A stretch of DNA of 64,000 bases from a virus. Its lineage: Duplodnaviria; Caudoviricetes. Of the stretch, positions 1-64,000 are shown in pieces. Position 1 is the stretch's first letter; each line of letters opens with the position of its first letter. The notes beneath the pieces were generated by a model. That model saw nothing but the letters and a program-made list of their open reading frames with translations, made no database searches and had not been told where the DNA came from. A program made the position numbers and the translations under genes. The stretch lies in IMG/VR virus record IMGVR_UViG_3300037067_027616, positions 192,001 through 256,000 of that record. The stretch is one strand, 5' to 3'.

Positions 1-7940: not shown

Positions 7941-7962
7941 GGTTTATTCTCCTGTGGTGTTA

Positions 7963-7991
7963 AATATACACCTATCGGGACAAATTGTCAA
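7963..7991 (-). promoter_or_regulatory. Sigma70-type promoter TTGACA-17-TATATT for leader 1
   Basis: -35 at 7991..7986; -10 at 7968..7963. Confidence 0.85.
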
Positions 7992-8235
7992 CCTCTTTTT
8001 TCATTCTTTTGATCTTCCTTGCCAAAAATGCGCGCTCAAGTCCTTTTATGTCGCGGGTGATAGCGTACTCTACACGCTTCTGCCTGTACCCGGAAACTTT
8101 GAGAGTATCGACAGAAAGGAGTGTGACCCCATCCATATTAATGCGGTCAGTCAACCCCACATACACAGTGAATCGCGGAGCGCAGGAAACTAGAAGCAAC
8201 AACATCGCCATTGCGGCGACTATCTTGAAATTCAT
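7972..8235 (-). CDS. Small lipoprotein
   Basis: Signal peptide with LVSC lipobox. Confidence 0.6.
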   Translation of the reverse strand: MNFKIVAAMAMLLLLVSCAPRFTVYVGLTDRINMDGVTLLSVDTLKVSGYRQKRVEYAITRDIKGLERAFLARKIKRMKKEVDNLSR

Positions 8236-8331
8236 CGAAAGTCCTTTGTTTCAGGAATAATGACAAAAATGTGGTCTTATCGGGGATATGCTTGTTGCTA
8301 TGATATCCGTAAACGTGCAGCTACGACAATG

Positions 8332-8901
8332 TCATTCTATGATTTTCTTGGCTTCTGCGCGTCCCTCGTCAAGAAGCTTCTCATCTTTGAGGTCAAGCAC
8401 GGAAAGCAACTGTTGTAATTCTCCGGCATGTACCTTTTCCTCATCAGCGATATCACCCAAAAGTTCCTTTACATCGGCGTTCTCACAGCTGTCGATGATG
8501 AGTTCGTAAAGGTGCACCGCGTCCTGCTCTGCTGATATTGCAAGGCGTATAGCCCTGGCTGTTTCGCGTTGGTCGAGGGGCTTGTCCGTCTTGAGGAGGG
8601 ATCCTATGGATGAGAAGTCCATCGCCTGCTTCTCGGCGCCGGACTCCATCTTCTTCAGCCGCGTGTAATAGTCCTTAAACTCCCGAAGATGCGCTTGGGC
8701 GACCATTTCGTAAAACTGATCTTCGGTGACGGGCATCTTTACGCCAGCATCCTCGAAAGCTTTATTGAACAAATCGAAGATGTCTTTGTGTTCCTTCTCG
8801 ACCTCTTTGCCCATGGACAACTGTTTATTGCTGGGTTTGTCCGCCGCCATCTTTTCCAAATATGAACGCACCACATCCCGTGCTATTGCAGGGCTTTCCA
8901 T
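8332..8901 (-). CDS. DUF5661-like domain fused to a ferritin-like domain
   Basis: MGKEVEKEH...AHLREFKDYYTRL, then AISAEQDAVHLYE...DIADEEKVHAGE di-iron ExxH motif. Confidence 0.7.
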   Translation of the reverse strand: MESPAIARDVVRSYLEKMAADKPSNKQLSMGKEVEKEHKDIFDLFNKAFEDAGVKMPVTEDQFYEMVAQAHLREFKDYYTRLKKMESGAEKQAMDFSSIGSLLKTDKPLDQRETARAIRLAISAEQDAVHLYELIIDSCENADVKELLGDIADEEKVHAGELQQLLSVLDLKDEKLLDEGRAEAKKIIE

Positions 8902-8950
8902 AATCACCGCCTTGTTTGTTACACACAAGGCGTTCTATATTAGAAGAGAA

Positions 8951-9196
8951 TTAGTTAAATTCTTGGGGCGTTCCGAGCCGTTCCAAGATACCGATGGCGT
9001 GTTCCGGGTAAAGTTCCTTCAAACACTCGGGGCATATACTATGCGTAACTATTTTGCGCGGGGCTACGGCGAGGAGTTCTTTGCCTTCGCACCAATAGCC
9101 GTCATCGGTGCGTATCCGCCGACACGAACAACAGGAAGTTACGAGGAAGTTAAGCGGTTTAGTACCAGGTTGTGACATAGCGGGTAGTGGGTACAT
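8951..9196 (-). CDS. Small Cys-rich hypothetical protein
   Basis: CCSCRR...THSICPEC; start uncertain. Confidence 0.5.
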   Translation of the reverse strand: MYPLPAMSQPGTKPLNFLVTSCCSCRRIRTDDGYWCEGKELLAVAPRKIVTHSICPECLKELYPEHAIGILERLGTPQEFN

Positions 9197-9218
9197 GAAT
9201 AGGAAATTACATCCGGTA

Positions 9219-9704
9219 CTACCCGTGCGCAAGATCGTCACGCACCTTCGTGAGGGTCTGCCCGAGCCAGTTGGTGCCTTTCCAATTCTTTGGGTCGTCA
9301 CACAGGGTCGACTTCCAATGGAGTCCGATGCCCCAGATGCAGTCTTGGGGGCTTGCCTCAACGATCGTGCGGGTGCCTGTCGACAGAAGTTCCTCCTTCA
9401 AATCCTTGTTCTGGCTGTACTTGGCCAAACACCCCTTGTACATGATGTCGAGAGCCTTGCCGTCCCATGTGTCCTTGTCGAATCCGCGTACGGCACGGCC
9501 GCATTGCTTTTGATAACCGGGATCATCGGAGGACATGATCTCGTTGAGCGTCTCTGTATCTCCGAACATGCGGGCCTTCTCGGCCATGAGATACTGCTCG
9601 GAGCAATTGTACTTGATGCCGTCGACCTCGAACCCGCAAGGGTGCCAATTGCTGAACGAGCACCCTTTTCCCCAGAAGAACACATACTTGTCGGTCATCC
9701 TCAT
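9219..9704 (-). CDS. NADAR (YbiA-like) family hydrolase
   Basis: FSNWHP, SEQYLMAEKA, VEASPQDCIWGIG, GTNWLGQTL. Confidence 0.92.
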   Translation of the reverse strand: MRMTDKYVFFWGKGCSFSNWHPCGFEVDGIKYNCSEQYLMAEKARMFGDTETLNEIMSSDDPGYQKQCGRAVRGFDKDTWDGKALDIMYKGCLAKYSQNKDLKEELLSTGTRTIVEASPQDCIWGIGLHWKSTLCDDPKNWKGTNWLGQTLTKVRDDLAHG

Positions 9705-9713
9705 AGGTTACTC

Positions 9714-10334
9714 CTATACGAGTCTGTTGAACATTGCTTGGTCATCGCCGCATTTCTCTTTAAGTTTGGCTAACCACGCGCGGGTCTTTACCTTGAACAT
9801 CTCTGGATTCTGCTGTTTGCCTTGGACCTTCATCTTGCAGACAACACCCTCGAAGGTGATGCCAAGCATACGAGAGGAACGGATCTCCTCCTCGACCTCG
9901 GCATTCATGTTACCACGAAATATAAACCTCGCCGTTCCAAGATGCCCGAACAGATCCAAGAACTCGTCAGGGTTGAGGATCCCGTGCTTGAAAGGTTTCA
10001 CATCGATAAGGGTGACATCGTGTGGCTCATCGAGCACGTGCCAACCAGCGAATGAGTGTTGACCCCAAAATTCAAAAAAAGCTGTAGCCTCGTGCCAACG
10101 GTTTTTTTCAAATACGTGACACATGCCTTCTTCATACTTCTCCTGTATAATCCCGATGGCATCCCCTAAAAACGGATGGCCCCCGTCCATGAGTTGGGTG
10201 CGGCTACCGTATTTGTAAAATTGGCCCTTCTTGCGGCGCCATTCGGCACGGATGTTGGATCCGTCCAATTTATCAAAGGCGTATACCGGGACTCCATAGT
10301 GTGGTATCCGCGGTATGGAAGGATATTCTTTCAT
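9714..10334 (-). CDS. ATP-dependent RNA ligase-like protein
   Basis: YPSI, KLDGSN (motif I), FEFWG, EGVV, FKVK nucleotidyltransferase motifs; start at MKEY. Confidence 0.75.
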   Translation of the reverse strand: MKEYPSIPRIPHYGVPVYAFDKLDGSNIRAEWRRKKGQFYKYGSRTQLMDGGHPFLGDAIGIIQEKYEEGMCHVFEKNRWHEATAFFEFWGQHSFAGWHVLDEPHDVTLIDVKPFKHGILNPDEFLDLFGHLGTARFIFRGNMNAEVEEEIRSSRMLGITFEGVVCKMKVQGKQQNPEMFKVKTRAWLAKLKEKCGDDQAMFNRLV

Positions 10335-10351
10335 AAAATTTCTATTTGAAG

Positions 10352-10426
10352 TGGTACGCCTGCCAGGACTTGAACCTGGGTAACTGGTTTCGTAGACCAG
10401 GGCCTGATCCGCTAGGCTACAGGCGC
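10352..10426 (-). tRNA. tRNA-Arg(ACG)
   Basis: CTGGT-CTACGAA-ACCAG; ACCA end. Confidence 0.9.
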
Positions 10427-11062
10427 ACAAGTTTTGTCCCACTCGGCTCTCAAAAAATCGTACAAACCTTTTATCTTTTGTAGGGCTTTTGTGTCTGTGA
10501 TAACCATCTTGAATGTTCCATAGTTACTTCTTCTAGGACTTACGTTACCCCCTTTTTCATAAGAATGAATATCGTCAACTTTTATTTTCATTTGGTCCGC
10601 CCAATATTTTTTCATTTCTTCAGTAACACTGTGACCAATTAAAACGTATCTTGGGTTTTTTACAGAAAATAATGTAATGTATTTGGCAAAAAGTTTCATT
10701 ATTGATGGGTCAGTGTTTGTAAAGTCTATGGTGTTTTTAGATTTTTTGTAACCTTCTGCTAAATACATTACAATAAAATCCCTAACTCCTTTGTTTGAAA
10801 GTATCTCTTCAGCATTGTCATAGCCTTCTCTGTAACAGCCATCTCTGATTTTCCTATACTTTTCAACTAATACCACGACTGCTACTTTCCTAGCACGCTC
10901 AAGAGACTCGCTCCTTGTTATCCTATTGAAACCGAAACCACGAAGCCAATAAAACACTGTAGATTTTCTTCGCCCTAAAATAGATGCTATCTCGTCAATT
11001 GTTTTACCGCTTCTCTTCAGTTCTACAGCTTTTTCTTTCTCCTGCTTGCTGCCTCTTCTCAT
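10412..11062 (-). CDS. HTH + LAGLIDADG-like free-standing homing endonuclease
   Basis: N-terminal HTH (IDEIASILGRRKSTVFYW); MYLAEG...FTNTDP; visibly AT-richer than flanks. Confidence 0.6.
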   Translation of the reverse strand: MRRGSKQEKEKAVELKRSGKTIDEIASILGRRKSTVFYWLRGFGFNRITRSESLERARKVAVVVLVEKYRKIRDGCYREGYDNAEEILSNKGVRDFIVMYLAEGYKKSKNTIDFTNTDPSIMKLFAKYITLFSVKNPRYVLIGHSVTEEMKKYWADQMKIKVDDIHSYEKGGNVSPRRSNYGTFKMVITDTKALQKIKGLYDFLRAEWDKTCAPVA

Positions 11063-11134
11063 TTGAACCTCCTATCGGATGGTGTAGGCCACACGAATGA
11101 AAGTTCAAATAGAAGATTATTACAAATTGTCACA

Positions 11135-11172
11135 TCGTAGCCTGGTATTCTATCCAGTTGAGCTACGGACGC
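11135..11172 (-). pseudogene. 5' half of a second tRNA-Arg(ACG), truncated just after the anticodon
   Basis: GCGTCCGTAGCTCAACTGGATAGAATACCAGGCTACGA followed by unrelated AT-rich sequence. Confidence 0.8.
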
Positions 11173-11179
11173 ATGTTTC

Positions 11180-11449
11180 CTACAATTTCTGTCTTCCCTC
11201 CACCAACTTGTCATCGATGATGATGTACCCTTGTTGTGAAAACGGCTTGTGTATGATGCCCCTGAATCGTAACCCTTGCGATTTGAGGGCACATATCCAT
11301 TCGGTGTTTTCCGGCCGACACGTAAACAGCCACACTTCATTTCCTTCAGAGATGATGGTGTTGACCTTTTCCACCACCCCCGGGAACAACTCGTCAGAGC
11401 CACTAGGTACGATCGTGTTGTCCACGTCCAACAGGTAGCACAACCCCAT
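11180..11449 (-). CDS. Small HAD-superfamily phosphatase-like protein
   Basis: LLDVDNTI (DxD), FTCR, IIIDDK. Confidence 0.65.
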   Translation of the reverse strand: MGLCYLLDVDNTIVPSGSDELFPGVVEKVNTIISEGNEVWLFTCRPENTEWICALKSQGLRFRGIIHKPFSQQGYIIIDDKLVEGRQKL

Positions 11450-11462
11450 TCTAGCCCCTATT

Positions 11463-11705
11463 CTATATCTTCAAAGGTTCAACGGTAACGAACTTCTTTC
11501 CTATGTGGCTCATGGTTTTTTCCTCATACCCACATTTCTTGCATTTGACTTTCCCAGACCACGGTCCCCACGCGAGCGCCGAAATGACTACGATTTGGTC
11601 GTTACCACATTTGGTGCATGTGTCACCGTTCGGGGCTGGTCGTTCCACAGGAAGCATGGGCTTCAAGACGATTTCTTTGACGGCTTCTAACGTTTTCCTA
11701 TTCAC
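11463..11705 (-). CDS. Zn-ribbon protein
   Basis: CTKC...CKKC. Confidence 0.6.
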   Translation of the reverse strand: MNRKTLEAVKEIVLKPMLPVERPAPNGDTCTKCGNDQIVVISALAWGPWSGKVKCKKCGYEEKTMSHIGKKFVTVEPLKI

Positions 11706-11714
11706 AAATGCCTC

Positions 11715-12215
11715 CTACCCTACGAAAAAGTAGTCCACTGTCTTATCCCCGTACACCGACTCCGCCGCCTTCTCCTTTGAATCGTAAGAAGCCAGGCGGT
11801 ACATGTTTGACATTACTCTCCATTGGTCATCTTCATATACGAGAAGTATTGCGTGTCCTCGCCTTTTACCGTCCTTGCGTCCGTGGCACACAGCCATGAC
11901 ACATTTTTTATTTCCCCGCAGGACTTCCCACGACAAGAGTGCAAAATCCTCACAATCTCCACCCCATTTTGCTGCCGTAAGCCAAGGCTTGCTGTAGCAA
12001 TTAATTTTGTCTTTCCGCCACACAAAACCATATTCTGAATACCAAGCCTTCAACGTGATCGTATCATTTACTTTCTTGCGGGCCTCTTTTATCAAGTGCA
12101 TGCCCCACTGTTTCCGTTTGGCATTGAGCAGGCCCTCGATACCTCCCGACAGAAAGATGTAGGGTTTTGCCGTCAACGGACCGTACCACTTGATAAACCA
12201 TCTCCACAACCTCAC
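11715..12215 (-). CDS. Transglutaminase-like cysteine protease
   Basis: GDCEDFA and GHAILLV motifs; likely GTG start at 12215. Confidence 0.7.
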   Translation of the reverse strand: MRLWRWFIKWYGPLTAKPYIFLSGGIEGLLNAKRKQWGMHLIKEARKKVNDTITLKAWYSEYGFVWRKDKINCYSKPWLTAAKWGGDCEDFALLSWEVLRGNKKCVMAVCHGRKDGKRRGHAILLVYEDDQWRVMSNMYRLASYDSKEKAAESVYGDKTVDYFFVG

Positions 12216-12524
12216 GACTTGACCTCTCCTGTTTCGATCGGTATAATAAAAAGATCCGGCATGGTATCTACCTTTTCGTACTGCTGATGACGAGCAAGCC
12301 ACTTTACCACCACGTGAACCTCATGCTCCCCGAGTTCTGCCTGCCAATAGGAGTTGTCACCGTCTGTAAGCCTTTGTGACCCGTTTCTCTCCGCTATCTC
12401 CTTGAGGAACCCCAACATGTCCATCATCCAGGAGTGCCTTGAAGAATTCGTGTCTGCGATGTTTGGTACCCGGATGAGGTTCCCTTCAAACCAATACCTC
12501 AATGTTTCCTTTTTTCTTGCCACT
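12212..12524 (-). CDS. Hypothetical protein
   Basis: ORF downstream of tRNA-Arg(CCG); start approximate. Confidence 0.5.
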
Positions 12525-12541
12525 GTGCACCCCTTTTCTTT

Positions 12542-12619
12542 TGGTACCCGCGGTGCGACTTGAACGCACGATCTTTGCCTTCGGAGGGCAATGTTTTGAT
12601 CCAACTAAACTACGCGGGC
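12542..12619 (-). tRNA. tRNA-Arg(CCG)
   Basis: TTGCC-CTCCGAA-GGCAA; ACCA end. Confidence 0.9.
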
Positions 12620-12810
12620 ATTGTTCGCTCATCCCGTATTTTCTTTTCAACCAACCCCTTTTTCCCATTTCAGCACACAATCCTTGGAACATTTTTCGGT
12701 CGTCTCCGGAAAGACCAAACTCGCGGCCTTTAGTAAACAGTCCCCGGAAGTCATCAAACAAATATTCATCAGACATCTTCGACAAGTCTTCCACAATGTC
12801 CTTCAATCTA

Positions 12811-12887
12811 TGGTGGGCCCGGCCCGGCTTGAACGGGCGACCTCCTGCATGTCGAGCAGGCACTCTAGCCAACTGAGCTACGAGCCC
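12811..12887 (-). tRNA. tRNA-Val(GAC), C at position 33
   Basis: CCTGC-TCGACAT-GCAGG; ACCA end. Confidence 0.9.
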
Positions 12888-12893
12888 ACGTAT

Positions 12894-12970
12894 TGGTACC
12901 CCCTCCCGGAGTCGAACCGGGTACCTACTGATTAAGAGTCAGTTGCTCTAGCCAAATGAGCTAAGGAGGC
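12894..12970 (-). tRNA. tRNA-Lys(CTT)
   Basis: ACTGA-CTCTTAA-TCAGT; ACCA end. Confidence 0.92.
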
Positions 12971-12975
12971 ATGAA

Positions 12976-13356
12976 TTATCCGTTGAACTCCTCTTCGTTC
13001 TCTTTTTCTTTGGTTTCGTCCACACTATCCACGAGTACCTTCTCGATGCTGTCACAAAATTTACGTATGCTCGATACCAACAATTCCCTTTGCGCCTTGT
13101 TGACCTTTTTCATGAATTCACCGAAAATGGCGTTGAACTCCTCATCTGCAAACATTTTCTTTTCCATCTCGGAAGCAATAGTTCCGAGAGCATTGATTTG
13201 CAACTCACGCCATTTCCAAACCATGTCGCGCATAAACTTTTTAGGATCTTCTGTCAGCACGGCCATCGTCTTCAGCACAGACATCGCCACGAAGAACGTG
13301 AAGTCGTTTCTGAGTTCCCTCAATGCCTCTCCACTCACGTTCTCCTCGGTACCCAT
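12976..13356 (-). CDS. Hypothetical protein
   Basis: 126-aa ORF. Confidence 0.6.
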   Translation of the reverse strand: MGTEENVSGEALRELRNDFTFFVAMSVLKTMAVLTEDPKKFMRDMVWKWRELQINALGTIASEMEKKMFADEEFNAIFGEFMKKVNKAQRELLVSSIRKFCDSIEKVLVDSVDETKEKENEEEFNG

Positions 13357-13800
13357 TCATCGTACCTTTCGTTTTGATTTGGTAGGCGCGAGAGGACTTG
13401 AACCTCCGACCCTCGGTTTGTAGGACCGATGCTCTGTACCAACTGAGCTACGCGCCTTCAATATCTTCTCCTTCTTGAGTTTTCCGCCGGCCATTTCAGA
13501 CCAATACTCTACATCGAGGTCGGGTTTCTCCGCCTTGATGTCTTCAGCTATCTTGCGTCCCATCTCGTACAGTTTCTTCTCGTACTTCTTGAGGACACAG
13601 TAATTGGGTCTTCCCGTCGCCACGTCATCGTAGTAGCGCTCAAATTTATTCAAATCATTTGTGATGCTCTTTGACAACCCAATATCTTCTGGGTCGATCA
13701 TAAAACCCTTGTCCAGGCTCCACAAGCACGAAGAACTGAAGTCAGGCATGACCTTCACTCCCGGGACTTTGTACCGTTTTGACTTTGATTCCTTTGACAT
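13357..13800 (-). CDS. Hypothetical protein whose 3' end reads through tRNA-Val(TAC)
   Basis: 147-aa ORF. Confidence 0.6.
   Translation of the reverse strand: MSKESKSKRYKVPGVKVMPDFSSSCLWSLDKGFMIDPEDIGLSKSITNDLNKFERYYDDVATGRPNYCVLKKYEKKLYEMGRKIAEDIKAEKPDLDVEYWSEMAGGKLKKEKILKARSSVGTEHRSYKPRVGGSSPLAPTKSKRKVR
13380..13457 (-). tRNA. tRNA-Val(TAC), C at position 33
   Basis: TCGGT-CCTACAA-ACCGA; ACCA end. Confidence 0.88.
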
Positions 13801-13834
13801 ATGTTCAAGCCTTTTATTAACAGGTTAGACTTTC

Positions 13835-13909
13835 TGGTACCCCCGGTTGGATTCGAACCAACGACCCCCATCTTAAAAGGATGGTATTCTACCTCTGAAT
13901 TACGGAGGC
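13835..13909 (-). tRNA. tRNA-Lys(TTT)
   Basis: CCATC-CTTTTAA-GATGG; ACCA end. Confidence 0.9.
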
Positions 13910-13910
13910 A

Positions 13911-13953
13911 CAAAACAAGAAGGCCCCCGGTGACTTTGTCATCCGGGGGCCTT
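13911..13953 (-). terminator. Attenuator terminator 2 (Lys/Val/Arg-CGN operon)
   Basis: AAGGCCCCCGG-ATGACAAAGTCA-CCGGGGGCCTT followed by CTTGTTTTG. Confidence 0.85.
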
Positions 13954-13980
13954 AAACCTATTGTGAAGAGATTGAATAGG

Positions 13981-14046
13981 CTACACGACCCCCGATGGCG
14001 TCACCCGGCGCTTGGATACGACTCGTTTTGCCTTCAGTGAGAACAT
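13981..14046 (-). CDS. Leader peptide 2 MFSLKAKRVVSKRRVTPSGVV
   Basis: Purine-rich SD; codons 5-15 AAG GCA AAA CGA GTC GTA TCC AAG CGC CGG GTG. Confidence 0.85.
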   Translation of the reverse strand: MFSLKAKRVVSKRRVTPSGVV

Positions 14047-14071
14047 GGTGCCTTTTTCCCTTCAAAAACAT

Positions 14072-14100
14072 AATATACCACAACCTGACAGGTTTGTCAA
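14072..14100 (-). promoter_or_regulatory. Sigma70-type promoter TTGACA-17-TATATT (extended -10 TG) for leader 2
   Basis: -35 at 14100..14095; -10 at 14077..14072. Confidence 0.85.
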
Positions 14101-14103
14101 TGG

Positions 14104-14667
14104 TCAATTCGTGAAATTTACAGGTTGCTTACCGGATCTTTTCAAACAAGCATCGTATAACTTTGCTGCCTGGAGTTCGTTAGCAAAAGTTCCTACTCTC
14201 TTATTGCGATATCTCACCACCCAAGGTTTGTTGATACTTCCGCTATAACTCACTCCGATGTATTTCGATATTGGAGTACCGACGTTTGAATATTGTTCGG
14301 CACGCACTTTAGTGCCCGGACTCCTTGAGAGATCTATGCCGTTCTGTGATCTGTTCCTTATCTTTTTGAAAACCTGAACAGGCTGCTGTGGCATACAGAG
14401 CGGTCTGGCAACAATGTTTTTTCCTACCCTTGCAGGATCGGCCGTCAGCTGGTCACTGACTTCTTCGAGGGGAGAATCTATGAGGGTTATATCGTGTGAG
14501 GTGTCCCCGAAGTACTTTGAGGTACATTCATCGATAGCTTTTTCCAAATAATCAATACTCCCCGCGAATTGGGCCAACTTGAATACTTCATTTACAAGCT
14601 CAAGGATCCTTTGGTTAATCGCAGGTTTCATCAATTCGAGGACGTCATCTGTAACGGTCTTTGTCAT
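14104..14667 (-). CDS. AP2-domain DNA-binding protein
   Basis: SKYIGVS...VGTFANELQAAKLYD. Confidence 0.7.
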   Translation of the reverse strand: MTKTVTDDVLELMKPAINQRILELVNEVFKLAQFAGSIDYLEKAIDECTSKYFGDTSHDITLIDSPLEEVSDQLTADPARVGKNIVARPLCMPQQPVQVFKKIRNRSQNGIDLSRSPGTKVRAEQYSNVGTPISKYIGVSYSGSINKPWVVRYRNKRVGTFANELQAAKLYDACLKRSGKQPVNFTN

Positions 14668-14708
14668 ATTGCTCTCCTTTTATTGTTTTTGATTTCAGAA
14701 ACGGTTTT

Positions 14709-15464
14709 CTATTCCTTTTTATCTTCAGGTATTAAGTCTTCCTTAATAAGCGCCCGGTGCCTGACCTGGCTGTCCAAATGCCACTTTCCTTCCCTGTTCG
14801 ACATGCGTAAAACTTCACAGTTGTAGGGGTTTCTGACGGTTTCATAGTATTCGACAGACCAATGAAACCAGCGCATGAGGAAAAGTCTCATCGTGAGTCC
14901 GTGCGTGACGATGAGGCAAACCCTGGGAAAATCCGGCTTATCGAAATCTCTCCAGAGTGTGTCCATGAAGGTGGACAAGCGGTCATAGACATCAGCCCCT
15001 GATTCTCCATCGGGGATCCTGTAGAAGAACGTGCCAAACTTGTCACGTTCTTCCTCGATCTTTTTTGAAACATCGGCGTCCTTGTAGTTTCCCCAATCCT
15101 GCTCGCGCAACCGCGGGTCGAACGTTTCGCTTGCGATGTGGACATAGTATGGTTTATGGAGTAAATCTTTTATTCTTCCTGTGTGCGTGTGAATACCATC
15201 GAACAAAAGCCTCCAGACGGTATGCCACGTTTGTTTGGTCCGCTCATATGGCGAGCAATATGCGGCGATTTCCGGCGGGTCGATGCCTTTGGGGAATTCG
15301 TGAACGAGATCGTCTTTGATGTAAATGCCTGCGGTAACAGCCTGCTGACGACCGAAATCGGTGAGAGGTATCTTCCAATCAGGGACGGTCTTCAAAAGAT
15401 CCCAATTCACGTTCGCTTCAGACTGACCGTGCCTTATGAGATATATGAATTTTGGAGGAGCCAT
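14709..15464 (-). CDS. Histidine phosphatase (phosphoglycerate mutase family)
   Basis: LIRHGQS, SPYERT, LREQDWG, GES, VTHG. Confidence 0.9.
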   Translation of the reverse strand: MAPPKFIYLIRHGQSEANVNWDLLKTVPDWKIPLTDFGRQQAVTAGIYIKDDLVHEFPKGIDPPEIAAYCSPYERTKQTWHTVWRLLFDGIHTHTGRIKDLLHKPYYVHIASETFDPRLREQDWGNYKDADVSKKIEEERDKFGTFFYRIPDGESGADVYDRLSTFMDTLWRDFDKPDFPRVCLIVTHGLTMRLFLMRWFHWSVEYYETVRNPYNCEVLRMSNREGKWHLDSQVRHRALIKEDLIPEDKKE

Positions 15465-15482
15465 AGTGCCTCTTTTTTTATT

Positions 15483-15557
15483 TGGTATCCTCACCGGGAA
15501 TCGGACCCGGATCTAGAGTTTAGGAAACTCTTGTTCTGTCCGTTGAACTATGAGGAC
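15483..15557 (-). tRNA. tRNA-Arg(CCT)
   Basis: AGAGT-TTCCTAA-ACTCT; T-loop TCCGATT; ACCA end. Confidence 0.88.
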
Positions 15558-15615
15558 ATAGTTGAATATACCATTTCGTAACCCTGATTTACAGCACTTT
15601 TCGAAGACATAAATG

Positions 15616-15691
15616 TGGTGCGGCAGCCGAGACTCGAACTCGGGGCATTCAGCTTGGGAAGCTGACATTCTACCAACTGAATTACTGCCGC
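15616..15691 (-). tRNA. tRNA-Gly(CCC)
   Basis: TCAGC-TTCCCAA-GCTGA. Confidence 0.92.
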
Positions 15692-15696
15692 ATATT

Positions 15697-15771
15697 TGGA
15701 GCGCCAGCCGAGGCTCGAACTCGGGACCCCTACCATGGCAAGGTAGTATTCTACCACTGAACTACTGGCGC
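15697..15771 (-). tRNA. tRNA-Gly(GCC)
   Basis: CTACC-TTGCCAT-GGTAG; TCCA end. Confidence 0.92.
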
Positions 15772-16187
15772 TTTCTGTTTTCATCAATGATTTTGTGCTC
15801 CCGCTCCCACCCGTCCACATATGTCTGTAACTGTTTTTCCACCCAATCGTGAACTTTCTGGGAAAAATCCACTCCATATTCTTTTTTAGCCTCTTCAAAT
15901 CCGACCCGCCACGCTTCCTTCTCAATGTCCGGTGTGTAGTATTCAACAGAAGATGCAAAGTCATCTGGCATGAGAGCGTGACCCAACTCATGGAAAAATG
16001 ACGCCACCTTCAACTCATCATCCTCATAAATCCCTAAATAAATTTTGGGGTGGCAGATGTAACTTTTGTTTTCGTATTCTTCAAGACCATTGGCACTGCA
16101 GTAATCGTCTCCAGGTACGACTTGAACAACCTCATATCCGTATTTGGCGGCTACTTTTTTGAAATCGGATAGTGCCCACGAAATTAA
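15762..16187 (-). CDS. HExxH-motif hypothetical protein (start unclear)
   Basis: FFHELGH...EKEAW. Confidence 0.55.
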   Translation of the reverse strand, partial: LISWALSDFKKVAAKYGYEVVQVVPGDDYCSANGLEEYENKSYICHPKIYLGIYEDDELKVASFFHELGHALMPDDFASSVEYYTPDIEKEAWRVGFEEAKKEYGVDFSQKVHDWVEKQLQTYVDGWEREHKIIDENRKRQ

Positions 16188-16189
16188 AA

Positions 16190-16265
16190 TGGAGCGGGAG
16201 ACGAGGCTCGAACTCGCGACCTTCAGATTGGAAATCTGAGACTCTACCAACTGAGTTACTCCCGC
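16190..16265 (-). tRNA. tRNA-Gly(TCC)
   Basis: TCAGA-TTTCCAA-TCTGA; TCCA end. Confidence 0.92.
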
Positions 16266-16278
16266 GTATTTTCATATC

Positions 16279-16356
16279 TGGTACGCCTGGCGAGACTCGA
16301 ACTCGCGACCCTCAGATTAGAAGTCTGATGCTCTGATCCAGCTGAGCTACAGGCGC
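16279..16356 (-). tRNA. tRNA-Arg(TCT)
   Basis: TCAGA-CTTCTAA-TCTGA; ACCA end. Confidence 0.93.
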
Positions 16357-16361
16357 TCATG

Positions 16362-16868
16362 TTATCTCAACCCATACAAGTACAAAAGTGCCGCATACCC
16401 CGAGGGAAGTAACTGAAGAGGTTTGTCGACCTCCTTCGAGTACTTCACGGCCATCTCTAAAAAATACCGCGCGTGGAGCATCGCCTCTATCCATCTTCGC
16501 GGGTCTTTTTTAGGATCCAAGCCATCCTCCATAATTTCTTTGAACACGGAACATCGATTTTTCCAACCGTACTTGTATAGGCCTTCCAACTCCTTCAGCA
16601 CCTTGCGTGTCACAACCACCGCGGATCCAACTTTATAGGAACCGTGGTACAGCCTGTAAACTGTGTCCTCAATTTCCCAATGGCTGTTGATGTTTTCGAG
16701 AAGTTCCTCAAGTACCTTTTGTTTTTTATGGAGGTTCTTGATGAGAACGCGTTGCCCTTGGTCGTTGCTGCGCTTCTCCTTCATGGCAGCCGCGCTACTG
16801 TTGCGCAGACCTTTCTCACAGAATTTTTTGAAATCCTCGATGCTAATCTTTTTTGCTTTGTCATTCAT
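16362..16868 (-). CDS. Hypothetical protein
   Basis: 168-aa ORF (YRLYHGSYKV...LPSGYAALLYLY). Confidence 0.65.
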   Translation of the reverse strand: MNDKAKKISIEDFKKFCEKGLRNSSAAAMKEKRSNDQGQRVLIKNLHKKQKVLEELLENINSHWEIEDTVYRLYHGSYKVGSAVVVTRKVLKELEGLYKYGWKNRCSVFKEIMEDGLDPKKDPRRWIEAMLHARYFLEMAVKYSKEVDKPLQLLPSGYAALLYLYGLR

Positions 16869-17122
16869 GGAATTTTTGTTTCTCCGTGAGATTCGGAATC
16901 CATGTGCGGATCCTCGCAGAGTACAACGAATTCTCCAGTACCTTCGAGAGCCTCAAGTTCCAAATCATCGAAGTCATTCTCTTGGAAGTTCGTCCCGTCC
17001 CACCAACGGCACATGTACGTTATCCCGTGTTTTGTCACCAGTACTCCGCACACTCTGCCGTCCTGTTTTCCATCGACGATGTGTACCCTTTGGCCCGGGC
17101 TGAACTTTGATTTTACAACCAT
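16865..17122 (-). CDS. Small hypothetical protein
   Basis: 85-aa ORF with GGAG SD. Confidence 0.6.
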   Translation of the reverse strand: MVVKSKFSPGQRVHIVDGKQDGRVCGVLVTKHGITYMCRWWDGTNFQENDFDDLELEALEGTGEFVVLCEDPHMDSESHGETKIP

Positions 17123-17153
17123 GTGGCTCCCCTGTGGTGTGTGGTGTATGGTG

Positions 17154-17227
17154 TGGGCCCACCAAGAGTCGAACTTGGGACAGGCGGATTATGAGACCGC
17201 TACTCTAACCAACTGAGTTATGGGCCC
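17154..17227 (-). tRNA. tRNA with CAT anticodon, probably Ile2 (lysidine, reads ATA)
   Basis: GGGCCCA/TGGGCCC acceptor; loop CTCATAA; lacks initiator C1-A72 mismatch; Ile2 call supported by three ATA codons in leader 3. Confidence 0.8.
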
Positions 17228-17248
17228 GTTGATTCCTGCTCATACACC

Positions 17249-17277
17249 AATATACCATTCAGCGGGACACGTGTAAA
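17249..17277 (-). promoter_or_regulatory. Internal promoter-like TTTACA-17-TATATT
   Basis: Upstream of tRNA(CAT). Confidence 0.6.
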
Positions 17278-17303
17278 CTTGATACATTTGTGAAACAGGT
17301 ATG

Positions 17304-17377
17304 TAGCCCGGACGAGATTCGAACTCGTGATTTTCACAGTGAAAGTGTGATGGATTAGACCGCTACCCTACCGGGCC
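17304..17377 (-). tRNA. tRNA-Glu(TTC)
   Basis: TCACA-CTTTCAC-TGTGA. Confidence 0.9.
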
Positions 17378-17382
17378 ATACT

Positions 17383-18063
17383 TTATGCCAAATCACTTAT
17401 AAAGCCTTGATTATACCGCTTATATGATGTTCGTCTTCCGTTGGAGTGGTTCACGACCATGTCATCTCGCACCCGTATAGTACGGACCTTGTCACCCCGC
17501 ATACCACTTCCGACCTGCCCTCGCCTGGCATCATTCACGTTTCCGGTCACTTTTGACGTGAGCCTGTGGTGGATCCTCTGGCGCAACACGCTCATCGCTT
17601 GTTCCTTATTTTGGTGCTGGCTACGCTCCGATTCGCATCTCACAATAATGCCCGTCGGGATGTGCTTCACCTGTACGGCAGAATCCGTCACGTTTCGGTG
17701 TTGTCCGCCTTTTCCGGAACCGCGCGCTATTGAGATCTCTATGTCACTACACGGTATGTCCACCTTTACCCCGGGGATCTCTTCGAGGACGGCCACTGTG
17801 ATGGTGGAAGTCTGTACACGGCCGCGCTTCTCTGTCGGAGGTATCCTTTGCCACCTGTGACCGCCCGGCTCGTTCTCAAACGTTCTTGCGGCGTCTTCTC
17901 CCGATATTTTGATGCAGACGTAACCTGGTCGCATCTCCAGGACACGCATCTAATATCCCTTCAAAACGCACACCTTTCCATAAATCCTGAACTGATCTTC
18001 AACTAAAAGCTTTGCATCGTCTCCGCCTTCGGCGGCTCTGATTTCCACTATGATTGATTGCAT
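17383..18063 (-). CDS. Class I release factor, RF1-like (PxT, GGQ), lacking domain 1, with in-frame TAG at codon 38
   Basis: MQSIIVEIRAAEGGDDAKLLVEDQFRIYGKVCVLKGY-TAG(17952..17950)-MRVLE...GGHRWQRIPPTEKRGRVQTS...GKGGQHRN; GGAGG SD before ATG 18063. Confidence 0.85.
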
Positions 18064-18079
18064 GGTACCCTCCGTTATA

Positions 18080-18192
18080 AAACGCCCTGGTGTTCCCTAC
18101 GTCCGTCCTGATAGCCCGGGCATCGGGGCATAGGAACGGTAACCTTTCGGTGAGACTTGTTCGCCGAAAGAAAACTCGGTTGCACCTTTTGG
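18080..18192 (-). ncRNA. Candidate structured RNA between tRNA-Glu(CTC) and the release factor gene
   Basis: CTTTCGG/CCGAAAG and GTTCCTATG/CGTAGGGAAC stems. Confidence 0.35.
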
Positions 18193-18199
18193 CTTATAT

Positions 18200-18277
18200 T
18201 GGTAGCCCGGATGAGGTTCGAACTCATGAGTCTCCGCCTTGAGAGGGCGGTGTCCTAGCCAATTAGACGACCGGGCC
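18200..18277 (-). tRNA. tRNA-Glu(CTC)
   Basis: CCGCC-CTCTCAA-GGCGG; ACCA end. Confidence 0.93.
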
Positions 18278-18310
18278 TTACATTCAAAAGTGCTTTTGTC
18301 GTCAGCAGAC

Positions 18311-18322
18311 TGTCAAAGATCA
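18311..18322 (-). promoter_or_regulatory. boxA-like element TGATCTTTGACA
   Basis: 10/12 match to rrn boxA; same position as the 7786..7797 copy. Confidence 0.55.
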
Positions 18323-18325
18323 ACG

Positions 18326-18358
18326 AAAAAACCCCGCCAGGCTTGGCCTGACGGGGTT
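18326..18358 (-). terminator. Attenuator terminator 3 (Glu/Gly/Ile2/Arg-AGR operon)
   Basis: ACCCCGTCAGGC-CAA-GCCTGGCGGGGT followed by TTTTT. Confidence 0.88.
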
Positions 18359-18381
18359 TGTGTATAAGTACAATACTCCCG

Positions 18382-18441
18382 TCAGGTGGGTATTCTTCCC
18401 TCCCTACCTTCTTCAGCTATTCTGACGGTTGCGTTTATCAT
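18382..18441 (-). CDS. Leader peptide 3 MINATVRIAEEGREGRIPT (near-leaderless mRNA)
   Basis: ATG 9 nt after the -10 box; codons 7-17 AGA ATA GCT GAA GAA GGT AGG GAG GGA AGA ATA. Confidence 0.85.
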   Translation of the reverse strand: MINATVRIAEEGREGRIPT

Positions 18442-18450
18442 AGGATATTA

Positions 18451-18479
18451 AATATAACACAAAAAAACGGTGTTGTCAA
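18451..18479 (-). promoter_or_regulatory. Sigma70-type promoter TTGACA-17-TATATT for leader 3
   Basis: -35 at 18479..18474; -10 at 18456..18451. Confidence 0.85.
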
Positions 18480-18949
18480 CCCTGTTCTTTTTTAGCGAGT
18501 CTCATGTGTTCTATCGAACTGGTCATGGTGTCTTTACCGCCCATCTCCGTTAGAAGGTACAAAAGAAGATTTTTCAAACGGAATTCGACATCCTCTTTCA
18601 TCTCGCGGACACCTTTTTTATACTTCTCCACAGACATCTTCAACTTTGGTACTTTGGCGGCCACGCTGTCGAGTATCCTCTCGAATTGGTCGAGAGCATT
18701 TTTAATGCTGTCTATTGGAACTTGGGCCTTGTCCCTATGTTCCATAATGACATCGTCTAAAGAAGGGGTATTCAAATCCCGGGGACTTGGGATAACATTG
18801 TACGGATGCTTTGCAGGATACACGGTGTTTGGAGAGTAAGCAGATTCGATGGTGTTAGATATCACATCGACATCCTCTGCCTCCTTGATCATTCCTAAAA
18901 ACTCGAGTCGTTCAGCAATGTCATCAAATGTCGCGATTACTTCTTTCAT
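18476..18949 (-). CDS. Hypothetical protein with FDDIAERLEFLGMIKEAEDVDVISNTI motif
   Basis: 157-aa ORF; motif shared with 211..771. Confidence 0.7.
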   Translation of the reverse strand: MKEVIATFDDIAERLEFLGMIKEAEDVDVISNTIESAYSPNTVYPAKHPYNVIPSPRDLNTPSLDDVIMEHRDKAQVPIDSIKNALDQFERILDSVAAKVPKLKMSVEKYKKGVREMKEDVEFRLKNLLLYLLTEMGGKDTMTSSIEHMRLAKKEQG

Positions 18950-18956
18950 ACACCCC

Positions 18957-19862
18957 TCATTTTAGATACGTGTAATCTACCTGCTTGGACAGTTGTTCGC
19001 CTATCTCGATGTATTGGCTCATGTATTTGACCCCGTCCATGATGTCCATTTTAGGGTCAAGGTCGTATTTTTCAAGTCTTTGAAAGGTAAAATCTTGATA
19101 TTGCCCGGCTATTCCGGACAATATTTCTTCGTTAGTTCTGTCACATTGTCTACGTGCAAGTCCACCGTCCATGGGACTCATGAAATAGTAGAGTTGCCGG
19201 AGAGCATTGTAACTAGATGCCTCTTTATAGGACATGGAGAACGGGGACTCCCCGCATCCGAGGGACAACATGTGTACCTGTTCGTTTTTGAGCCAATCCA
19301 AGCGGCAGGCCTCTACGTAGGCCTCTACGGTCGGGCTGCTCATGTTACCGGTTCCTCCGTCAAGCCACACAGCGTTTCCTGCTTTGTCTTTGATGGATCC
19401 AAAATAATAAGGCGCGGCGTAGCTCCTGGACAAGGCTTCAAGTACAGTAAGTTCACCGTCTTTTTCTTCCCAAGACTTGAAGAAGTGTGTCCTTCCGTCC
19501 ACCATATTCACGCTGGTGCAGACAAAACGTGTTTCGCAATTCTTCATCCTGAACTCTCCGCCGACGTGATAACGTATGAGTTCGTCTAACGGCGTGCGGC
19601 TGTATTTATTTCCGATGAACGGTATGTGCGTTTGTGGAGTGAACACTTTAGGTATGGCCGACAGCAACAACGGGTAGAACGTTTCCATTCGGAGGGCGCC
19701 TGTGGATAGCACTCCGCCGATTATTGCACCCACGGAAGATCCCCAAACAAGGTCGAAAACCTCGTGTATTTCCTTGCCGAGGACGCGAACGATGTTGGAG
19801 AGTATCGTGGCAGCAATGGGACCCTTGGCGCCGCCGCCGTCTATTACCAAAATGCGCTTCAT
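18957..19862 (-). CDS. Patatin-like phospholipase
   Basis: DGGGAKG, GSSVG, AAPYYF, DGG. Confidence 0.9.
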   Translation of the reverse strand: MKRILVIDGGGAKGPIAATILSNIVRVLGKEIHEVFDLVWGSSVGAIIGGVLSTGALRMETFYPLLLSAIPKVFTPQTHIPFIGNKYSRTPLDELIRYHVGGEFRMKNCETRFVCTSVNMVDGRTHFFKSWEEKDGELTVLEALSRSYAAPYYFGSIKDKAGNAVWLDGGTGNMSSPTVEAYVEACRLDWLKNEQVHMLSLGCGESPFSMSYKEASSYNALRQLYYFMSPMDGGLARRQCDRTNEEILSGIAGQYQDFTFQRLEKYDLDPKMDIMDGVKYMSQYIEIGEQLSKQVDYTYLK

Positions 19863-19898
19863 ACCGAGTTAACGGTATGAAGAGAGCATTATGGTTTG

Positions 19899-20798
19899 TT
19901 AGGACGGGTCAAGACCGTTGATGTCGCTTCTTTCGATCGACAACGGGTTTTTTCTTTTGTATCCAGAAGTCTCGTGCCTTTTAACGACCTTATGATCTTC
20001 ATAGGATGCACGGAGTTTCAAAAATTCATTGTAAGACTCCGGTCTTCCATCGAACTTCAAAAAATCGTCCCAGGCGAACATGTCTTCGTCTTTGCAGAGC
20101 CATATTTTGAGGATGCGGTCGACTTCATCATAGGATTGTGCCCCGAACTGCTCCAAATCGGAGGATGTGATTCCGAGCCCGTCTGTAGGAACAGCGTGGA
20201 CACACTGCTCAAGTGCGGTTGCGGCATCCTCGGCGTGTTCGGTGCGTAGTGATTGCACGAGATACTTCGAAAGATCGTAAACCTCCGTCTTCCACAGATA
20301 TTGTATCATGCCATAGTCGCCGACGTCACCATGAAGCGTCCAGAACCCCAACTCATATTCGGAAAGATTGTCGGTAGACAGAACCAATCCTTTGTGTTTG
20401 CTTGCAAGGTCAAACAGTCTTATCATGCGGAGGCGCGCTTTCAAATTTCCCCGGCGAACTTTTCGCTCATGTGTGAGGTCACCAGGTTCATCGTCTTCCA
20501 TGAGTATTTTTACCATCGATGCAAAGTCGTTGCCAAAGTCGGCTTCTTTGAAGCTTGTGCAAAAGGCCTTTCCTACGGCCGCCGCGCGTTGTATTTCTTC
20601 ACTTTTATTCGTGGCTATGGTGATGCTTCTGCCGATGAGTTCCATACCATGATAGTCGCATACAGGTTTGGCCAATGCTGCGCACAAGGCACTGTCCAAT
20701 CCCCCGGACACACCGAGAACCAAAGAATTCAAATGGTTGGATGAAACATATTCCGACAGCGATTTCCGTAGACTCTCAACAACTTTAAGATGATCCAT
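19899..20798 (-). CDS. nadE: NH3-dependent NAD+ synthetase
   Basis: LGVSGGLDS, GNLKARLRM, GFWTLHGD, KTEVY, PTDGL. Confidence 0.93.
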   Translation of the reverse strand: MDHLKVVESLRKSLSEYVSSNHLNSLVLGVSGGLDSALCAALAKPVCDYHGMELIGRSITIATNKSEEIQRAAAVGKAFCTSFKEADFGNDFASMVKILMEDDEPGDLTHERKVRRGNLKARLRMIRLFDLASKHKGLVLSTDNLSEYELGFWTLHGDVGDYGMIQYLWKTEVYDLSKYLVQSLRTEHAEDAATALEQCVHAVPTDGLGITSSDLEQFGAQSYDEVDRILKIWLCKDEDMFAWDDFLKFDGRPESYNEFLKLRASYEDHKVVKRHETSGYKRKNPLSIERSDINGLDPS

Positions 20799-20818
20799 TT
20801 TATGTCCTTCCTGCAGGG

Positions 20819-22321
20819 TCAGTCAATGAGGATGCATTGATTTATCATATTCTGTCGTTTTTCGAAAAGATTTGGACTCAAGCCAACTTTAACCGTGTGA
20901 GGCTTGTCGATTCTCTTTTGTGTCCAATGTAACATGGCAATCTGCGACCGCACTCGTGCACGGACATCTTCAAGGGTGTCCATGAGATAGCCTTTATTTT
21001 GTGTCTGCCGCGGTTGAACATTCCAATGGCTTTCTATTTCCGTACTCTTATTGCCATCGTCCTGGTGTACAAACTTGTGTATCTCTTTAAGGTTTTCTTC
21101 TTTTCCATATATGAGGATCCCCTGCAGGAACCCGTCCTTGTCCACCAACGCGGCGGATCTGTTGGAACCGGGTATGCTTGTTTTGACCGGATTGTCCCGT
21201 GCCAATTTGATAACGCTCCGCTCGACATATCCTGCTTGCACAGAAGTAAGTTTGGCAACGCCGCCGATGCTCGGTTGATCCCAACATGTACCGGGTTTCG
21301 TTCCGCAAGCCCATACAAGGTTTTTGAGTATTTCATCAGGCTTGTATCCGAAACGCGCTGCGTTATCGCTTATCTGCTCGCGGATGGCCTGTATGGAATA
21401 TTCATCGAGGTCGTTCGTCATATAAATTTTGACATCTTGCAACCCGGCGGATTGCAACATCCGGTATCCTTCCATGGCCAAGTAGGCCAAGTCGCCACCA
21501 TCGAGGCGTATTCCCATCGTTCCTTTTGACCTGCGTATCTCATCGATGTTCTTGCTGAACGCCTTGATGGCATTTGGTATACCGGACGACAACGTGTCGA
21601 CAGTGTCCACAAGAAGTACAGGACGGCCAGGGTTGCATTGCAACCACAAGTCAAACGCTTTGAATTCATTGCCAAAACTCTGGATCCACTCGTGACCCAT
21701 GGTGCCCACGGTCGGGATATCAAACCACGATCTTATTTCTGAATTGCTGCTGATCGTGGCTCCGGCAAGATACGAATACAACGTGGTGCGCAAACAATCT
21801 TGCGCGCGCCGGCGTGCGAACTCCATAACCGATCCGACTTCCGTGGCGTTGACCACCCTCCGCCATTTCGTCATGGCGAGGCTCGGGTAATTCACGCACT
21901 CGAGGAGCATACCTTCCGCTATACGTACATCGAGAAGCGACCCCTCCAAGACAACCGCAGGCTCCCCCCCGAACATGAGGGAACCTTCGGGAAGGGCGTT
22001 TACGGTAACATTGACAGTCTTCCTCTCGATAAGGTACTTGATGAAGTCCTCACGGTATCCTTGCCCATGCAATATGTCACCTACATCGATGGAGAATTTA
22101 TACTCCGCCAGTAAGCGTTGGAACTCTGTAATTCCCCCCAAGATGGCGTAAGATCCTTCGAATGGCGCCTTTCGGATGAAGTACGTCTTCGATGCGGTAA
22201 GGTTATGCCTTTGCAGAAAGAAGTCCGACTGTGCCATCCGAGGATAGTAGTCATCCCACGGGCAAAGGCTTTTGCGAGCCATCGCGCTGAGTCCTTGGTA
22301 CAGATTCTTCTTGTCATGCAT
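20819..22321 (-). CDS. pncB: Nicotinate phosphoribosyltransferase
   Basis: MEFARRRAQ, GTMGHEW, LLVDT, GIRLDGGDL, TNDLDE, GGVAKL. Confidence 0.85.
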   Translation of the reverse strand: MHDKKNLYQGLSAMARKSLCPWDDYYPRMAQSDFFLQRHNLTASKTYFIRKAPFEGSYAILGGITEFQRLLAEYKFSIDVGDILHGQGYREDFIKYLIERKTVNVTVNALPEGSLMFGGEPAVVLEGSLLDVRIAEGMLLECVNYPSLAMTKWRRVVNATEVGSVMEFARRRAQDCLRTTLYSYLAGATISSNSEIRSWFDIPTVGTMGHEWIQSFGNEFKAFDLWLQCNPGRPVLLVDTVDTLSSGIPNAIKAFSKNIDEIRRSKGTMGIRLDGGDLAYLAMEGYRMLQSAGLQDVKIYMTNDLDEYSIQAIREQISDNAARFGYKPDEILKNLVWACGTKPGTCWDQPSIGGVAKLTSVQAGYVERSVIKLARDNPVKTSIPGSNRSAALVDKDGFLQGILIYGKEENLKEIHKFVHQDDGNKSTEIESHWNVQPRQTQNKGYLMDTLEDVRARVRSQIAMLHWTQKRIDKPHTVKVGLSPNLFEKRQNMINQCILID

Positions 22322-22335
22322 TTTAACAGCGCTCC

Positions 22336-22662
22336 CTATTTGGAGTTAGGAACTTCTTGGCACGATGCGAACCGCGCCTCGGGGTTTTTCGTAAGGACCT
22401 TCGGCATGAATTCGATCTCCGGATTTTCCACTTGCTCTAATGACTTGAAAAAGAATGGCCTGAGCACGAACCCATCTACTTCTTTCTCAAACGCCGACAA
22501 TCCCTCTTTTAAAGCAGAGTCATCGTAGAAGACGTTTTTTAAGAAGAACTTAAACTCTTCCATTGTCTTATTCTTCTCAACAACGTCCATGCCCGATGTC
22601 GGATGTACCCAACATTGCACTAGATAAGTTCTTTCTCGTTGTCCTTCGCTGTTTTCAGACAT
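22336..22662 (-). CDS. Hypothetical protein
   Basis: ORF behind a GTGACA-17-TATATT promoter-like site. Confidence 0.55.
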   Translation of the reverse strand: MSENSEGQRERTYLVQCWVHPTSGMDVVEKNKTMEEFKFFLKNVFYDDSALKEGLSAFEKEVDGFVLRPFFFKSLEQVENPEIEFMPKVLTKNPEARFASCQEVPNSK

Positions 22663-22734
22663 ATCGTTTCGGCCCTCGGTTGTTGTAGAGAACCTACCCT
22701 CCCATGGATAATATACTTTTCTGAACACGGTTTG

Positions 22735-24963
22735 TCACACCTTACTTGAGTGATAGTCTGTAATCACTTGATATATAACATCTTCCACATATTCACGATC
22801 TGGAGAGTGGGGCAATTTTGATGCCTTGTACAACTCTCCGAGTTGCTTGTCCATATCGTGTGCGTATTGCTCCACTTTGTCGTAAGACCATGCGCCATCG
22901 CGTATGGACTTCAGTTCTTCAGCATCAATGTTCGTACGGTCGACGTTCACTTTTCCTGCTTCAAGTATCTCCGCTCCCATGCGGCAAAGTCTGACAAGAT
23001 GCATAGCGTGCTTGCTGTTACCGTGGAAAGCGACATGTCCATTCCTGCGGGTGACCAACACACCATTTGGTACGGAAAAGCACACTATATTCTGGCCAAC
23101 CACCGGTATTTTTCTTACTGCACAGCGCCTCATAATCCTGTGATGTTTTTGGGAATTTTTGTCGATGTGCACATGGAACATTTTTGCCTTTGGGTAATGC
23201 TCATTGTCGCTGTCGTACGGGCCATACAAGGATGTTTCCCAACCACAAGTAACCGCCAATTCTTGCACATCATCGGCAAGACTTTTCACGGAAGTGTAGT
23301 AAATCACCGACTTTTTGGACGTGTTCCTAATGGTACCATCCCCGAGTACCATAGCGTCAAAAAGAATTTCTTTTTCGTGCTTTGATAGTCCAAAAACCCA
23401 CCGCGGTATCTTTTTTGTTGTTTTCTCGCCACAATCGGAAAGAAACCTTTGCGCCAACTCTTTCCCGTACACAATGAGAACTATTTCTTGGATCGAAGTA
23501 GAGCGAAATAGGTTGGGACCGCGTTCATAAGAATAGAGTCCTGTAGGGGCTTCCGTGCTACCGTGAAATCTGGACATGTGCCAATGAAGCCTACCACCGG
23601 ACTTCTGGCTGATGCGTACGTTTTTGGGATTGCTTTTACATTTTCCCAGGCACCCATCAGACAAGTACCACCCCATCAACGACAAGTATTGCCTGCGCGT
23701 GAGTTTTACATCGGGAAAATTGTTGATTGTACCATATGTTTTTGTTGCTGGGTCAATGGTGGCTAGAACCTCAAAACATTCTGGTAAACAAGAAATTTCC
23801 TCAAGTACAAAATCTGAAGAGATTCTATTTTTTCTTGACACAGGCTTGAACAGCATTCGGTGATTTGGTGTCACCCGCACATCTATGTGGTTACCGGTGA
23901 GCTGGTACATAGATCCGGTGAAAGTCCCTTCAAATCTATCTACAAAATGTTGATATTCTAATTGACCTCTACGACCGGATTCTTTATACCGACCCGGTTT
24001 ACCTGTAAGGCGTTTTGACTGGAAAAGGTACTTTTTATGAAGTATCCCCCTCACTGTGGCAAGTCGATCTTCGATTGACACGTCCCTATATTTCTTCCAA
24101 CCAGAATCTGTCAAAAACTCGGTGTCGTCCGCATAACAATCAAACCCGAACTTTTCCTCCAAAGCTGCCCGTTTCTTGTTTCTTGATTTTGACCAATTTT
24201 GGTACTGTTCCCACTCCGTCTTTTTGTTGAGATAAACGACCTCTTTGCTGGCCATGTCGTAGTACTCTTCTTTGAGGTACTTCGTACCTAAAGCTTGAAA
24301 AGCATGTGCTTGTGCGGAAATTCCCATCTGGAGCCACTCCAAGGACAACTTGCGTTGATCCGGGTCGAGGAACCGTGCAAACAAAGGAATAACCCAATCA
24401 CCGTAGATTTGGTCGAGTTCAACCAAAAAGTCATGTCGGAGATCCTCCGGGATAGCCTCAATGGCCGCGTAGCACACGGCTTTGAGTTGAGAAGTCGGAA
24501 ACAAGGACTGCTCTGGAAGGCCCATTTCCGTCCGTGTAGGGAAGGATTTTGGGGGGTCAAGCAAAAACTTCCTGTGAACTTTTATCCTGTTAAGTTGTGC
24601 GATAGCGTACCCCGAGAATGTGTATCGGCATTTCTTTGATAGAAATTTTTCACGGGATAACAAAATTCTCTCCCACCACGGGCTTGTTTTCTTTATGCAC
24701 CTATCCGGCGCCCACAGTAAATCGAGCATGTTTGGGTTGTTTTCAAGTAGCAATGACGTAGCTTTGTGGATAGCATAGATTTTTCTGTCCACGCCCCCAA
24801 AGTCAGAGAACTCCTCAACATTTTTGAAACCCAAAAAATACTCTGGCCCAGGGATCATCACACCTGTCCTATCCTCATCAGATTCGGGTGTATTTGTACC
24901 GTAGGCCTGCGAACCCGTAACGGTTTCAAATATGGTGTGATTCAACGCGTATTGCTGTTCCAT
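22735..24963 (-). CDS. Pol-beta superfamily nucleotidyltransferase containing an intein
   Basis: GSQAYGTNTPESDEDRTG, NPNMLDLL, KHAMHLVRL. Confidence 0.85.
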   Translation of the reverse strand: MEQQYALNHTIFETVTGSQAYGTNTPESDEDRTGVMIPGPEYFLGFKNVEEFSDFGGVDRKIYAIHKATSLLLENNPNMLDLLWAPDRCIKKTSPWWERILLSREKFLSKKCRYTFSGYAIAQLNRIKVHRKFLLDPPKSFPTRTEMGLPEQSLFPTSQLKAVCYAAIEAIPEDLRHDFLVELDQIYGDWVIPLFARFLDPDQRKLSLEWLQMGISAQAHAFQALGTKYLKEEYYDMASKEVVYLNKKTEWEQYQNWSKSRNKKRAALEEKFGFDCYADDTEFLTDSGWKKYRDVSIEDRLATVRGILHKKYLFQSKRLTGKPGRYKESGRRGQLEYQHFVDRFEGTFTGSMYQLTGNHIDVRVTPNHRMLFKPVSRKNRISSDFVLEEISCLPECFEVLATIDPATKTYGTINNFPDVKLTRRQYLSLMGWYLSDGCLGKCKSNPKNVRISQKSGGRLHWHMSRFHGSTEAPTGLYSYERGPNLFRSTSIQEIVLIVYGKELAQRFLSDCGEKTTKKIPRWVFGLSKHEKEILFDAMVLGDGTIRNTSKKSVIYYTSVKSLADDVQELAVTCGWETSLYGPYDSDNEHYPKAKMFHVHIDKNSQKHHRIMRRCAVRKIPVVGQNIVCFSVPNGVLVTRRNGHVAFHGNSKHAMHLVRLCRMGAEILEAGKVNVDRTNIDAEELKSIRDGAWSYDKVEQYAHDMDKQLGELYKASKLPHSPDREYVEDVIYQVITDYHSSKV
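23017..24138 (-). mobile_element. Intein (~374 aa) with LAGLIDADG homing endonuclease
   Basis: FGFD/CYADDTEFLT; VTPNHRM block B; GWYLSDG and MVLGDG; ends HGN/S. Confidence 0.9.
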
Positions 24964-25255
24964 GTTTTTCCCTCCAGAGGAAATATACCATTTCACTCTG
25001 CAAAATTATCAATCAAAATTGCGTGATGATGTTCAAAGAAACAGGTTTAATCTAAACCCTCCGAGGCATTAGATTAGATAGGAACGAGTTGTGACTAATG
25101 GCCGATACTCAATTGATACGTGGATTCTGTTGTCCCAGAACATTTGGCTCAAAATAAAAGTTACCAAGGATGGCGGTCCCTATGAGTGAAAAACGTCCCA
25201 CCTTGCTCATAGAAAAATTTCAAAAGAGATTCGAAAATACGGGGGCCACCTGGAG

Positions 25256-25921
25256 ATGTTAATCAAAAGGTGGATACCGAGTCCGTTCATACACGAGAGG
25301 CCTGCGGGATGTCCTCTCGATATGATCGTCATTCACCACATAGGGTCAAAGAACGGAAAATTGTATACGATTTCGGGAACTATTGCTTGGTTCACTAATG
25401 AGTCATTGCATGTGAACAAAACAACGGGCGTGGTCGAGAACAGAGTAAGCGCCCATTACATCATACCAAGGTCGATCTACGAGAAGCAGACAGACATGAT
25501 CGCCTTAGTAAAACACGAGGAGGTGGCCTACCACGCCGGCGACTCAAGCTGGACAGTGAATGGTGTCACCAGATCCAACATCAACAACTATAGCATAGGC
25601 ATAGAACTCGAAGGCGATGGCAATGCCATTGAATACACGGACTTCCAATATGATCGCTTGACGAAACTTGTCAAAGAACTCATGCAGAAATACAATATAA
25701 CGGACGCAAACATTGTTGGCCACGAGGATATTGCTCCTGGCAGGAAGACCGACCCGGGGATATTCTTTGATTGGAAGAGGCTCCGTGTTTCCATCGCCCC
25801 TAAAATACAAATTGTCGTCCCGGATACGGATTCCGTTCCGGAAAGAAAATTCCACAGGACATCGGGCATGAATACTCAGCCCGATTTTTTATCAAAATTA
25901 CGAAAACTTTTTAACCGATAA
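25256..25921 (+). CDS. N-acetylmuramoyl-L-alanine amidase (Amidase_2, AmpD-like), candidate endolysin
   Basis: IVIHH, VSAHY, AYHAG, SIGIELEG, GHEDIAPGRKTDPG. Confidence 0.92.
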   Translation: MLIKRWIPSPFIHERPAGCPLDMIVIHHIGSKNGKLYTISGTIAWFTNESLHVNKTTGVVENRVSAHYIIPRSIYEKQTDMIALVKHEEVAYHAGDSSWTVNGVTRSNINNYSIGIELEGDGNAIEYTDFQYDRLTKLVKELMQKYNITDANIVGHEDIAPGRKTDPGIFFDWKRLRVSIAPKIQIVVPDTDSVPERKFHRTSGMNTQPDFLSKLRKLFNR

Positions 25922-25987
25922 TTGCAAGAAGCAGCGCCGTGCGAGTTATCGCCCGGCGGCATGTTTCGTTTGTGCGGAGGAATTTCA

Positions 25988-27988
25988 ATGCAGACTCAAA
26001 AAGGATGGCTGATTAAGCAGACTTTCGACAATGACTTCGTACACATCATGGAATCCCTTTATGAAAAGTATGGTGAGGAAATTTTCAGTATCCAAGGAAT
26101 CGCGAATAAGCACATGGACATCGTCGCGTTTTCAAAACAATTTTTTGGCAAGTCCGGCAACGTCGCCGACATCAGTATCGATGGCAACGCCAACATAAAA
26201 GAGAAAAACATCTTGCAGTACAATTACGAGAGCGGCAAAGCGGTTATGAAGCTGAATTCTTTCTATCTGCTCTACAAGTGGGTGAACAAATGCTTTGGCG
26301 AGGAGGTTGCGGCACAAGCGCTTGAGAAGGTCGTGAACGGTGAACTGTTCGTGAACGACATGAATTCGTTTGTATCGCCATATTGTTTTGCCTTTGATTT
26401 GCGCAATCTGCTGGCGCAAGGCATGAATTTTTTCAAAGGCAACATGACCATCAAACCACCAAGAAGGTCGGAATCCTTCATTGCCCTCATTATTCAATCC
26501 ACGGCATATATTTCCAACCAGATTGCTGGGGCCGCCAGCTACCCGGACTTTTTTGTAGTTCTCGATTGGTTCTATCGTAAAGAACTTGGCCCCGAATATG
26601 CGAAGACGATTCGCAAAGGATTCGAAGATAAACTCTCTGGCAAAGACACACCGGAAGTAGCTTCGTGGGACAAAGTCAAAAACCAATTCCAGAATTTCAT
26701 TTACTCTATGAATTTTCCTTTCCGAGGATCCCAATCCGCTTTCACCAATCTGTCGGTGATGGACAACGGGTTTATGAACACGTTGTTCAAAGACTACAAG
26801 ATACCAACATCAGATGGTGGGTTTGAAGATCCGGATCTTCAGTCAGCCAAAGAACTCTCAAAATTGTTCTTTGAGTATTTCTCGCACATCAACTGCAGTG
26901 AAGGTATCTTCACCTTTCCGGTCATGACCATTGCCATATCAGTGGAGAAAGGTGGCAATCCCATTGACCCAAAGTTCTGTGAGTGGGCAGCCAAAGCAAA
27001 CAGCGAGAAGGGTCTTGCCAATATATTCCAGAGTGAACCCACAAGTTTTTCAAGTTGTTGTCGGTTGAAAAACGATTTGACTAAAGTCGCCGACACGGGC
27101 TATCAGAACTCGTTTGGGGTGGGCGGACTGTCCATTGGATCTCACCGCGTTGCCGGCCTCAACCTCCCCCGCATTGCACTTTTGGAGAAAAAAGATCCGG
27201 ACATCCTCTCGAAGGATCTCGAAATTCTGCATAAGGTCTTGTACGCTCACCGTCAACTCATCAAACACCTCATCGACCTTGGAAACATGCCCCTCTACAC
27301 GGCCGGGTGGATCCACCTCGCGCGTCAATACTCAACAATCGGTTTCATCGGGGCCCACGAGTACGTCGCCAATAAAGGGATGGACATCGCGAAACAAGAC
27401 GGTCTTAAGGTCATCAAGGACGTACTCGGGTTGATCGAAAATAAAATCGTAGGGTGGCAAGAAGCAGAAAAGGAAGAAAAAAATATTTATAACTTGGAGC
27501 AAATCCCCGGGGAGTCCATGTGCGTCAGGTTGTGCGAAATAGACACACTCTTGAAACACAACCCTAACAAATACATTATGTACTCCAATCAGTACATACC
27601 CTTGGTCCAAGATGCCTCTATCTATGACCGGATCCGCATACAGGGTAAAATTGATAGTCACACATCTGGCGGTGCAATTTTGCACATCAATGTCGATGAT
27701 AACACGACATTGTCGCCAAAACAATTTGGATCAATCATGCAGTTGGCCAGGGAACACGGTTGCACATATTTTGCCATCAACTACGCTTACAGTGAGTGTT
27801 CCGCCGGTCATTATTCCGTCGGTAAGCACGAGAAATGCCCTGCATGCCAAGCCGAAATCGTGTGTACCTACAGCAGGGTAGTAGGGTTTATTACGCCGAT
27901 AAGATCTTGGTCCAAAACAAGAAGAGAGTGGGAATTCCCTCTTAGGGTTTTCTACAGGAATGGCCGTCTTGAGGACGTGCACGCGTGA
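25988..27988 (+). CDS. nrdD: Anaerobic ribonucleoside-triphosphate reductase
   Basis: PYCFA, FTFPV, SCCRL, Zn-site Cys pairs, YSRVVGF glycyl-radical loop. Confidence 0.92.
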   Translation: MQTQKGWLIKQTFDNDFVHIMESLYEKYGEEIFSIQGIANKHMDIVAFSKQFFGKSGNVADISIDGNANIKEKNILQYNYESGKAVMKLNSFYLLYKWVNKCFGEEVAAQALEKVVNGELFVNDMNSFVSPYCFAFDLRNLLAQGMNFFKGNMTIKPPRRSESFIALIIQSTAYISNQIAGAASYPDFFVVLDWFYRKELGPEYAKTIRKGFEDKLSGKDTPEVASWDKVKNQFQNFIYSMNFPFRGSQSAFTNLSVMDNGFMNTLFKDYKIPTSDGGFEDPDLQSAKELSKLFFEYFSHINCSEGIFTFPVMTIAISVEKGGNPIDPKFCEWAAKANSEKGLANIFQSEPTSFSSCCRLKNDLTKVADTGYQNSFGVGGLSIGSHRVAGLNLPRIALLEKKDPDILSKDLEILHKVLYAHRQLIKHLIDLGNMPLYTAGWIHLARQYSTIGFIGAHEYVANKGMDIAKQDGLKVIKDVLGLIENKIVGWQEAEKEEKNIYNLEQIPGESMCVRLCEIDTLLKHNPNKYIMYSNQYIPLVQDASIYDRIRIQGKIDSHTSGGAILHINVDDNTTLSPKQFGSIMQLAREHGCTYFAINYAYSECSAGHYSVGKHEKCPACQAEIVCTYSRVVGFITPIRSWSKTRREWEFPLRVFYRNGRLEDVHA

Positions 27989-28605
27989 GGATTGTAAGTT
28001 GCATCCAAAACTCCTTCCAGGAGTATGACGACCATATATCATTGGTCCTCTTTTGCTTCGGGTGCAACTTGAATTGTTGTGGGTGCTACAATCACGAAAC
28101 AATCATGAACCTCGATAACATACGGGGTACGGTGAAGGAATTCATCGATGACAAGCTTACCCCACTTGACGATGCCATCGTGTTCCTTGGCGGAGAACCA
28201 ACCGTATGGGCGGAAGACATCCCCGGGGATGTGTCCTACGCTAAAAGCAAAGGGAAGTTGGTAAAATTGTTCACCAACGGAACGAACCCGGCCGTGGTGC
28301 GCGAACTGAACAAACTCCACCTAGTAGACAGTTACAGCATCGACCTCAAAACAGTAACAGATGCTCCGAGGTTCCTCCGGGCTACAAAGCCGTTGAGCAC
28401 CGATGAATACCTAATGCTCGTAGACGAATCCATACAAAGCGTTTTGGAATCGGGGGCATCTCTTGAGATAAGGACTACGGCATGGAAGGAACTCGATGAC
28501 TTGGACAAAACGAAGGAGTATGTTTTAAAACGTTATGGTGGTGTAAAACACATAGTGCAGGACGATTTCCGGGACACGATAGAAAAGCTTAAGAACTTGA
28601 AATAG
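27985..28605 (+). CDS. nrdG: Anaerobic RNR activating radical-SAM enzyme
   Basis: GCNLNCCGCYN, LGGEPT; coupled to nrdD. Confidence 0.9.
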   Translation: MRIVSCIQNSFQEYDDHISLVLFCFGCNLNCCGCYNHETIMNLDNIRGTVKEFIDDKLTPLDDAIVFLGGEPTVWAEDIPGDVSYAKSKGKLVKLFTNGTNPAVVRELNKLHLVDSYSIDLKTVTDAPRFLRATKPLSTDEYLMLVDESIQSVLESGASLEIRTTAWKELDDLDKTKEYVLKRYGGVKHIVQDDFRDTIEKLKNLK

Positions 28606-29248
28606 ACTCTGAAACAAGTCCTGACGTAGTGAACTTCTTGCAGAAACTCTGGCGGTGAATTTCGCACAACCCAAGGCTACGGATCGCCTCAATATGTCGT
28701 GGCGATCCGTAGCCTTTGTGTTCCTCAAAGCCATATCCAGGGAATCTTATGGCTTCTCGCTCCATTATCAAATCCCGTTCGACCTTCGCCACAATGGACG
28801 CCGCCGCGATGCTGGCGCTTTTGGCATCGCCTTTAATTATTGAAATCTGTCTATCTTCTGGTATTTCTGGGATTTTAATGTTTCCATCGATGGCGATGAT
28901 GGTATCCCCTTCCTTGAGGATATCCTCAAAAGCTTCAAGACATACGTGCATGCCGAGCATCGTGGCCCCAAGTATGTTGAGCGATTCTATCTTATCGACA
29001 GGGATGATAGCCAGACTATGCCTGTGGTTTGCCTTGATTTCCTTGGCGATTCGGTGACGCTCTTTGCTAGGAACCTTCTTGGAGTCGTTAACGCCCTCTA
29101 CAGGGCATCCTAAATCGAGTACCACCGCACATATGACCACAGGCCCTGCCAGCGGTCCTCGGCCTACCTCATCGATTCCTATAAGCTTTTGGGCGCCGTA
29201 ACTGGATATGAGGTTGAGGTCATAACTATAGAGCCTATCTGATCGCAT
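28589..29248 (-). CDS. rnhB: Ribonuclease HII
   Basis: GIDEVGRGPLAGPV, DSKK, IAAASIVAKV, HKGYG. Confidence 0.95.
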   Translation of the reverse strand: MRSDRLYSYDLNLISSYGAQKLIGIDEVGRGPLAGPVVICAVVLDLGCPVEGVNDSKKVPSKERHRIAKEIKANHRHSLAIIPVDKIESLNILGATMLGMHVCLEAFEDILKEGDTIIAIDGNIKIPEIPEDRQISIIKGDAKSASIAAASIVAKVERDLIMEREAIRFPGYGFEEHKGYGSPRHIEAIRSLGLCEIHRQSFCKKFTTSGLVSESISSS

Positions 29249-30141
29249 GACCTTTTTTCCAATTCTTTCAACTTGTTGTATAAATCTGATGTTTCCGGTG
29301 TTAGGGGTGGAACATAATCGTTGAATCTTATTCTGATCGTCCTAAAGAAGTTTAAACGCACCCCGTCTTTCACGTAAACCTCTGTATCTCCTGGTTTTAT
29401 GACATAGGGTATCTTACGGTCGAATATCTCCAATATACCACTGTCGCCAGACACCCTTTGGGCGGGGGTAACGTTTACGTGGACCTTAAAATAGTCATCC
29501 TCTATGCCCACATACGGATCTTCATAGGTGTTTACCCTGACCATCAAATCCTCGTAAGTGCCATCAGTACGGGCATTTCCGAAGTTTTTAAGTAGCACGT
29601 GCTTTTTATAATAGACATGCAATGTCGCTCTGAATTTAGCTAAAACGTTCTCCATAACCCTTTTCTCACCTTTGCACGTCTTGCAAGGTATTCCGGTTAT
29701 CCCTGTGCCTTTACACACGGGACAGATGCTGTCCCTGTCAAGCAAAGAAAGAATTGAACTTTCAATTATTCCTTGTCCGTTGCAACATGTGCAAACCCCA
29801 GCTTTGCCTTCCTGGGCACCTGTTCCTGAACAGGATTGACATAATGAGTGCCTTCGCAATTTGACTGATTTCTCCTCCGCATAGTATACATCACGTACGG
29901 TAATAGTCATTTGACTATCAAGGTAACTGTGTGTACCAGGACCTTGTGGTGCGCGGAGTATTCCTGGATTCGTCCGTATGCTATTGTAGGCCTCTGTAAT
30001 AGCCCTGAAGAGGTCCTCGTTTCCGGGACTCTTGTCAGGGTGGTACTTGAGGCAGAGAATACGGTAGCGCTCGCGTACATCAACGAGCGTACACTCGGGA
30101 GGAAGACCGAGGACTTTCAACGGACTGTTTGTATCTGCCAT
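29179..30141 (-). CDS. dnaJ: DnaJ-like co-chaperone
   Basis: J-domain HPD; four CxxCxGxG-type repeats. Confidence 0.85.
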   Translation of the reverse strand: MADTNSPLKVLGLPPECTLVDVRERYRILCLKYHPDKSPGNEDLFRAITEAYNSIRTNPGILRAPQGPGTHSYLDSQMTITVRDVYYAEEKSVKLRRHSLCQSCSGTGAQEGKAGVCTCCNGQGIIESSILSLLDRDSICPVCKGTGITGIPCKTCKGEKRVMENVLAKFRATLHVYYKKHVLLKNFGNARTDGTYEDLMVRVNTYEDPYVGIEDDYFKVHVNVTPAQRVSGDSGILEIFDRKIPYVIKPGDTEVYVKDGVRLNFFRTIRIRFNDYVPPLTPETSDLYNKLKELEKRSCDQIGSIVMTSTSYPVTAPKSL

Positions 30142-30174
30142 TTGTTATATCAGGGTTGTGCCCTGTGTAAAACG

Positions 30175-30666
30175 TTAAACCCTAGGTGCAAGTGCTTGAG
30201 TAATTTCCCATCCTGATTCGCCAGCATAACTATCCGGGAACGGGGATTGCACGGTCTGTTGCGAAAGATTGGTGACCCCGCGTTCGAACACGTATGAGGT
30301 ATAAATCAACCCTGTGGAATCTACTCCGCTGATGGCGTTGAAGCGCACACGCAAATTGGTGTTGTAGAAGTCCATCCCTTCATCTTCTTTTGCCATCCAT
30401 TCGAACGTGTGTGCAGTGCCTGCTTCAGAAAAAGCCAAAGACGTCAGTTGTGTCGACCCGGAAGGGGTCATAGCCGTCCAAGTCGACCCGTTGTCCAAAG
30501 AGTACTCGTATGTATCGATTTCGACGTTAGACAACTCCGGATATCCGTATCCGACATAGTTGATGACGACCTTCTGTTTGTCCGCACTCAAAGCTGCTGT
30601 GCTGAAGATGAGAGCGAAGTCTGTGACTTCTATGAATCCATCGAGGTCTTTGTGATTAATGGCCAT
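30175..30666 (-). CDS. Hypothetical beta-rich protein, possibly virion-associated
   Basis: YEYSLDNGSTW motif. Confidence 0.6.
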   Translation of the reverse strand: MAINHKDLDGFIEVTDFALIFSTAALSADKQKVVINYVGYGYPELSNVEIDTYEYSLDNGSTWTAMTPSGSTQLTSLAFSEAGTAHTFEWMAKEDEGMDFYNTNLRVRFNAISGVDSTGLIYTSYVFERGVTNLSQQTVQSPFPDSYAGESGWEITQALAPRV

Positions 30667-30681
30667 TTTCTTTCTCCGGTG

Positions 30682-31071
30682 TTAGTTATCTTCCAAATTT
30701 ATGCCGGCCTTTTGGAGCTGTCTTACGAGTTCCTCGGTCAGCCTTTCTTTCGTTTTTTCATCTTCGTCTTTGAAGATCTCCTTATGGAGTATCTTCGCAG
30801 CATCCTCATCGTTTGGCTTTGTTGTACCTTCCGTCGTCAGATTCTGTCGAAAGTACACCACGTATGCCAGCAACAAGCGCCTATCGTCATCGGATATGTC
30901 GTCAAAAGCTTTGCCTTTTTTCGCGTTTTTTACCTTCTTCGCGAGTTTCGGTCCTTCTTCTCGAAGTCTGCGGACATCTTGGTCGCTGAGGCCTGTACCA
31001 GCCGCCAGCAACCCGTAGGCCGCCTCTGTCAAATACCGTGCGATGACCTTTTTCACCATTGACTTAGACAT
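30682..31071 (-). CDS. Hypothetical protein
   Basis: ORF in a minus-strand operon. Confidence 0.6.
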   Translation of the reverse strand: MSKSMVKKVIARYLTEAAYGLLAAGTGLSDQDVRRLREEGPKLAKKVKNAKKGKAFDDISDDDRRLLLAYVVYFRQNLTTEGTTKPNDEDAAKILHKEIFKDEDEKTKERLTEELVRQLQKAGINLEDN

Positions 31072-31501
31072 ATTCAAAAACAAACCTAAGGTTTATGATC
31101 GCCTCTCCCAAGTTCGTTTCAGCAGTGCCAACCTCGGCATCCATCCAGACGTACTCTGGGCTGTTATGATCGAGCGGGAGGCCGTAGTCACTTATCTCTG
31201 AATAGTTTGTGAAGTCAGAAACGCCGGCTGCGCGAACGAAAAAGTCGCTCAATTCATCATCCCCGGGTTCTATACCAAGTACGGACGTTGCAGACTTGAA
31301 CTTTCCGAATTTGGTGTGGTTGAGATCGGCATTGTCTTCGAGGAATAAAGCGAGTTTGCTCAAGACTTCCCCTACGGCCACGGGCTTCACAACGACCGCT
31401 TGCGAATTGTAGTGTCCGCGGGCGACGGTTCCAAAATCAACCAATGCAGCATCCGACTCGAGAAGAACCATTGTTTCCGGATTGTATGTTTCTATTCTCA
31501 T
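31064..31501 (-). CDS. Hypothetical protein, paralog of 31520..31960
   Basis: Shared xFGxVxxG and YVW motifs; C-terminus INLRFVFEY. Confidence 0.7.
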   Translation of the reverse strand: MRIETYNPETMVLLESDAALVDFGTVARGHYNSQAVVVKPVAVGEVLSKLALFLEDNADLNHTKFGKFKSATSVLGIEPGDDELSDFFVRAAGVSDFTNYSEISDYGLPLDHNSPEYVWMDAEVGTAETNLGEAIINLRFVFEYV

Positions 31502-31519
31502 GGCCTTCGTCCTTTTGGG

Positions 31520-31960
31520 TTAGGCGTACTCGAAAATGAACCGATAATTTATGGAGGACGTCGAGCCTGTTTCTGCGGCCCCGGATTGGACATCCAACCA
31601 CACGTAGTCCCCCCGGCCCTCCAAGTCAATACCTATAGGTACTCCCCCAGAATCTTGGGGAGGATCTGATACCTCTAAAAAATGATCGGTGATGGCAGGT
31701 GCTGCGCTGTCATCACTCGTATATGAATGCACCCCCGGAACGAATTCCGAATAGGTGTAGTATCCGTAACGAGATTGAGAAAAACCCCCATCGTTTTGAA
31801 GATACAAAGTCAGGGCGGTAAGTGTTTCAACATCGCAAATCGGCCGTATAAGCACAGGCATAGCCCCGTGCACACCCTGCCGGACATTCCCGAAGTTTAA
31901 GCCGGTGATATCTTCGGCAAGGAGGTTTCCCGTGTGCGGACTGTATGCTCTTATCTTCAT
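31520..31960 (-). CDS. Hypothetical protein, paralog of 31064..31501
   Basis: LNFGNVRQG, YVWLD, INYRFIFEY. Confidence 0.7.
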   Translation of the reverse strand: MKIRAYSPHTGNLLAEDITGLNFGNVRQGVHGAMPVLIRPICDVETLTALTLYLQNDGGFSQSRYGYYTYSEFVPGVHSYTSDDSAAPAITDHFLEVSDPPQDSGGVPIGIDLEGRGDYVWLDVQSGAAETGSTSSINYRFIFEYA

Positions 31961-32149
31961 CTTTTGCCTGTTCAGCTAGTTGTGGAACACTATCAACAAC
32001 AGTATCCCGCATGAATAGGTTAACAAAGCAGTGTCCGGGCGACATAGATGACCGCCACGGACGCAACCGCAATCCATGAATTAGGCATGCATCCGTACGG
32101 ACTTACCCGATACAAGATGCAAAACCTCAAATATCGATAGACTATTATT

Positions 32150-33187
32150 TCAGGACTTCAAGGTTTCAAGGATGTGACGCATCCTATGAAGATACGTGTG
32201 GTTCTGAAGGACTTTAGTGTAGGCGGCAACCTTCATTTCCTCTACTTTTTGCACCCGATCGCCGATAAGATAGCTGTAAAGACCCTGTGTCAAGCTGTCG
32301 GTGTCTGAAAAAAACACAACTTCATTATCGTTGAACACTTCCCGTGCCTCCGGACGGCTGTCGTCAAGGAATTGCAACCCACCACACAAAGGCACTTCAT
32401 AGGCTCTTGGGTTCAAACTTTCTGGTACGAATCTGCTTTTGTTGTTTGGGTTCTTTTTGCTTTTTGTGCGGGGATTCCATTTTACGTCCCGTAGTATGTT
32501 AATGATGGCTTTTGCCCCGTTATAGTACATGACGGTTTCACCATGCGGAATCGTCCTTGCATCTGACACATACTTCCATAAAGGTGAATTTCTTGGCATG
32601 TACCCGACGTGACCGCATATTTTCATGGTCAACCCGTTGCTCTCCACAAACGGTATGAGTCCCTCGAGTATTTTTCTTCTGTTTGGATACAAAGCCCCCA
32701 AGAACAATATGTCGCTGAGGTACCTCTCATTTAAGTTTTCACGCGGGATAATACCACATTCATGTGAGCAGGCCGCAGTGGGACAGTAGTATACGTTGGA
32801 ATATCTTCCGCAAGACGCAATGCTGCGTTCATTTGTAAAATAATAATCTATTTTGTCCAAACGTCTCTTCATCGGGTCAAATGAATGTGGATCCTCCGTT
32901 GACACGATGACCTTTTTAACGTGGTAAAGGCTTTCAAGAAGGTAGTCTGGCACATTTAACCCACCGATGAACATCGCGTGTGTGAAGCCTTTATGTTTCA
33001 TCAGTATGTTCGAATGCATGACATTGTAGTCTATTGGGTCGGCAAGGATGTGCCGGAACAGATGGTACGGGAATTCTTCATACGGGATGTTCAAATCTTT
33101 CAATGCTTCAGCATAACCGTGGTATACGTCTGTTAAGGCGAAGCCTGCGGCATCGGACACCAGGTAGAATTTGAACCCTTCAGACAC
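32150..33187 (-). CDS. Glycosyltransferase (CgeB/GT-B-like)
   Basis: TEDP, DILFLGALYPNR, LNPRAYEVPLCG, HTYLHR. Confidence 0.8.
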   Translation of the reverse strand: MSEGFKFYLVSDAAGFALTDVYHGYAEALKDLNIPYEEFPYHLFRHILADPIDYNVMHSNILMKHKGFTHAMFIGGLNVPDYLLESLYHVKKVIVSTEDPHSFDPMKRRLDKIDYYFTNERSIASCGRYSNVYYCPTAACSHECGIIPRENLNERYLSDILFLGALYPNRRKILEGLIPFVESNGLTMKICGHVGYMPRNSPLWKYVSDARTIPHGETVMYYNGAKAIINILRDVKWNPRTKSKKNPNNKSRFVPESLNPRAYEVPLCGGLQFLDDSRPEAREVFNDNEVVFFSDTDSLTQGLYSYLIGDRVQKVEEMKVAAYTKVLQNHTYLHRMRHILETLKS

Positions 33188-33590
33188 GAACAGATCCTTG
33201 TATGGTTCCGTTTGACTCGAAAACGGACGTTACATAAAGTAAGCCATCGGTGTGTCGGTATCCCATGTTCCTTTTTATGACGGAAACAGATCTTTTTCTC
33301 ATATCCATGTAGCCTGTTTGGCTGAAGAACCAATCATCAGGGCCTATTGACGGATGTTCTTCTTTGGAAATTGTGGCTTTTTTTAAGCCGTGCCAATAAA
33401 GATCGAGTTTTACGAGCTTTTTTCGGTCTATATCAGGCCAACTTGTGGCCATCATCCGGCGTGATTTTTCGCTGTGGTAGCATTCGCGCTCAAGGACGGA
33501 TGTCCCGTCCTCATACATCGCTACGAACCCTGTGAAGCAATCAGGTACGCTAGTGTTTTCTGACTTTTGGGAAGCTTCTTTTTGGGGCAT
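33180..33590 (-). CDS. Hypothetical protein
   Basis: 136-aa ORF. Confidence 0.6.
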   Translation of the reverse strand: MPQKEASQKSENTSVPDCFTGFVAMYEDGTSVLERECYHSEKSRRMMATSWPDIDRKKLVKLDLYWHGLKKATISKEEHPSIGPDDWFFSQTGYMDMRKRSVSVIKRNMGYRHTDGLLYVTSVFESNGTIQGSVRV

Positions 33591-33921
33591 GAACTTTCCT
33601 CACCCTCGGGCGAGGGGGTTTTGCTATGTTGATTTTCTTTGGCTTTTTGAAATGTGCATGGGGTCTAGCTTTAATTCTTTTTACAACATGTTTGTTTTTC
33701 TTTGGAGCCAACCAATGGGGCTTAACTCTCTTGAAAAGTTTCCGCGATCTCATGAAAAGACGGTTTTTTCGTAGGTACCTTTTCCTTTGAATACGTATTT
33801 TCGTTTTATGAACACGATAGTACATGCGGGCTTTGAGGCGTTGACTCGGACTTCTGCGCTTTATCTTGCGGACAAATCTTCTTTTATAAGCCGTTATTAC
33901 CCTTAATATTGCCTCATGCAT
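33550..33921 (-). CDS. Very basic K/R-rich protein
   Basis: Almost no acidic residues; GGAGG SD. Confidence 0.6.
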   Translation of the reverse strand: MHEAILRVITAYKRRFVRKIKRRSPSQRLKARMYYRVHKTKIRIQRKRYLRKNRLFMRSRKLFKRVKPHWLAPKKNKHVVKRIKARPHAHFKKPKKINIAKPPRPRVRKVHAPKRSFPKVRKH

Positions 33922-33964
33922 TTTATCCTCCCGTAATTCATAGAAAATTTTATTAGAAGGATAT

Positions 33965-34585
33965 TTACGGGTTGGGTGTGGACGGTTTCTTGTCTACGGT
34001 CATATTTTTCAGTGCCTCTCCCAATGCACTTTTATCGGCACCGTGTTCTATCCGGAATTTCCACAGGCGGTATTCTTCAGAAGATTTAAGGGTTTTCTCC
34101 AAATTTTCGTATTCATCCAAAAGACTTTTAGCCTCTGGGTTCGAAAATTTTTTATTCGTGAGCAATTCCTTTATTACGTGCATCCTCTTCAACGGCTTTA
34201 TTATCTTTTTATAGGTTACTGATTTACCACCCATGACGCAAAGGGGTCTCAACTCATGGCAATCTCTGCACAAATATATCTGTTCACGGTCCTCAAATTT
34301 GTTTGGTAAATACAAGCACCTTTTTGGTTTTCCACACTTGGGACACAGTATATACCACAACAAACCCCCTAAACTCCTTCGAGTTGCTAGATATTGGAAT
34401 TTCTGCCCGTTCAATTCAAACAGTTCAAGATTTTTATGTATCTCATCACGATATGCTTCATCCCTTTGTTTGCCTCTTTTTGCGGTTATGCTCTTCTTTA
34501 TGTTCCTAACCAATTTAGCAAAATCTAAACAAACGCACATTTCAACAGGGTGGTATTTTCTAGGCCTTGGCATCAGATCCTCCAT
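33965..34585 (-). CDS. Zn-finger hypothetical protein
   Basis: WYILCPKC...YLCRDCH. Confidence 0.65.
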   Translation of the reverse strand: MEDLMPRPRKYHPVEMCVCLDFAKLVRNIKKSITAKRGKQRDEAYRDEIHKNLELFELNGQKFQYLATRRSLGGLLWYILCPKCGKPKRCLYLPNKFEDREQIYLCRDCHELRPLCVMGGKSVTYKKIIKPLKRMHVIKELLTNKKFSNPEAKSLLDEYENLEKTLKSSEEYRLWKFRIEHGADKSALGEALKNMTVDKKPSTPNP

Positions 34586-35048
34586 GACCCATGATTGTTT
34601 TTCTTCCGTTCAAAGCCTTCAAAATTGACTCCAAAAAAGATATCATTCTGACAAGGATCCTGGACAGCCATCCGTGTGATTTCTGCGCTTCAGTCAAGGA
34701 TTTATCTAAAACCCACTCATATGTCCACAATTCCGGAAACAACCTTTTTTTCAAAGCCTCATCAGACATTATTGTGGTAAACCTTTCGGCGACAGCTTCA
34801 TCGAGCCATTTCCTGGCGAACGCGTTGCAGTCCCTTGCGCTTGTGCACACATCCGGTTTATCGGGGTCAAGGAGGCATAGCTTGACACATTTACTGTGTC
34901 CATCCACGTCTTCGTATTCTATGACGCCACTGTAATGACAATTCTCATGTGTCTTCTGCCTGGAAGCCGCTATGGATCTAATCAATGCGAGTTTGCGCAT
35001 TTGTCGGTATTGTCTATATATGACCCCGGGGCTTTTCATTTCAATCAC
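34560..35048 (-). CDS. Hypothetical protein
   Basis: 162-aa ORF. Confidence 0.6.
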   Translation of the reverse strand: MIEMKSPGVIYRQYRQMRKLALIRSIAASRQKTHENCHYSGVIEYEDVDGHSKCVKLCLLDPDKPDVCTSARDCNAFARKWLDEAVAERFTTIMSDEALKKRLFPELWTYEWVLDKSLTEAQKSHGWLSRILVRMISFLESILKALNGRKTIMGHGGSDAKA

Positions 35049-35592
35049 CTTTCAAAGGCATGTCGGTAACGCCCGTTATTCCAGAGTCGTGGGAAAAGTC
35101 TGACTTATCGTAGAAGAAATTCTTATTTAAAAACCGTATAGTGTCGGCATAATCGCAAAAACCACGGTTGAAACTGACGCCACTCATAGACCAAATTTCG
35201 ACCACCTTGCCTTTTGATTTCAAATGGCGACACAAGTCGATGAAATCCCCATCCCCACTCATAAGGACCCATTTATCAAATTTGTCCTTGTTCTCAAGAC
35301 AGTCTATGCATATAGCTATATCCTGATCTGTGCCTTTGTATATCCTGCCACCATCCTGCTTGTATGAAATTTGCGCCTTTTTTATTGCCAGGGTGTATCC
35401 TATTGACTTCAAAAAGTGTTCAAATTTTACGTGTTCCGCATCGGGAGTTCGAATTATATAGGCCGTTATCCCAACAACCTCATCCCCGCTTGCTTGGAAA
35501 TGGTCTCGTATTTTTACAAAATCAATACGCTTTCCAATGTCCTTTGCCGCGAAAAAAAGATTTTGGACGTCAAGTTGTATGTACACTCTCAT
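35041..35592 (-). CDS. NYN-domain (LabA/DUF88) nuclease-like protein
   Basis: LDVQN, KGTDQDIAID, SGDGDF. Confidence 0.85.
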   Translation of the reverse strand: MRVYIQLDVQNLFFAAKDIGKRIDFVKIRDHFQASGDEVVGITAYIIRTPDAEHVKFEHFLKSIGYTLAIKKAQISYKQDGGRIYKGTDQDIAICIDCLENKDKFDKWVLMSGDGDFIDLCRHLKSKGKVVEIWSMSGVSFNRGFCDYADTIRFLNKNFFYDKSDFSHDSGITGVTDMPLKGD

Positions 35593-36200
35593 CGTATTTT
35601 CTCCATGCGCGCGGCACGCCCGTGTTTGTCGATGCGGTACACGTGCTTTCCGCATTCGGCGAATTGAGGAAGGTGTGTTACAAGAAGTATGTCCATGCCT
35701 GTCTTCTCGGATAACTGGGTTATGAGCTTTCCAACATTATCTATGTTAACATTGTCTACAGCCTTGAATGTTTCATCCAACATCATGAAAGGAGCTCTTT
35801 TCAATTTTCTCATACACAAAAGCCGCAAGAGGAAACTTTCAACCACTTGAACGCTACTTCTCGAGTGTGGTGACACCTCATTTTCACCATCGACAGTACG
35901 AAGGACGACCCTCATACGCTTACCGTACTCTTCTAGTTTGCTTACAAATTTAACATCCCTCTCCGGGAATACTACAGATAAGCCATAGGACACGAGCTTG
36001 TCCATCCGTTCGAGATCCGCCTTTGCTAACCTGTCTATGAGATGCTTCAAAACCTTCTCCGTCATGAGCAACAAGTCAATTTTTTTCTCAAGCGTTTCAA
36101 TCTCGGACAACAGGTCACCTTTAGCCCTCATCTTTGAGGCCCGCATGCCTTCTACCATAGCAAGGCGCCTGTTGAATGATTCAAATACGGGACTATCCAC
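35589..36200 (-). CDS. C-terminal half of SbcC/Rad50 ATPase
   Basis: Coiled coil, Walker B MMLDE, H-loop LLVTH; no Walker A. Confidence 0.75.
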   Translation of the reverse strand: MDSPVFESFNRRLAMVEGMRASKMRAKGDLLSEIETLEKKIDLLLMTEKVLKHLIDRLAKADLERMDKLVSYGLSVVFPERDVKFVSKLEEYGKRMRVVLRTVDGENEVSPHSRSSVQVVESFLLRLLCMRKLKRAPFMMLDETFKAVDNVNIDNVGKLITQLSEKTGMDILLVTHLPQFAECGKHVYRIDKHGRAARMEKIR

Positions 36201-36211
36201 CGTTACGTCCC

Positions 36212-37366
36212 CTAAACTTTCTTGGCATATCCACCAATGCCTACCTGTACAAAATTTTCTTTGTCGATATCGCCTTTGTCATAAGCCTTTAAAAACTTGT
36301 TCCCCTGCTCATTGATATGCAGGCGAATTTTATCACCATGATTAAAAGATCCAAGGACGGACTTCAAAACACTGTATAGCATTATGTGTGTGACGTCCTC
36401 TGAACCCGTGTCATCTGCCCGAGAACACGGTATTCTTTCAATGCTTTTTGATGATAACAATGACAAATCGATGTAAGATGAGTCACCGGAACCGCTAAGG
36501 GTCATTTGCACCCCGACTGCGCCATCTGTACCGGTATGGGAAGCTACAAGACGATCAAGGTGCTTCAACAGGAGCGCTTTATCAACGATGGTATGGGGTC
36601 CTTCGGATTTGACGTGCTGTGTTTGGACACTCGGAGGTTCCATCGCAGGCTTCAAAGCAGAAAAGTACACTCCGGTTGATGTTTCTATACCCACATCTCC
36701 ACCCGTTTGTATTAAACCAACCGTTTTGTCCTCCACAGCATCCAAAACTGAAGAAAGAATCGGGAGGATTGCTTTGCGTAGGCGCACATCATCAAACGGC
36801 TTGAATGCGGACGACACCATGAACCCCATCATACTGCTGCCGTTTGCGGCGTACATGACACCTTTCGATATGGTGACTATGTCAAAGTTGCGGGCGTCAT
36901 CTTTTTGAGGGGCAAGATAATTTTCGGCATATTTTACGGACGATGAGAACAATTCCCGCGATATTGGTATTGATACCCTTCCTGCGTTTGGCTCGAAAGT
37001 GAGCATCATCGATGCCGGGAACGATTGAAGTTTTGCAAAAGAAGAAGAACCGTTGCTGGTAAACACCTTGACGGATTGGTCGCTTTCATCGAAATCCATA
37101 ACGACATCGGTGATATCCATTTTAGATAAAACACCGGACAATATTTTTGGGTCGGCGGTGAACGAGGTTCTGGTGCCGGGGACACAATCAGCATCGATAG
37201 CACACAAAGCTTTGAGGTCGTTATTTGTGCCCGTTACTTTCATTTTTCCATCGGACACAGAGAACAGGAGATGGCCGCGCTCCTGCTGTATTATGATCTT
37301 CGACAATGCTTTCCTTGTGATCCCCACCGCTCTTTGAAGTTCGGATCTGTTGACCTTGATTTCCAT
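36212..37366 (-). CDS. dnaN: DNA polymerase III beta sliding clamp-like
   Basis: 384 aa; MEIKVNRSEL...MKVTGTNND N-terminus; replication context. Confidence 0.7.
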   Translation of the reverse strand: MEIKVNRSELQRAVGITRKALSKIIIQQERGHLLFSVSDGKMKVTGTNNDLKALCAIDADCVPGTRTSFTADPKILSGVLSKMDITDVVMDFDESDQSVKVFTSNGSSSFAKLQSFPASMMLTFEPNAGRVSIPISRELFSSSVKYAENYLAPQKDDARNFDIVTISKGVMYAANGSSMMGFMVSSAFKPFDDVRLRKAILPILSSVLDAVEDKTVGLIQTGGDVGIETSTGVYFSALKPAMEPPSVQTQHVKSEGPHTIVDKALLLKHLDRLVASHTGTDGAVGVQMTLSGSGDSSYIDLSLLSSKSIERIPCSRADDTGSEDVTHIMLYSVLKSVLGSFNHGDKIRLHINEQGNKFLKAYDKGDIDKENFVQVGIGGYAKKV

Positions 37367-37377
37367 TTGTGATCTCC

Positions 37378-37641
37378 TTATGCCTCTATGGATGAAAGCT
37401 GTTTTGATGCCTTTTCGAGACCTTCCTCGAATGAATCCATATCCTGCTTTAGCTTCGCTTCCATCTCTATTATGGTCTTGCGGAGCGTCTTTGGATCATA
37501 GCCGGCCTTCTTAACCTCTTCTATAATGGCGGAAAGTGCCTGCCTTTTAGCGTTGTATTGCTCCTCCAGGCGTATCTTCTTCGTCTGGAGTTCCTGCCGC
37601 CTCTTCTCAAGGGCTTTGAATCTATCGACCTGGTCAGTCAT
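37378..37641 (-). CDS. Small coiled-coil protein
   Basis: 87-aa heptad-rich ORF. Confidence 0.65.
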   Translation of the reverse strand: MTDQVDRFKALEKRRQELQTKKIRLEEQYNAKRQALSAIIEEVKKAGYDPKTLRKTIIEMEAKLKQDMDSFEEGLEKASKQLSSIEA

Positions 37642-37650
37642 ACGCTCTCC

Positions 37651-38484
37651 TCAAAGCATCAAGTCTTGTACGCCGAGTGAAGAATCTATTTCAATGTGGC
37701 CCTTTTTCTCGGCATTCTCTTTTTTCTTTGCGTTGTACGCTTCGCACGAGCATTTATAAGGACACCATTTGCATTGTTTACTCAAACCAACCTTGGCCTC
37801 GAACACGGTGTCTTTTTTTATGGCCTGTTTCACGAGAGCTAATTTGTCCCGGAACGACAAAATTGTCGCTTTATCAAAATCAATGTACTTGATGAGCTTA
37901 AACCGATAGTACAGGAATCCGAGTTTGTCCGGGAGACGTCCTTTATTCAGAAGATATACAAGCGCGTAAAAATATAGCTGGTCAAGGTCGATATCCGCAT
38001 CGATTTTCATCTTTCCCTTGCCATCCAGAATTTCAATCGGTCCGCCCTGCGGTTCGTGGACAAAATCCATGCGACACGTTATTAAATCCCCGGACTTTTT
38101 GAGGTGCACGTTGAAGGTGACTTCCGATCTGGAGTCCTTCCAAAATGTGAACTTTCGCATATTTTCAATGACGTCTGCAACGGCCATATCAAATATCTGT
38201 TCGGAAGTGTTCTTCACCCACGGTTCACTCCAATTAACATAATTGGTGTCGAGGACATACTTCCATATTTCCTTGAGTACTGATTTTACGTTATCGTCCG
38301 TAAGTTGTCTGCCTGTTTTGGCAACCTCATTTGTGTACTTCTTGAAGAATCGCTCAACAAGCAGACCATAAAGAGCAAAGTACTTGCTTTCCTTTTCAGG
38401 GGGAGCAACCTTGTCTGCCTTAAGCTTATAATGCCTGGGACAGTCGATGTACATGCGGAAGTCACTATACGATAATTTCATCAA
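37651..38484 (-). CDS. PD-(D/E)xK nuclease (RecB/Cas4-like, Fe-S cysteines)
   Basis: LSYS..CP, RMD, ILDGK, QLYFY, CKWCPYKCSC. Confidence 0.8.
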   Translation of the reverse strand: MMKLSYSDFRMYIDCPRHYKLKADKVAPPEKESKYFALYGLLVERFFKKYTNEVAKTGRQLTDDNVKSVLKEIWKYVLDTNYVNWSEPWVKNTSEQIFDMAVADVIENMRKFTFWKDSRSEVTFNVHLKKSGDLITCRMDFVHEPQGGPIEILDGKGKMKIDADIDLDQLYFYALVYLLNKGRLPDKLGFLYYRFKLIKYIDFDKATILSFRDKLALVKQAIKKDTVFEAKVGLSKQCKWCPYKCSCEAYNAKKKENAEKKGHIEIDSSLGVQDLML

Positions 38485-39467
38485 ACTGCTCCCTTGATTG
38501 CCATGTCGGCCTCTGACAAATAATGGGTAACACTGTCAAGTATTTCCTTTTCCAATTTCATAGAGGACAACTCGGCGTCTATTCTCCCAAGGGCATCTAA
38601 GTCTACTTCCTCGGCTCGGAGTTTTTCTACGAAATTCTCGGCCTCCTCCATCCTTTTTTTCTCGCGTTCTTTTGCCACAAGGTCGAATACCTGGTCAGAA
38701 TTCTTGACATTCAAACGTATGGCGCGCGCGGACACTACAACCTTGCCGTCAACCTTGTTAATTTGGACGTAGCCTATCTTTGGGGATCTTGTAATGTTGT
38801 CATCAGCCATTGTTCCGCGACTCACCGCCCCGATATTGATGAAAGTCACGTCACGGCCATTGTGCTTTATTGTCTCTATGCCTTGATCAAAATGAAAATG
38901 CCCCATGACAAAAATGTCATCGCCAAGATTAGCTATGTCACTGTATTTAAACACGTTAGAAAGGTGGTACTTTCCACCAATTAAACTGGAATACAAATGC
39001 AAGACGGCTATACTCAAATCAGCACAGCGTGATGCTTTTGGCATTGAGTCTATTTCCGGATTTTCCTCAAACGGAAACCCACGCAATTGAACACGCACGC
39101 TACCGTCATCTACTATCTCTTCCCGCAATTGCTTGAGTGCGCCACTGGCGTAGATGACACTCAAAGGTTGCTCCGGAAATGTCTTGTAGCTGTCGTTCTT
39201 CAAATCGTGGTTTCCCTCGGTGGCGTAGATAGGCGCCCCAAAATCTTTGAACAACGTTAACAACGTGCTGTTAAGACTGTGTGGATTGCGCATTGGGGCT
39301 TTAAGGTTGAATAGATCTCCTGCCATGATATAAAAGTCGACACCGAGTTTCTTACCGGCCTGTCCTACCTGGGTCAGTTTTTCGAGGATGTCCTCGAGAT
39401 AGCTACCAACCCGTGATTGGGGGTTTACGGAACTGATATGTGGATCTGTGAATGTCAGAAATTTCAT
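38481..39467 (-). CDS. sbcD: SbcD/Mre11 metallophosphoesterase nuclease
   Basis: TDPH, AGDLF, GNHD, GHFH. Confidence 0.88.
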   Translation of the reverse strand: MKFLTFTDPHISSVNPQSRVGSYLEDILEKLTQVGQAGKKLGVDFYIMAGDLFNLKAPMRNPHSLNSTLLTLFKDFGAPIYATEGNHDLKNDSYKTFPEQPLSVIYASGALKQLREEIVDDGSVRVQLRGFPFEENPEIDSMPKASRCADLSIAVLHLYSSLIGGKYHLSNVFKYSDIANLGDDIFVMGHFHFDQGIETIKHNGRDVTFINIGAVSRGTMADDNITRSPKIGYVQINKVDGKVVVSARAIRLNVKNSDQVFDLVAKEREKKRMEEAENFVEKLRAEEVDLDALGRIDAELSSMKLEKEILDSVTHYLSEADMAIKGAV

Positions 39468-39470
39468 GCG

Positions 39471-40640
39471 CTATAAATCTTTCCCACAAAGAGGGCATAC
39501 CGTGAATTCTGATTTTTCTTTTTCTATAGAGGCTTGTTCTGCAGATACCCTGCTCTGCTCTTCGGACAAGGTCTCTATTTCTTTCTTTAAGGCAAGTATA
39601 TTTTCAACAGAGCTGCCTAAAAACCCCAACTTTGAAATGCCCGACCCAAGCTCTGAAAATTGTTCGTCACCAATAATCGAAACGGATCCGCACGGTGCCA
39701 AACGTTTTTCATCTGATTCAGCAATGTTAAGTCTCGCGAGCATGTCAGAAAGTTTCCTGTATTCTTCCGCCGAAAACAAAAGACCTTCTGGTTCATCCAC
39801 GGAAATTTTGTTCACATCCTGGAGGCGCTTTATATCCACAGCGAGGGCTTCTGTTTTTGTCAAAAGTTCCGAAGCCTTTGAAACTTTGAGAATTGTTTCT
39901 GAAAGACTACCGGAATCGGTGACTTCCACCGAGGACGATTGCTTGAGCCTCCCACAATCCGCTGCCAACGTTTCCAAAGATGTCAAAAGTTCCTTCGCTT
40001 TTTTCACGCCCCTTTCGGACGACTCTATGGCTTGAAAATCAGATTTTAGATTCGCGCCGTAGTCAATGATCTTGTCCAGCCCATCGAATTTCTTCAAATC
40101 GGATTCGACATTGACTATGTCCTTTTTTCTGATCTTCAAAAGGGCGTTCACCGACCTTTGATCTTTGTTACACAAATCCGAGGCTTTATACAACCTGTCG
40201 AGCCCATACGCTGTGGCGACGAGGTCTGACGTCTTCATGCCCTCTTCGCCAACAAGAAACAACTCGTTGAACTGTTCAGCGTATTGTAGGTTGTGCTTCT
40301 CCTCGTTTATTCGAACATTCCCATACCCGGCTAACCAGACTTCCGAAGGTGGGTCGTCCACGCCTATCTTCGAATATTTGTTTCCGTTGATGACGTAATA
40401 ATTGTTCCCTTCTTCTTTGTGCCACAGGAGGTCGAGGCCTTCAGCGATTATGTGGACTTCGCAAAACTTTTTGCCCCAAGATATGAATTCGGTACCCTGT
40501 TGGTTCGTAAGCGCCGCATTTATGGCACGCATGGTGGCACTTTTACCGGACAAGTTAGGACCCTGCACCGTCGTGAAGCCATCAATTTCGATGGTGGCAT
40601 GTTCCACGGACTCGTAATTCGTTATCTCGGCGCGTATCAC
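39471..40640 (-). CDS. sbcC: N-terminal half of SbcC/Rad50, ending at the zinc hook
   Basis: Walker A GPNLSGKS; coiled coil; terminal CPLCG. Confidence 0.8.
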   Translation of the reverse strand: MIRAEITNYESVEHATIEIDGFTTVQGPNLSGKSATMRAINAALTNQQGTEFISWGKKFCEVHIIAEGLDLLWHKEEGNNYYVINGNKYSKIGVDDPPSEVWLAGYGNVRINEEKHNLQYAEQFNELFLVGEEGMKTSDLVATAYGLDRLYKASDLCNKDQRSVNALLKIRKKDIVNVESDLKKFDGLDKIIDYGANLKSDFQAIESSERGVKKAKELLTSLETLAADCGRLKQSSSVEVTDSGSLSETILKVSKASELLTKTEALAVDIKRLQDVNKISVDEPEGLLFSAEEYRKLSDMLARLNIAESDEKRLAPCGSVSIIGDEQFSELGSGISKLGFLGSSVENILALKKEIETLSEEQSRVSAEQASIEKEKSEFTVCPLCGKDL

Positions 40641-40643
40641 CGA

Positions 40644-41966
40644 TTATCCCTCGCTCGAATCACTATCTTTTTTTCCTCCCATGGAATTCTCTAATTCACT
40701 GAGATCCATGGCATCATCATCCGAAATACCCAGGTCATCGACAGGCAGACCCTTGATCTTTCGTATCGACTTCAGTTCTTCCTTTTCATCGTCCGACAAC
40801 GAGTTAGACTCCCTTTTCGATTCAAGTTCCCTGAGGGTGTTGTCCATCTCGGCATCGTCCCGGTTTGGTTGAAGCTTGGGTTTGAGTACTTCCAATATCT
40901 CCGGGTTAGCCTCAAGGTGCCTCTTCAAGGATTGCTTGCCTTGCACTTTGAACTGAAGGTCGGAGTCAGCATCCTTCCATGAAAACCAAGCGCCCTCTTT
41001 CTTGATGATATGCCTGTTGATAGCCAGTTCTATCATGGACATGACATTGTCGATGCCGTATCCAAATTGGATGTAGATCGGTCCGGATTTGAAAGGCATG
41101 TCAAGTTTGTTCTTTTCGATGACGACTTTTATAACTTGGCTTACCGCCTTCTTCTCCGAAATGCCTGTGATATCGCTGATCTCCTCGACCTGCTCACGCA
41201 AACCCGGCTTCATGTGAATCCTGAGTGACGAGTAGAACCTGACCGCCCTTCCACCTGATGTTACCTCTTTTGGACCTGTGTCGTATTTGTCCGCTTTGAT
41301 GGTGCTGCGCATCTGGTTCACGAGTACAAGGGCGCAATTCTTTTTACCGAGTCTTTTCGTTATCCAATTCAGCCACGTACCCGTAAGTTTTGCATGGAGT
41401 CCGACCTGCACACCTTCATCGGCCTCTCCCTCGAAAGCAGCCTTGGGGAGCATGGCTGTGACAGAATCCACGATGATGACGGCCGGGCCGAGTTTCATCA
41501 TGGCTATCCCGATGAGCTTGACGCCGTCCTCAAAGTTGTCTGGTTCGATGTGACAGAAATTTGGGGGTGAAATATCAACACCTATGTTCTCGATGTACTT
41601 GCGTTGTTGCCGCAGGCTCTTCTCGAAGTCGGCGTATATGACACGGAATCCGGCATCCAAAGCCTGTTTGGCAATGTGCAAGGCGAGAGTAGTCTTGCCG
41701 CAACCTTCATCGCCGTAGACTTCAGTGACGTAGCCCCGGGGTACTCCTCCGGGTCTGTTCTGCTGTGACCCATCCCCGATGAGGCGGTTCACGACCCAAG
41801 AGCCTGTAGAGAGGAAATCTATTTTCCTCTTGATGTCACCAAGATGCCCCGACTTCTTGAGGGACTCTATGAACGCCAAGGCTTCGGTGTCGCTCGCGGG
41901 CTTTTCATTCTTCTGCTCGGGCGACTTGCCCTTCTGATCCTTTTTCTTTTTCTTTTGAAATGCCAC
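40644..41966 (-). CDS. recA: RecA recombinase
   Basis: GGVPRG, GDEGCGKTT, IIVDSV, VNQMR, SGGRAVRFY, KNK. Confidence 0.93.
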   Translation of the reverse strand: MAFQKKKKKDQKGKSPEQKNEKPASDTEALAFIESLKKSGHLGDIKRKIDFLSTGSWVVNRLIGDGSQQNRPGGVPRGYVTEVYGDEGCGKTTLALHIAKQALDAGFRVIYADFEKSLRQQRKYIENIGVDISPPNFCHIEPDNFEDGVKLIGIAMMKLGPAVIIVDSVTAMLPKAAFEGEADEGVQVGLHAKLTGTWLNWITKRLGKKNCALVLVNQMRSTIKADKYDTGPKEVTSGGRAVRFYSSLRIHMKPGLREQVEEISDITGISEKKAVSQVIKVVIEKNKLDMPFKSGPIYIQFGYGIDNVMSMIELAINRHIIKKEGAWFSWKDADSDLQFKVQGKQSLKRHLEANPEILEVLKPKLQPNRDDAEMDNTLRELESKRESNSLSDDEKEELKSIRKIKGLPVDDLGISDDDAMDLSELENSMGGKKDSDSSEG

Positions 41967-42621
41967 GTTCGCTTCTCCTTTTTATGCTCTTGAAATCGAA
42001 GAACAACTCGTTCTCCCGGTAGACTATACCGTACAACTCTATGGCGCCTTTTTTAGGCCCGCGCACGTACGTGTGCTTACCACAAAAAGTTTCCTTCTCA
42101 TACTCACCGAGGTCACTGTCCTTCAAGGTCTTTTCGATGTGCCAACGGTAAAACCTTTTTCCGTAAACACCCGCCCAATAAGCATCTGCCACGTCCTCGG
42201 CGAGTCGCTTCCCCTGCAACCCTAATGCTGTCTTCGCCTTGTCGATCATGTGGGGCTTGTGAACTTCAGCCACACTTGTGTTAGGGAAAACCAACTTCTT
42301 GAGCATCTGCGGAGGGAAGCATACCACAAATATTTCCCTGTCAAGAAAAACCCTGTGGAGGTACTGGTTCAAGGCATAAAGAACTTCCGTGCTTCCCGCC
42401 CCGAAGAAAGGTGCCTCCATCCCGATGAACTTTACGCCATACCTGTCTATGAGCGCCCGAACTCGCTCGGATTGGAGTATGAGGCGTTGGACGATGATGC
42501 CGTCCTCGGACGATGTCTTGAGCATACCTTTCTCGACAACGTCCGTGTCCGGTTTTTCACTATCCAACACGACATATCCCGCCTTTTGCAAGGAGGGGTC
42601 CAATCCGAGCAGATTAGGCAT
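41905..42621 (-). CDS. ruvC: RuvC-like Holliday junction resolvase
   Basis: LLGLDPS, GME, DVADA. Confidence 0.75.
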   Translation of the reverse strand: MPNLLGLDPSLQKAGYVVLDSEKPDTDVVEKGMLKTSSEDGIIVQRLILQSERVRALIDRYGVKFIGMEAPFFGAGSTEVLYALNQYLHRVFLDREIFVVCFPPQMLKKLVFPNTSVAEVHKPHMIDKAKTALGLQGKRLAEDVADAYWAGVYGKRFYRWHIEKTLKDSDLGEYEKETFCGKHTYVRGPKKGAIELYGIVYRENELFFDFKSIKRRSERGISKEKEKGSEGQVARAEE

Positions 42622-42624
42622 GGC

Positions 42625-43266
42625 CTACAGGTTCCCGACCACATCGCCGAGGCTGACATCAACTGCCGCGTCATCTGACCCCGGGGCGTCAATGCCAAGT
42701 TGCTCACGGATCTCGGTTATGCTGAGGTCCGCTCCGAGTTGACGGCTGAGCGTCTTGCGCAATTCCGCAGCCTCTGCGATTATCTTCTTCATAAGGTCGG
42801 GCTTCGACCTCCAGAAGGATTCCTTGCAGGGGTTAGGCTCGATGGTCTGGAAATCCTCATTTGTGCACGTCAGTGTAATGTCGTGCTTGTCAAAGGGCCA
42901 TTCCTTACCCAGGTTCCGCAGCTTCACGTACATCGTGTCGCTGAAGATCCACGGTATGAGTTCGTAACCCCTGAGGGTTTTCTTTCCGTCCTTGTCGGCG
43001 ATATCGTAAACAATCAAGACACAAGCTATCCGTTGCTTGGGCAGATTACCTTCATAACTGTGAAGGCAACAGATTTCTTTCTTCTCCTTGGTGCTCTTGC
43101 ACAGGAAATAACGATCCTTGAAGTGGCATGTCGCACCGACGCATGGAGCCTGTCCCTCTTCATATACGATTCCAACACGGTCGGACTTCCCGCCCTTTCC
43201 CTTGTACTTCTTGAACCTGGACGGCTGTATGTCATCCCTTTCGAATCCAAATTCCTCAATCGCCAT
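42625..43266 (-). CDS. Putative single-stranded DNA-binding protein (gp32-like)
   Basis: HF..Y..C, CC, HDITL, acidic tail; position in the recombination operon. Confidence 0.5.
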   Translation of the reverse strand: MAIEEFGFERDDIQPSRFKKYKGKGGKSDRVGIVYEEGQAPCVGATCHFKDRYFLCKSTKEKKEICCLHSYEGNLPKQRIACVLIVYDIADKDGKKTLRGYELIPWIFSDTMYVKLRNLGKEWPFDKHDITLTCTNEDFQTIEPNPCKESFWRSKPDLMKKIIAEAAELRKTLSRQLGADLSITEIREQLGIDAPGSDDAAVDVSLGDVVGNL

Positions 43267-43294
43267 GATCTTCTCCTTTTGTGTTACCGCTGTT

Positions 43295-43612
43295 TTACAG
43301 GAACTCCCTTATTGTGTCTCCGGGCCTGTACAGAATTTTTCGAGTACTCGTTGGCCTTTCAACCATTATTTTTCTTCTCTTGTCATACACCTTGGCGATC
43401 TTCTTTTTGACCCCCGTGGTGCGAAGACTTCCCATCCCGGGTGGGAGTTTCACCATCCCCGTGGTGAGTAGTTCGTAGAAGACAAGTTCAAATATCCTTT
43501 TGGACAGCCTCTTACGGACGGGCTTCGAATCCACCCTGCGTATAGCCTTGTCACCAAGGCGTTCCCGCAGTATGTCTCTAACCGCATCCATTATCACATC
43601 GCCTATTTCCAT
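43295..43612 (-). CDS. HU/IHF-like DNA-binding protein
   Basis: VKLPPGMGSL...RKILYRPG. Confidence 0.55.
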   Translation of the reverse strand: MEIGDVIMDAVRDILRERLGDKAIRRVDSKPVRKRLSKRIFELVFYELLTTGMVKLPPGMGSLRTTGVKKKIAKVYDKRRKIMVERPTSTRKILYRPGDTIREFL

Positions 43613-43629
43613 GGCCTTCTCCAGGCGAA

Positions 43630-44733
43630 CTAATTGAGACTGTTCAATATGTCATCTATGTCGAGCTCCGCCTCCTCCGGGCCCTTCTTAGGCGGCGGCT
43701 TGTCCACAGGCGCCACTACGGCCGCCTTTGGTTTGGCCTCCTCCTTTTTTTCAATTATTACCTTTCCACTTTTTACATCGGATGGTGACCCTTCAGACTT
43801 TGCCACAGGAGGGGCCGCAGATGGAGCGTGCGGCTCGTCCAATACATCGCCGAGGTCTATTTCAAGACCCGTCACCACTGACCCTCCGCCGCCTTTTACG
43901 GCAGCCTCCGTCGTGCTTGGGTCGCTGTTTTTTGTTTTGGCGACCTCTTTGCCGACCGCCGATTGAGCAGGTCCGACATCATTTTCCTCGCCATCACCCG
44001 CAGGGGTGGTTTCTTGGTCACCCATTTCCTCCGGGTCATCGGTTAGGAATGATGCCATTGAATCAACTTCATCTCCAGACTCGCTACCAACCTCTTCAGG
44101 GGCGGGATCCGTTTTTATTTGGGTCGCCTCTTCAGACAGGCCGTCCGGCTTGTCCAGATCGATTCCTTCAGATGAAGATGCTACATCGTCCGGTGTAAGT
44201 TCGTCTTCCAACTGCTCAACCTCGCTGAGTCCAGCCATGAGGCCACTGACTTCCTTGTCAGTTCTGCTCCCGACGTTGAGCTTGAATATCTGTTGCTCCA
44301 TGATCCGCATGAGCACGCGTATGTCTGAATTCGTTGTTTTCAAATTCTGGTGAACAAGACGCACCGAGGAAAGAAGGTTTTGAAGTTCGATGACATCATT
44401 CTCAAGTGCAAGGACACGTTCGTGGTCAGCTTGCAACTTCTCATCGGCGGCGGCCTCGCGTTCTTTACCTGTTGGTATCTTTTTGATAACGGGGTCGTTG
44501 ACAAGGAGTCCGCGCTTCTTGACTTCTAAGCGCATCTGCTCCAACTTGAGGTCCCTCTCTTTTATGGAAAACTCGCGGGTAACCTCTATGATGCGTTTTT
44601 CGATAGTGCGCATCGCGTTACTGCACTCGAGGATTTTCTCCTGAAGGTACGCCGGCGTGGGGATGTCTTCAAAATCGAGGTCTAACCTGAGTTTCAAAAT
44701 CTGATCATAGATCGTTCCCGTGTCAATCGGCAT
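43630..44733 (-). CDS. Coiled-coil protein with acidic disordered tail
   Basis: 367-aa ORF. Confidence 0.7.
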   Translation of the reverse strand: MPIDTGTIYDQILKLRLDLDFEDIPTPAYLQEKILECSNAMRTIEKRIIEVTREFSIKERDLKLEQMRLEVKKRGLLVNDPVIKKIPTGKEREAAADEKLQADHERVLALENDVIELQNLLSSVRLVHQNLKTTNSDIRVLMRIMEQQIFKLNVGSRTDKEVSGLMAGLSEVEQLEDELTPDDVASSSEGIDLDKPDGLSEEATQIKTDPAPEEVGSESGDEVDSMASFLTDDPEEMGDQETTPAGDGEENDVGPAQSAVGKEVAKTKNSDPSTTEAAVKGGGGSVVTGLEIDLGDVLDEPHAPSAAPPVAKSEGSPSDVKSGKVIIEKKEEAKPKAAVVAPVDKPPPKKGPEEAELDIDDILNSLN

Positions 44734-44827
44734 GGGTCATTCTCCTGTTCCAAAAACGTTGAAACGTTGTACTGAAAACTTTAGTGCCTACTAAACCAAT
44801 ATACTACCGTGCACGGACGGATTAAAG

Positions 44828-45229
44828 CTATTTCTGCATCTCCAATTGCACTATCCTGAACCCCTGCTCCGGACAGGTTTTGCTAATCCTGTTAAGGAAG
44901 GCTACGGCATCAGGGTCATCAAGGTCACCCATGAAATGAACCTCACGGACATCCGTGGCATACAGAACCTTAAAGTCTTCCAAGGACGGAAATTTTGAGC
45001 ATATCAGAACAGGATCACCCCTGTGGTGTCCTCCTTCCACGTCCTGCAGGATCGCCTCTACTACCGCTGACGTGCTTATGTCATCTTGACCGGGTATATC
45101 ACCTGAAGAGCATACGGCGGTCAGCTTCTCTCCTCGTACGACAGCAGCAGCCGAAGGCTTTCGGCATTTTGATAATCCTCTGGCTTCGAGAACAATGCGC
45201 GCAATGTTATCCCTTGTTCGTTGGTCCAT
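44828..45229 (-). CDS. Degenerate cytidine/dCMP deaminase-fold protein
   Basis: SKCRKPSAAAVV N-terminus; HAE and PCxxC not intact. Confidence 0.45.
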   Translation of the reverse strand: MDQRTRDNIARIVLEARGLSKCRKPSAAAVVRGEKLTAVCSSGDIPGQDDISTSAVVEAILQDVEGGHHRGDPVLICSKFPSLEDFKVLYATDVREVHFMGDLDDPDAVAFLNRISKTCPEQGFRIVQLEMQK

Positions 45230-47406
45230 GACCGTATCCTCTCCGCGAACATGGTGTTTCGCCTCTGTATTTTGTCATTTGCTATGGCCGCTTCCAAGGC
45301 ACTCGCCTGCCCGAGTATAATGACCTTCCTTTTTGCCCTGGTCATGGCCGTATAAAGTAAATTCCTCTGCAGGAGCATCTTACCATGTGCCTTTAAGAAG
45401 GGCATTATAACTAACGGGTATTCAAGGCCTTGAGCACGATGAACAGTTATCGCGTATGCCATCTTGATCATCTCGTCGGCTATTTTCATAGGGATGTCAA
45501 CCCTGCGGGTGGCATCCCCATAATCCTCGATATCAACAGTAACGTGATCCGGCGTGACGAATGCCACTTTCCCTATGTCGCCGTTGAAAATCTCGAGTTC
45601 GTAATTGTTCTTGCGTATGATGACCCGGTCACCTTTACGTATGGTCGTTCTCCCGATGGTAAACTCTTTCTTGTCGGGGGCCGGGGGGTTGAGTGCCGCT
45701 TGAAGGGCGGTGTTCAAGGAATCCACACTCAACGGGCCTTCATTACGCGGAGTGATTATCTGAAAATGCTTCTTATCGTCCGATACGCGGTTGTGTTGCA
45801 TGAGTTCTTCAGCAAATTTCACCACGGTCCGCTCCACGCGCTCATGATCCTTGTCCCGTATGAACCAAATATCGGCCGACTTTTCAGATTTGAACAAGGA
45901 CAAATCCAAATCTCCATCGCGAACTTTCTTTGCCGCTTTTATGATGTCGGACTGCTTGTCCTGCCTGAAGATAGTGTCAAGGAAGATGGTTTTAATTTGT
46001 TTGCTGTCAATAAGCTCCCGTAGAACAGAACCGGGACCTACGGAGGGAAGCTGGTCATTGTCACCTACAAACACCAATTTCGTTGAGGGATTCAAGGCAG
46101 ACATAAGCCTGTAGAACACCTCTTGATCTACCATCGAGGTCTCATCAACAATAACTGCCTGCGTAGGGTACTTCACCACGGCGTTGTAGTCCCAATGTGT
46201 ACCTTTGTAGCCAAGTCTGCGGTGTATTGTGTAGGCGGGGTAGCCTGAAGTTGTACCGAGCTTCTTGGCGCTTATACCCGTAGGCGTCAAAAGTTCAAAA
46301 GAGGCATTGAGGAGCTTGAGAATGGTCACAAGCCCCTTGACCACGGTGGTTTTACCCGTGCCTGGGTTTCCTGTGATAACAAGAACCTTTTCTGACAAAA
46401 AAGACCTGATGGCTTCCTTTTGAGCCTCTGAAAGTTCTATACCTTCCAAGTGTTCGTATTTTACAATGAACTCCTCCCCTTTTACCGAACCAAACTTGAG
46501 GGATCCGGGGGTGACCATGATCCGGTGCAGGAGCCGCGCCGACTCATTCTCGTAAAAGAACAATGAGAGGTCATATATGCGGTTACCGTCAACCACAGCG
46601 CTTCCATCTGAAGACAGCGTGGCTATATGCGGGGCAATGTCGTCCCAAGTTATATCCCCGTCCTTCAAGGGCCACGGATGTCCGCGGTTGTATGCATTGT
46701 ATGTTGTAACGAAATCGTTCTGCAATAAAAAGAGGTGTCCTGACGAGGCACACTGCCGCAATGCATGAAGGGCGAGGCTCTTCCAACGGGTAGGATCCGT
46801 ACGTTCCTTCCCAAGTTTTTCTGCTATGCTATCGCACGTGCTGAACCCAAAACCGTGTTCGATGAGCCGCCACGGGTTGTCTTTCAGTATTTTTTCGCTG
46901 TCCGGACCATACGATGTCAGCACTTTTCGTATTTTAGATTCAGTGAGTCCAAGACTGTGCAAAAAAATCTGAACGTCTTTCAAATTCTTGTTCGCAGACC
47001 ATGCTTCTACGATGCTTCTGGCTATTTTTTCTCCGATACCCTCGACTTCGGCGAGCCTTTCAGGACATTGCTCGATTATTTCTTCGAGTTTTGGCCCAAA
47101 ATGCTTCACGAGGATAACTGACCTCTCTGGTCCTATCCATTTTGCAATGGCTTGAAGATACAGGCACATACTGTTTGGAGATCCATCATGACAGTGCGTG
47201 TAGGCACTTGCCTTGAACCCCACACCATATTTAGGGTGCGTGCGGAAGGCACCATGCACCTCTATGGCAGCACCCGGCACGAGGTGCGAAAACTCACCTG
47301 TGACGGATATGAGTGCTCTATCCCGCCGCCGAAGTTGAAAAACCTTGAAGTCGCTGGACTCGGAAGCGAAAAGCACCCTGTTAACGGTGCCCTTTATAGT
47401 TTCCAA
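45121..47406 (-). CDS. recD2: RecD2-like SF1B helicase
   Basis: HPKYG, HhH, TGNPGTGKTT, VDETSM, GDNDQLPSVG, AYAITVHRAQG, LYTAMTRAK. Confidence 0.93.
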   Translation of the reverse strand: METIKGTVNRVLFASESSDFKVFQLRRRDRALISVTGEFSHLVPGAAIEVHGAFRTHPKYGVGFKASAYTHCHDGSPNSMCLYLQAIAKWIGPERSVILVKHFGPKLEEIIEQCPERLAEVEGIGEKIARSIVEAWSANKNLKDVQIFLHSLGLTESKIRKVLTSYGPDSEKILKDNPWRLIEHGFGFSTCDSIAEKLGKERTDPTRWKSLALHALRQCASSGHLFLLQNDFVTTYNAYNRGHPWPLKDGDITWDDIAPHIATLSSDGSAVVDGNRIYDLSLFFYENESARLLHRIMVTPGSLKFGSVKGEEFIVKYEHLEGIELSEAQKEAIRSFLSEKVLVITGNPGTGKTTVVKGLVTILKLLNASFELLTPTGISAKKLGTTSGYPAYTIHRRLGYKGTHWDYNAVVKYPTQAVIVDETSMVDQEVFYRLMSALNPSTKLVFVGDNDQLPSVGPGSVLRELIDSKQIKTIFLDTIFRQDKQSDIIKAAKKVRDGDLDLSLFKSEKSADIWFIRDKDHERVERTVVKFAEELMQHNRVSDDKKHFQIITPRNEGPLSVDSLNTALQAALNPPAPDKKEFTIGRTTIRKGDRVIIRKNNYELEIFNGDIGKVAFVTPDHVTVDIEDYGDATRRVDIPMKIADEMIKMAYAITVHRAQGLEYPLVIMPFLKAHGKMLLQRNLLYTAMTRAKRKVIILGQASALEAAIANDKIQRRNTMFAERIRSWTNEQGITLRALFSKPEDYQNAESLRLLLSYEERS

Positions 47407-47407
47407 A

Positions 47408-47632
47408 CTATTTACCTTTTCTGAATATTACTTTGTACCCCGCGCCAGCGAGGTTGAAGAAAAGAAGAAGAATGGCGGCCACTGACACTGTGTATATCAC
47501 AGCCACATAAACGGACGTGATGGTTTCGAGCATCGACATGAGTTTGTCGTTCTTCAATGCCCAGATGGCAGCTGCAGTAACCACGACCAACCACGGACAG
47601 GCGAGAAGCAGACCAAACAAAACATTCTTCAT
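47408..47632 (-). CDS. Small two-TM membrane protein
   Basis: Two hydrophobic segments. Confidence 0.6.
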   Translation of the reverse strand: MKNVLFGLLLACPWLVVVTAAAIWALKNDKLMSMLETITSVYVAVIYTVSVAAILLLFFNLAGAGYKVIFRKGK

Positions 47633-49629
47633 GATACCCGGCTCCTTTTTATATATTTGTCAATTCTTGAACCTATCCAAGACATCACAGTCACTGCCAT
47701 ACTATTTCCGATCGCTTTATATCTAGGTCCATCGGGACAGAGATCCGCCGGCTTGCCTTTCCATGATATTTTTGTGTATCCGCGAGGGAATCCCATTAAA
47801 GCCTCACATTCCTCCGGAGTTAGGCGCCTGACACAAAACGATTCAGGCGTACGTGCGAGCAACAATGGATCTTGGTCACCTCTGTCAGCTTCTTTGGTCA
47901 GTGGTGGGCAGACATTTGATGGCGCCCCGTCTTTATCTCGCGTGTAATGACTTGGTTTGAACGATACAGTTTCCGTATCAGCCATTGCCACAGCGTTGAC
48001 GTGAGCGCACGACAAAGTGTGCATGGGGTCACCTTCATCCCCCACACCAACACCTTGTCTGTTCATTTCGTCTTTTTTATCCGGGTCACGTCCTGCGTTT
48101 CTCATGTCGATAGGGTAGACGGCATGTGTACCATGACCGGGGTGTGTACCTGGGGCTACGCACGGCGCCTGCTCCTCGGAAAAACCAATACCTTCTGCTT
48201 TTTGAGAAAGGTCACAACCGTACGCAACGCCTTGGGTCGCTGCAGCATCTATCGTGTAGCTTACACCATCTTCATTCCATCCACGACCGTTCTGTTTTTT
48301 GTCCATTACCCGGACGTCTTGGAGCGCTATGACATGTGGTATGGCATTGATACACATTCCGCGTTCGTCACCCATACCGCCGGCCTGCAGACTCATAGCT
48401 GTTTCTCCCACAGTTCCATTTCTAATATCACAAGCCATTGGTTCAGCTGTTTTGTTATTTTCAAGGCAACAAACTGCTTGACCTCTATCGCTCATAGGAT
48501 TGGCAGGGATGGTGAATGCCAAATCTTCACTCACACTGACACCGGGGTCGTCTCTGTCACCATTGAGTTGCATCACCACCGCCGGCGGGTGAGCAGTGGA
48601 AGCTATAGGGTGACACGGATCCCCTTCTTTCGGGTGACTATAATTTAACGCCGATGTTATCTGTGTCGTGTCAAATGGAAGAACCCTTCTGACAGGTATC
48701 AAGTTTTGCGTTTCGTTGTGGGGTGTCCATCCTTGGCTTACCCCGGGGAATTTGGAAGTCAGTGTAGCCGCAGTTTCGTTTATAGGTTCTGGCCTCATCA
48801 CAAGTGGAAGATTGTTTCCACCTGTACCGGCTTTTGCATTCAACTGTGGGCAGACACTGACTTCTTTTATACGACTGTCTTGCCCATGGTTCTCGTAGAC
48901 GGTTACTGTTTCATCTCCTTGGCCGCGTATTCCAGAGCCATTTTCAGTTGTGGGGGCAACGTTTTTCCACGGCGTTCTGATCGGCGGAGTATCCCGGCGG
49001 CAGCTTTCCCACTCAAATAAAATTTCTTGGGGATGGAACCAATCTCGAGGACCTGAGATAAGGAACACACGCTTGCGGCGTTGGGCCAGATTGAAATATT
49101 GGGCATCGAGGCATCTCCACGCGGCTGACCTTTGGGGTCCAAGCACAAAACCAGCGTCCTTCCACCTTCCCCCTGGCGGCTCAAGTGGCACATCTTCTCC
49201 GACAAGTGCTCCCAAAAGACATCCGAAGGCATTGTCTTTTGTGCTGAGGACTCCTGGGACGTTTTCCCAGACGGTGATGACTCCCGGCTCTCCTCGAACA
49301 AGTCGTACGTCGTCAATTGCATTGGCTATCCTCACATAAGTTAAGGCCAAATTTCCTCGAGCATCCCCAAGGGATTCCCTAGTTCCCGCAATAGAAAAAC
49401 TTTGGCATGGAGTCCCCCCTACAAGTACCTCTGGTGCAACGACTTGTGAGGTTTTTATAAGGTTCTCTAATTGGTTAATATCACCGAGATCTGGTACGCC
49501 CGGGTAGTGTTGCGCGAGCACGGCTTTCGGGAACGCCTCTATTTCGGAAAACCACGCGGGTTCCCACCCAAGATCGTGCCAAGCCACGGTAGCGGCTTCT
49601 ATACCACTGCACACGCTTCCGTATCTCAT
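47629..49629 (-). CDS. dcm: C5 cytosine DNA methyltransferase with long variable region
   Basis: SVCSGIEA, GGTPCQ, WENVPG, QRRKRVF, RRLTPEECE, GNS. Confidence 0.93.
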   Translation of the reverse strand: MRYGSVCSGIEAATVAWHDLGWEPAWFSEIEAFPKAVLAQHYPGVPDLGDINQLENLIKTSQVVAPEVLVGGTPCQSFSIAGTRESLGDARGNLALTYVRIANAIDDVRLVRGEPGVITVWENVPGVLSTKDNAFGCLLGALVGEDVPLEPPGGRWKDAGFVLGPQRSAAWRCLDAQYFNLAQRRKRVFLISGPRDWFHPQEILFEWESCRRDTPPIRTPWKNVAPTTENGSGIRGQGDETVTVYENHGQDSRIKEVSVCPQLNAKAGTGGNNLPLVMRPEPINETAATLTSKFPGVSQGWTPHNETQNLIPVRRVLPFDTTQITSALNYSHPKEGDPCHPIASTAHPPAVVMQLNGDRDDPGVSVSEDLAFTIPANPMSDRGQAVCCLENNKTAEPMACDIRNGTVGETAMSLQAGGMGDERGMCINAIPHVIALQDVRVMDKKQNGRGWNEDGVSYTIDAAATQGVAYGCDLSQKAEGIGFSEEQAPCVAPGTHPGHGTHAVYPIDMRNAGRDPDKKDEMNRQGVGVGDEGDPMHTLSCAHVNAVAMADTETVSFKPSHYTRDKDGAPSNVCPPLTKEADRGDQDPLLLARTPESFCVRRLTPEECEALMGFPRGYTKISWKGKPADLCPDGPRYKAIGNSMAVTVMSWIGSRIDKYIKRSRVS

Positions 49630-49997
49630 TTACCTGTTTTACCTTTCTTGGCCTTGTCGGCGACACCTTTTTCAGGTTCTACTTGAATAAAGGACGCCTC
49701 TTTTTCAAACTGTTTAGCCACAAGGTAGTTCAAGGTTGAATTAACCATCCGGACCTCTAACAGGGCGTGGTCAAGCATCTCGTCAAACAGTTTGGCCCTT
49801 CTGGAGGAAACCTTATGTGACGATGAAGCATCTATAACTGCCGCCAACCCTGTAAGCATGTCAGAAACAAATTCTGCCTTTTTAGAAATAAGAACCTTAA
49901 TGTCCCTGGATATGCCTTCAGAACTGAAGGTAAGGGCTGTGTTCTTCAAAAGCATCTCGTTATACTGATCTATTTTTTCCCGAATTTCATCAGCCAT
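49626..49997 (-). CDS. Hypothetical protein
   Basis: First gene after a TATATT promoter; start MADEI. Confidence 0.65.
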   Translation of the reverse strand: MADEIREKIDQYNEMLLKNTALTFSSEGISRDIKVLISKKAEFVSDMLTGLAAVIDASSSHKVSSRRAKLFDEMLDHALLEVRMVNSTLNYLVAKQFEKEASFIQVEPEKGVADKAKKGKTGK

Positions 49998-50147
49998 GGT
50001 GACCCCTTCAAGATTGACCTTCCTACACAATATACTAACGGTTTGCGGATTTTTAACAAAAACCTGAAATAGTCACCCCCCTCCCTCTCCCCGTAATAAG
50101 ATAGATCTTTACGAAGTAAAGAGATATCTGTTTGCTCCGAAGGAGCA

Positions 50148-50183
50148 ACAGAAGAAACTACTGATACCATAGCCAATACAGAA
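50148..50183. repeat. 36-bp exact direct repeat, copy 1
   Basis: ACAGAAGAAACTACTGATACCATAGCCAATACAGAA. Confidence 0.9.
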
Positions 50184-50262
50184 GGGGGGAAGACTGAATG
50201 TTAATCTTTAGGATCCAAGCATTATATTATAATGGTGAACATCAATCCTTACGGAGGGGCCA

Positions 50263-50628
50263 ATGATTATTGTAGTGACGTCACCTGATAAGATTTCCAT
50301 CAACATGTTTGTGGACTATGTAATGAAACAATCCATAAAGGATTCAGTTTTCATAAACTTGAACGGACTTTTGTCAGAAGACGCCCTCATGCTTATAGTG
50401 AATGATGCTTTTAACAGGCATCCGAGTAAAGATATCATATTCAAGCACAAGACAAATAAAAAATATGTCCCCGCGAAGATACCAAAGGCCCTTTTTGAAA
50501 AGGCTGATTCCATAATAGGTTTTGGACTATACAGCAACCATGCTGAAGTAGTGAAATCCTTCCAAGGGTGGACGGATTCTGTGGTGTCTTCTTATCACAG
50601 TTACATTGAAAATATGAACAAGGTTTAG
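50263..50628 (+). CDS. Hypothetical protein
   Basis: 121-aa ORF with GGAGG SD. Confidence 0.7.
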   Translation: MIIVVTSPDKISINMFVDYVMKQSIKDSVFINLNGLLSEDALMLIVNDAFNRHPSKDIIFKHKTNKKYVPAKIPKALFEKADSIIGFGLYSNHAEVVKSFQGWTDSVVSSYHSYIENMNKV

Positions 50629-50692
50629 CCTGCTAAAAATTATCTTCAAATAAAAGGTTAAAAAAGAAATGTGCAATAGTATATTCATATTC

Positions 50693-50985
50693 GTGACAGT
50701 CGGAGTTTTCAGGTGCCAGACATAACACCTGTCTGTTTGTCACAGATTCATCGTTGCCGCTTACCCGCTATGGTAGCCGGAGCCGAAGGATCCCTGGTAA
50801 GGGTCATAGGTGAAAGCAAGCGGCGGGGAAGGATTGCCGGAAGGGGGCCTGCGGCTACGAAAATATCCTCGCCACTCCCAATTGCGGGAGGGTTTGAATT
50901 GCCCTCAGGACGCTTCCCCGAGCGGGGAGGAGCCGTAGGCCTTAAGCCGTAAGAAGTTGTCTTTTAACTACTTACGACGGACGAC
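50693..50985 (+). ncRNA. Candidate ~290-nt multi-hairpin RNA
   Basis: Follows TATATT at 50680..50685; many nested complementary segments. Confidence 0.5.
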
Positions 50986-51000
50986 AAAATGGAAAAAATC

Positions 51001-51036
51001 ACAGAAGAAACTACTGATACCATAGCCAATACAGAA
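51001..51036. repeat. 36-bp exact direct repeat, copy 2
   Basis: Identical to 50148..50183. Confidence 0.9.
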
Positions 51037-51103
51037 AAAATCGAATTTGTTTGGTCATCGACCAGACACCAAAAGTTTGATAATCGATCTTGGAGTCCCA
51101 CCT

Positions 51104-52099
51104 ATGTTTGATAGAATAGTTGGACATAGGGAAGTGTTGTCCATGCTTCGAAAAATGTTGATTGACCGTAGTCCTGATGGAGTTTACCTTTTTCAAGGAC
51201 CAAAGTCAATCGGCAAACACACAGTCGCGCGTGAATACGCGCGACTGTCCGTGTGTTCCGGGACTATGGAACAAGGTTGCGCCTGCGACAATTGTCGTTT
51301 GTGGCCTTCGGTTCCAGACTATTTATCCATAAATGACAGTCAGAAAGTCTTTAAGGTTGATGACGCAAAGTCTGTAGATACTTTTCTGTCCCTTGTTCCT
51401 TATTCGGCGCCACGTCGGGCTGTCGTCATAGATGATGCCGATAGAATGAACAAACAGGCTTCCTATAGTCTTCTTAATACACTTGAGGAAGCAGGGGACA
51501 GGTCGGTAGTGATACTCGTGAGCAGTGATGAAAATCGGATACCGATGCCGATCGTTTCAAGATGTATCCCTGTGCAATTTGGTCCACTCTCACAGCAGGA
51601 GGTTTCCGACATTCTCTCCATGCAAGGCCATCCCCGCATGTCTGTCGAGGACGTTTGCAGGGCTATGCCGTGTTTCAGCAGTAGTGTACTGAGGGATTTT
51701 ACGTCATATGCTTCCTACATGAAGAAGATGCCTTCCATCTTGAAATCAATGTCGAGTGGATCCGATGAGGATGCCCTTCAATCAGCTTCAGAAGCAAATG
51801 AAGCCGGTCATTCTGTGCATTTCACGGAATCCATGGTTTCCATGTTGTGTGACATTATTAAGACACACTATGATCGCCCAGAAGCGGTCGCGAGTCTGTC
51901 CATGGCTAAAGAAATAGAGGTGTTGACTGAAACTTGGTCGGACGAGGTCTGCATAGCATCGTGTGCCAGGCTCGGAGATGTGCTTGATGCCGCGCGATCT
52001 CCTTTAAATTTGAAGGTAGGCCCGAGGCTCCTTTCTGCTGTTTCCTGGATGTCCCTTTATGTTTCACAGTCTTTGGCGAGAAAAAGGATGGTCAAGTGA
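51104..52099 (+). CDS. holB: DNA polymerase III delta-prime-like clamp loader subunit
   Basis: MFDRIVGH, YLFQGPKSIGK, Cys cluster, IDDADRM, LLNTLEE, IVSRC. Confidence 0.85.
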   Translation: MFDRIVGHREVLSMLRKMLIDRSPDGVYLFQGPKSIGKHTVAREYARLSVCSGTMEQGCACDNCRLWPSVPDYLSINDSQKVFKVDDAKSVDTFLSLVPYSAPRRAVVIDDADRMNKQASYSLLNTLEEAGDRSVVILVSSDENRIPMPIVSRCIPVQFGPLSQQEVSDILSMQGHPRMSVEDVCRAMPCFSSSVLRDFTSYASYMKKMPSILKSMSSGSDEDALQSASEANEAGHSVHFTESMVSMLCDIIKTHYDRPEAVASLSMAKEIEVLTETWSDEVCIASCARLGDVLDAARSPLNLKVGPRLLSAVSWMSLYVSQSLARKRMVK

Positions 52100-53031
52100 G
52101 TACCTGTGGTAAGATGATAGCATCCGGCAAGCGAAGATTCCTTGTAGATGCAAAAGAACCATCGCTCGTGCCAGACCTTCTGGATTCGTTAAGACAGGAG
52201 TTCCCGGGATGCAGACTGTCCATACATGAGGACCCCTTGTCATTTTCGTCCGCGTCCATGGCGGGGGACATGTTCCTCGGGGACGGTATGAAGATTACAG
52301 TTCTTTGGGATTTGTCTGAAGAATCTATGAAGTCGTTGGAGTCCATCCTCGATTTCACGTCAGATGATGTCCTCATGGTAGTGCAACGTAAGTCAATTCC
52401 CAAGGGGCGCCTGTACACGAGAATGAAAGCTGAATGGGAGGTCATCACACTCGAACCCCTTGATGACCGGGCGTGTGAAGCGTATGCTGCGGCTGCTTTG
52501 AAGAAAATTGGATGTAAATTTTCCCCTGAAGTACCTTCTGTCATAACCGATAGAAGGGGGCGGGATTTGCCGGCCATCAGGAATGAGGTAAAAAAATTTT
52601 CACTCCTTGGCAAGCCAATCGACAAGGATACGGCCGCCAAGTTGGTGTGTGGTAAGGAGAGCGTGAAGGTTTTTGATCTGGCGGACGCTGTGTTGCGGCG
52701 CAGATGGTCACAGTCCTGTGCTTTGGCGGCGACACTCCCGGAGAATGACTTGATAGGGTTCTTACATGCTGTCCAGACGCAGTGCACGAAGCTTTACAAG
52801 GCGGCGTCACTTAAGGAACAGGGTATGGCGCCGGATGACATCGCCAGCATGCTTGAAGTTCCTGCGTATATAGCCAAGACAAAGATAGTACCTCTTGCAT
52901 TGCAAATGGGGCGCAACAGGATACTGAAGATGATCGATGCCGTCCACGCCGCCGATGTTACCGCCAGGACATCGAGGATCCCAAAACGTCTTTTGATGGA
53001 GAGTGTGGTTATCAAGTTGTTAAAATCATAG
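52096..53031 (+). CDS. holA: DNA polymerase III delta-like subunit
   Basis: GRDLPAIRNEVKKF, VFDLADAV; follows holB. Confidence 0.7.
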   Translation: MSTCGKMIASGKRRFLVDAKEPSLVPDLLDSLRQEFPGCRLSIHEDPLSFSSASMAGDMFLGDGMKITVLWDLSEESMKSLESILDFTSDDVLMVVQRKSIPKGRLYTRMKAEWEVITLEPLDDRACEAYAAAALKKIGCKFSPEVPSVITDRRGRDLPAIRNEVKKFSLLGKPIDKDTAAKLVCGKESVKVFDLADAVLRRRWSQSCALAATLPENDLIGFLHAVQTQCTKLYKAASLKEQGMAPDDIASMLEVPAYIAKTKIVPLALQMGRNRILKMIDAVHAADVTARTSRIPKRLLMESVVIKLLKS

Positions 53032-53039
53032 AGGGACCT

Positions 53040-53444
53040 ATGAAAAACGATTTATCTGAAGACAAGGAACCGGGCCTAGAAGAAATATTCTCGCTCGATG
53101 AAGATAATGATAGTACAAAAGTCATGCCCCATTGTATGGTGAGCGTGGATTACAAGAACCGTGTGCATCTTCTATCCATTTTGAATGAGGATGATACCCA
53201 AGTTAGAAAATTCTTATGCAGTGATTTTTTGGAGTACTTTGATGATGAAATAGAGGTTTGGGGGGATAAAGAACCGGGCCTGTATGTCGCAGATTTTTGG
53301 ATTAATTCTTGGCAGGATAATAACCCAGACAGTTGTGATTGGAATGCAGAGTTGGTGTCGTACAATGTTGAATGCCTGTGGAAGGTCTCTGATAAGAATT
53401 CTATTACCCCCACACCTACTAAAGGGAAGCATGTTTATCCATGA
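53040..53444 (+). CDS. Acidic hypothetical protein
   Basis: 134-aa ORF. Confidence 0.6.
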   Translation: MKNDLSEDKEPGLEEIFSLDEDNDSTKVMPHCMVSVDYKNRVHLLSILNEDDTQVRKFLCSDFLEYFDDEIEVWGDKEPGLYVADFWINSWQDNNPDSCDWNAELVSYNVECLWKVSDKNSITPTPTKGKHVYP

Positions 53445-54004
53445 CTACCGAGCAGAAACTTTACAGAACTATATTGGCTGACCCGCCGTGGTCATATGAC
53501 AACAAGCGCACGGGTGGTAATCTCAAAAGCGGATCGTCCCAAAAATATGGCACCTTGACCGTGCGACAGATACGTGCCATCCCGGTGCAAACGATCGCGC
53601 ACCCGGATTCCTGTTTGCTCCTGTGGGTAACCATGCCGTTCCTTCCTGAAGGTTTGTTGGTCATGGAGTCTTGGGGGTACAAATACAAGGCCTCCGTGGT
53701 ATGGGAGAAGGTTGGGAGGCTTGGCATGGGGTTCTGGTTCAGGTGCCAGACAGAGATATGCCTTGTCGGCTCCAAAGGAAAGGCGAAGCCTTTTCACTGC
53801 CAGTCTCGCAACATCATCCACGCCCCATCCCCAGGTCACAGTTGCAAGCCGGACGAGTTCTTCAAGCTTGTGGAACCCGTCACCCCAGAACCCCGTTTGG
53901 AGATGTTCGGAAGGCTCCGGCATCCAGGGTGGGATATATGGGGTGACCAGGCAGATGGTGGATCTGATGTTGCTATAGAAGTTCCTTTTTTGGCCGAAAA
54001 ATGA
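53441..54004 (+). CDS. MT-A70 family adenine methyltransferase
   Basis: ILADPPW, LLLWVT, HSCKP, LEMFGR, GWDIWG. Confidence 0.9.
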   Translation: MTTEQKLYRTILADPPWSYDNKRTGGNLKSGSSQKYGTLTVRQIRAIPVQTIAHPDSCLLLWVTMPFLPEGLLVMESWGYKYKASVVWEKVGRLGMGFWFRCQTEICLVGSKGKAKPFHCQSRNIIHAPSPGHSCKPDEFFKLVEPVTPEPRLEMFGRLRHPGWDIWGDQADGGSDVAIEVPFLAEK

Positions 54005-54043
54005 TAACCTTTTCATTGTAGAATCTATTTAAGCGCGTAAGGT

Positions 54044-54364
54044 ATGTTGATGGAAAACAATGACTTGCGTCCGAAGCTTGACGTTGATCGGGATAGGATA
54101 AGGGAGGTGGTTTCAGAGGCCTACCGGATTACTCGTGAGTACGTGGACGGCGAATTTGTTTGCACGAAGGAACAAGTCATGGAGTCTTTGGAGAAATACC
54201 TTTCATGTGGGTTGGCGGCGGCGACTTTCAGGATACCTCTTGGGAACCGCCACTATCCGGACATGGTTTTGAGGGTCGATCCGAGGAGGAAGGAAGTGGC
54301 TTTGGTGTCCTTGTACAGGAAAGCCACTGGAAGGGTAAACCGCATATTGAGGGCTTTGCGCTGA
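54044..54364 (+). CDS. Hypothetical protein
   Basis: 106-aa ORF. Confidence 0.6.
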   Translation: MLMENNDLRPKLDVDRDRIREVVSEAYRITREYVDGEFVCTKEQVMESLEKYLSCGLAAATFRIPLGNRHYPDMVLRVDPRRKEVALVSLYRKATGRVNRILRALR

Positions 54365-54843
54365 TGGCTGGAAAAATAGAACCTCTTTTCGTACGGTTTG
54401 CCAATGGTGAGGCATCCATTGAGGACGTCCTTAACGCCCTGTCATCTTCGCAAGATAAGAAAACTGCAGATATAGTTACAGAGGCATTGAATAATATTCC
54501 AGACTTGTCAGTATTCAGGACGGACTTCAAGTCCATGTTGGGTGACCTTGCTGACAATGGCGTTTCAAGAAGGGTGATGAATTACGTAGATTCTTATATG
54601 AAGCCTTCGCTTGAGGAGTACGTATCTGGGTCTGGCGGGGGGACGAAGTCTGGTGAGGCACGGTGGGTTGCCATAAAGGACAAGGACGCACCGTGGCCAG
54701 AGGCGGTGTTGTGCTACAATCTTTGCTTGTATTTGAGGGTGTACGGCATCACAGAATTTAAAAAGTGTCCCACGTGTGGGAAGTTCTTCACAAATAAGGG
54801 ACGGTATGCAAAGTACTGCATGGAACATACCCCAAAGAAGTGA
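54364..54843 (+). CDS. Protein with C-terminal Zn finger (CGNR-like)
   Basis: KKCPTCGKFF...AKYC; ATG overlaps upstream TGA. Confidence 0.6.
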   Translation: MAGKIEPLFVRFANGEASIEDVLNALSSSQDKKTADIVTEALNNIPDLSVFRTDFKSMLGDLADNGVSRRVMNYVDSYMKPSLEEYVSGSGGGTKSGEARWVAIKDKDAPWPEAVLCYNLCLYLRVYGITEFKKCPTCGKFFTNKGRYAKYCMEHTPKK

Positions 54844-55018
54844 GATGATTTATGTATGTTATCCGTGACGAGTATAATTTCGTTGAGGTTTCTTGGGTTG
54901 CAGATCCCCTGGACAAGAATGCATTGGTAAAGCTTTCTTTTTGGGAAAAAGTGACTATGTGCATTTTTTGCACATTGCTTTCTGTTCGTAATTGGTTTAA
55001 CAGGAAAAGCAGGGGATC

Positions 55019-55531
55019 GTGGACATCGTAGTGGCATGTGGCATACAGCAGTCATATTTTGGAAAGAAGGGGTCACGTTACCTTGGTGACAAGGCGGATG
55101 TCCTAAAGATTCGTATGGAGTCGTTTCTTGCCCAAGAGAAAGCACGAGGAAGTCTCGTTTTCGCGGCAAGGGAGGTCCACCAGCCGAACGACCAGTTTTA
55201 TAGTTCGATGAAGAGTCATTCATTGGTGGGAACGACCGATATAGAAATACCAGAGGTGTTCAAACCGTATATAAAGTTCATCGTGAATACCACGAGGCCG
55301 AGTGCGTTCTTCTCCACGCCGCTCGAGTCGGAAGTACATAAGGCGCGGCCGGAGAAGGTACACATCGTGGGGGTCGAGACACACATGGCTGTGCTGTTCA
55401 CGGCGGAGGAGTTCAGGAATCGCGGGTATCAAGTGGTCGTCCACGAGGCTATGACAGCGTCCGAGGATGACTATTTACATGCCCTCGGCATCAATTTGCT
55501 TGCAAATTCTCTGTCTGTTGTGGTACAATAA
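55019..55531 (+). CDS. Isochorismatase/nicotinamidase-fold protein, catalytic residues altered
   Basis: SAFFSTPL, VGVETHMAV, RGYQVVV; expected Asp and Cys not present. Confidence 0.7.
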   Translation: MDIVVACGIQQSYFGKKGSRYLGDKADVLKIRMESFLAQEKARGSLVFAAREVHQPNDQFYSSMKSHSLVGTTDIEIPEVFKPYIKFIVNTTRPSAFFSTPLESEVHKARPEKVHIVGVETHMAVLFTAEEFRNRGYQVVVHEAMTASEDDYLHALGINLLANSLSVVVQ

Positions 55532-55547
55532 GTTGAGGGGGTGTGCA

Positions 55548-55877
55548 ATGGAAAACGAAAACATGTCAGAATACCTTCTGAAGTGTCCAGCATGCGCCAC
55601 ACAGCTAAAATTGATATGTGAGGAGTCCAGCCCGGTGATTGTGGTCTGCCAGGGGTGCGGGAAGGCTATTGTCATGCACCAGAACAGGCTGTTCACAGTG
55701 CCTGTTCCGTTTATGGTAGAACTCATGAGAAGACACCGTGTCAAGGTCTGTGGCAACATAGTCGCCACGAAGATTAGCGATGAGGCGCAGTCCAAAATGA
55801 GCGACCAGAGGTTGTCGGAACTGCACAAGGCTTTGGAAGGCTCTGAAGACGTTATAGACGTCATCCGAAGGTTTTAG
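55548..55877 (+). CDS. Zn-ribbon protein
   Basis: CPAC...CQGC. Confidence 0.6.
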   Translation: MENENMSEYLLKCPACATQLKLICEESSPVIVVCQGCGKAIVMHQNRLFTVPVPFMVELMRRHRVKVCGNIVATKISDEAQSKMSDQRLSELHKALEGSEDVIDVIRRF

Positions 55878-55913
55878 TTTAATATTCAGGTTCCGATCAG
55901 TTATATTTGACAT

Positions 55914-56375
55914 ATGACTGACCAAGAACTGCAGGGAAAGATAGTCTACCTTACTGTCCACGCAGACAGGTGGCTCCGCCGCACGAATCCCACGTTCCCG
56001 ATATTGATGGCAAACCGTGTCGCCCGGGTCATCAAGGTTTTCGATTGGGAAAGCGATGAGGGAAAGTACCTTCTTGACCAACGGGAGAAGTCCGGAAAAT
56101 GGAAGGAACTTGACCCTCGGGAGTTCAAGTACGTCCTGTCTATATTCTATCCCGAACTCGTCAGGGGTGAAAAACACGGAATCAAGGTGGAGGAGTTGTT
56201 TCCAAGGGTATTCCCGGGAGAGAAGGTGGTGTTGTTTGATGTTCTTCCAGAGTGGATGGCTACTGAACTTAATAACCCACCGGACAAAATCAAAGCTTTC
56301 AAGATAGAGAAAAAGAAAGAGGGTGAGAAAGAAAAGAAGGCGAGGAAGCGTGTATCTAGACGCGTTCATAGATAA
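55914..56375 (+). CDS. Hypothetical protein
   Basis: 153-aa ORF. Confidence 0.65.
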   Translation: MTDQELQGKIVYLTVHADRWLRRTNPTFPILMANRVARVIKVFDWESDEGKYLLDQREKSGKWKELDPREFKYVLSIFYPELVRGEKHGIKVEELFPRVFPGEKVVLFDVLPEWMATELNNPPDKIKAFKIEKKKEGEKEKKARKRVSRRVHR

Positions 56376-57039
56376 GGCTTCAACCTCCATATTGGAGTAT
56401 AAGGAGCCTATGAAGTATCTAGCTTCCCGTGGATTCGGTTCGGATGACATCAAGCGGTGGGGCATAGGATATACACGCGTGGCGAGGGTTTCCGGGGCAG
56501 AGTGCGAGGATTTGAATAAGCTGAAAGAGGCCACGCATGGTTTTCGCAATCTTGAAGGCAGAATTATTATACCTTTACGGAACATCCTCGGACGCGTGAA
56601 TGGAATACAGACAAGATCCATAGACACAAAGGTTTATAAAGATTATCTTATGTCTGAAGCAAAAAATATGGGCACGTTGTTTGGTTTGAGGGAGGCGCTT
56701 CCGCATATACGGTCGACAAGAAAGGTTTTTGTCCACGAAGGTGCGTTCAATGCGATGGCCTTTTCAAAAGTATTTCCAAACACGGTCGCGTCTCTCACAT
56801 CATTTCTTAGTGACCAACAGGTTGAGTTGTTGCGCTTTTTGTCAGACTTGATAGTGGTGGTGTTTGATAATGACAAGGCTGGTGATATAGGCAGGGCAAA
56901 GGTCTTGAAAACGTATGGGAGTTCCGGATTCGAATCTATTACCATCGGTGAATCAGATTCCAACGCTTGTCTTACGATGATGGGTCCGGATAAGTTCACA
57001 AAGTACATAAAGTCCCGTGTCCCAACGATGTTGCAATGA
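56323..57039 (+). CDS. DnaG-type primase catalytic/TOPRIM fragment (no Zn-binding domain)
   Basis: YLASRG, GRIIIPL, VHEG, VFDNDKAG. Confidence 0.8.
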   Translation: MRKKRRRGSVYLDAFIDKASTSILEYKEPMKYLASRGFGSDDIKRWGIGYTRVARVSGAECEDLNKLKEATHGFRNLEGRIIIPLRNILGRVNGIQTRSIDTKVYKDYLMSEAKNMGTLFGLREALPHIRSTRKVFVHEGAFNAMAFSKVFPNTVASLTSFLSDQQVELLRFLSDLIVVVFDNDKAGDIGRAKVLKTYGSSGFESITIGESDSNACLTMMGPDKFTKYIKSRVPTMLQ

Positions 57040-57143
57040 TTATACTCAAAAGACATTTTCATGAATAATAGTCCATGTACCTGTTTCAGTAATCATAGTT
57101 CATACAAGTCCGCGGGGTGGGACGGGAGTCCCATGGAGGACCT

Positions 57144-57422
57144 ATGAGCGAAGAACAGAAACAGGAAGTGCTTGACAGGCAGATAGCAGAGAAGGAGTTA
57201 AAAGTTCGGGAGTTGGATGTCGTCCTTCAAGAACTAGGTGCTACAAAAGAAGAGAGGGCATTCGTCGCCGTTAGGGAAAAGCACGAACTTTTGAGGAGAG
57301 CGATCGAGGCGGGGTCAAATTCGTTTGGCAAAGTACTTGAGGGTTCCAAAGAGAGTGAATCTCTGAGGGATCTCATTTACGAAGCGTCCAAAAGTTTGAC
57401 TGAAGAGGTCAAGAAACTTTAA
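57144..57422 (+). CDS. Hypothetical protein
   Basis: ATG after GGAGG. Confidence 0.6.
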   Translation: MSEEQKQEVLDRQIAEKELKVRELDVVLQELGATKEERAFVAVREKHELLRRAIEAGSNSFGKVLEGSKESESLRDLIYEASKSLTEEVKKL

Positions 57423-57502
57423 CCAATCTCCGTGATTGCGTGAATTATCTGCTGAGCAGGTGCATGGATTTATAGAAATTTAAAAAGATATAGGGGGTCC
57501 CA

Positions 57503-58864
57503 TTGTTCGGTGTAGAATTCAGACCACTTACGTTCGGGGACGTCCTCGGGTTGGAGGATACGAAGGAGATTCTCAAAAAGATACTCCAGACTAATAACTA
57601 CGACCCGGGGTACATCTTCGGAGGTTCCCACGCCACAGGAAAGACTACATTGGGAAGGATATTCGCCCGTGCGGCCCTTTGCAAAAACCGCCGTGAGGAC
57701 ATGTCACCGTGCAACGAATGCAAATCCTGCCGGGATTTCCTTGAGGAACGCAACCCAGGATATCTTGAAATAGATGCCGCAAACCAAGGGACAAAGGAAA
57801 ACATACAGGCCATAAAAGACAGCTTGAGGTATGAAACCTTATCAAACATGAAAATCATATTGTTTGATGAGGCCCATGACATATCTGAAGCCGGTAAGGA
57901 CGCGTTGCTTCTGCAGTTGGAAAGACCCGACCCGAACATCATCCTCATTTTTTGCACGACCGACCCCGACAAGATGCACAACACGCTCCGATCAAGGTGC
58001 ATGGAGTTTGCAATACAGGATCCCAGTGAGAAGCTCGTAAAGATGAAGCTTGAGGCGATATGCAAATCAAAGACCCTGGTGTATGATGGAGAGGCCCTTG
58101 AGGATATTGTCCGATCCGTCGGAAGGCATTACCGCGATGCGGAGAACAAACTTCGGCAGGTTTCCCTCCTCGGTGACATAACTCGTGATAACGTGAAGAA
58201 GGCTGTATCGTTATACGTTGACGAGGCTACAGGATTACTCCTAACAATACCCGATGACCTTGGCAGGGCGTTGACATTTTCAGATTACCTCGTGTCAAAA
58301 ATGAATGTCCATCGCATCTATTCGCTCATTGTCAGGATATTGGTGGACTCTGTGAAGCAACTGAATGGTGTCCCATTTGCCGAGGGGAGATATTCGGAGT
58401 TACTTCACGCCATTTCGAGGAAGTATGGTGCCATGGTGTACGAGGTAATTGACTACCTCGTGTCGCGCAACAGGCTAAATGACCAGCAAATGTTCCAAAG
58501 TGACCTCCTCATTCTGCATTACAGGTTCAGAAGGGGGTCGTTTATACCAAAAGAGCAGCCTTCGGGGGTGACCGTTTCAGACCAACCGAAGGTCGCTCAA
58601 AAAAAGGACGAACAGCCTGTAGTACGGGCCCCGTCCATTTCTGAATTGTCTAAACTTCCGGACGGCAAGAGGGAGGACGTCGTCAGGGAGTACAAGGAAA
58701 ACCGCAGGAAGCAACGGGTCGATGAGCGCGTTCCTGAGATGGTCTCGAAGGCCTGGGGGCCGGAGAAAAAAGAGAACACACAGGAGCTGATTCACCGCCG
58801 GCCGGTTTCTAAAGCCGAGCTGGAACGCGTTCTCAAGGGGACCCACGATGAGAAGAGGATATAA
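57503..58864 (+). CDS. dnaX: DNA polymerase III gamma/tau clamp loader ATPase
   Basis: FRPLTFGDVLG, TGKTT, PCNECKSC, EIDAA, FDEAH, LRSRC, RDA. Confidence 0.9.
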   Translation: MFGVEFRPLTFGDVLGLEDTKEILKKILQTNNYDPGYIFGGSHATGKTTLGRIFARAALCKNRREDMSPCNECKSCRDFLEERNPGYLEIDAANQGTKENIQAIKDSLRYETLSNMKIILFDEAHDISEAGKDALLLQLERPDPNIILIFCTTDPDKMHNTLRSRCMEFAIQDPSEKLVKMKLEAICKSKTLVYDGEALEDIVRSVGRHYRDAENKLRQVSLLGDITRDNVKKAVSLYVDEATGLLLTIPDDLGRALTFSDYLVSKMNVHRIYSLIVRILVDSVKQLNGVPFAEGRYSELLHAISRKYGAMVYEVIDYLVSRNRLNDQQMFQSDLLILHYRFRRGSFIPKEQPSGVTVSDQPKVAQKKDEQPVVRAPSISELSKLPDGKREDVVREYKENRRKQRVDERVPEMVSKAWGPEKKENTQELIHRRPVSKAELERVLKGTHDEKRI

Positions 58865-59531
58865 GAAGAGAGGCAGAAGAAAAAAGGCAAGAGCAACAGT
58901 AAAACATTCCAGGAAGGTTCGCGTTAAGCGACCAGTTGCGAAGGTTTCATCCCGGCGCCACAAACTTCCCGCGACTGCTTTGATGTCACGGGATTTGTGT
59001 GCAAAGCACGACCCGTCTGGCGCTTGGATGATACTTGAGGTCAATGATGACGGAGAAAATTTATATGACAGGTATGAACTTCTTGAGTCGGAATTGATTA
59101 GAATTTTTGGGGAAGAAGTACAGTTCTTCATCCCCGCTTATATCGAGAAGATAAAGGACAAAATCGTCGGTGTAGATCTCATAGGAGGATACCTTTTTGT
59201 CGAGAAGAAACATGAATCGGAGTCGGCAATAGCCGTCATGACAAGTCCCTATATCAAGGGTCGTATGGCTGAGGGTGGAAGATCAGGATTTATTACGGGA
59301 GCAAACATAAACGAGTACAAGAAAAAGATGCTCGATTATATCAAGAATATGGCTCCTAAAAAAGGTTCGTTGGTGATTCCAAAGGTTGGCACGTTCAAGA
59401 ATTTAGAAGGAAAGGTAGTTTCCGTGGCCCGCGACAGGAAGTCCGCCACCGTGATGTTCAAGAGATCATCAAGGGTCGTTACGGCACCTGTAAGTGTCAT
59501 CAACATGGATCCCGTGAGCGGCGCCAAATGA
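58848..59531 (+). CDS. nusG: NusG-like transcription elongation factor
   Basis: NGN-like FFIP...GYLFVE; KOW GTFKNLEGKVVSV. Confidence 0.65.
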   Translation: MRRGYKKRGRRKKARATVKHSRKVRVKRPVAKVSSRRHKLPATALMSRDLCAKHDPSGAWMILEVNDDGENLYDRYELLESELIRIFGEEVQFFIPAYIEKIKDKIVGVDLIGGYLFVEKKHESESAIAVMTSPYIKGRMAEGGRSGFITGANINEYKKKMLDYIKNMAPKKGSLVIPKVGTFKNLEGKVVSVARDRKSATVMFKRSSRVVTAPVSVINMDPVSGAK

Positions 59532-59713
59532 AGCGCAACCTTGAAAACTCGGGCAAGACCAGTAGTAATAAATTTTCAAAGTTAAAATTGAAATCTGAAG
59601 AATATTTTGATTGCCCGGTATGCAAGGGATTGGGAGAGGATCCTAATGGTCCACCCACGAACAAGTGTCCAAAATGTGGCGGGATCGGGCAAGTGCGGAA
59701 GGAAGACTTGTGA
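59528..59713 (+). CDS. Small CxxCxGxG Zn-finger protein
   Basis: CPVCKGLG, CPKCGGIG. Confidence 0.6.
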   Translation: MKRNLENSGKTSSNKFSKLKLKSEEYFDCPVCKGLGEDPNGPPTNKCPKCGGIGQVRKEDL

Positions 59714-60636
59714 ATCATTTCATAATTGATGCCATGAATCTTGCTCACAGGGCTCATAACGCCAATTTTGAATTGAAGTCTGCAGATGGCAGGCCCACGG
59801 GCATGTTTTTTGGGTTCCTAAGGGTCTTGGTTTCCTTGAAGCGTAAATACAGGGGCTATAATTTCTGCGTGGCTTGGGACAGCCGATCCGAGAGAAAACT
59901 TGCCATAAAGCCTGATTACAAGTCCGGAAGGACACATTTGCCACCCCAGGTAATAGACGAAATCAAGGATATCAGGTTATTCATAACCTCTTGTGGCATC
60001 GATCAATACGAGTGTCCCGGTCAGGAGGCAGATGATGTTATTGCAACTCTTTCTGAACAATGGGGTTGCCAAGAAGGCCATATACTGTTATATTCTAACG
60101 ACAAAGATCTTCTACAACTTGTCAAAGATGGTAAAGTTTTGATGTACAGTCCCAAGGTTGCCCAGAAACTTGAAAAGTTTTATGATGAGGCTGCCGTGCG
60201 GGAGCGTTTTGGCGTTCCCCCCGAACTCCTTGTGTGCTTTCGCAGCCTCGATGGAGATCCAAGCGATGGACTTGATGGGGTGCCGCGTGTGCGTCGTAAA
60301 ATAATAGCTTCTCTTGTAACGAAGCACCAAGGATTAGATGCCATCTACGCCTCCGTTTCCGATGCTGAACTTACCGACCATGAGCGGTCATCTTTCCAAT
60401 CATTCAAAGAAAAGGCGTTCGAAAATTTGAATCTTATGGCGCTCGACAGGCATGTGGTTGGCATCAAAAAAACACCGGGATCGGTGGACAAGGATGCCAT
60501 GTCCAAAGTTCTTGCAAAGAACGATGTGAAGTCCATCGATCCTGATGCTGTTGGGGATCTTTTTTTGTCATCGTTGTCCGTCAAATATGGCGACCCGGTC
60601 GATGCGGTAAAGGTCGAAACGTATTCGTTGTTCTGA
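59710..60636 (+). CDS. 5'-3' exonuclease (Pol I N-terminal/FEN-like)
   Basis: IIDAMNLAHR, YKSGR, EADDVIATL, SNDKDLLQL, GDPSD. Confidence 0.9.
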   Translation: MNHFIIDAMNLAHRAHNANFELKSADGRPTGMFFGFLRVLVSLKRKYRGYNFCVAWDSRSERKLAIKPDYKSGRTHLPPQVIDEIKDIRLFITSCGIDQYECPGQEADDVIATLSEQWGCQEGHILLYSNDKDLLQLVKDGKVLMYSPKVAQKLEKFYDEAAVRERFGVPPELLVCFRSLDGDPSDGLDGVPRVRRKIIASLVTKHQGLDAIYASVSDAELTDHERSSFQSFKEKAFENLNLMALDRHVVGIKKTPGSVDKDAMSKVLAKNDVKSIDPDAVGDLFLSSLSVKYGDPVDAVKVETYSLF

Positions 60637-60661
60637 CGGAAACCCGAGCCAGGAGATCAGC

Positions 60662-61288
60662 GTGTCCTCTAGGAAATATAGAAGCATGGATCCATTTGAG
60701 ATGCAGAATCGGTTCTCGAACGAACACCACAAGTTTTTCAGATTACAGGAAAGCCCTTTCAAACTCGAGGACTACGAGGAGTTCATACGAAGGCTTCCGC
60801 AAAGGGAGCAGGATCTCATCGAGATGTACTGTCGAAACAGAAAGAAACAGAAAGAAATAGCCGCATTTTTTGGAGTGACCCAAGGAGCGGTGAGCCACAG
60901 GCTCACAAGAGCCATACAACGATTGAAGTATTTGAGGGACATGCCAAAGTTGACGCAAGATTTACGCGGCTTGCTAAAAGAACATTTCACCCCGTTCGAT
61001 ATCGATGTCGTTGAAACGATGATCGAAACAACCTGCCAGTCAAAAACGGCCGCCATACTCAACAAGAAGCACCGCTTGCGCGGCGACAAACAGATGACCC
61101 AAGTGAAGGTACGTCACCGTTTTGAGAGGGCTGTGGCCAAGCTCGAACAGCTTATGTCTGACTATCCGGATTTGGATATTGTGCATAAGCTCGCCACCTA
61201 CGTAAAGAACAACCTCTATATGATGCACGAGGTTATATTGCCACACTTCAACCGTGGCAAGCGTGTGAGATACAGCGAAGTGCTGTGA
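60662..61288 (+). CDS. Sigma-factor region-4-like HTH protein
   Basis: LPQREQDLI...KQKEIAAFFGVTQGAVSHRLTRAIQRLK. Confidence 0.7.
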   Translation: MSSRKYRSMDPFEMQNRFSNEHHKFFRLQESPFKLEDYEEFIRRLPQREQDLIEMYCRNRKKQKEIAAFFGVTQGAVSHRLTRAIQRLKYLRDMPKLTQDLRGLLKEHFTPFDIDVVETMIETTCQSKTAAILNKKHRLRGDKQMTQVKVRHRFERAVAKLEQLMSDYPDLDIVHKLATYVKNNLYMMHEVILPHFNRGKRVRYSEVL

Positions 61289-61373
61289 TAGTCCCGATCG
61301 GGTATATTTTTGAATAATTTTCATTGAAATGAATCTTTTGTTCCCGATCGGGTATATTTGAAAGGAATTTATC

Positions 61374-61823
61374 GTGAAGATAATTTGGACAAAGCCAAAT
61401 TTGAGTTCTGAACTTGGTGAGTATACCGAGAATGACTTCACCCAGGAGTATCTTGCTAAAAAAGGTTTTTCCTTCAGTTCCAATGAGGACTTGTTTGATT
61501 TTCTTCGTGGTGGTACTATGAAATCCATGTACGGATTTGATTTGAGTACCATCGTAAATTTTACATCTTCTGAAAAAGATTCTGAAGAAGAATTGAAGGA
61601 TCCCGAATACAGGAAGTCCTTCGAATCCATGGAGTCTGAATTGATGGAAAAAGGTGAGATAACGTTGCCTGCTCCGATAGTTTTGAATTTTTCTGGGGCA
61701 TTGTATTTGTTCTCCGGTAACAGAAGGGCGATTCTCGCCGTGAAACACGGTCTGCCCTTGTCCGTGTGGATGGTAAATGCCCCAGAAAAGACCTCACCGT
61801 TAGATTCTTTTTTGAAGGGATAG
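61374..61823 (+). CDS. ParB/Srx-like domain protein
   Basis: PAPIVL...LFSGNRR. Confidence 0.55.
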   Translation: MKIIWTKPNLSSELGEYTENDFTQEYLAKKGFSFSSNEDLFDFLRGGTMKSMYGFDLSTIVNFTSSEKDSEEELKDPEYRKSFESMESELMEKGEITLPAPIVLNFSGALYLFSGNRRAILAVKHGLPLSVWMVNAPEKTSPLDSFLKG

Positions 61824-61826
61824 AAA

Positions 61827-62117
61827 ATGGAGGACCTTTTTTTGCAAATAACATACGACATCAAGAACGATAAATTTTCTCACGTGACAAACATCAAGGA
61901 AGACATGCTCGATGACATTGTTGGGGAGTTTTTGAGGTCAGAAATGGGCCTTGGAAAAGACACCGCTCCCGCAAATGAACAAGACATATACAAAATAAGA
62001 ATCAATTGTGATCTGTCAGACGACACCTTCTACGTTAAATCGGATACAGGAAACAAGGGACTCACCACCGGTATAGTCATGCATTTCCTAAATAGCCGAA
62101 AAAAACAATCCCCGTGA
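61827..62117 (+). CDS. Hypothetical protein
   Basis: 96-aa ORF. Confidence 0.6.
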   Translation: MEDLFLQITYDIKNDKFSHVTNIKEDMLDDIVGEFLRSEMGLGKDTAPANEQDIYKIRINCDLSDDTFYVKSDTGNKGLTTGIVMHFLNSRKKQSP

Positions 62118-62285
62118 TGTAACATATTGTTGCTACTTTTGGTTACACGAATCCCCCAGGGTCACTCAAGCATACCCGCCATGTCGTAACACCGCTCGTT
62201 TCAGGGCCTTCTGTAATACTTCGTTTATACTAATTCCTCGACAAATTAGGATTGCGTACAATCACGTTCGTTTATCGGAGTCCCG

Positions 62286-62711
62286 ATGCGCGCACGCATT
62301 TCAGACATGGTTCGCCGGATAGCGGGGTCGGTTGACAAAACGTCCTACGCCGAGCAGAGCGAATCGCCGTACCAGAACGTGAACATATATCAGCTTCAGA
62401 CCGATCCTTCGGATCCAAGTCCGGACATCGGACTCGGGCCGCCAAGTGTTTACAACGACCCATGTGACAAGGACGACCGCTTCAAACATAAGGATGACGT
62501 CCGCAGACAGGGTGAGAGGCCACAACCGAGCGATAGGCTTGATTATAGGCTTACGCCAACGATGGTGACTGTGCAGGAAGACCCAAAGACGGATGAACAA
62601 GGAAAGCCTTCCGACAATGTTTCAGCACGAGGTATGGGAGAGGCGGCTTGGGAGGAACTTAACCGGGAAACTTGGAGAAGTGAAGGTCCCGGGGGGCAGA
62701 TGGTGCAATGA
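62286..62711 (+). CDS. Hypothetical protein
   Basis: 141-aa ORF with GGAG SD. Confidence 0.65.
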   Translation: MRARISDMVRRIAGSVDKTSYAEQSESPYQNVNIYQLQTDPSDPSPDIGLGPPSVYNDPCDKDDRFKHKDDVRRQGERPQPSDRLDYRLTPTMVTVQEDPKTDEQGKPSDNVSARGMGEAAWEELNRETWRSEGPGGQMVQ

Positions 62712-63370
62712 AGATGATAGACGGCAGGCCTTTCGAATGCAACACGTGCGGAGCCTGTTGCAGATGGCAAGGCAGGGTTTATTTGACACCACAGGATGCT
62801 GTGAAACTTGCCGAACATTTGAGTAATACGGTAAATGAGTTTTTAAGTAAATATACCGAGCCTTATGGCTCATCTAGGGTTTTGAAGAACAAGGAGGATT
62901 CCGAGGATTGTGTGTTCATGGATGGAGACCACTGCGGGGTATATGGAAATCACCCGCAACAATGTGATGAGTGGCCAAAGTCTTATGACAGCAGATGCCC
63001 GGGGTTCAAAAACAACGTCGGAGAAACACATATGGACTACAAAGAAGCTGTTGAAAGGGTGAACAAGAGGTTCTCCGCTTTGCGCGAGTGGGATCAAGCG
63101 GTCAGCGACCAATTGTACAAGGACCTCATGGCTGGGGCGAGTGGGATGAAGGTTGCCTCGAAGGCTATTGCCGATGGTGTCGACCCGTATGCGAATGCAA
63201 ACACCGTGAAGGTGGCTAATATCGATGATTTGTTTGCGTTCCACAGGGCAAGCGACAGCCACCTCATCCACAAGGCAACAAGGGATCTCTGGTCGATAGA
63301 GTCCGATGACGATGGGGGAATCCGGATCACAAGGCTGTTCGATAATGACGGCGAACCTATAAAGGGGTGA
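62708..63370 (+). CDS. YkgJ-like cysteine-cluster domain fused to an unknown C-terminal domain
   Basis: CNTCGACC...CVFM..HCGVYGNHPQQCDEWP. Confidence 0.75.
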   Translation: MKMIDGRPFECNTCGACCRWQGRVYLTPQDAVKLAEHLSNTVNEFLSKYTEPYGSSRVLKNKEDSEDCVFMDGDHCGVYGNHPQQCDEWPKSYDSRCPGFKNNVGETHMDYKEAVERVNKRFSALREWDQAVSDQLYKDLMAGASGMKVASKAIADGVDPYANANTVKVANIDDLFAFHRASDSHLIHKATRDLWSIESDDDGGIRITRLFDNDGEPIKG

Positions 63371-63374
63371 TTAT

Positions 63375-64000
63375 ATGTCCAGGACACGTATCACAAACCG
63401 TCTCGGTATAATAAAGACGGCCGCAGCTTCAAAACCGGGTGCTAAACCGAAAGAGGCCCCAACGAGGAACCTTTCAGGGTTTGATTACGAACCCTCCAAG
63501 GCAAAACACCTCAAGAGGAGCCTCCACAACATGAATGTGGCGCTTGGCACACTGCTTGCCGCCATGAAGGACTTGTCCCTGCTCCGTGGGTCTGAAGTCA
63601 CCCCTGATGGGATGCTCGGCGGACGCGGATTCGTGATGCCCTTCAAGGAACTCAAGGGCAAGCTCAATGAGGCCATCGGGTATCTTTCTGACATAACGGA
63701 TACCATCGCCGATGAACTCACAAATCCGAAGTGGAAGCTCAGTCGCAAGGAAGTCGGTGAGGTCCATAAGGAGAAGAAGGAGATCGAGGAGACCGTGGAC
63801 GATGCTGAAGATACCATCGAGACCCTCGAGGCCGCGAAGGCCAAGAAGAACAAGCCTTCTGATGAAAACGAGGAAAAGGAAATCAAAAAAAGACTCGAGC
63901 AGCAACAGGAAGAAACGCCTGCCGAGATCAAGGAAATAGATCCAAAAGACGTGGTGGACTCGGCAGAGGCCATCGCGATGAAGAGATACAAGGATTTGCT
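63375..64000 (+). CDS. Partial hypothetical protein (MSRTRITNRLG...TPDGMLGGRGFV...), runs off the window
   Basis: Manual translation; open to the window end; GGGG SD-like site. Confidence 0.7.
   Translation, partial: MSRTRITNRLGIIKTAAASKPGAKPKEAPTRNLSGFDYEPSKAKHLKRSLHNMNVALGTLLAAMKDLSLLRGSEVTPDGMLGGRGFVMPFKELKGKLNEAIGYLSDITDTIADELTNPKWKLSRKEVGEVHKEKKEIEETVDDAEDTIETLEAAKAKKNKPSDENEEKEIKKRLEQQQEETPAEIKEIDPKDVVDSAEAIAMKRYKDL

Follow-up and report, generated by a model that had tools for sequence, protein, structure and literature searches.

What decides when a phage transcribes tRNA genes of its own? The question is raised by a giant uncultured phage (467 kb) in which six tRNA genes lie behind a promoter, a short open reading frame and a terminator. 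The window analysed is the whole stretch of 64,000 nucleotides from this genome (IMGVR_UViG_3300037067_027616:192001-256000), and all coordinates refer to it. tRNA genes were called using ARAGORN and Rfam. The six tRNAs named in the preliminary description (Lys-TTT, Val-TAC, Lys-CTT, Val-GAC, Arg-CCG and Arg-ACG) were all found, between positions 13909 and 10352. They are listed below in the direction of transcription, together with the gene directly 3' of the last tRNA.

13835..13909, minus strand, tRNA-Lys (TTT), first gene after the terminator (ARAGORN, Rfam)
13380..13457, minus strand, tRNA-Val (TAC) (ARAGORN, Rfam)
12894..12970, minus strand, tRNA-Lys (CTT) (ARAGORN, Rfam)
12811..12887, minus strand, tRNA-Val (GAC) (ARAGORN, Rfam)
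12542..12619, minus strand, tRNA-Arg (CCG) (ARAGORN, Rfam)
10352..10426, minus strand, tRNA-Arg (ACG) (ARAGORN, Rfam)
9714..10334, minus strand, RNA-ligase-like open reading frame of 206 amino acids (PHROG 548 'RNA ligase', E 7e-12)

The DNA upstream of the tRNAs had been described as a leader-peptide attenuator with codons that match the Lys, Val and Arg(CGN) tRNAs behind it. We examined this proposal by codon statistics, a reading frame control, a matrix of leaders against tRNA blocks, a promoter control, folding under a ribosome mask, and comparison of six homologous copies for conservation and covariation. All elements of the unit could be located on the minus strand, and every computational test run supported the proposal. 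Hence, with a probability of roughly three in four, we read the region 14100..13911 (minus strand) as a ribosome-mediated transcription attenuator, at which slow decoding of Lys, Val or Arg(CGN) codons would lead to read-through. In this reading, the attenuator is predicted to gate an operon of the six tRNA genes (two Lys, two Val, Arg-CCG and Arg-ACG), several small open reading frames and the RNA-ligase-like gene. The tRNAs and the RNA-ligase-like enzyme would then probably be made only when ribosomes read these codons slowly. The elements of the unit upstream of the terminator are as follows.

-35 element 14100..14095 and -10 element 14077..14072, minus strand, near-consensus σ70 promoter (11/12 matches) with a 17-nt spacer and a TG extension
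14047..14065, minus strand, putative 5' untranslated region, read from the sequence, purine-rich with a weak Shine-Dalgarno-like stretch
13981..14046, minus strand, leader open reading frame of 21 codons (ATG plus 20) and a TAG stop
14002..14034, minus strand, regulatory codon run (codons 5-15), in which 9 of 11 codons are Lys, Arg(CGN) or Val

Transcription presumably starts near position 14065. From there to the terminator, the leader is the sole open reading frame with an ATG. The promoter pattern occurs in 23 exact copies in the genome, against none with a reversed-pattern control. In only five of the 23 cases is the promoter followed within ~200 nt by a short open reading frame (18-39 codons) and a terminator, and these are the copies in front of the five tRNA blocks. 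A terminator is found behind just one of the 18 other copies, at +280. The association of this layout with the promoter copies before tRNA blocks is significant (p ~2e-4, Fisher test, our own calculation from these counts).

The leader does contain the codons reported for positions 14046..13981 (AAG twice, AAA, CGA, CGC, CGG, GTC twice, GTA and GTG twice), and it ends in TAG. Codons read by the six tRNAs of the block thus make up 11 of the 20 leader codons, compared to a genome frequency of 0.173 (p 1.7e-4), and each of the six anticodons is served (p 0.007). The match is limited to the frame of the leader; the alternative frames contain 2/20 and 4/20 cognate codons. Arginine is written only as CGN in this leader. 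Conversely, the leader of the sister unit ahead of the AGR tRNAs uses AGR. There are five units of this anatomy in the genome, and codon matching between leaders and blocks is diagonal. Three sister units provide exact cognate codons for 20/20, 6/6 and 5/5 of their anticodons. The five leader peptides have no sequence in common. Two of the sister units are referred to below.

18329..18479, minus strand, sister unit A, with promoter, 19-codon leader, antiterminator and terminator, before Glu/CAT/Arg(AGR)/Gly tRNAs
7800..7991, minus strand, sister unit C, with promoter, 26-codon leader, antiterminator and terminator, before Asn/Pro/Gln tRNAs

Attenuation would also require alternative RNA structures. 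The relevant segments are these.

13987..13997, minus strand, segment 2, which lies in leader codons 17-20 and supplies the 5' strand of the antiterminator
13982..13975 with 13962..13955, minus strand, spacer hairpin, beginning inside the stop codon, by which segments 2 and 3 are brought close to each other
13911..13953, minus strand, intrinsic terminator, with segment 3 at 13951..13938, loop at 13937..13935, segment 4 at 13934..13922 and T-rich tail at 13921..13911

The terminator has 13 GC-rich pairs (-27.9 kcal/mol, z -6.2) followed by the T-rich tail, and ends 2 nt upstream of tRNA-Lys(UUU). The tail is broken by a C and a G.

The preliminary description had proposed that the 3' end of the leader (13997..13987) pairs with the 5' arm of the terminator (13951..13940) to form an antiterminator. 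This pairing holds, with 11 pairs and one bulged G. The antiterminator fold, including the spacer hairpin, has an energy of -26.3 kcal/mol (z -3.8) and is further supported by covariation in the homologs. Since both structures use the 5' arm of the terminator, they are mutually exclusive. When segments 2 and 3 were shuffled as a duplex only, the result was marginal for the focal unit (p 0.06), because G-rich leaders readily pair with a C-rich arm.

We modelled the effect of a ribosome by masking its footprint during folding. With the footprint on codons 1-14, the terminator arm was paired upstream with a probability of 0.75-0.93. With the footprint on codons 15-21, the modelled probability of the antiterminator fell to ~0.3, which favours the earlier suggestion that occlusion of segment 2 by the ribosome is the off-switch. 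Profiles were alike in all five units. Modelled upstream pairing of the arm was still 0.65 with the footprint exactly on TAG; hence, the off-state is not clean in silico. In the model with no ribosome the antiterminator was favoured (0.81), so the default state is predicted to be ON, unlike that of trp-type units. Like the preliminary description, we see no clear 1:2 helix. A candidate hairpin (14011..14002 with 13997..13988, -10.5 kcal/mol) does not stand out from shuffled sequence, either in the focal unit (z -0.4) or in L055 (z +0.4), and is modestly better than shuffled sequence in L011 (z -2.7) and L012 (z -2.1). Such a pause or anti-antiterminator helix is typical of trp-type units and does not define the class.

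Homologous units were found in six copies from metagenomes (L011, L012, L013/L052, L037, L055 and L057). The notion that these are assembly duplicates of one genome is excluded by neighbouring-protein identities of 61-72%; for the protein next to unit C in L055 and L057 the values are 63-72%. All six copies keep the promoter hexamers, the ATG, the run of cognate codons, the TAG stop and both helices. Among the five homologs compared for promoter sequence, both hexamers are invariant and the spacer varies. The purine-rich stretch of the 5' untranslated region is also retained in relatives, with a better Shine-Dalgarno match in L011. Counting the focal unit, a leader with ATG, 21 codons and a stop is kept in seven copies, the Shine-Dalgarno-like stretch being weak in the focal one, and the stop is TAG in 7/7.

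A core run of 8 or 9 consecutive cognate codons is retained in L011, L012, L013, L037, L055 and L057, and synonymous changes within it stay among codons read by the block. In L055, 12 of 24 codons are cognate (p 2.4e-4) and the diagonal matrix is repeated. Third-position identity is 0.86-0.95 in the leader, compared to 0.42-0.59 in the 147-aa gene next to it. Identity of the tRNA-Lys gene that follows the leader is only 61-62%. No element of the locus is more conserved than the leader, and selection appears to act on its codons rather than on the peptide. All of the homologs carry the same six tRNAs, and the comparison therefore covers leaders in front of one constant tRNA set.

Both helices also show compensatory change. 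All homologs preserve the pairing of the terminator, and both its first and its last pair show double changes. In L012, one position is altered concertedly in segments 2, 3 and 4. The helper pairs around an invariant G5/C5 core differ among the focal type, L055 and L057, yet are complementary in each. In L012, L055 and L057 the position of the spacer hairpin is filled by a hairpin with another sequence, and the minimum-energy fold is the antiterminator in every copy.

A simple scheme would accommodate these features. A host-type promoter would start the transcript, with the 21-codon open reading frame falling within the first 150 nt. If the ribosome moved at normal speed through the central Lys, Arg(CGN) and Val codons, it would reach the last codons and TAG, and so cover segment 2. 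The terminator hairpin would then form, and transcription would stop 2 nt before tRNA-Lys. If a charged tRNA were scarce, the ribosome would linger on the matching codon, leaving segment 2 free to pair with the 5' arm of the terminator. With this antiterminator in place, RNA polymerase would continue into the tRNA genes. Because the tRNAs released are those whose shortage is sensed, their supply would be controlled by negative feedback.

It is conceivable that the terminator is constitutive. The promoter, short frame and terminator would then be a stand-alone gene for a small RNA or micro-protein, and the tRNAs would be made from other, for example phage-specific, promoters. Small RNA genes do show a layout of promoter, ~150 nt and terminator. 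Huge phages can encode transcription factors of their own, and our promoter scan was for σ70-type sites, so that a phage-specific promoter of another type may exist inside the block. Moreover, the more distant phage L010 has a comparable open reading frame and terminator, and then a good promoter right before the first tRNA. We nevertheless consider this explanation unlikely. A constitutive promoter between terminator and tRNAs had been named as an observation that would overturn attenuation; the gap in the focal unit is only 2 nt, which is too small. The scan limited to σ70-type sites found no good one inside the tRNA block, and the 15-kb tRNA region yielded no repeated motif that might represent a different type of promoter. 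A constitutive terminator also leaves unexplained why five unrelated leaders, with no peptide sequence in common, are enriched in frame for codons of their own block. Nor does it account for segments at the end of the frame that are complementary to the terminator arm, or for the frozen synonymous sites.

The sign of control could instead be different or opposite, such that leader translation promotes read-through. For example, an amber-suppressor tRNA might let ribosomes pass TAG into the 5' arm of the terminator. The conservation of TAG in all seven copies fits this idea, as does a suppressor tRNA found by tRNA search.

3861..3937, suppressor tRNA (amber)

The next in-frame stop is at 13941..13939, and a ribosome reading through in the focal unit would halt on segment 3. 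However, spacer indels have lengths not divisible by three, so that the frame past TAG is not maintained, and the position of TAG inside the conserved spacer hairpin can itself explain why TAG is kept. Four sister leaders stop with TGA or TAA, and 106 of 422 long open reading frames use TAG as a normal stop. Block-specific codon choice would also go unexplained, and we regard this alternative as quite unlikely. Very improbable is a chance arrangement, in which an accidental open reading frame happens to sit behind an ordinary promoter and ahead of the terminator that belongs to the upstream gene. Short frames are indeed common (295 of at least 20 aa in 17 kb), and neither the 1:2 hairpin nor the 2:3 duplex is individually significant in the focal copy. 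Chance would nonetheless have to produce a codon match of p ~2e-4 that recurs in four sister units and two diverged genomes, a layout restricted to promoters of tRNA blocks, and a leader that is conserved above all else at the locus.

Attenuation by the leader, the reading that we prefer, has well-known relatives. Leader-peptide attenuators include trpL, hisL, leuL and pheL, and the multivalent thrL and ilvGMEDA leaders. In E. coli, the pheM leader attenuator controls the pheST operon, which encodes phenylalanyl-tRNA synthetase, and responds to the supply of charged tRNA. T-box riboswitches bind one uncharged tRNA directly, via a specifier codon and a conserved T-box sequence, and do so independently of translation. 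The general model of leader-peptide attenuation has been set out (PMC1183508). The phage unit shares with amino-acid operon leaders a promoter, a short frame with a run of regulatory codons and a terminator before the first structural gene. It also shares an antiterminator that uses a strand of the terminator, with ribosome position selecting the helix. Like thrL and ilvL, it would sense several amino acids at once. Conversely, it is phage-encoded and would control tRNA genes rather than biosynthetic enzymes, so that the output is the molecule sensed. Its codons are chosen at the level of the anticodon, and it has no convincing 1:2 helix, for which reason it is predicted to be ON when the leader is not translated. 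The likeness to pheM is that leader-peptide attenuation acts on the translation machinery and not on amino-acid synthesis. However, pheM is chromosomal and concerns a synthetase and one amino acid, compared to tRNA genes, three amino acids and six anticodons here. T-boxes similarly use transcription antitermination to report tRNA status and control translation-related genes; the phage unit differs in having an open reading frame and many codons. In a cmscan of positions 1..22000 of the window (E up to 1), none of three leaders matched a T-box or the Rfam leader families (Trp, His, Leu, Thr and Phe); only tRNAs and weak tRNA-like chance matches were returned. We found no published account of tRNA genes under leader-peptide attenuation, a form of control classic for amino-acid operons.

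Why a phage might need such control is a matter for more tentative suggestion. Possibly, the phage uses its five attenuators jointly as a codon-resolved sensor of host decoding capacity, and thereby as an inducible counter-defence circuit. Each leader spells out the codons of its own tRNA block, so that cleavage or depletion of any single host tRNA would stall ribosomes on the matching leader and turn on just that replacement tRNA set. An anticodon nuclease (PrrC or PARIS, for instance) might be the trigger, or else host shut-off. This would also be the first instance in which tRNA genes govern their own transcription via the speed of translation. In the case of T4, RNA ligase and kinase repair tRNA-Lys cut by PrrC. 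A stall at the leader of the focal block would also switch on the putative RNA-ligase-like repair enzyme. PARIS cleaves tRNA-Lys in E. coli, which may not be the host of the present phage, and tRNA-Lys of T5 rescues infection; the phage tRNA was supplied from a plasmid promoter (PMC11464382). In the passages of that paper that were searched, demand-sensing control of a phage tRNA gene does not appear. The likeness is that the phage supplies its own tRNA-Lys and that an RNA-ligase-like gene travels along; the T5 and T4 studies concern the tRNAs themselves, and the present unit concerns the predicted control of their genes.

The RNA-ligase-like protein has a lysine-x-Asp-Gly nucleotidyl-transferase motif near its N-terminus. 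The name is provisional, because the sequence has no match in Pfam or the PDB. No match to the polynucleotide kinase/phosphatase family was found in the phage genome. In L052, an RNA-ligase-like open reading frame with 85% identity likewise lies behind the same six tRNAs. In the focal genome, the first terminator that read-through transcripts of the Lys/Val/Arg block would reach is that of sister unit C.

The minus strand between positions 14100 and 13911 carries a promoter, a leader ORF and a terminator ahead of a block of six tRNA genes. The features of the unit and its block are as follows.

Features of the leader unit and the tRNA block that it precedes
14100..14095 and 14077..14072, minus: promoter −35 and −10 elements; 17-nt spacing, TG extension, 11/12 consensus matches
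14046..13981, minus: leader ORF, the sole downstream ATG ORF; 21 codons and a TAG stop
Leader codons 5–15, minus: AAG, AAA, CGA, GTC, GTA, AAG, CGC, CGG and GTG among them
Leader codons 20–21, minus: GTC and GTG
13951..13922, minus: terminator hairpin; 13 GC-rich pairs, −27.9 kcal/mol, z −6.2, T-rich tail
13835..13909, minus: tRNA-Lys(UUU), 2 nt from the end of the terminator tail
Then, in order, minus: Val-TAC, Lys-CTT, Val-GAC, Arg-CCG, Arg-ACG
9714..10334, minus: RNA-ligase-like ORF directly 3′ of the last tRNA; 206 aa, PHROG 548 (E 7e-12), nucleotidyl-transferase lysine motif

We infer the transcription start site and the translation of the leader ORF, for which the ribosome-binding site is weak. 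Since the RNA-ligase-like ORF had no Pfam match, and a PDB sequence search gave only spurious SUMO matches, its name is taken solely from PHROG 548 and the motif. Upstream, the block is flanked by an AP2/HNH-type endonuclease-like ORF (14104..14667) and a histidine-phosphatase-family ORF (14709..15494); the latter is kept beside the unit in two contigs of related phages, L011 and L012. That tRNA-Lys has a phosphatase and a ligase-like enzyme in its vicinity hints at RNA-end healing and sealing. A search of the focal genome for PF08645, a polynucleotide kinase/phosphatase family, gave no match.

The leader is matched to the tRNAs that follow. With the codon usage of the long ORFs of the genome as background, the six tRNAs of the block can read 11/20 leader codons, against 17.3% expected (p 1.7e-4), and each of the six anticodons has a readable leader codon (p 0.007). 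The remaining two frames of the same DNA scored 2/20 and 4/20. The second element is an antiterminator. The preliminary description proposed that segment 2, the 3′ end of the leader (13997..13987), pairs with the 5′ arm of the terminator (13951..13940). This pairing is present, with 11 pairs and one bulged G. The fold has an energy of −26.3 kcal/mol (z −3.8) and only 1/200 shuffled sequences folded as well. In a cruder test, comparing the best duplex of the terminator arm with those of shuffled leaders, the focal unit was marginal (p 0.06) and three sister units in the same genome gave p ≤0.001. The observation is real and far beyond chance.

The best-supported reading, to which we assign a probability of about three in four on the strength of the sequence, is ribosome-mediated attenuation with tRNA genes as a new target. 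If Lys, Val or Arg(CGN) codons were decoded slowly, the ribosome would be kept off segment 2 and the antiterminator would form. Transcription would then reach the six tRNAs as well as the ligase-like gene. With normal decoding, segment 2 would be covered by the ribosome and the terminator would halt transcription. Because its products would relieve the stall, the circuit would act as a negative-feedback supply controller. We infer both the sign of this switch and its natural trigger. An attenuator with a Lys/Val/Arg(CGN) leader is what the preliminary description had put forward, and anatomy, statistics and conservation support it computationally.

The behaviour of the switch was modelled by masking a ribosome footprint codon by codon, spanning 15 nt on the 5′ side and 13 nt on the 3′ side of the first A-site base, and calculating the probability that the terminator arm pairs upstream. 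With the ribosome on codons 1–14, where every one of the six tRNAs is represented by a codon, this probability was 0.75–0.93. It was ~0.3 for codons 15–21, 0.65 with the ribosome on the stop codon and 0.81 without a ribosome. Hence, the unit is predicted to be ON with the ribosome on cognate codons or absent, and OFF with the ribosome at the end of the ORF; in the model, the off-state is imperfect. No clear 1:2 helix had been noticed previously, and our search agrees: the RNAalifold candidate (14011..14002 with 13997..13988) was no better than shuffles. The suggestion made with it, of segment 2 occlusion as perhaps the sole off-switch, fits the masking model.

The same anatomy recurs at four other sites in the genome. 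Two of these sister units have promoters in the window, at 18479 and 7991, and two lie upstream of it, at genome positions 188712 and 183864. When leader codons are tabulated against tRNA blocks, the matrix is diagonal, with own-block fractions of 8/18, 11/20, 11/25, 16/22 and 24/39. In three units, the leader contains exact cognate codons for 20/20, 6/6 and 5/5 anticodons. In all five, the 5′ arm of the terminator pairs, when the 3′ arm is omitted, with a segment at or adjoining the leader stop codon. The four sister units also behaved similarly in the ribosome-masking model. The promoter pattern has 23 exact copies in the genome, against 0 for the reversed pattern. An ORF of 18–39 codons plus a terminator follows within ~200 nt of only 5/23 copies, and these are the copies before the tRNA blocks. 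The remaining 18 lead into ordinary genes, one of them with a terminator, at +280. Comparison of the tRNA-block promoters with the others, from these 23-copy counts, gives a Fisher exact p of ~2e-4.

Outside the window, a sixth tRNA-associated copy (genome 411456..411917, plus strand) stands directly before an unusual Asn-type tRNA (anticodon ATT) and Leu-TAA. It has neither a leader ORF of the usual size nor a terminator; hence, not all tRNAs of the phage are attenuated. Among the tRNAs of the attenuated block neighbouring the focal one is a 188-aa release-factor-like ORF (17383..17949, minus; end of a PCRF domain plus an RF-1 domain), which has a homolog in L057, a contig from a more distant phage.

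Homologous units occur in relatives. We found L011, L012 and L013 through homologs of a 147-aa ORF behind tRNA-Lys. Homologs of another ORF, from the next block, led to L055 and L057, which are longer contigs and belong to more distant phages. A metagenome motif scan gave 38 matches, with L037 and L052 the only true homologs among them; scanning viral contigs for the segment 2 and stop codon motif gave chance matches only. The 4.4-kb block had no megablast match among reference phage records. In every relative, the unit lies ahead of the same six tRNAs, and in L052 the RNA-ligase-like gene is also 3′ of them. All copies share the two promoter hexamers (the spacer being free to vary), the ATG, the TAG stop, segment 2, the spacer hairpin and the terminator, together with an unbroken run of 8 or 9 Lys/Arg(CGN)/Val codons.

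For each copy, minimum-energy folding yields the antiterminator (z −3.1 in L011, −2.7 in L012, −1.4 in L013, −1.2 in L037, −5.4 in L055 and −2.0 in L057). Its core of five G and five C bases is invariant; the flanking helper pairs vary between the focal type, L055 and L057 yet stay complementary. In L012, the first terminator pair changes from G-C to A-T and the partner base in segment 2 from C to T, so that three positions change together. The codon statistics of L055 hold despite divergence of the first third of its leader (12/24, p 2.4e-4), and the matrix is diagonal for its three complete units. At its third codon positions, the leader is 86–95% identical to the focal copy, against 42–59% in the adjacent protein gene, and the tRNA-Lys gene is only 61–62% identical to those of relatives. 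This indicates selection on the exact codons and RNA rather than on a peptide.

It is possible that phage-type promoters of another kind lie inside the block. However, no repeated motif suggests one: a search of positions 3800..18600 returned only tRNA-derived repeats and one terminator-tail repeat. The terminator tails of two sister units (7785..7811 and 18310..18336) have in common a 27-nt stretch, 85% identical, which ends in a perfect −35-like hexamer; it has no −10 element at a usable distance and is absent from the focal unit. Genome-wide recoding of TAG was ruled out. Under the standard code, ORFs of at least 150 aa, counted on both strands with their overlaps, add up to 408 kb in a genome of 467 kb, and 106/422 of them end in TAG. 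Hence, the standard genetic code fits. The window spans bases 192001–256000 of the record, which is of 466,729 bp and an estimated 98% complete (IMG/VR). The genome has 49 tRNA genes and one tmRNA; 47 of the 49 map to the minus strand, within genome positions 173,901 to 210,277.

Leader-peptide attenuation is a textbook mechanism. Phage tRNA genes are usually viewed as constitutive add-ons for codon usage and, lately, as decoys against tRNA-cleaving defences. In its mechanism, the attenuation that we propose would resemble that of amino-acid operons with leader peptides, most of all the multivalent thr and ilv leaders, and that of the pheST leader, which likewise controls a component of translation. 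The focal unit differs in being phage-borne, in having no convincing 1:2 helix and in its target, tRNA genes. It also resolves isoacceptors, with Arg read as CGN here and as AGR in the sister unit before AGR tRNAs. It is a variant of a known mechanism, new in target. The leaders match no curated RNA family and no T-box in Rfam. We found no full-text report, in phages or elsewhere, of leader-peptide attenuation of tRNA genes, in a search beyond which most subscription journals lie.

If our reading is correct, large phages measure decoding speed per codon and replenish only the missing tRNAs. Leader-peptide attenuation would gain a new class of target, one whose product directly feeds back to the sensor. 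As for the five leaders, they would serve as compact natural sensors of the availability of individual tRNA species and could be tested as such in E. coli, since their promoter follows the host consensus. Whether phages deploy tRNAs in response to tRNA-targeting immunity would also become testable. A link to such defence is a reasonable hypothesis since, according to PMC11464382, the tRNA-Lys of E. coli is cut by PARIS and the tRNA-Lys of T5 rescues the phage.

Several tRNA genes are themselves unusual. The focal tRNA-Lys(UUU) differs from those of L011, L012 and L013 in the D-arm and anticodon stem, and from its sequence seems to have been replaced or to be evolving fast; this might fit a target of anticodon nucleases. 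In L011 (5168..5267), the anticodon of tRNA-Lys(CTT) is immediately followed by a 24-nt insertion, and ARAGORN missed the gene; either a mini-intron or a disruption of the gene could explain this. In the focal block, the 5′ half of a tRNA-Arg(ACG) (approximately 11172..11135, minus) breaks off just past the anticodon. It is followed by a 216-aa helix-turn-helix ORF (11062..10412) and then by a complete tRNA-Arg(ACG) (10426..10352) that differs in sequence. Because the broken half resembles the intact tRNA-Arg(ACG) of L052, an insertion carrying its own replacement tRNA seems to have split the original gene. Rfam found no group I intron at this locus.

At 5335..5646, the more distant 205-kb phage contig L010, whose RNA-ligase-like protein is 51% identical, combines a promoter with an ORF of 43 codons and a terminator. 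Another good promoter comes next, directly ahead of an array of 26 tRNAs that includes an RNA-ligase-like gene. We do not count it as support, because codon coverage (18/24) is no better than for random ORFs of the locus (16–17/24) and a promoter lies downstream of the terminator.

An amber-suppressor-type tRNA (anticodon CTA; 3861..3937, minus) adjoins a GH5 cellulase-like gene and belongs to none of the five attenuated blocks. For this tRNA and the CAT tRNAs, similarity to other tRNAs was uninformative as to identity. A tRNA with anticodon CTA is also present in contig L056, at ~12811, and in L057 an ochre-type tRNA (anticodon TTA, ~15415) lies a short distance upstream of a cellulase-like gene.

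Follow-up and report, generated by a model that had tools for sequence, protein, structure and literature searches.

In a phage genome of 467 kb, a cluster of eight tRNA genes is headed by a unit, L3, that has the anatomy of a leader-peptide attenuator. We suggest, with a probability of about 0.7, that L3 controls this tRNA operon by ribosome-mediated transcription attenuation of the trp/his type and thereby adjusts the supply of tRNAs to the demand. The original prediction had read the unit as an attenuator, and this reading is supported by the order of its elements, the frame-specific match between leader codons and tRNAs, the stop codon lying inside region 2, folds in which a ribosome masks part of the RNA, four sister units elsewhere in the genome and two orthologous ones. 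L3 lies on the minus strand and consists of a promoter, a short open reading frame, a terminator and the tRNA genes, in this order. Positions refer to the window, that is, the whole stretch of 64,000 nucleotides that was analysed.

18451..18479, minus strand: sigma-70-type promoter (TTGACA, 17 nt, TATATT; TG 5′ of the −10 box; 11/12 match)
18382..18441, minus strand: leader open reading frame L3 (ATG, 18 sense codons and TGA; regulatory codons concentrated in codons 7–17)
18422..18428, minus strand: region 1, CCGTCAG, pairing with region 2 when free of ribosomes
18378..18386, minus strand: region 2, CCTGACGGG, containing the TGA stop of the leader; invariant in both orthologues
18346..18359, minus strand: region 3, 5′ terminator arm; core CCCGTCAGG exactly complementary to region 2 (antiterminator 2:3)
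18323..18342, minus strand: region 4, 3′ terminator arm followed by six U and the tail
18200..18277, minus strand: tRNA-Glu (CTC) (ARAGORN, Rfam)
17383..18063, minus strand: RF1-like release factor gene without domain 1; in-frame TAG at codon 38 (17952–17950)
17303..17377, minus strand: tRNA-Glu (TTC) (ARAGORN, Rfam)
17249..17277, minus strand: promoter-like site within the operon (TTTACA, 17 nt, TATATT, with TG), immediately 5′ of the CAT tRNA
17153..17227, minus strand: CAT tRNA, predicted Ile2 (lysidine) type by its acceptor-stem discriminators
16279..16356, minus strand: tRNA-Arg (TCT) (ARAGORN, Rfam)
16190..16265, minus strand: tRNA-Gly (TCC) (ARAGORN, Rfam)
15697..15771, minus strand: tRNA-Gly (GCC) (ARAGORN, Rfam)
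15616..15691, minus strand: tRNA-Gly (CCC), the sole tRNA of the cluster without a readable leader codon
15483..15557, minus strand: tRNA-Arg (CCT), with a TG-extended −10-like TATATT in front

Promoter, terminator and genes of the operon

The promoter consensus of L3 recurs before all five tRNA units and before dozens of other phage genes, and its −35 and −10 hexamers are invariant in the orthologous units L132 and L143, both of which are metagenome sequences. Between the −10 box TATATT, which ends at 18451, and the ATG, which begins at 18441, lie 9 nt, TAATATCCT, without a Shine–Dalgarno sequence, and a near-leaderless start had been predicted from this arrangement. For the 9-nt gap this is a fair reading, which also suits L132, where a Shine–Dalgarno sequence is likewise missing and the ATG follows 9 nt after the −10 box. 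L143, however, has a gap of 18 nt and a GGAGG 5 nt 5′ of the ATG. The conserved property would thus be translation of the leader rather than leaderless initiation. As the leader of our phage has no Shine–Dalgarno sequence and such a short distance to the −10 box, its initiation is expected to hinge on the position of the transcription start site.

The terminator has a 14-bp stem of about −25.3 kcal/mol with a U6 tail and ends 45 nt before the first tRNA; in the orthologues the U tracts are interrupted. Ranked by strength, the top five terminators of the 42-kb tRNA region are exactly those of the five attenuator units, including L3. Such a terminator might also be a constitutive insulator or belong to the upstream operon, in which case the tRNAs would mainly be transcribed from internal promoters and the open reading frame would be neither translated nor functional. 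The missing Shine–Dalgarno sequence of the leader fits this idea, as does the fact that there is no strong terminator between the upstream gene and the L3 promoter, but the promoter sits upstream and not downstream of the terminator. Promoter-like sites precede the CAT and Arg-CCT tRNAs and could express both independently of the attenuator, and L143 has a similar site (ATGACA, 17 nt, TATATT) 5′ of its CAT tRNA; on the other hand, within the limits of the promoter scan, no own promoters were found for the Glu (CTC), Glu (TTC), Arg (TCT) and Gly tRNAs. As an insulator would in addition leave unexplained the frame-specific codons, the kept length of the open reading frame, its stop in region 2, the orthologue with a Shine–Dalgarno sequence and the five-fold repetition of the design, we regard this explanation as improbable.

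ARAGORN and Rfam concur on the eight tRNAs that the original prediction had listed. The assignment of the CAT tRNA to the Ile2 type rather than to Met is likewise supported by sequence. Its acceptor stem has G3:C70, C4:G69 and C5:G68 together with A73, and G3/C70, in place of the C3:G70 of Met and fMet, discriminates tRNA-Ile(CAT), in which C4:G69 and C5:G68 are frequent (Silva et al. 2006, PMC1635315). The same acceptor-stem pairs are found in the CAT tRNA of L143, and by elimination the two other CAT tRNAs of the phage look like initiator and elongator Met. A PF01171 search found no TilS in the phage genome, and lysidine formation at C34 would therefore need the TilS of the host.

The protein genes of the operon include a histidine phosphatase and the release factor. 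The product of the latter has the PCRF and RF-1 domains and lacks model positions 1–112 (domain 1). It scores 214 bits with prfA versus 142 bits with prfB, both below the equivalog cut-offs, and the match spans the TAG. This gene has no part in the sensing logic, as the factor is RF1-like whereas the leader stops at TGA, and as the orthologous L143 operon has no release factor gene. It is a lineage-specific passenger.

Codon content of the leader and of its sister leaders

The composition of the leader (18441..18382) given before was reproduced, with three ATA, two AGA, one AGG, two GAA and one each of GAG, GGT and GGA, and so were all other coordinates and counts. The eight tRNAs of the cluster can read 11 of the 18 sense codons (background 0.203; binomial P = 1.8e-4), ten of these within codons 7–17, and for seven of the eight tRNAs the leader offers a codon. 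The match is confined to the reading frame (11/18, versus 5/17 and 4/17 out of frame). Among the 3087 ATG open reading frames of 15–46 codons in the whole genome one attains the codon share of L3, and this one is expected to be the L3 leader itself. The leader had been described as a rare-codon leader. While the codons are present, they are not rare in the phage's own open reading frames, where ATA makes up 40% of the Ile codons and AGA plus AGG 37% of the Arg codons. The organising rule of the leader therefore seems to be codons read by the operon's own tRNAs and not rare codons.

Both orthologues keep the leader length of 19 codons. Codon 8 (ATA), the block GAA GGT AGG GAG GGA, regions 1–4 and the three-state folds are conserved, whereas the spacer between regions 2 and 3 and the terminator loop have diverged, and the differences often exchange one regulatory codon for another (GAA/AGA, AGA/AGG). 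The regulatory block AGGGAGGGA also resembles a Shine–Dalgarno sequence, and its strict conservation could therefore carry a second constraint. In a strain from run X2 the segment 18288–18500 is identical, while the flanking DNA is about 2.4% different.

The same design of promoter, leader and terminator heads all five tRNA blocks of the genome. Together, the five units account for all 46 tRNAs in these blocks; the 47th, a CTA suppressor further along the strand, was left out. The five leaders match the codons of their own block in 11/18, 11/20, 11/25, 16/22 and 24/39 cases, versus 0–8 for the other blocks, and the true assignment of leaders to blocks is the best of 120 permutations (summed log10 P = −20.7). 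Pooled over the five leaders, 73/124 codons match in frame versus 26/119 and 24/119 in the other frames. One sister leader of 40 codons contains an exact cognate codon for all 20 of its tRNAs (0/200,000 simulations).

Taken alone, the match of L3 is moderate (P about 2e-4 counting ATA and 4e-3 without ATA), and a purine-rich short open reading frame might have ended up between promoter and terminator by chance or by base composition. This is very unlikely indeed, given the single hit among all short open reading frames, the background level of the other two frames, the combined statistics of the five units, the conservation of the unit in the orthologues and the repetition of the design in unrelated phages.

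It is also conceivable that the same hardware responds to another signal, namely amino acid starvation or general translation stress (charged tRNA level, antibiotics, ribosome shortage), and that the operon is part of a general stress response. Classical attenuators respond to charged tRNA, which itself depends on amino acids and synthetases, and the operon also contains protein genes such as those for the release factor and the histidine phosphatase. In addition, a tRNA array of Anabaena is induced by general translational stress (PMC8421152). Yet a stress sensor would have no need for five leaders each sampling the codons of its own block down to the synonymous choice, and amino acid starvation is not relieved by extra tRNA, which makes this explanation rather unlikely.

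Alternative helices and the proposed mechanism

Both predicted pairings were found in the sequence. CCGTCAG (18428–18422) has its complement CTGACGG at 18385–18379, and by chance about 0.002 such 7-mer complements would be expected within about 40 nt. Region 2 (18386–18378) is the exact reverse complement of 18355–18347 within the terminator arm, giving 9 perfect base pairs. The helices 1:2, 2:3 and 3:4 of L3 are mutually exclusive. In the transcript up to region 2 the 1:2 hairpin has 7 bp and −15.1 kcal/mol, and in the orthologues it is longer with −23.8 and −22.7 kcal/mol. In silico folds with a ribosome mask keep the antiterminator (−21 to −24 kcal/mol) when the A-site is at codons 5–14, and lose it at codon 17 (−2.3 kcal/mol) and at the stop; the terminator has −25.4 kcal/mol in these folds. 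As the antiterminator is gone with a ribosome stalled at codon 17, and codons 15 and 16 are still nearer to region 2 than codon 14, probably only stalls at codons 7–14 are productive according to these models. The stop-blocked antiterminator switch is also found in the in silico folds of L132 and L143.

From this anatomy we infer translation of the leader, actual termination and the direction of the response. The host RNA polymerase would initiate at the consensus promoter and a ribosome would translate the 19-codon leader. When this ribosome is delayed by the central codons AGA, ATA, GAA, GGT, AGG and GAG, whose readers (the Arg-TCT, Ile2-type CAT, Glu-TTC, Gly-GCC, Arg-CCT and Glu-CTC tRNAs) are all encoded downstream, it would cover region 1 and leave region 2 free to pair with the 5′ terminator arm, and transcription would continue into the tRNA and passenger genes. 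Upon fast decoding the ribosome would reach the TGA inside region 2 and occlude this region, the terminator would form and transcription would stop at the U6 tract. If no ribosome is present, helix 1:2 would form first and termination would again be permitted. In the ribosome-free fold of a transcript ending before region 4, helix 2:3 is thermodynamically favoured over 1:2, and therefore termination without translation would rest on folding kinetics. The net effect would be a negative feedback, with the tRNA set switched on when the charged supply of host plus phage is short and off when it is sufficient.

Alternatively, the leader triplets could serve as anticodon specifiers for direct tRNA sensing, similar to a T-box and without translation. 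Triplets complementary to the anticodons and an antiterminator/terminator pair are indeed present; the matching triplets, however, lie in one frame between an ATG and a stop, and one RNA would need to bind seven different tRNAs. At L3 neither a T-box nor another tRNA-binding Rfam family was matched, whether at the gathering score or with the limit relaxed to E ≤ 1, and no T-loop or discriminator-binding element is evident. Shine–Dalgarno-like sequences in all four sister leaders and in one orthologue also argue for translation, and we consider direct sensing highly improbable. In favour of leader-peptide attenuation, though weakly, the His operon leader gives the best Rfam hit below threshold across the leader region, matched over its full length (21 bits, E = 0.14).

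Known systems and other phages

As a leader-peptide attenuator, L3 resembles the enterobacterial leaders trpL, hisL, thrL, ilvL (ilvGMEDA), leuL and pheL, which also comprise a promoter, an open reading frame with regulatory codons, the helices 1:2, 2:3 and 3:4 and an intrinsic terminator, and in which the position of the stop codon likewise lets the terminating ribosome block region 2. Like L3, the leaders of ilv and thr cover several amino acids. In contrast, L3 is a viral element that controls tRNA genes and not biosynthetic enzymes, it uses specific synonymous codons, about one per tRNA species of the operon, and its product would feed back on the sensed quantity. There is no sequence homology to these attenuators (Rfam His_leader 21 bits versus a threshold of 49 bits).

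The pheM leader attenuates pheST, which encodes phenylalanyl-tRNA synthetase, and senses the level of charged tRNA. It is thus similar to L3 in that a gene of the translation apparatus is under leader-peptide attenuation with sensing of charged tRNA; there, however, a synthetase of the host is controlled, one amino acid is sensed and the tRNA is not the regulated product. T-box riboswitches share with L3 the choice between antiterminator and terminator depending on the tRNA status and the position 5′ of translation-related genes, but a T-box lacks an open reading frame and makes direct contact with one uncharged tRNA, whereas L3 has a frame from ATG to stop with frame-specific codons.

The long tRNA array of the Anabaena trn operon is induced under translational stress, and its control is attributed to promoter direct repeats together with a putative repressor (PMC8421152). 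As proposed for L3, accessory tRNAs are silent by default and on when translation is impaired; the control in Anabaena is not codon-specific, and the words "attenuator", "leader" and "terminator" are absent from the text of that report. For mycobacteria, a preprint describes leaderless polycysteine short open reading frames that are reported to attenuate the downstream operon (bioRxiv 10.1101/834739). They are a precedent for a sensor frame at or near the 5′ end of the transcript, as in L3, and differ in that cysteine is sensed and cysteine-related protein genes of a bacterium are controlled.

L3 bears on the question why phages carry tRNA genes and how these are controlled. The explanations put forward are compensation of codon usage, the disappearance of host tRNAs in the course of infection and evasion of defences that cleave tRNAs (e.g. 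PMC11555353), and all three predict a need that varies with host and time. If our reading is correct, a leader that reads the decoding speed of the operon's own codons would make the tRNA supply self-adjusting. We found no publication on codon-matched leader attenuation of tRNA genes. To our knowledge, there is no earlier case in which textbook attenuation regulates tRNA genes themselves, and L3 would be the first. Leader codons may also serve as an independent sequence-based aid for ambiguous tRNAs, as the ATA codons do here for the Ile2-type CAT tRNA, and units of this type could be used in synthetic biology as compact codon-specific sensors of tRNA availability.

It is about an even bet that such codon-inventory attenuators form a general, unpublished class in tRNA-rich phages, each block being switched on only by stalls on its own codons. 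In that case L3 would be the sensor for AGA, AGG, AUA, GAA, GAG and GGA/GGU, and the phage could detect a mismatch with the tRNA pool of a new host, or a loss of host tRNAs to anticodon-nuclease defences or to its own host shut-off, and replace exactly the missing species. An unrelated AT-rich phage of 318 kb (G002) has three codon-matched units, with a diagonal of 36 versus 25 for the next-best permutation, and phage G001 has further ones. The same design in a cultured phage, the Caulobacter phage phiCbK, would make the idea of a general class directly testable; it has two units, with 23/44 codons matching the own block versus 1/44 the other and 11/31 versus 3/31.

Layout and codon content of the L3 unit

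The minus-strand L3 unit consists of a promoter, a short leader ORF and a terminator, and heads eight tRNA genes. The original prediction that it is a leader-peptide attenuator of these tRNA genes is supported, at the level of sequence, by the in-frame codon match of the leader, the five-fold recurrence of the design, the switching folds and the orthologues; corrections concern the rare codons, the release factor and the promoters. In its mechanism, the unit would resemble the multivalent leader-peptide attenuators known from amino-acid operons. Functionally, it comes closest to the tRNA array of Anabaena, which is induced by stress and controlled at the promoter. In a full-text literature search, no report of tRNA genes controlled by leader-peptide attenuation turned up for either phages or bacteria. 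A pheA-like leader on E. coli tRNA-Phe genes was considered and rejected, as the region upstream of pheV shows a promoter only. The sole resemblance of L3 in Rfam is a full-length match to the His operon leader, far below threshold; a T-box was rejected since the same search gave no T-box match. The putative attenuator is open to experiment.

The virus record comprises 466,729 bp with 49% G+C, of which the window covers bases 192001–256000, and carries 49 tRNA genes and one tmRNA; 47 of these tRNAs are encoded on the minus strand inside 36 kb. The phage occurs at groundwater or landfill sites, and no RNA run containing this stretch is listed. The standard genetic code fits, with ORFs of at least 150 amino acids covering 81% of the genome, and genome-wide recoding of TAG was rejected because freeing TAG adds no more ORF coverage than freeing other stop codons. 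Despite the standard code, a tRNA with CTA anticodon (amber suppressor) is encoded at 3861–3937 on the minus strand. The L3 unit is organized as follows, in the direction of transcription.

18479–18451, minus strand: consensus promoter TTGACA–17 nt–TATATT
between −10 box and ATG, minus strand: gap of nine bases without Shine–Dalgarno sequence
18441–18382, minus strand: leader ORF of 19 codons, ATG at 18441 and TGA at 18384–18382
18359–18326, minus strand: terminator, a GC-rich hairpin of 14 bp with a tail of six U (−25.3 kcal/mol)
from 45 nt past the terminator, minus strand: tRNA-Glu(CTC)
thereafter, minus strand, in this order: RF1-like gene (17383–18063), tRNA-Glu(TTC), CAT tRNA (17153–17227), two small ORFs, tRNA-Arg(TCT), tRNA-Gly(TCC)
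finally, minus strand, in this order: one ORF, tRNA-Gly(GCC), tRNA-Gly(CCC), tRNA-Arg(CCT)

All coordinates, codon counts and pairings predicted for this unit were reproduced exactly. Other starts of the leader were discarded, as a TAA in the same frame precedes the ATG by 9 nt and the sole alternative, a TTG, is implausibly near (2 nt) to GGGAG.

By standard wobble pairing, the eight downstream tRNAs can read 11 of the leader's 18 sense codons, not counting the ATG, and 10 of these matches are found among the 11 codons 7–17. In long ORFs of the phage, codons readable by these tRNAs account for 20.3% of the total (binomial P = 1.8e-4; P = 4e-3 if ATA is not counted), and the other two reading frames match at 5/17 and 4/17 codons. 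Among the 3087 ATG ORFs of 15–46 codons in the genome one attains the share of L3, which is expected if that ORF is L3 itself. These codons had been described as rare, but this does not hold for the phage, where ATA accounts for 40% of the Ile codons and AGA and AGG together for 37% of the Arg codons. E. coli serves AGA, AGG, AUA and GGA poorly.

Past the U tract, at a distance of 8–10 nt, the L3 terminator and the terminator of the sister unit L1 are followed by the motif TTGACAG (18278–18318 and 7782–7800, both minus strand). A promoter at this place was rejected, as there is no usable −10 box at 16–18 nt. In L3, about 35 nt between the motif and the tRNA are near-identical in the orthologous contig L132 and include a third copy of CTGACG; the segment could serve in RNA processing, or could pair over a long distance with region 1, which it does in the full-length fold.

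A megablast search of window positions 15000–19000 against the phage database gave no match, and the 157-aa protein encoded upstream of L3 has no relatives in IMG/VR. The upstream stretch 18957–24996 (minus strand) contains genes for a patatin-like phospholipase, an NAD synthase and a nicotinate phosphoribosyltransferase-like protein, as well as an RlaP-family nucleotidyltransferase gene with a LAGLIDADG insert. The NAD-salvage genes may counter NAD-depleting defences.

Alternative folds and orthologues

The L3 transcript can form three mutually exclusive helices from its regions 1–4, namely 1:2, 2:3 (antiterminator) and 3:4 (terminator). When the transcript was folded up to the end of the 5′ arm of the terminator with a mask for the ribosome, the antiterminator was retained for A-site codons 5–14 (−21 to −24 kcal/mol) and was gone with the ribosome at codon 17 or at the stop, because the TGA sits inside region 2. 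If the transcript ends at region 2, the predicted fold is the 1:2 hairpin (−15.1 kcal/mol), and masked folds of the four sister units behave in the same way as L3. In this model, stalling on the sensing codons would lead to read-through, smooth translation up to the stop would lead to termination, and without translation the 1:2 helix and then 3:4 would be favoured. The predicted folds of L3 thus follow the classical three-state attenuator logic. In the truncated RNA without ribosome 2:3 is thermodynamically preferred, and therefore termination in the absence of translation would hinge on the order of folding. In addition, promoter-like sites are found directly upstream of the CAT tRNA and of tRNA-Arg(CCT), the former being kept in the orthologous contig L143, so that these two tRNAs may receive a basal supply outside the control of the attenuator.

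With the neighbouring proteins as anchors, two orthologues of L3 were recovered from metagenome contigs, L132 (about 77% identity of the neighbour protein) and L143 (about 72%). Both have kept the 19-codon ORF, the ATA at codon 8, the run GAA GGT AGG GAG GGA, regions 1 to 4 and the tRNA set, and the promoter spacer, the spacer between regions 2 and 3 and the terminator loop have diverged. As a MAFFT alignment of the three units gaps the 5′ arm, each sequence was folded separately instead of counting pairs, and L132 and L143 fold into the same three states as L3. The L132 leader has exactly one codon per tRNA for seven tRNAs; none of the three leaders includes a codon for Gly-CCC. Where the orthologues differ, a sensing codon has often been replaced by a different sensing codon (codon 10, GAA/AGA; codon 7, AGA/AGG). 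If the codons sample particular tRNA species, strict conservation of nucleotides would be expected, because a synonymous change switches the tRNA which is sensed.

Near-leaderless initiation, which had been proposed for L3, agrees with the SD-less 9-nt gap of L3 and L132, but L143 has GGAGG five bases upstream of the ATG and a gap of 18 nt. Thus, translation of the ORF appears to be conserved and the mode of initiation variable.

In a strain of about 97% identity from a second metagenome, positions 18288–18500 are without difference compared to about 2.4% in the flanking genes. In this same strain (metagenome run X2), 223 nt within 18064–18288, including tRNA-Glu(CTC), are swapped for 105 other nucleotides, and the adjacent leader is unchanged. 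An exact search of viral contigs with a conserved 16-mer yielded chance matches alone, in unrelated contexts. Orthologues were also found for the leader of the neighbouring sister unit L2.

Related units in the same genome and in other phages

The same design stands ahead of each of the five tRNA blocks in the region: a promoter and a short ORF come first, a segment that can pair with the 5′ arm of a strong terminator sits at the stop codon or close to it, and the tRNAs follow the terminator. Three units lie inside the window and two just outside, and their terminators are the five strongest of the minus strand between 170 and 212 kb. The leaders match their own blocks at 11/18, 11/20, 11/25, 16/22 and 24/39 codons and other blocks at 0–8. 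The true assignment of leaders to blocks ranks first of 120 permutations (73 matches, runner-up 56; summed log10 P = −20.7), and the pooled leaders match at 73/124 codons in frame versus 26/119 and 24/119 in the other frames. The 40-codon leader has an exact cognate codon for all 20 of its tRNAs, which none of 200,000 simulations reached. The L2 leader (13981–14046, minus strand) ends with TAG, and a ribosome reading through this stop would next meet a TGA within the 5′ arm of the terminator; this alone might prevent termination.

Other phages were searched with a detector which combines terminator, short ORF, antiterminator and downstream tRNAs. The unrelated, AT-rich phage genome G002 (318 kb) has three codon-matched units (diagonal 36 versus 25 for the next-best permutation); one places a run AGA GAG GAG AGA GAA ahead of Glu-TTC and Arg-TCT, and another matches at 18/29 codons (P = 1.6e-6). 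Further codon-matched units occur in phage G001. The detector found no convincing unit in the very large phages G004 and G005 with big tRNA arrays, and therefore the design seems to be common but not universal.

In the cultured Caulobacter phage phiCbK, the record itself annotates "predicted terminators" between leader-like ORFs and tRNA blocks. Two short upstream ORFs match their own blocks at 23/44 and 11/31 codons and each other's at 1/44 and 3/31, and one leader-like ORF starts 7 nt past a −10-like box. The hypothetical protein gp083 (45 aa; phiCbK 49540–49677, locus L148) precedes a Pro/Lys/Leu/Ala/Ser tRNA block and appears to be its leader ORF.

The CAT tRNA and the release-factor gene

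The CAT tRNA had been proposed to be of the Ile2 type. It has G3:C70, C4:G69 and C5:G68; G3/C70 distinguishes tRNA-Ile(CAT) from the two Met types, and the latter two pairs are frequent in tRNA-Ile(CAT) (Silva et al., PMC1635315). As it carries these published discriminators of the acceptor stem, and the L3 leader contains three ATA and no internal ATG, the proposal is probably correct. A search against E. coli genomes gave no match. The other two CAT tRNAs of the phage are initiator-like (1:72 mismatch, A11:T24) and elongator-Met-like (C3:G70, C11:G24), respectively, and both belong to a block whose leader has internal ATG codons. The initiator-like one (subject genome, G000:C1:186277–186369, minus strand) is 93 nt long, with U1 and U72 mismatched and a variable region of unusual length.

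No TilS was found in the phage, and therefore TilS of the host would be needed for the CAT tRNA; a PP-loop protein encoded two genes upstream was ruled out as TilS, being NAD synthase. Since tRNA-Ile(TAT) is encoded in another block (G000:C1:181176–181254), ATA would be served twice, with one route independent of host TilS.

The release factor had been listed with the tRNAs downstream of the leader. A part in the sensing is not borne out, as the factor is RF1-like (prfA 214 bits versus prfB 142) though the leader ends with TGA, and the orthologous L143 operon has no release-factor gene. Thus, the gene is a passenger. Domain 1 is missing from its product, and codon 38 is an in-frame stop, a TAG directly followed by ATG; the L132 orthologue (4038–4718) has TGA at the same codon, and many phage homologues contain in-frame stops or a change of frame in the same N-terminal part. 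The in-frame stop could reflect programmed read-through, autoregulation, or a two-piece protein.
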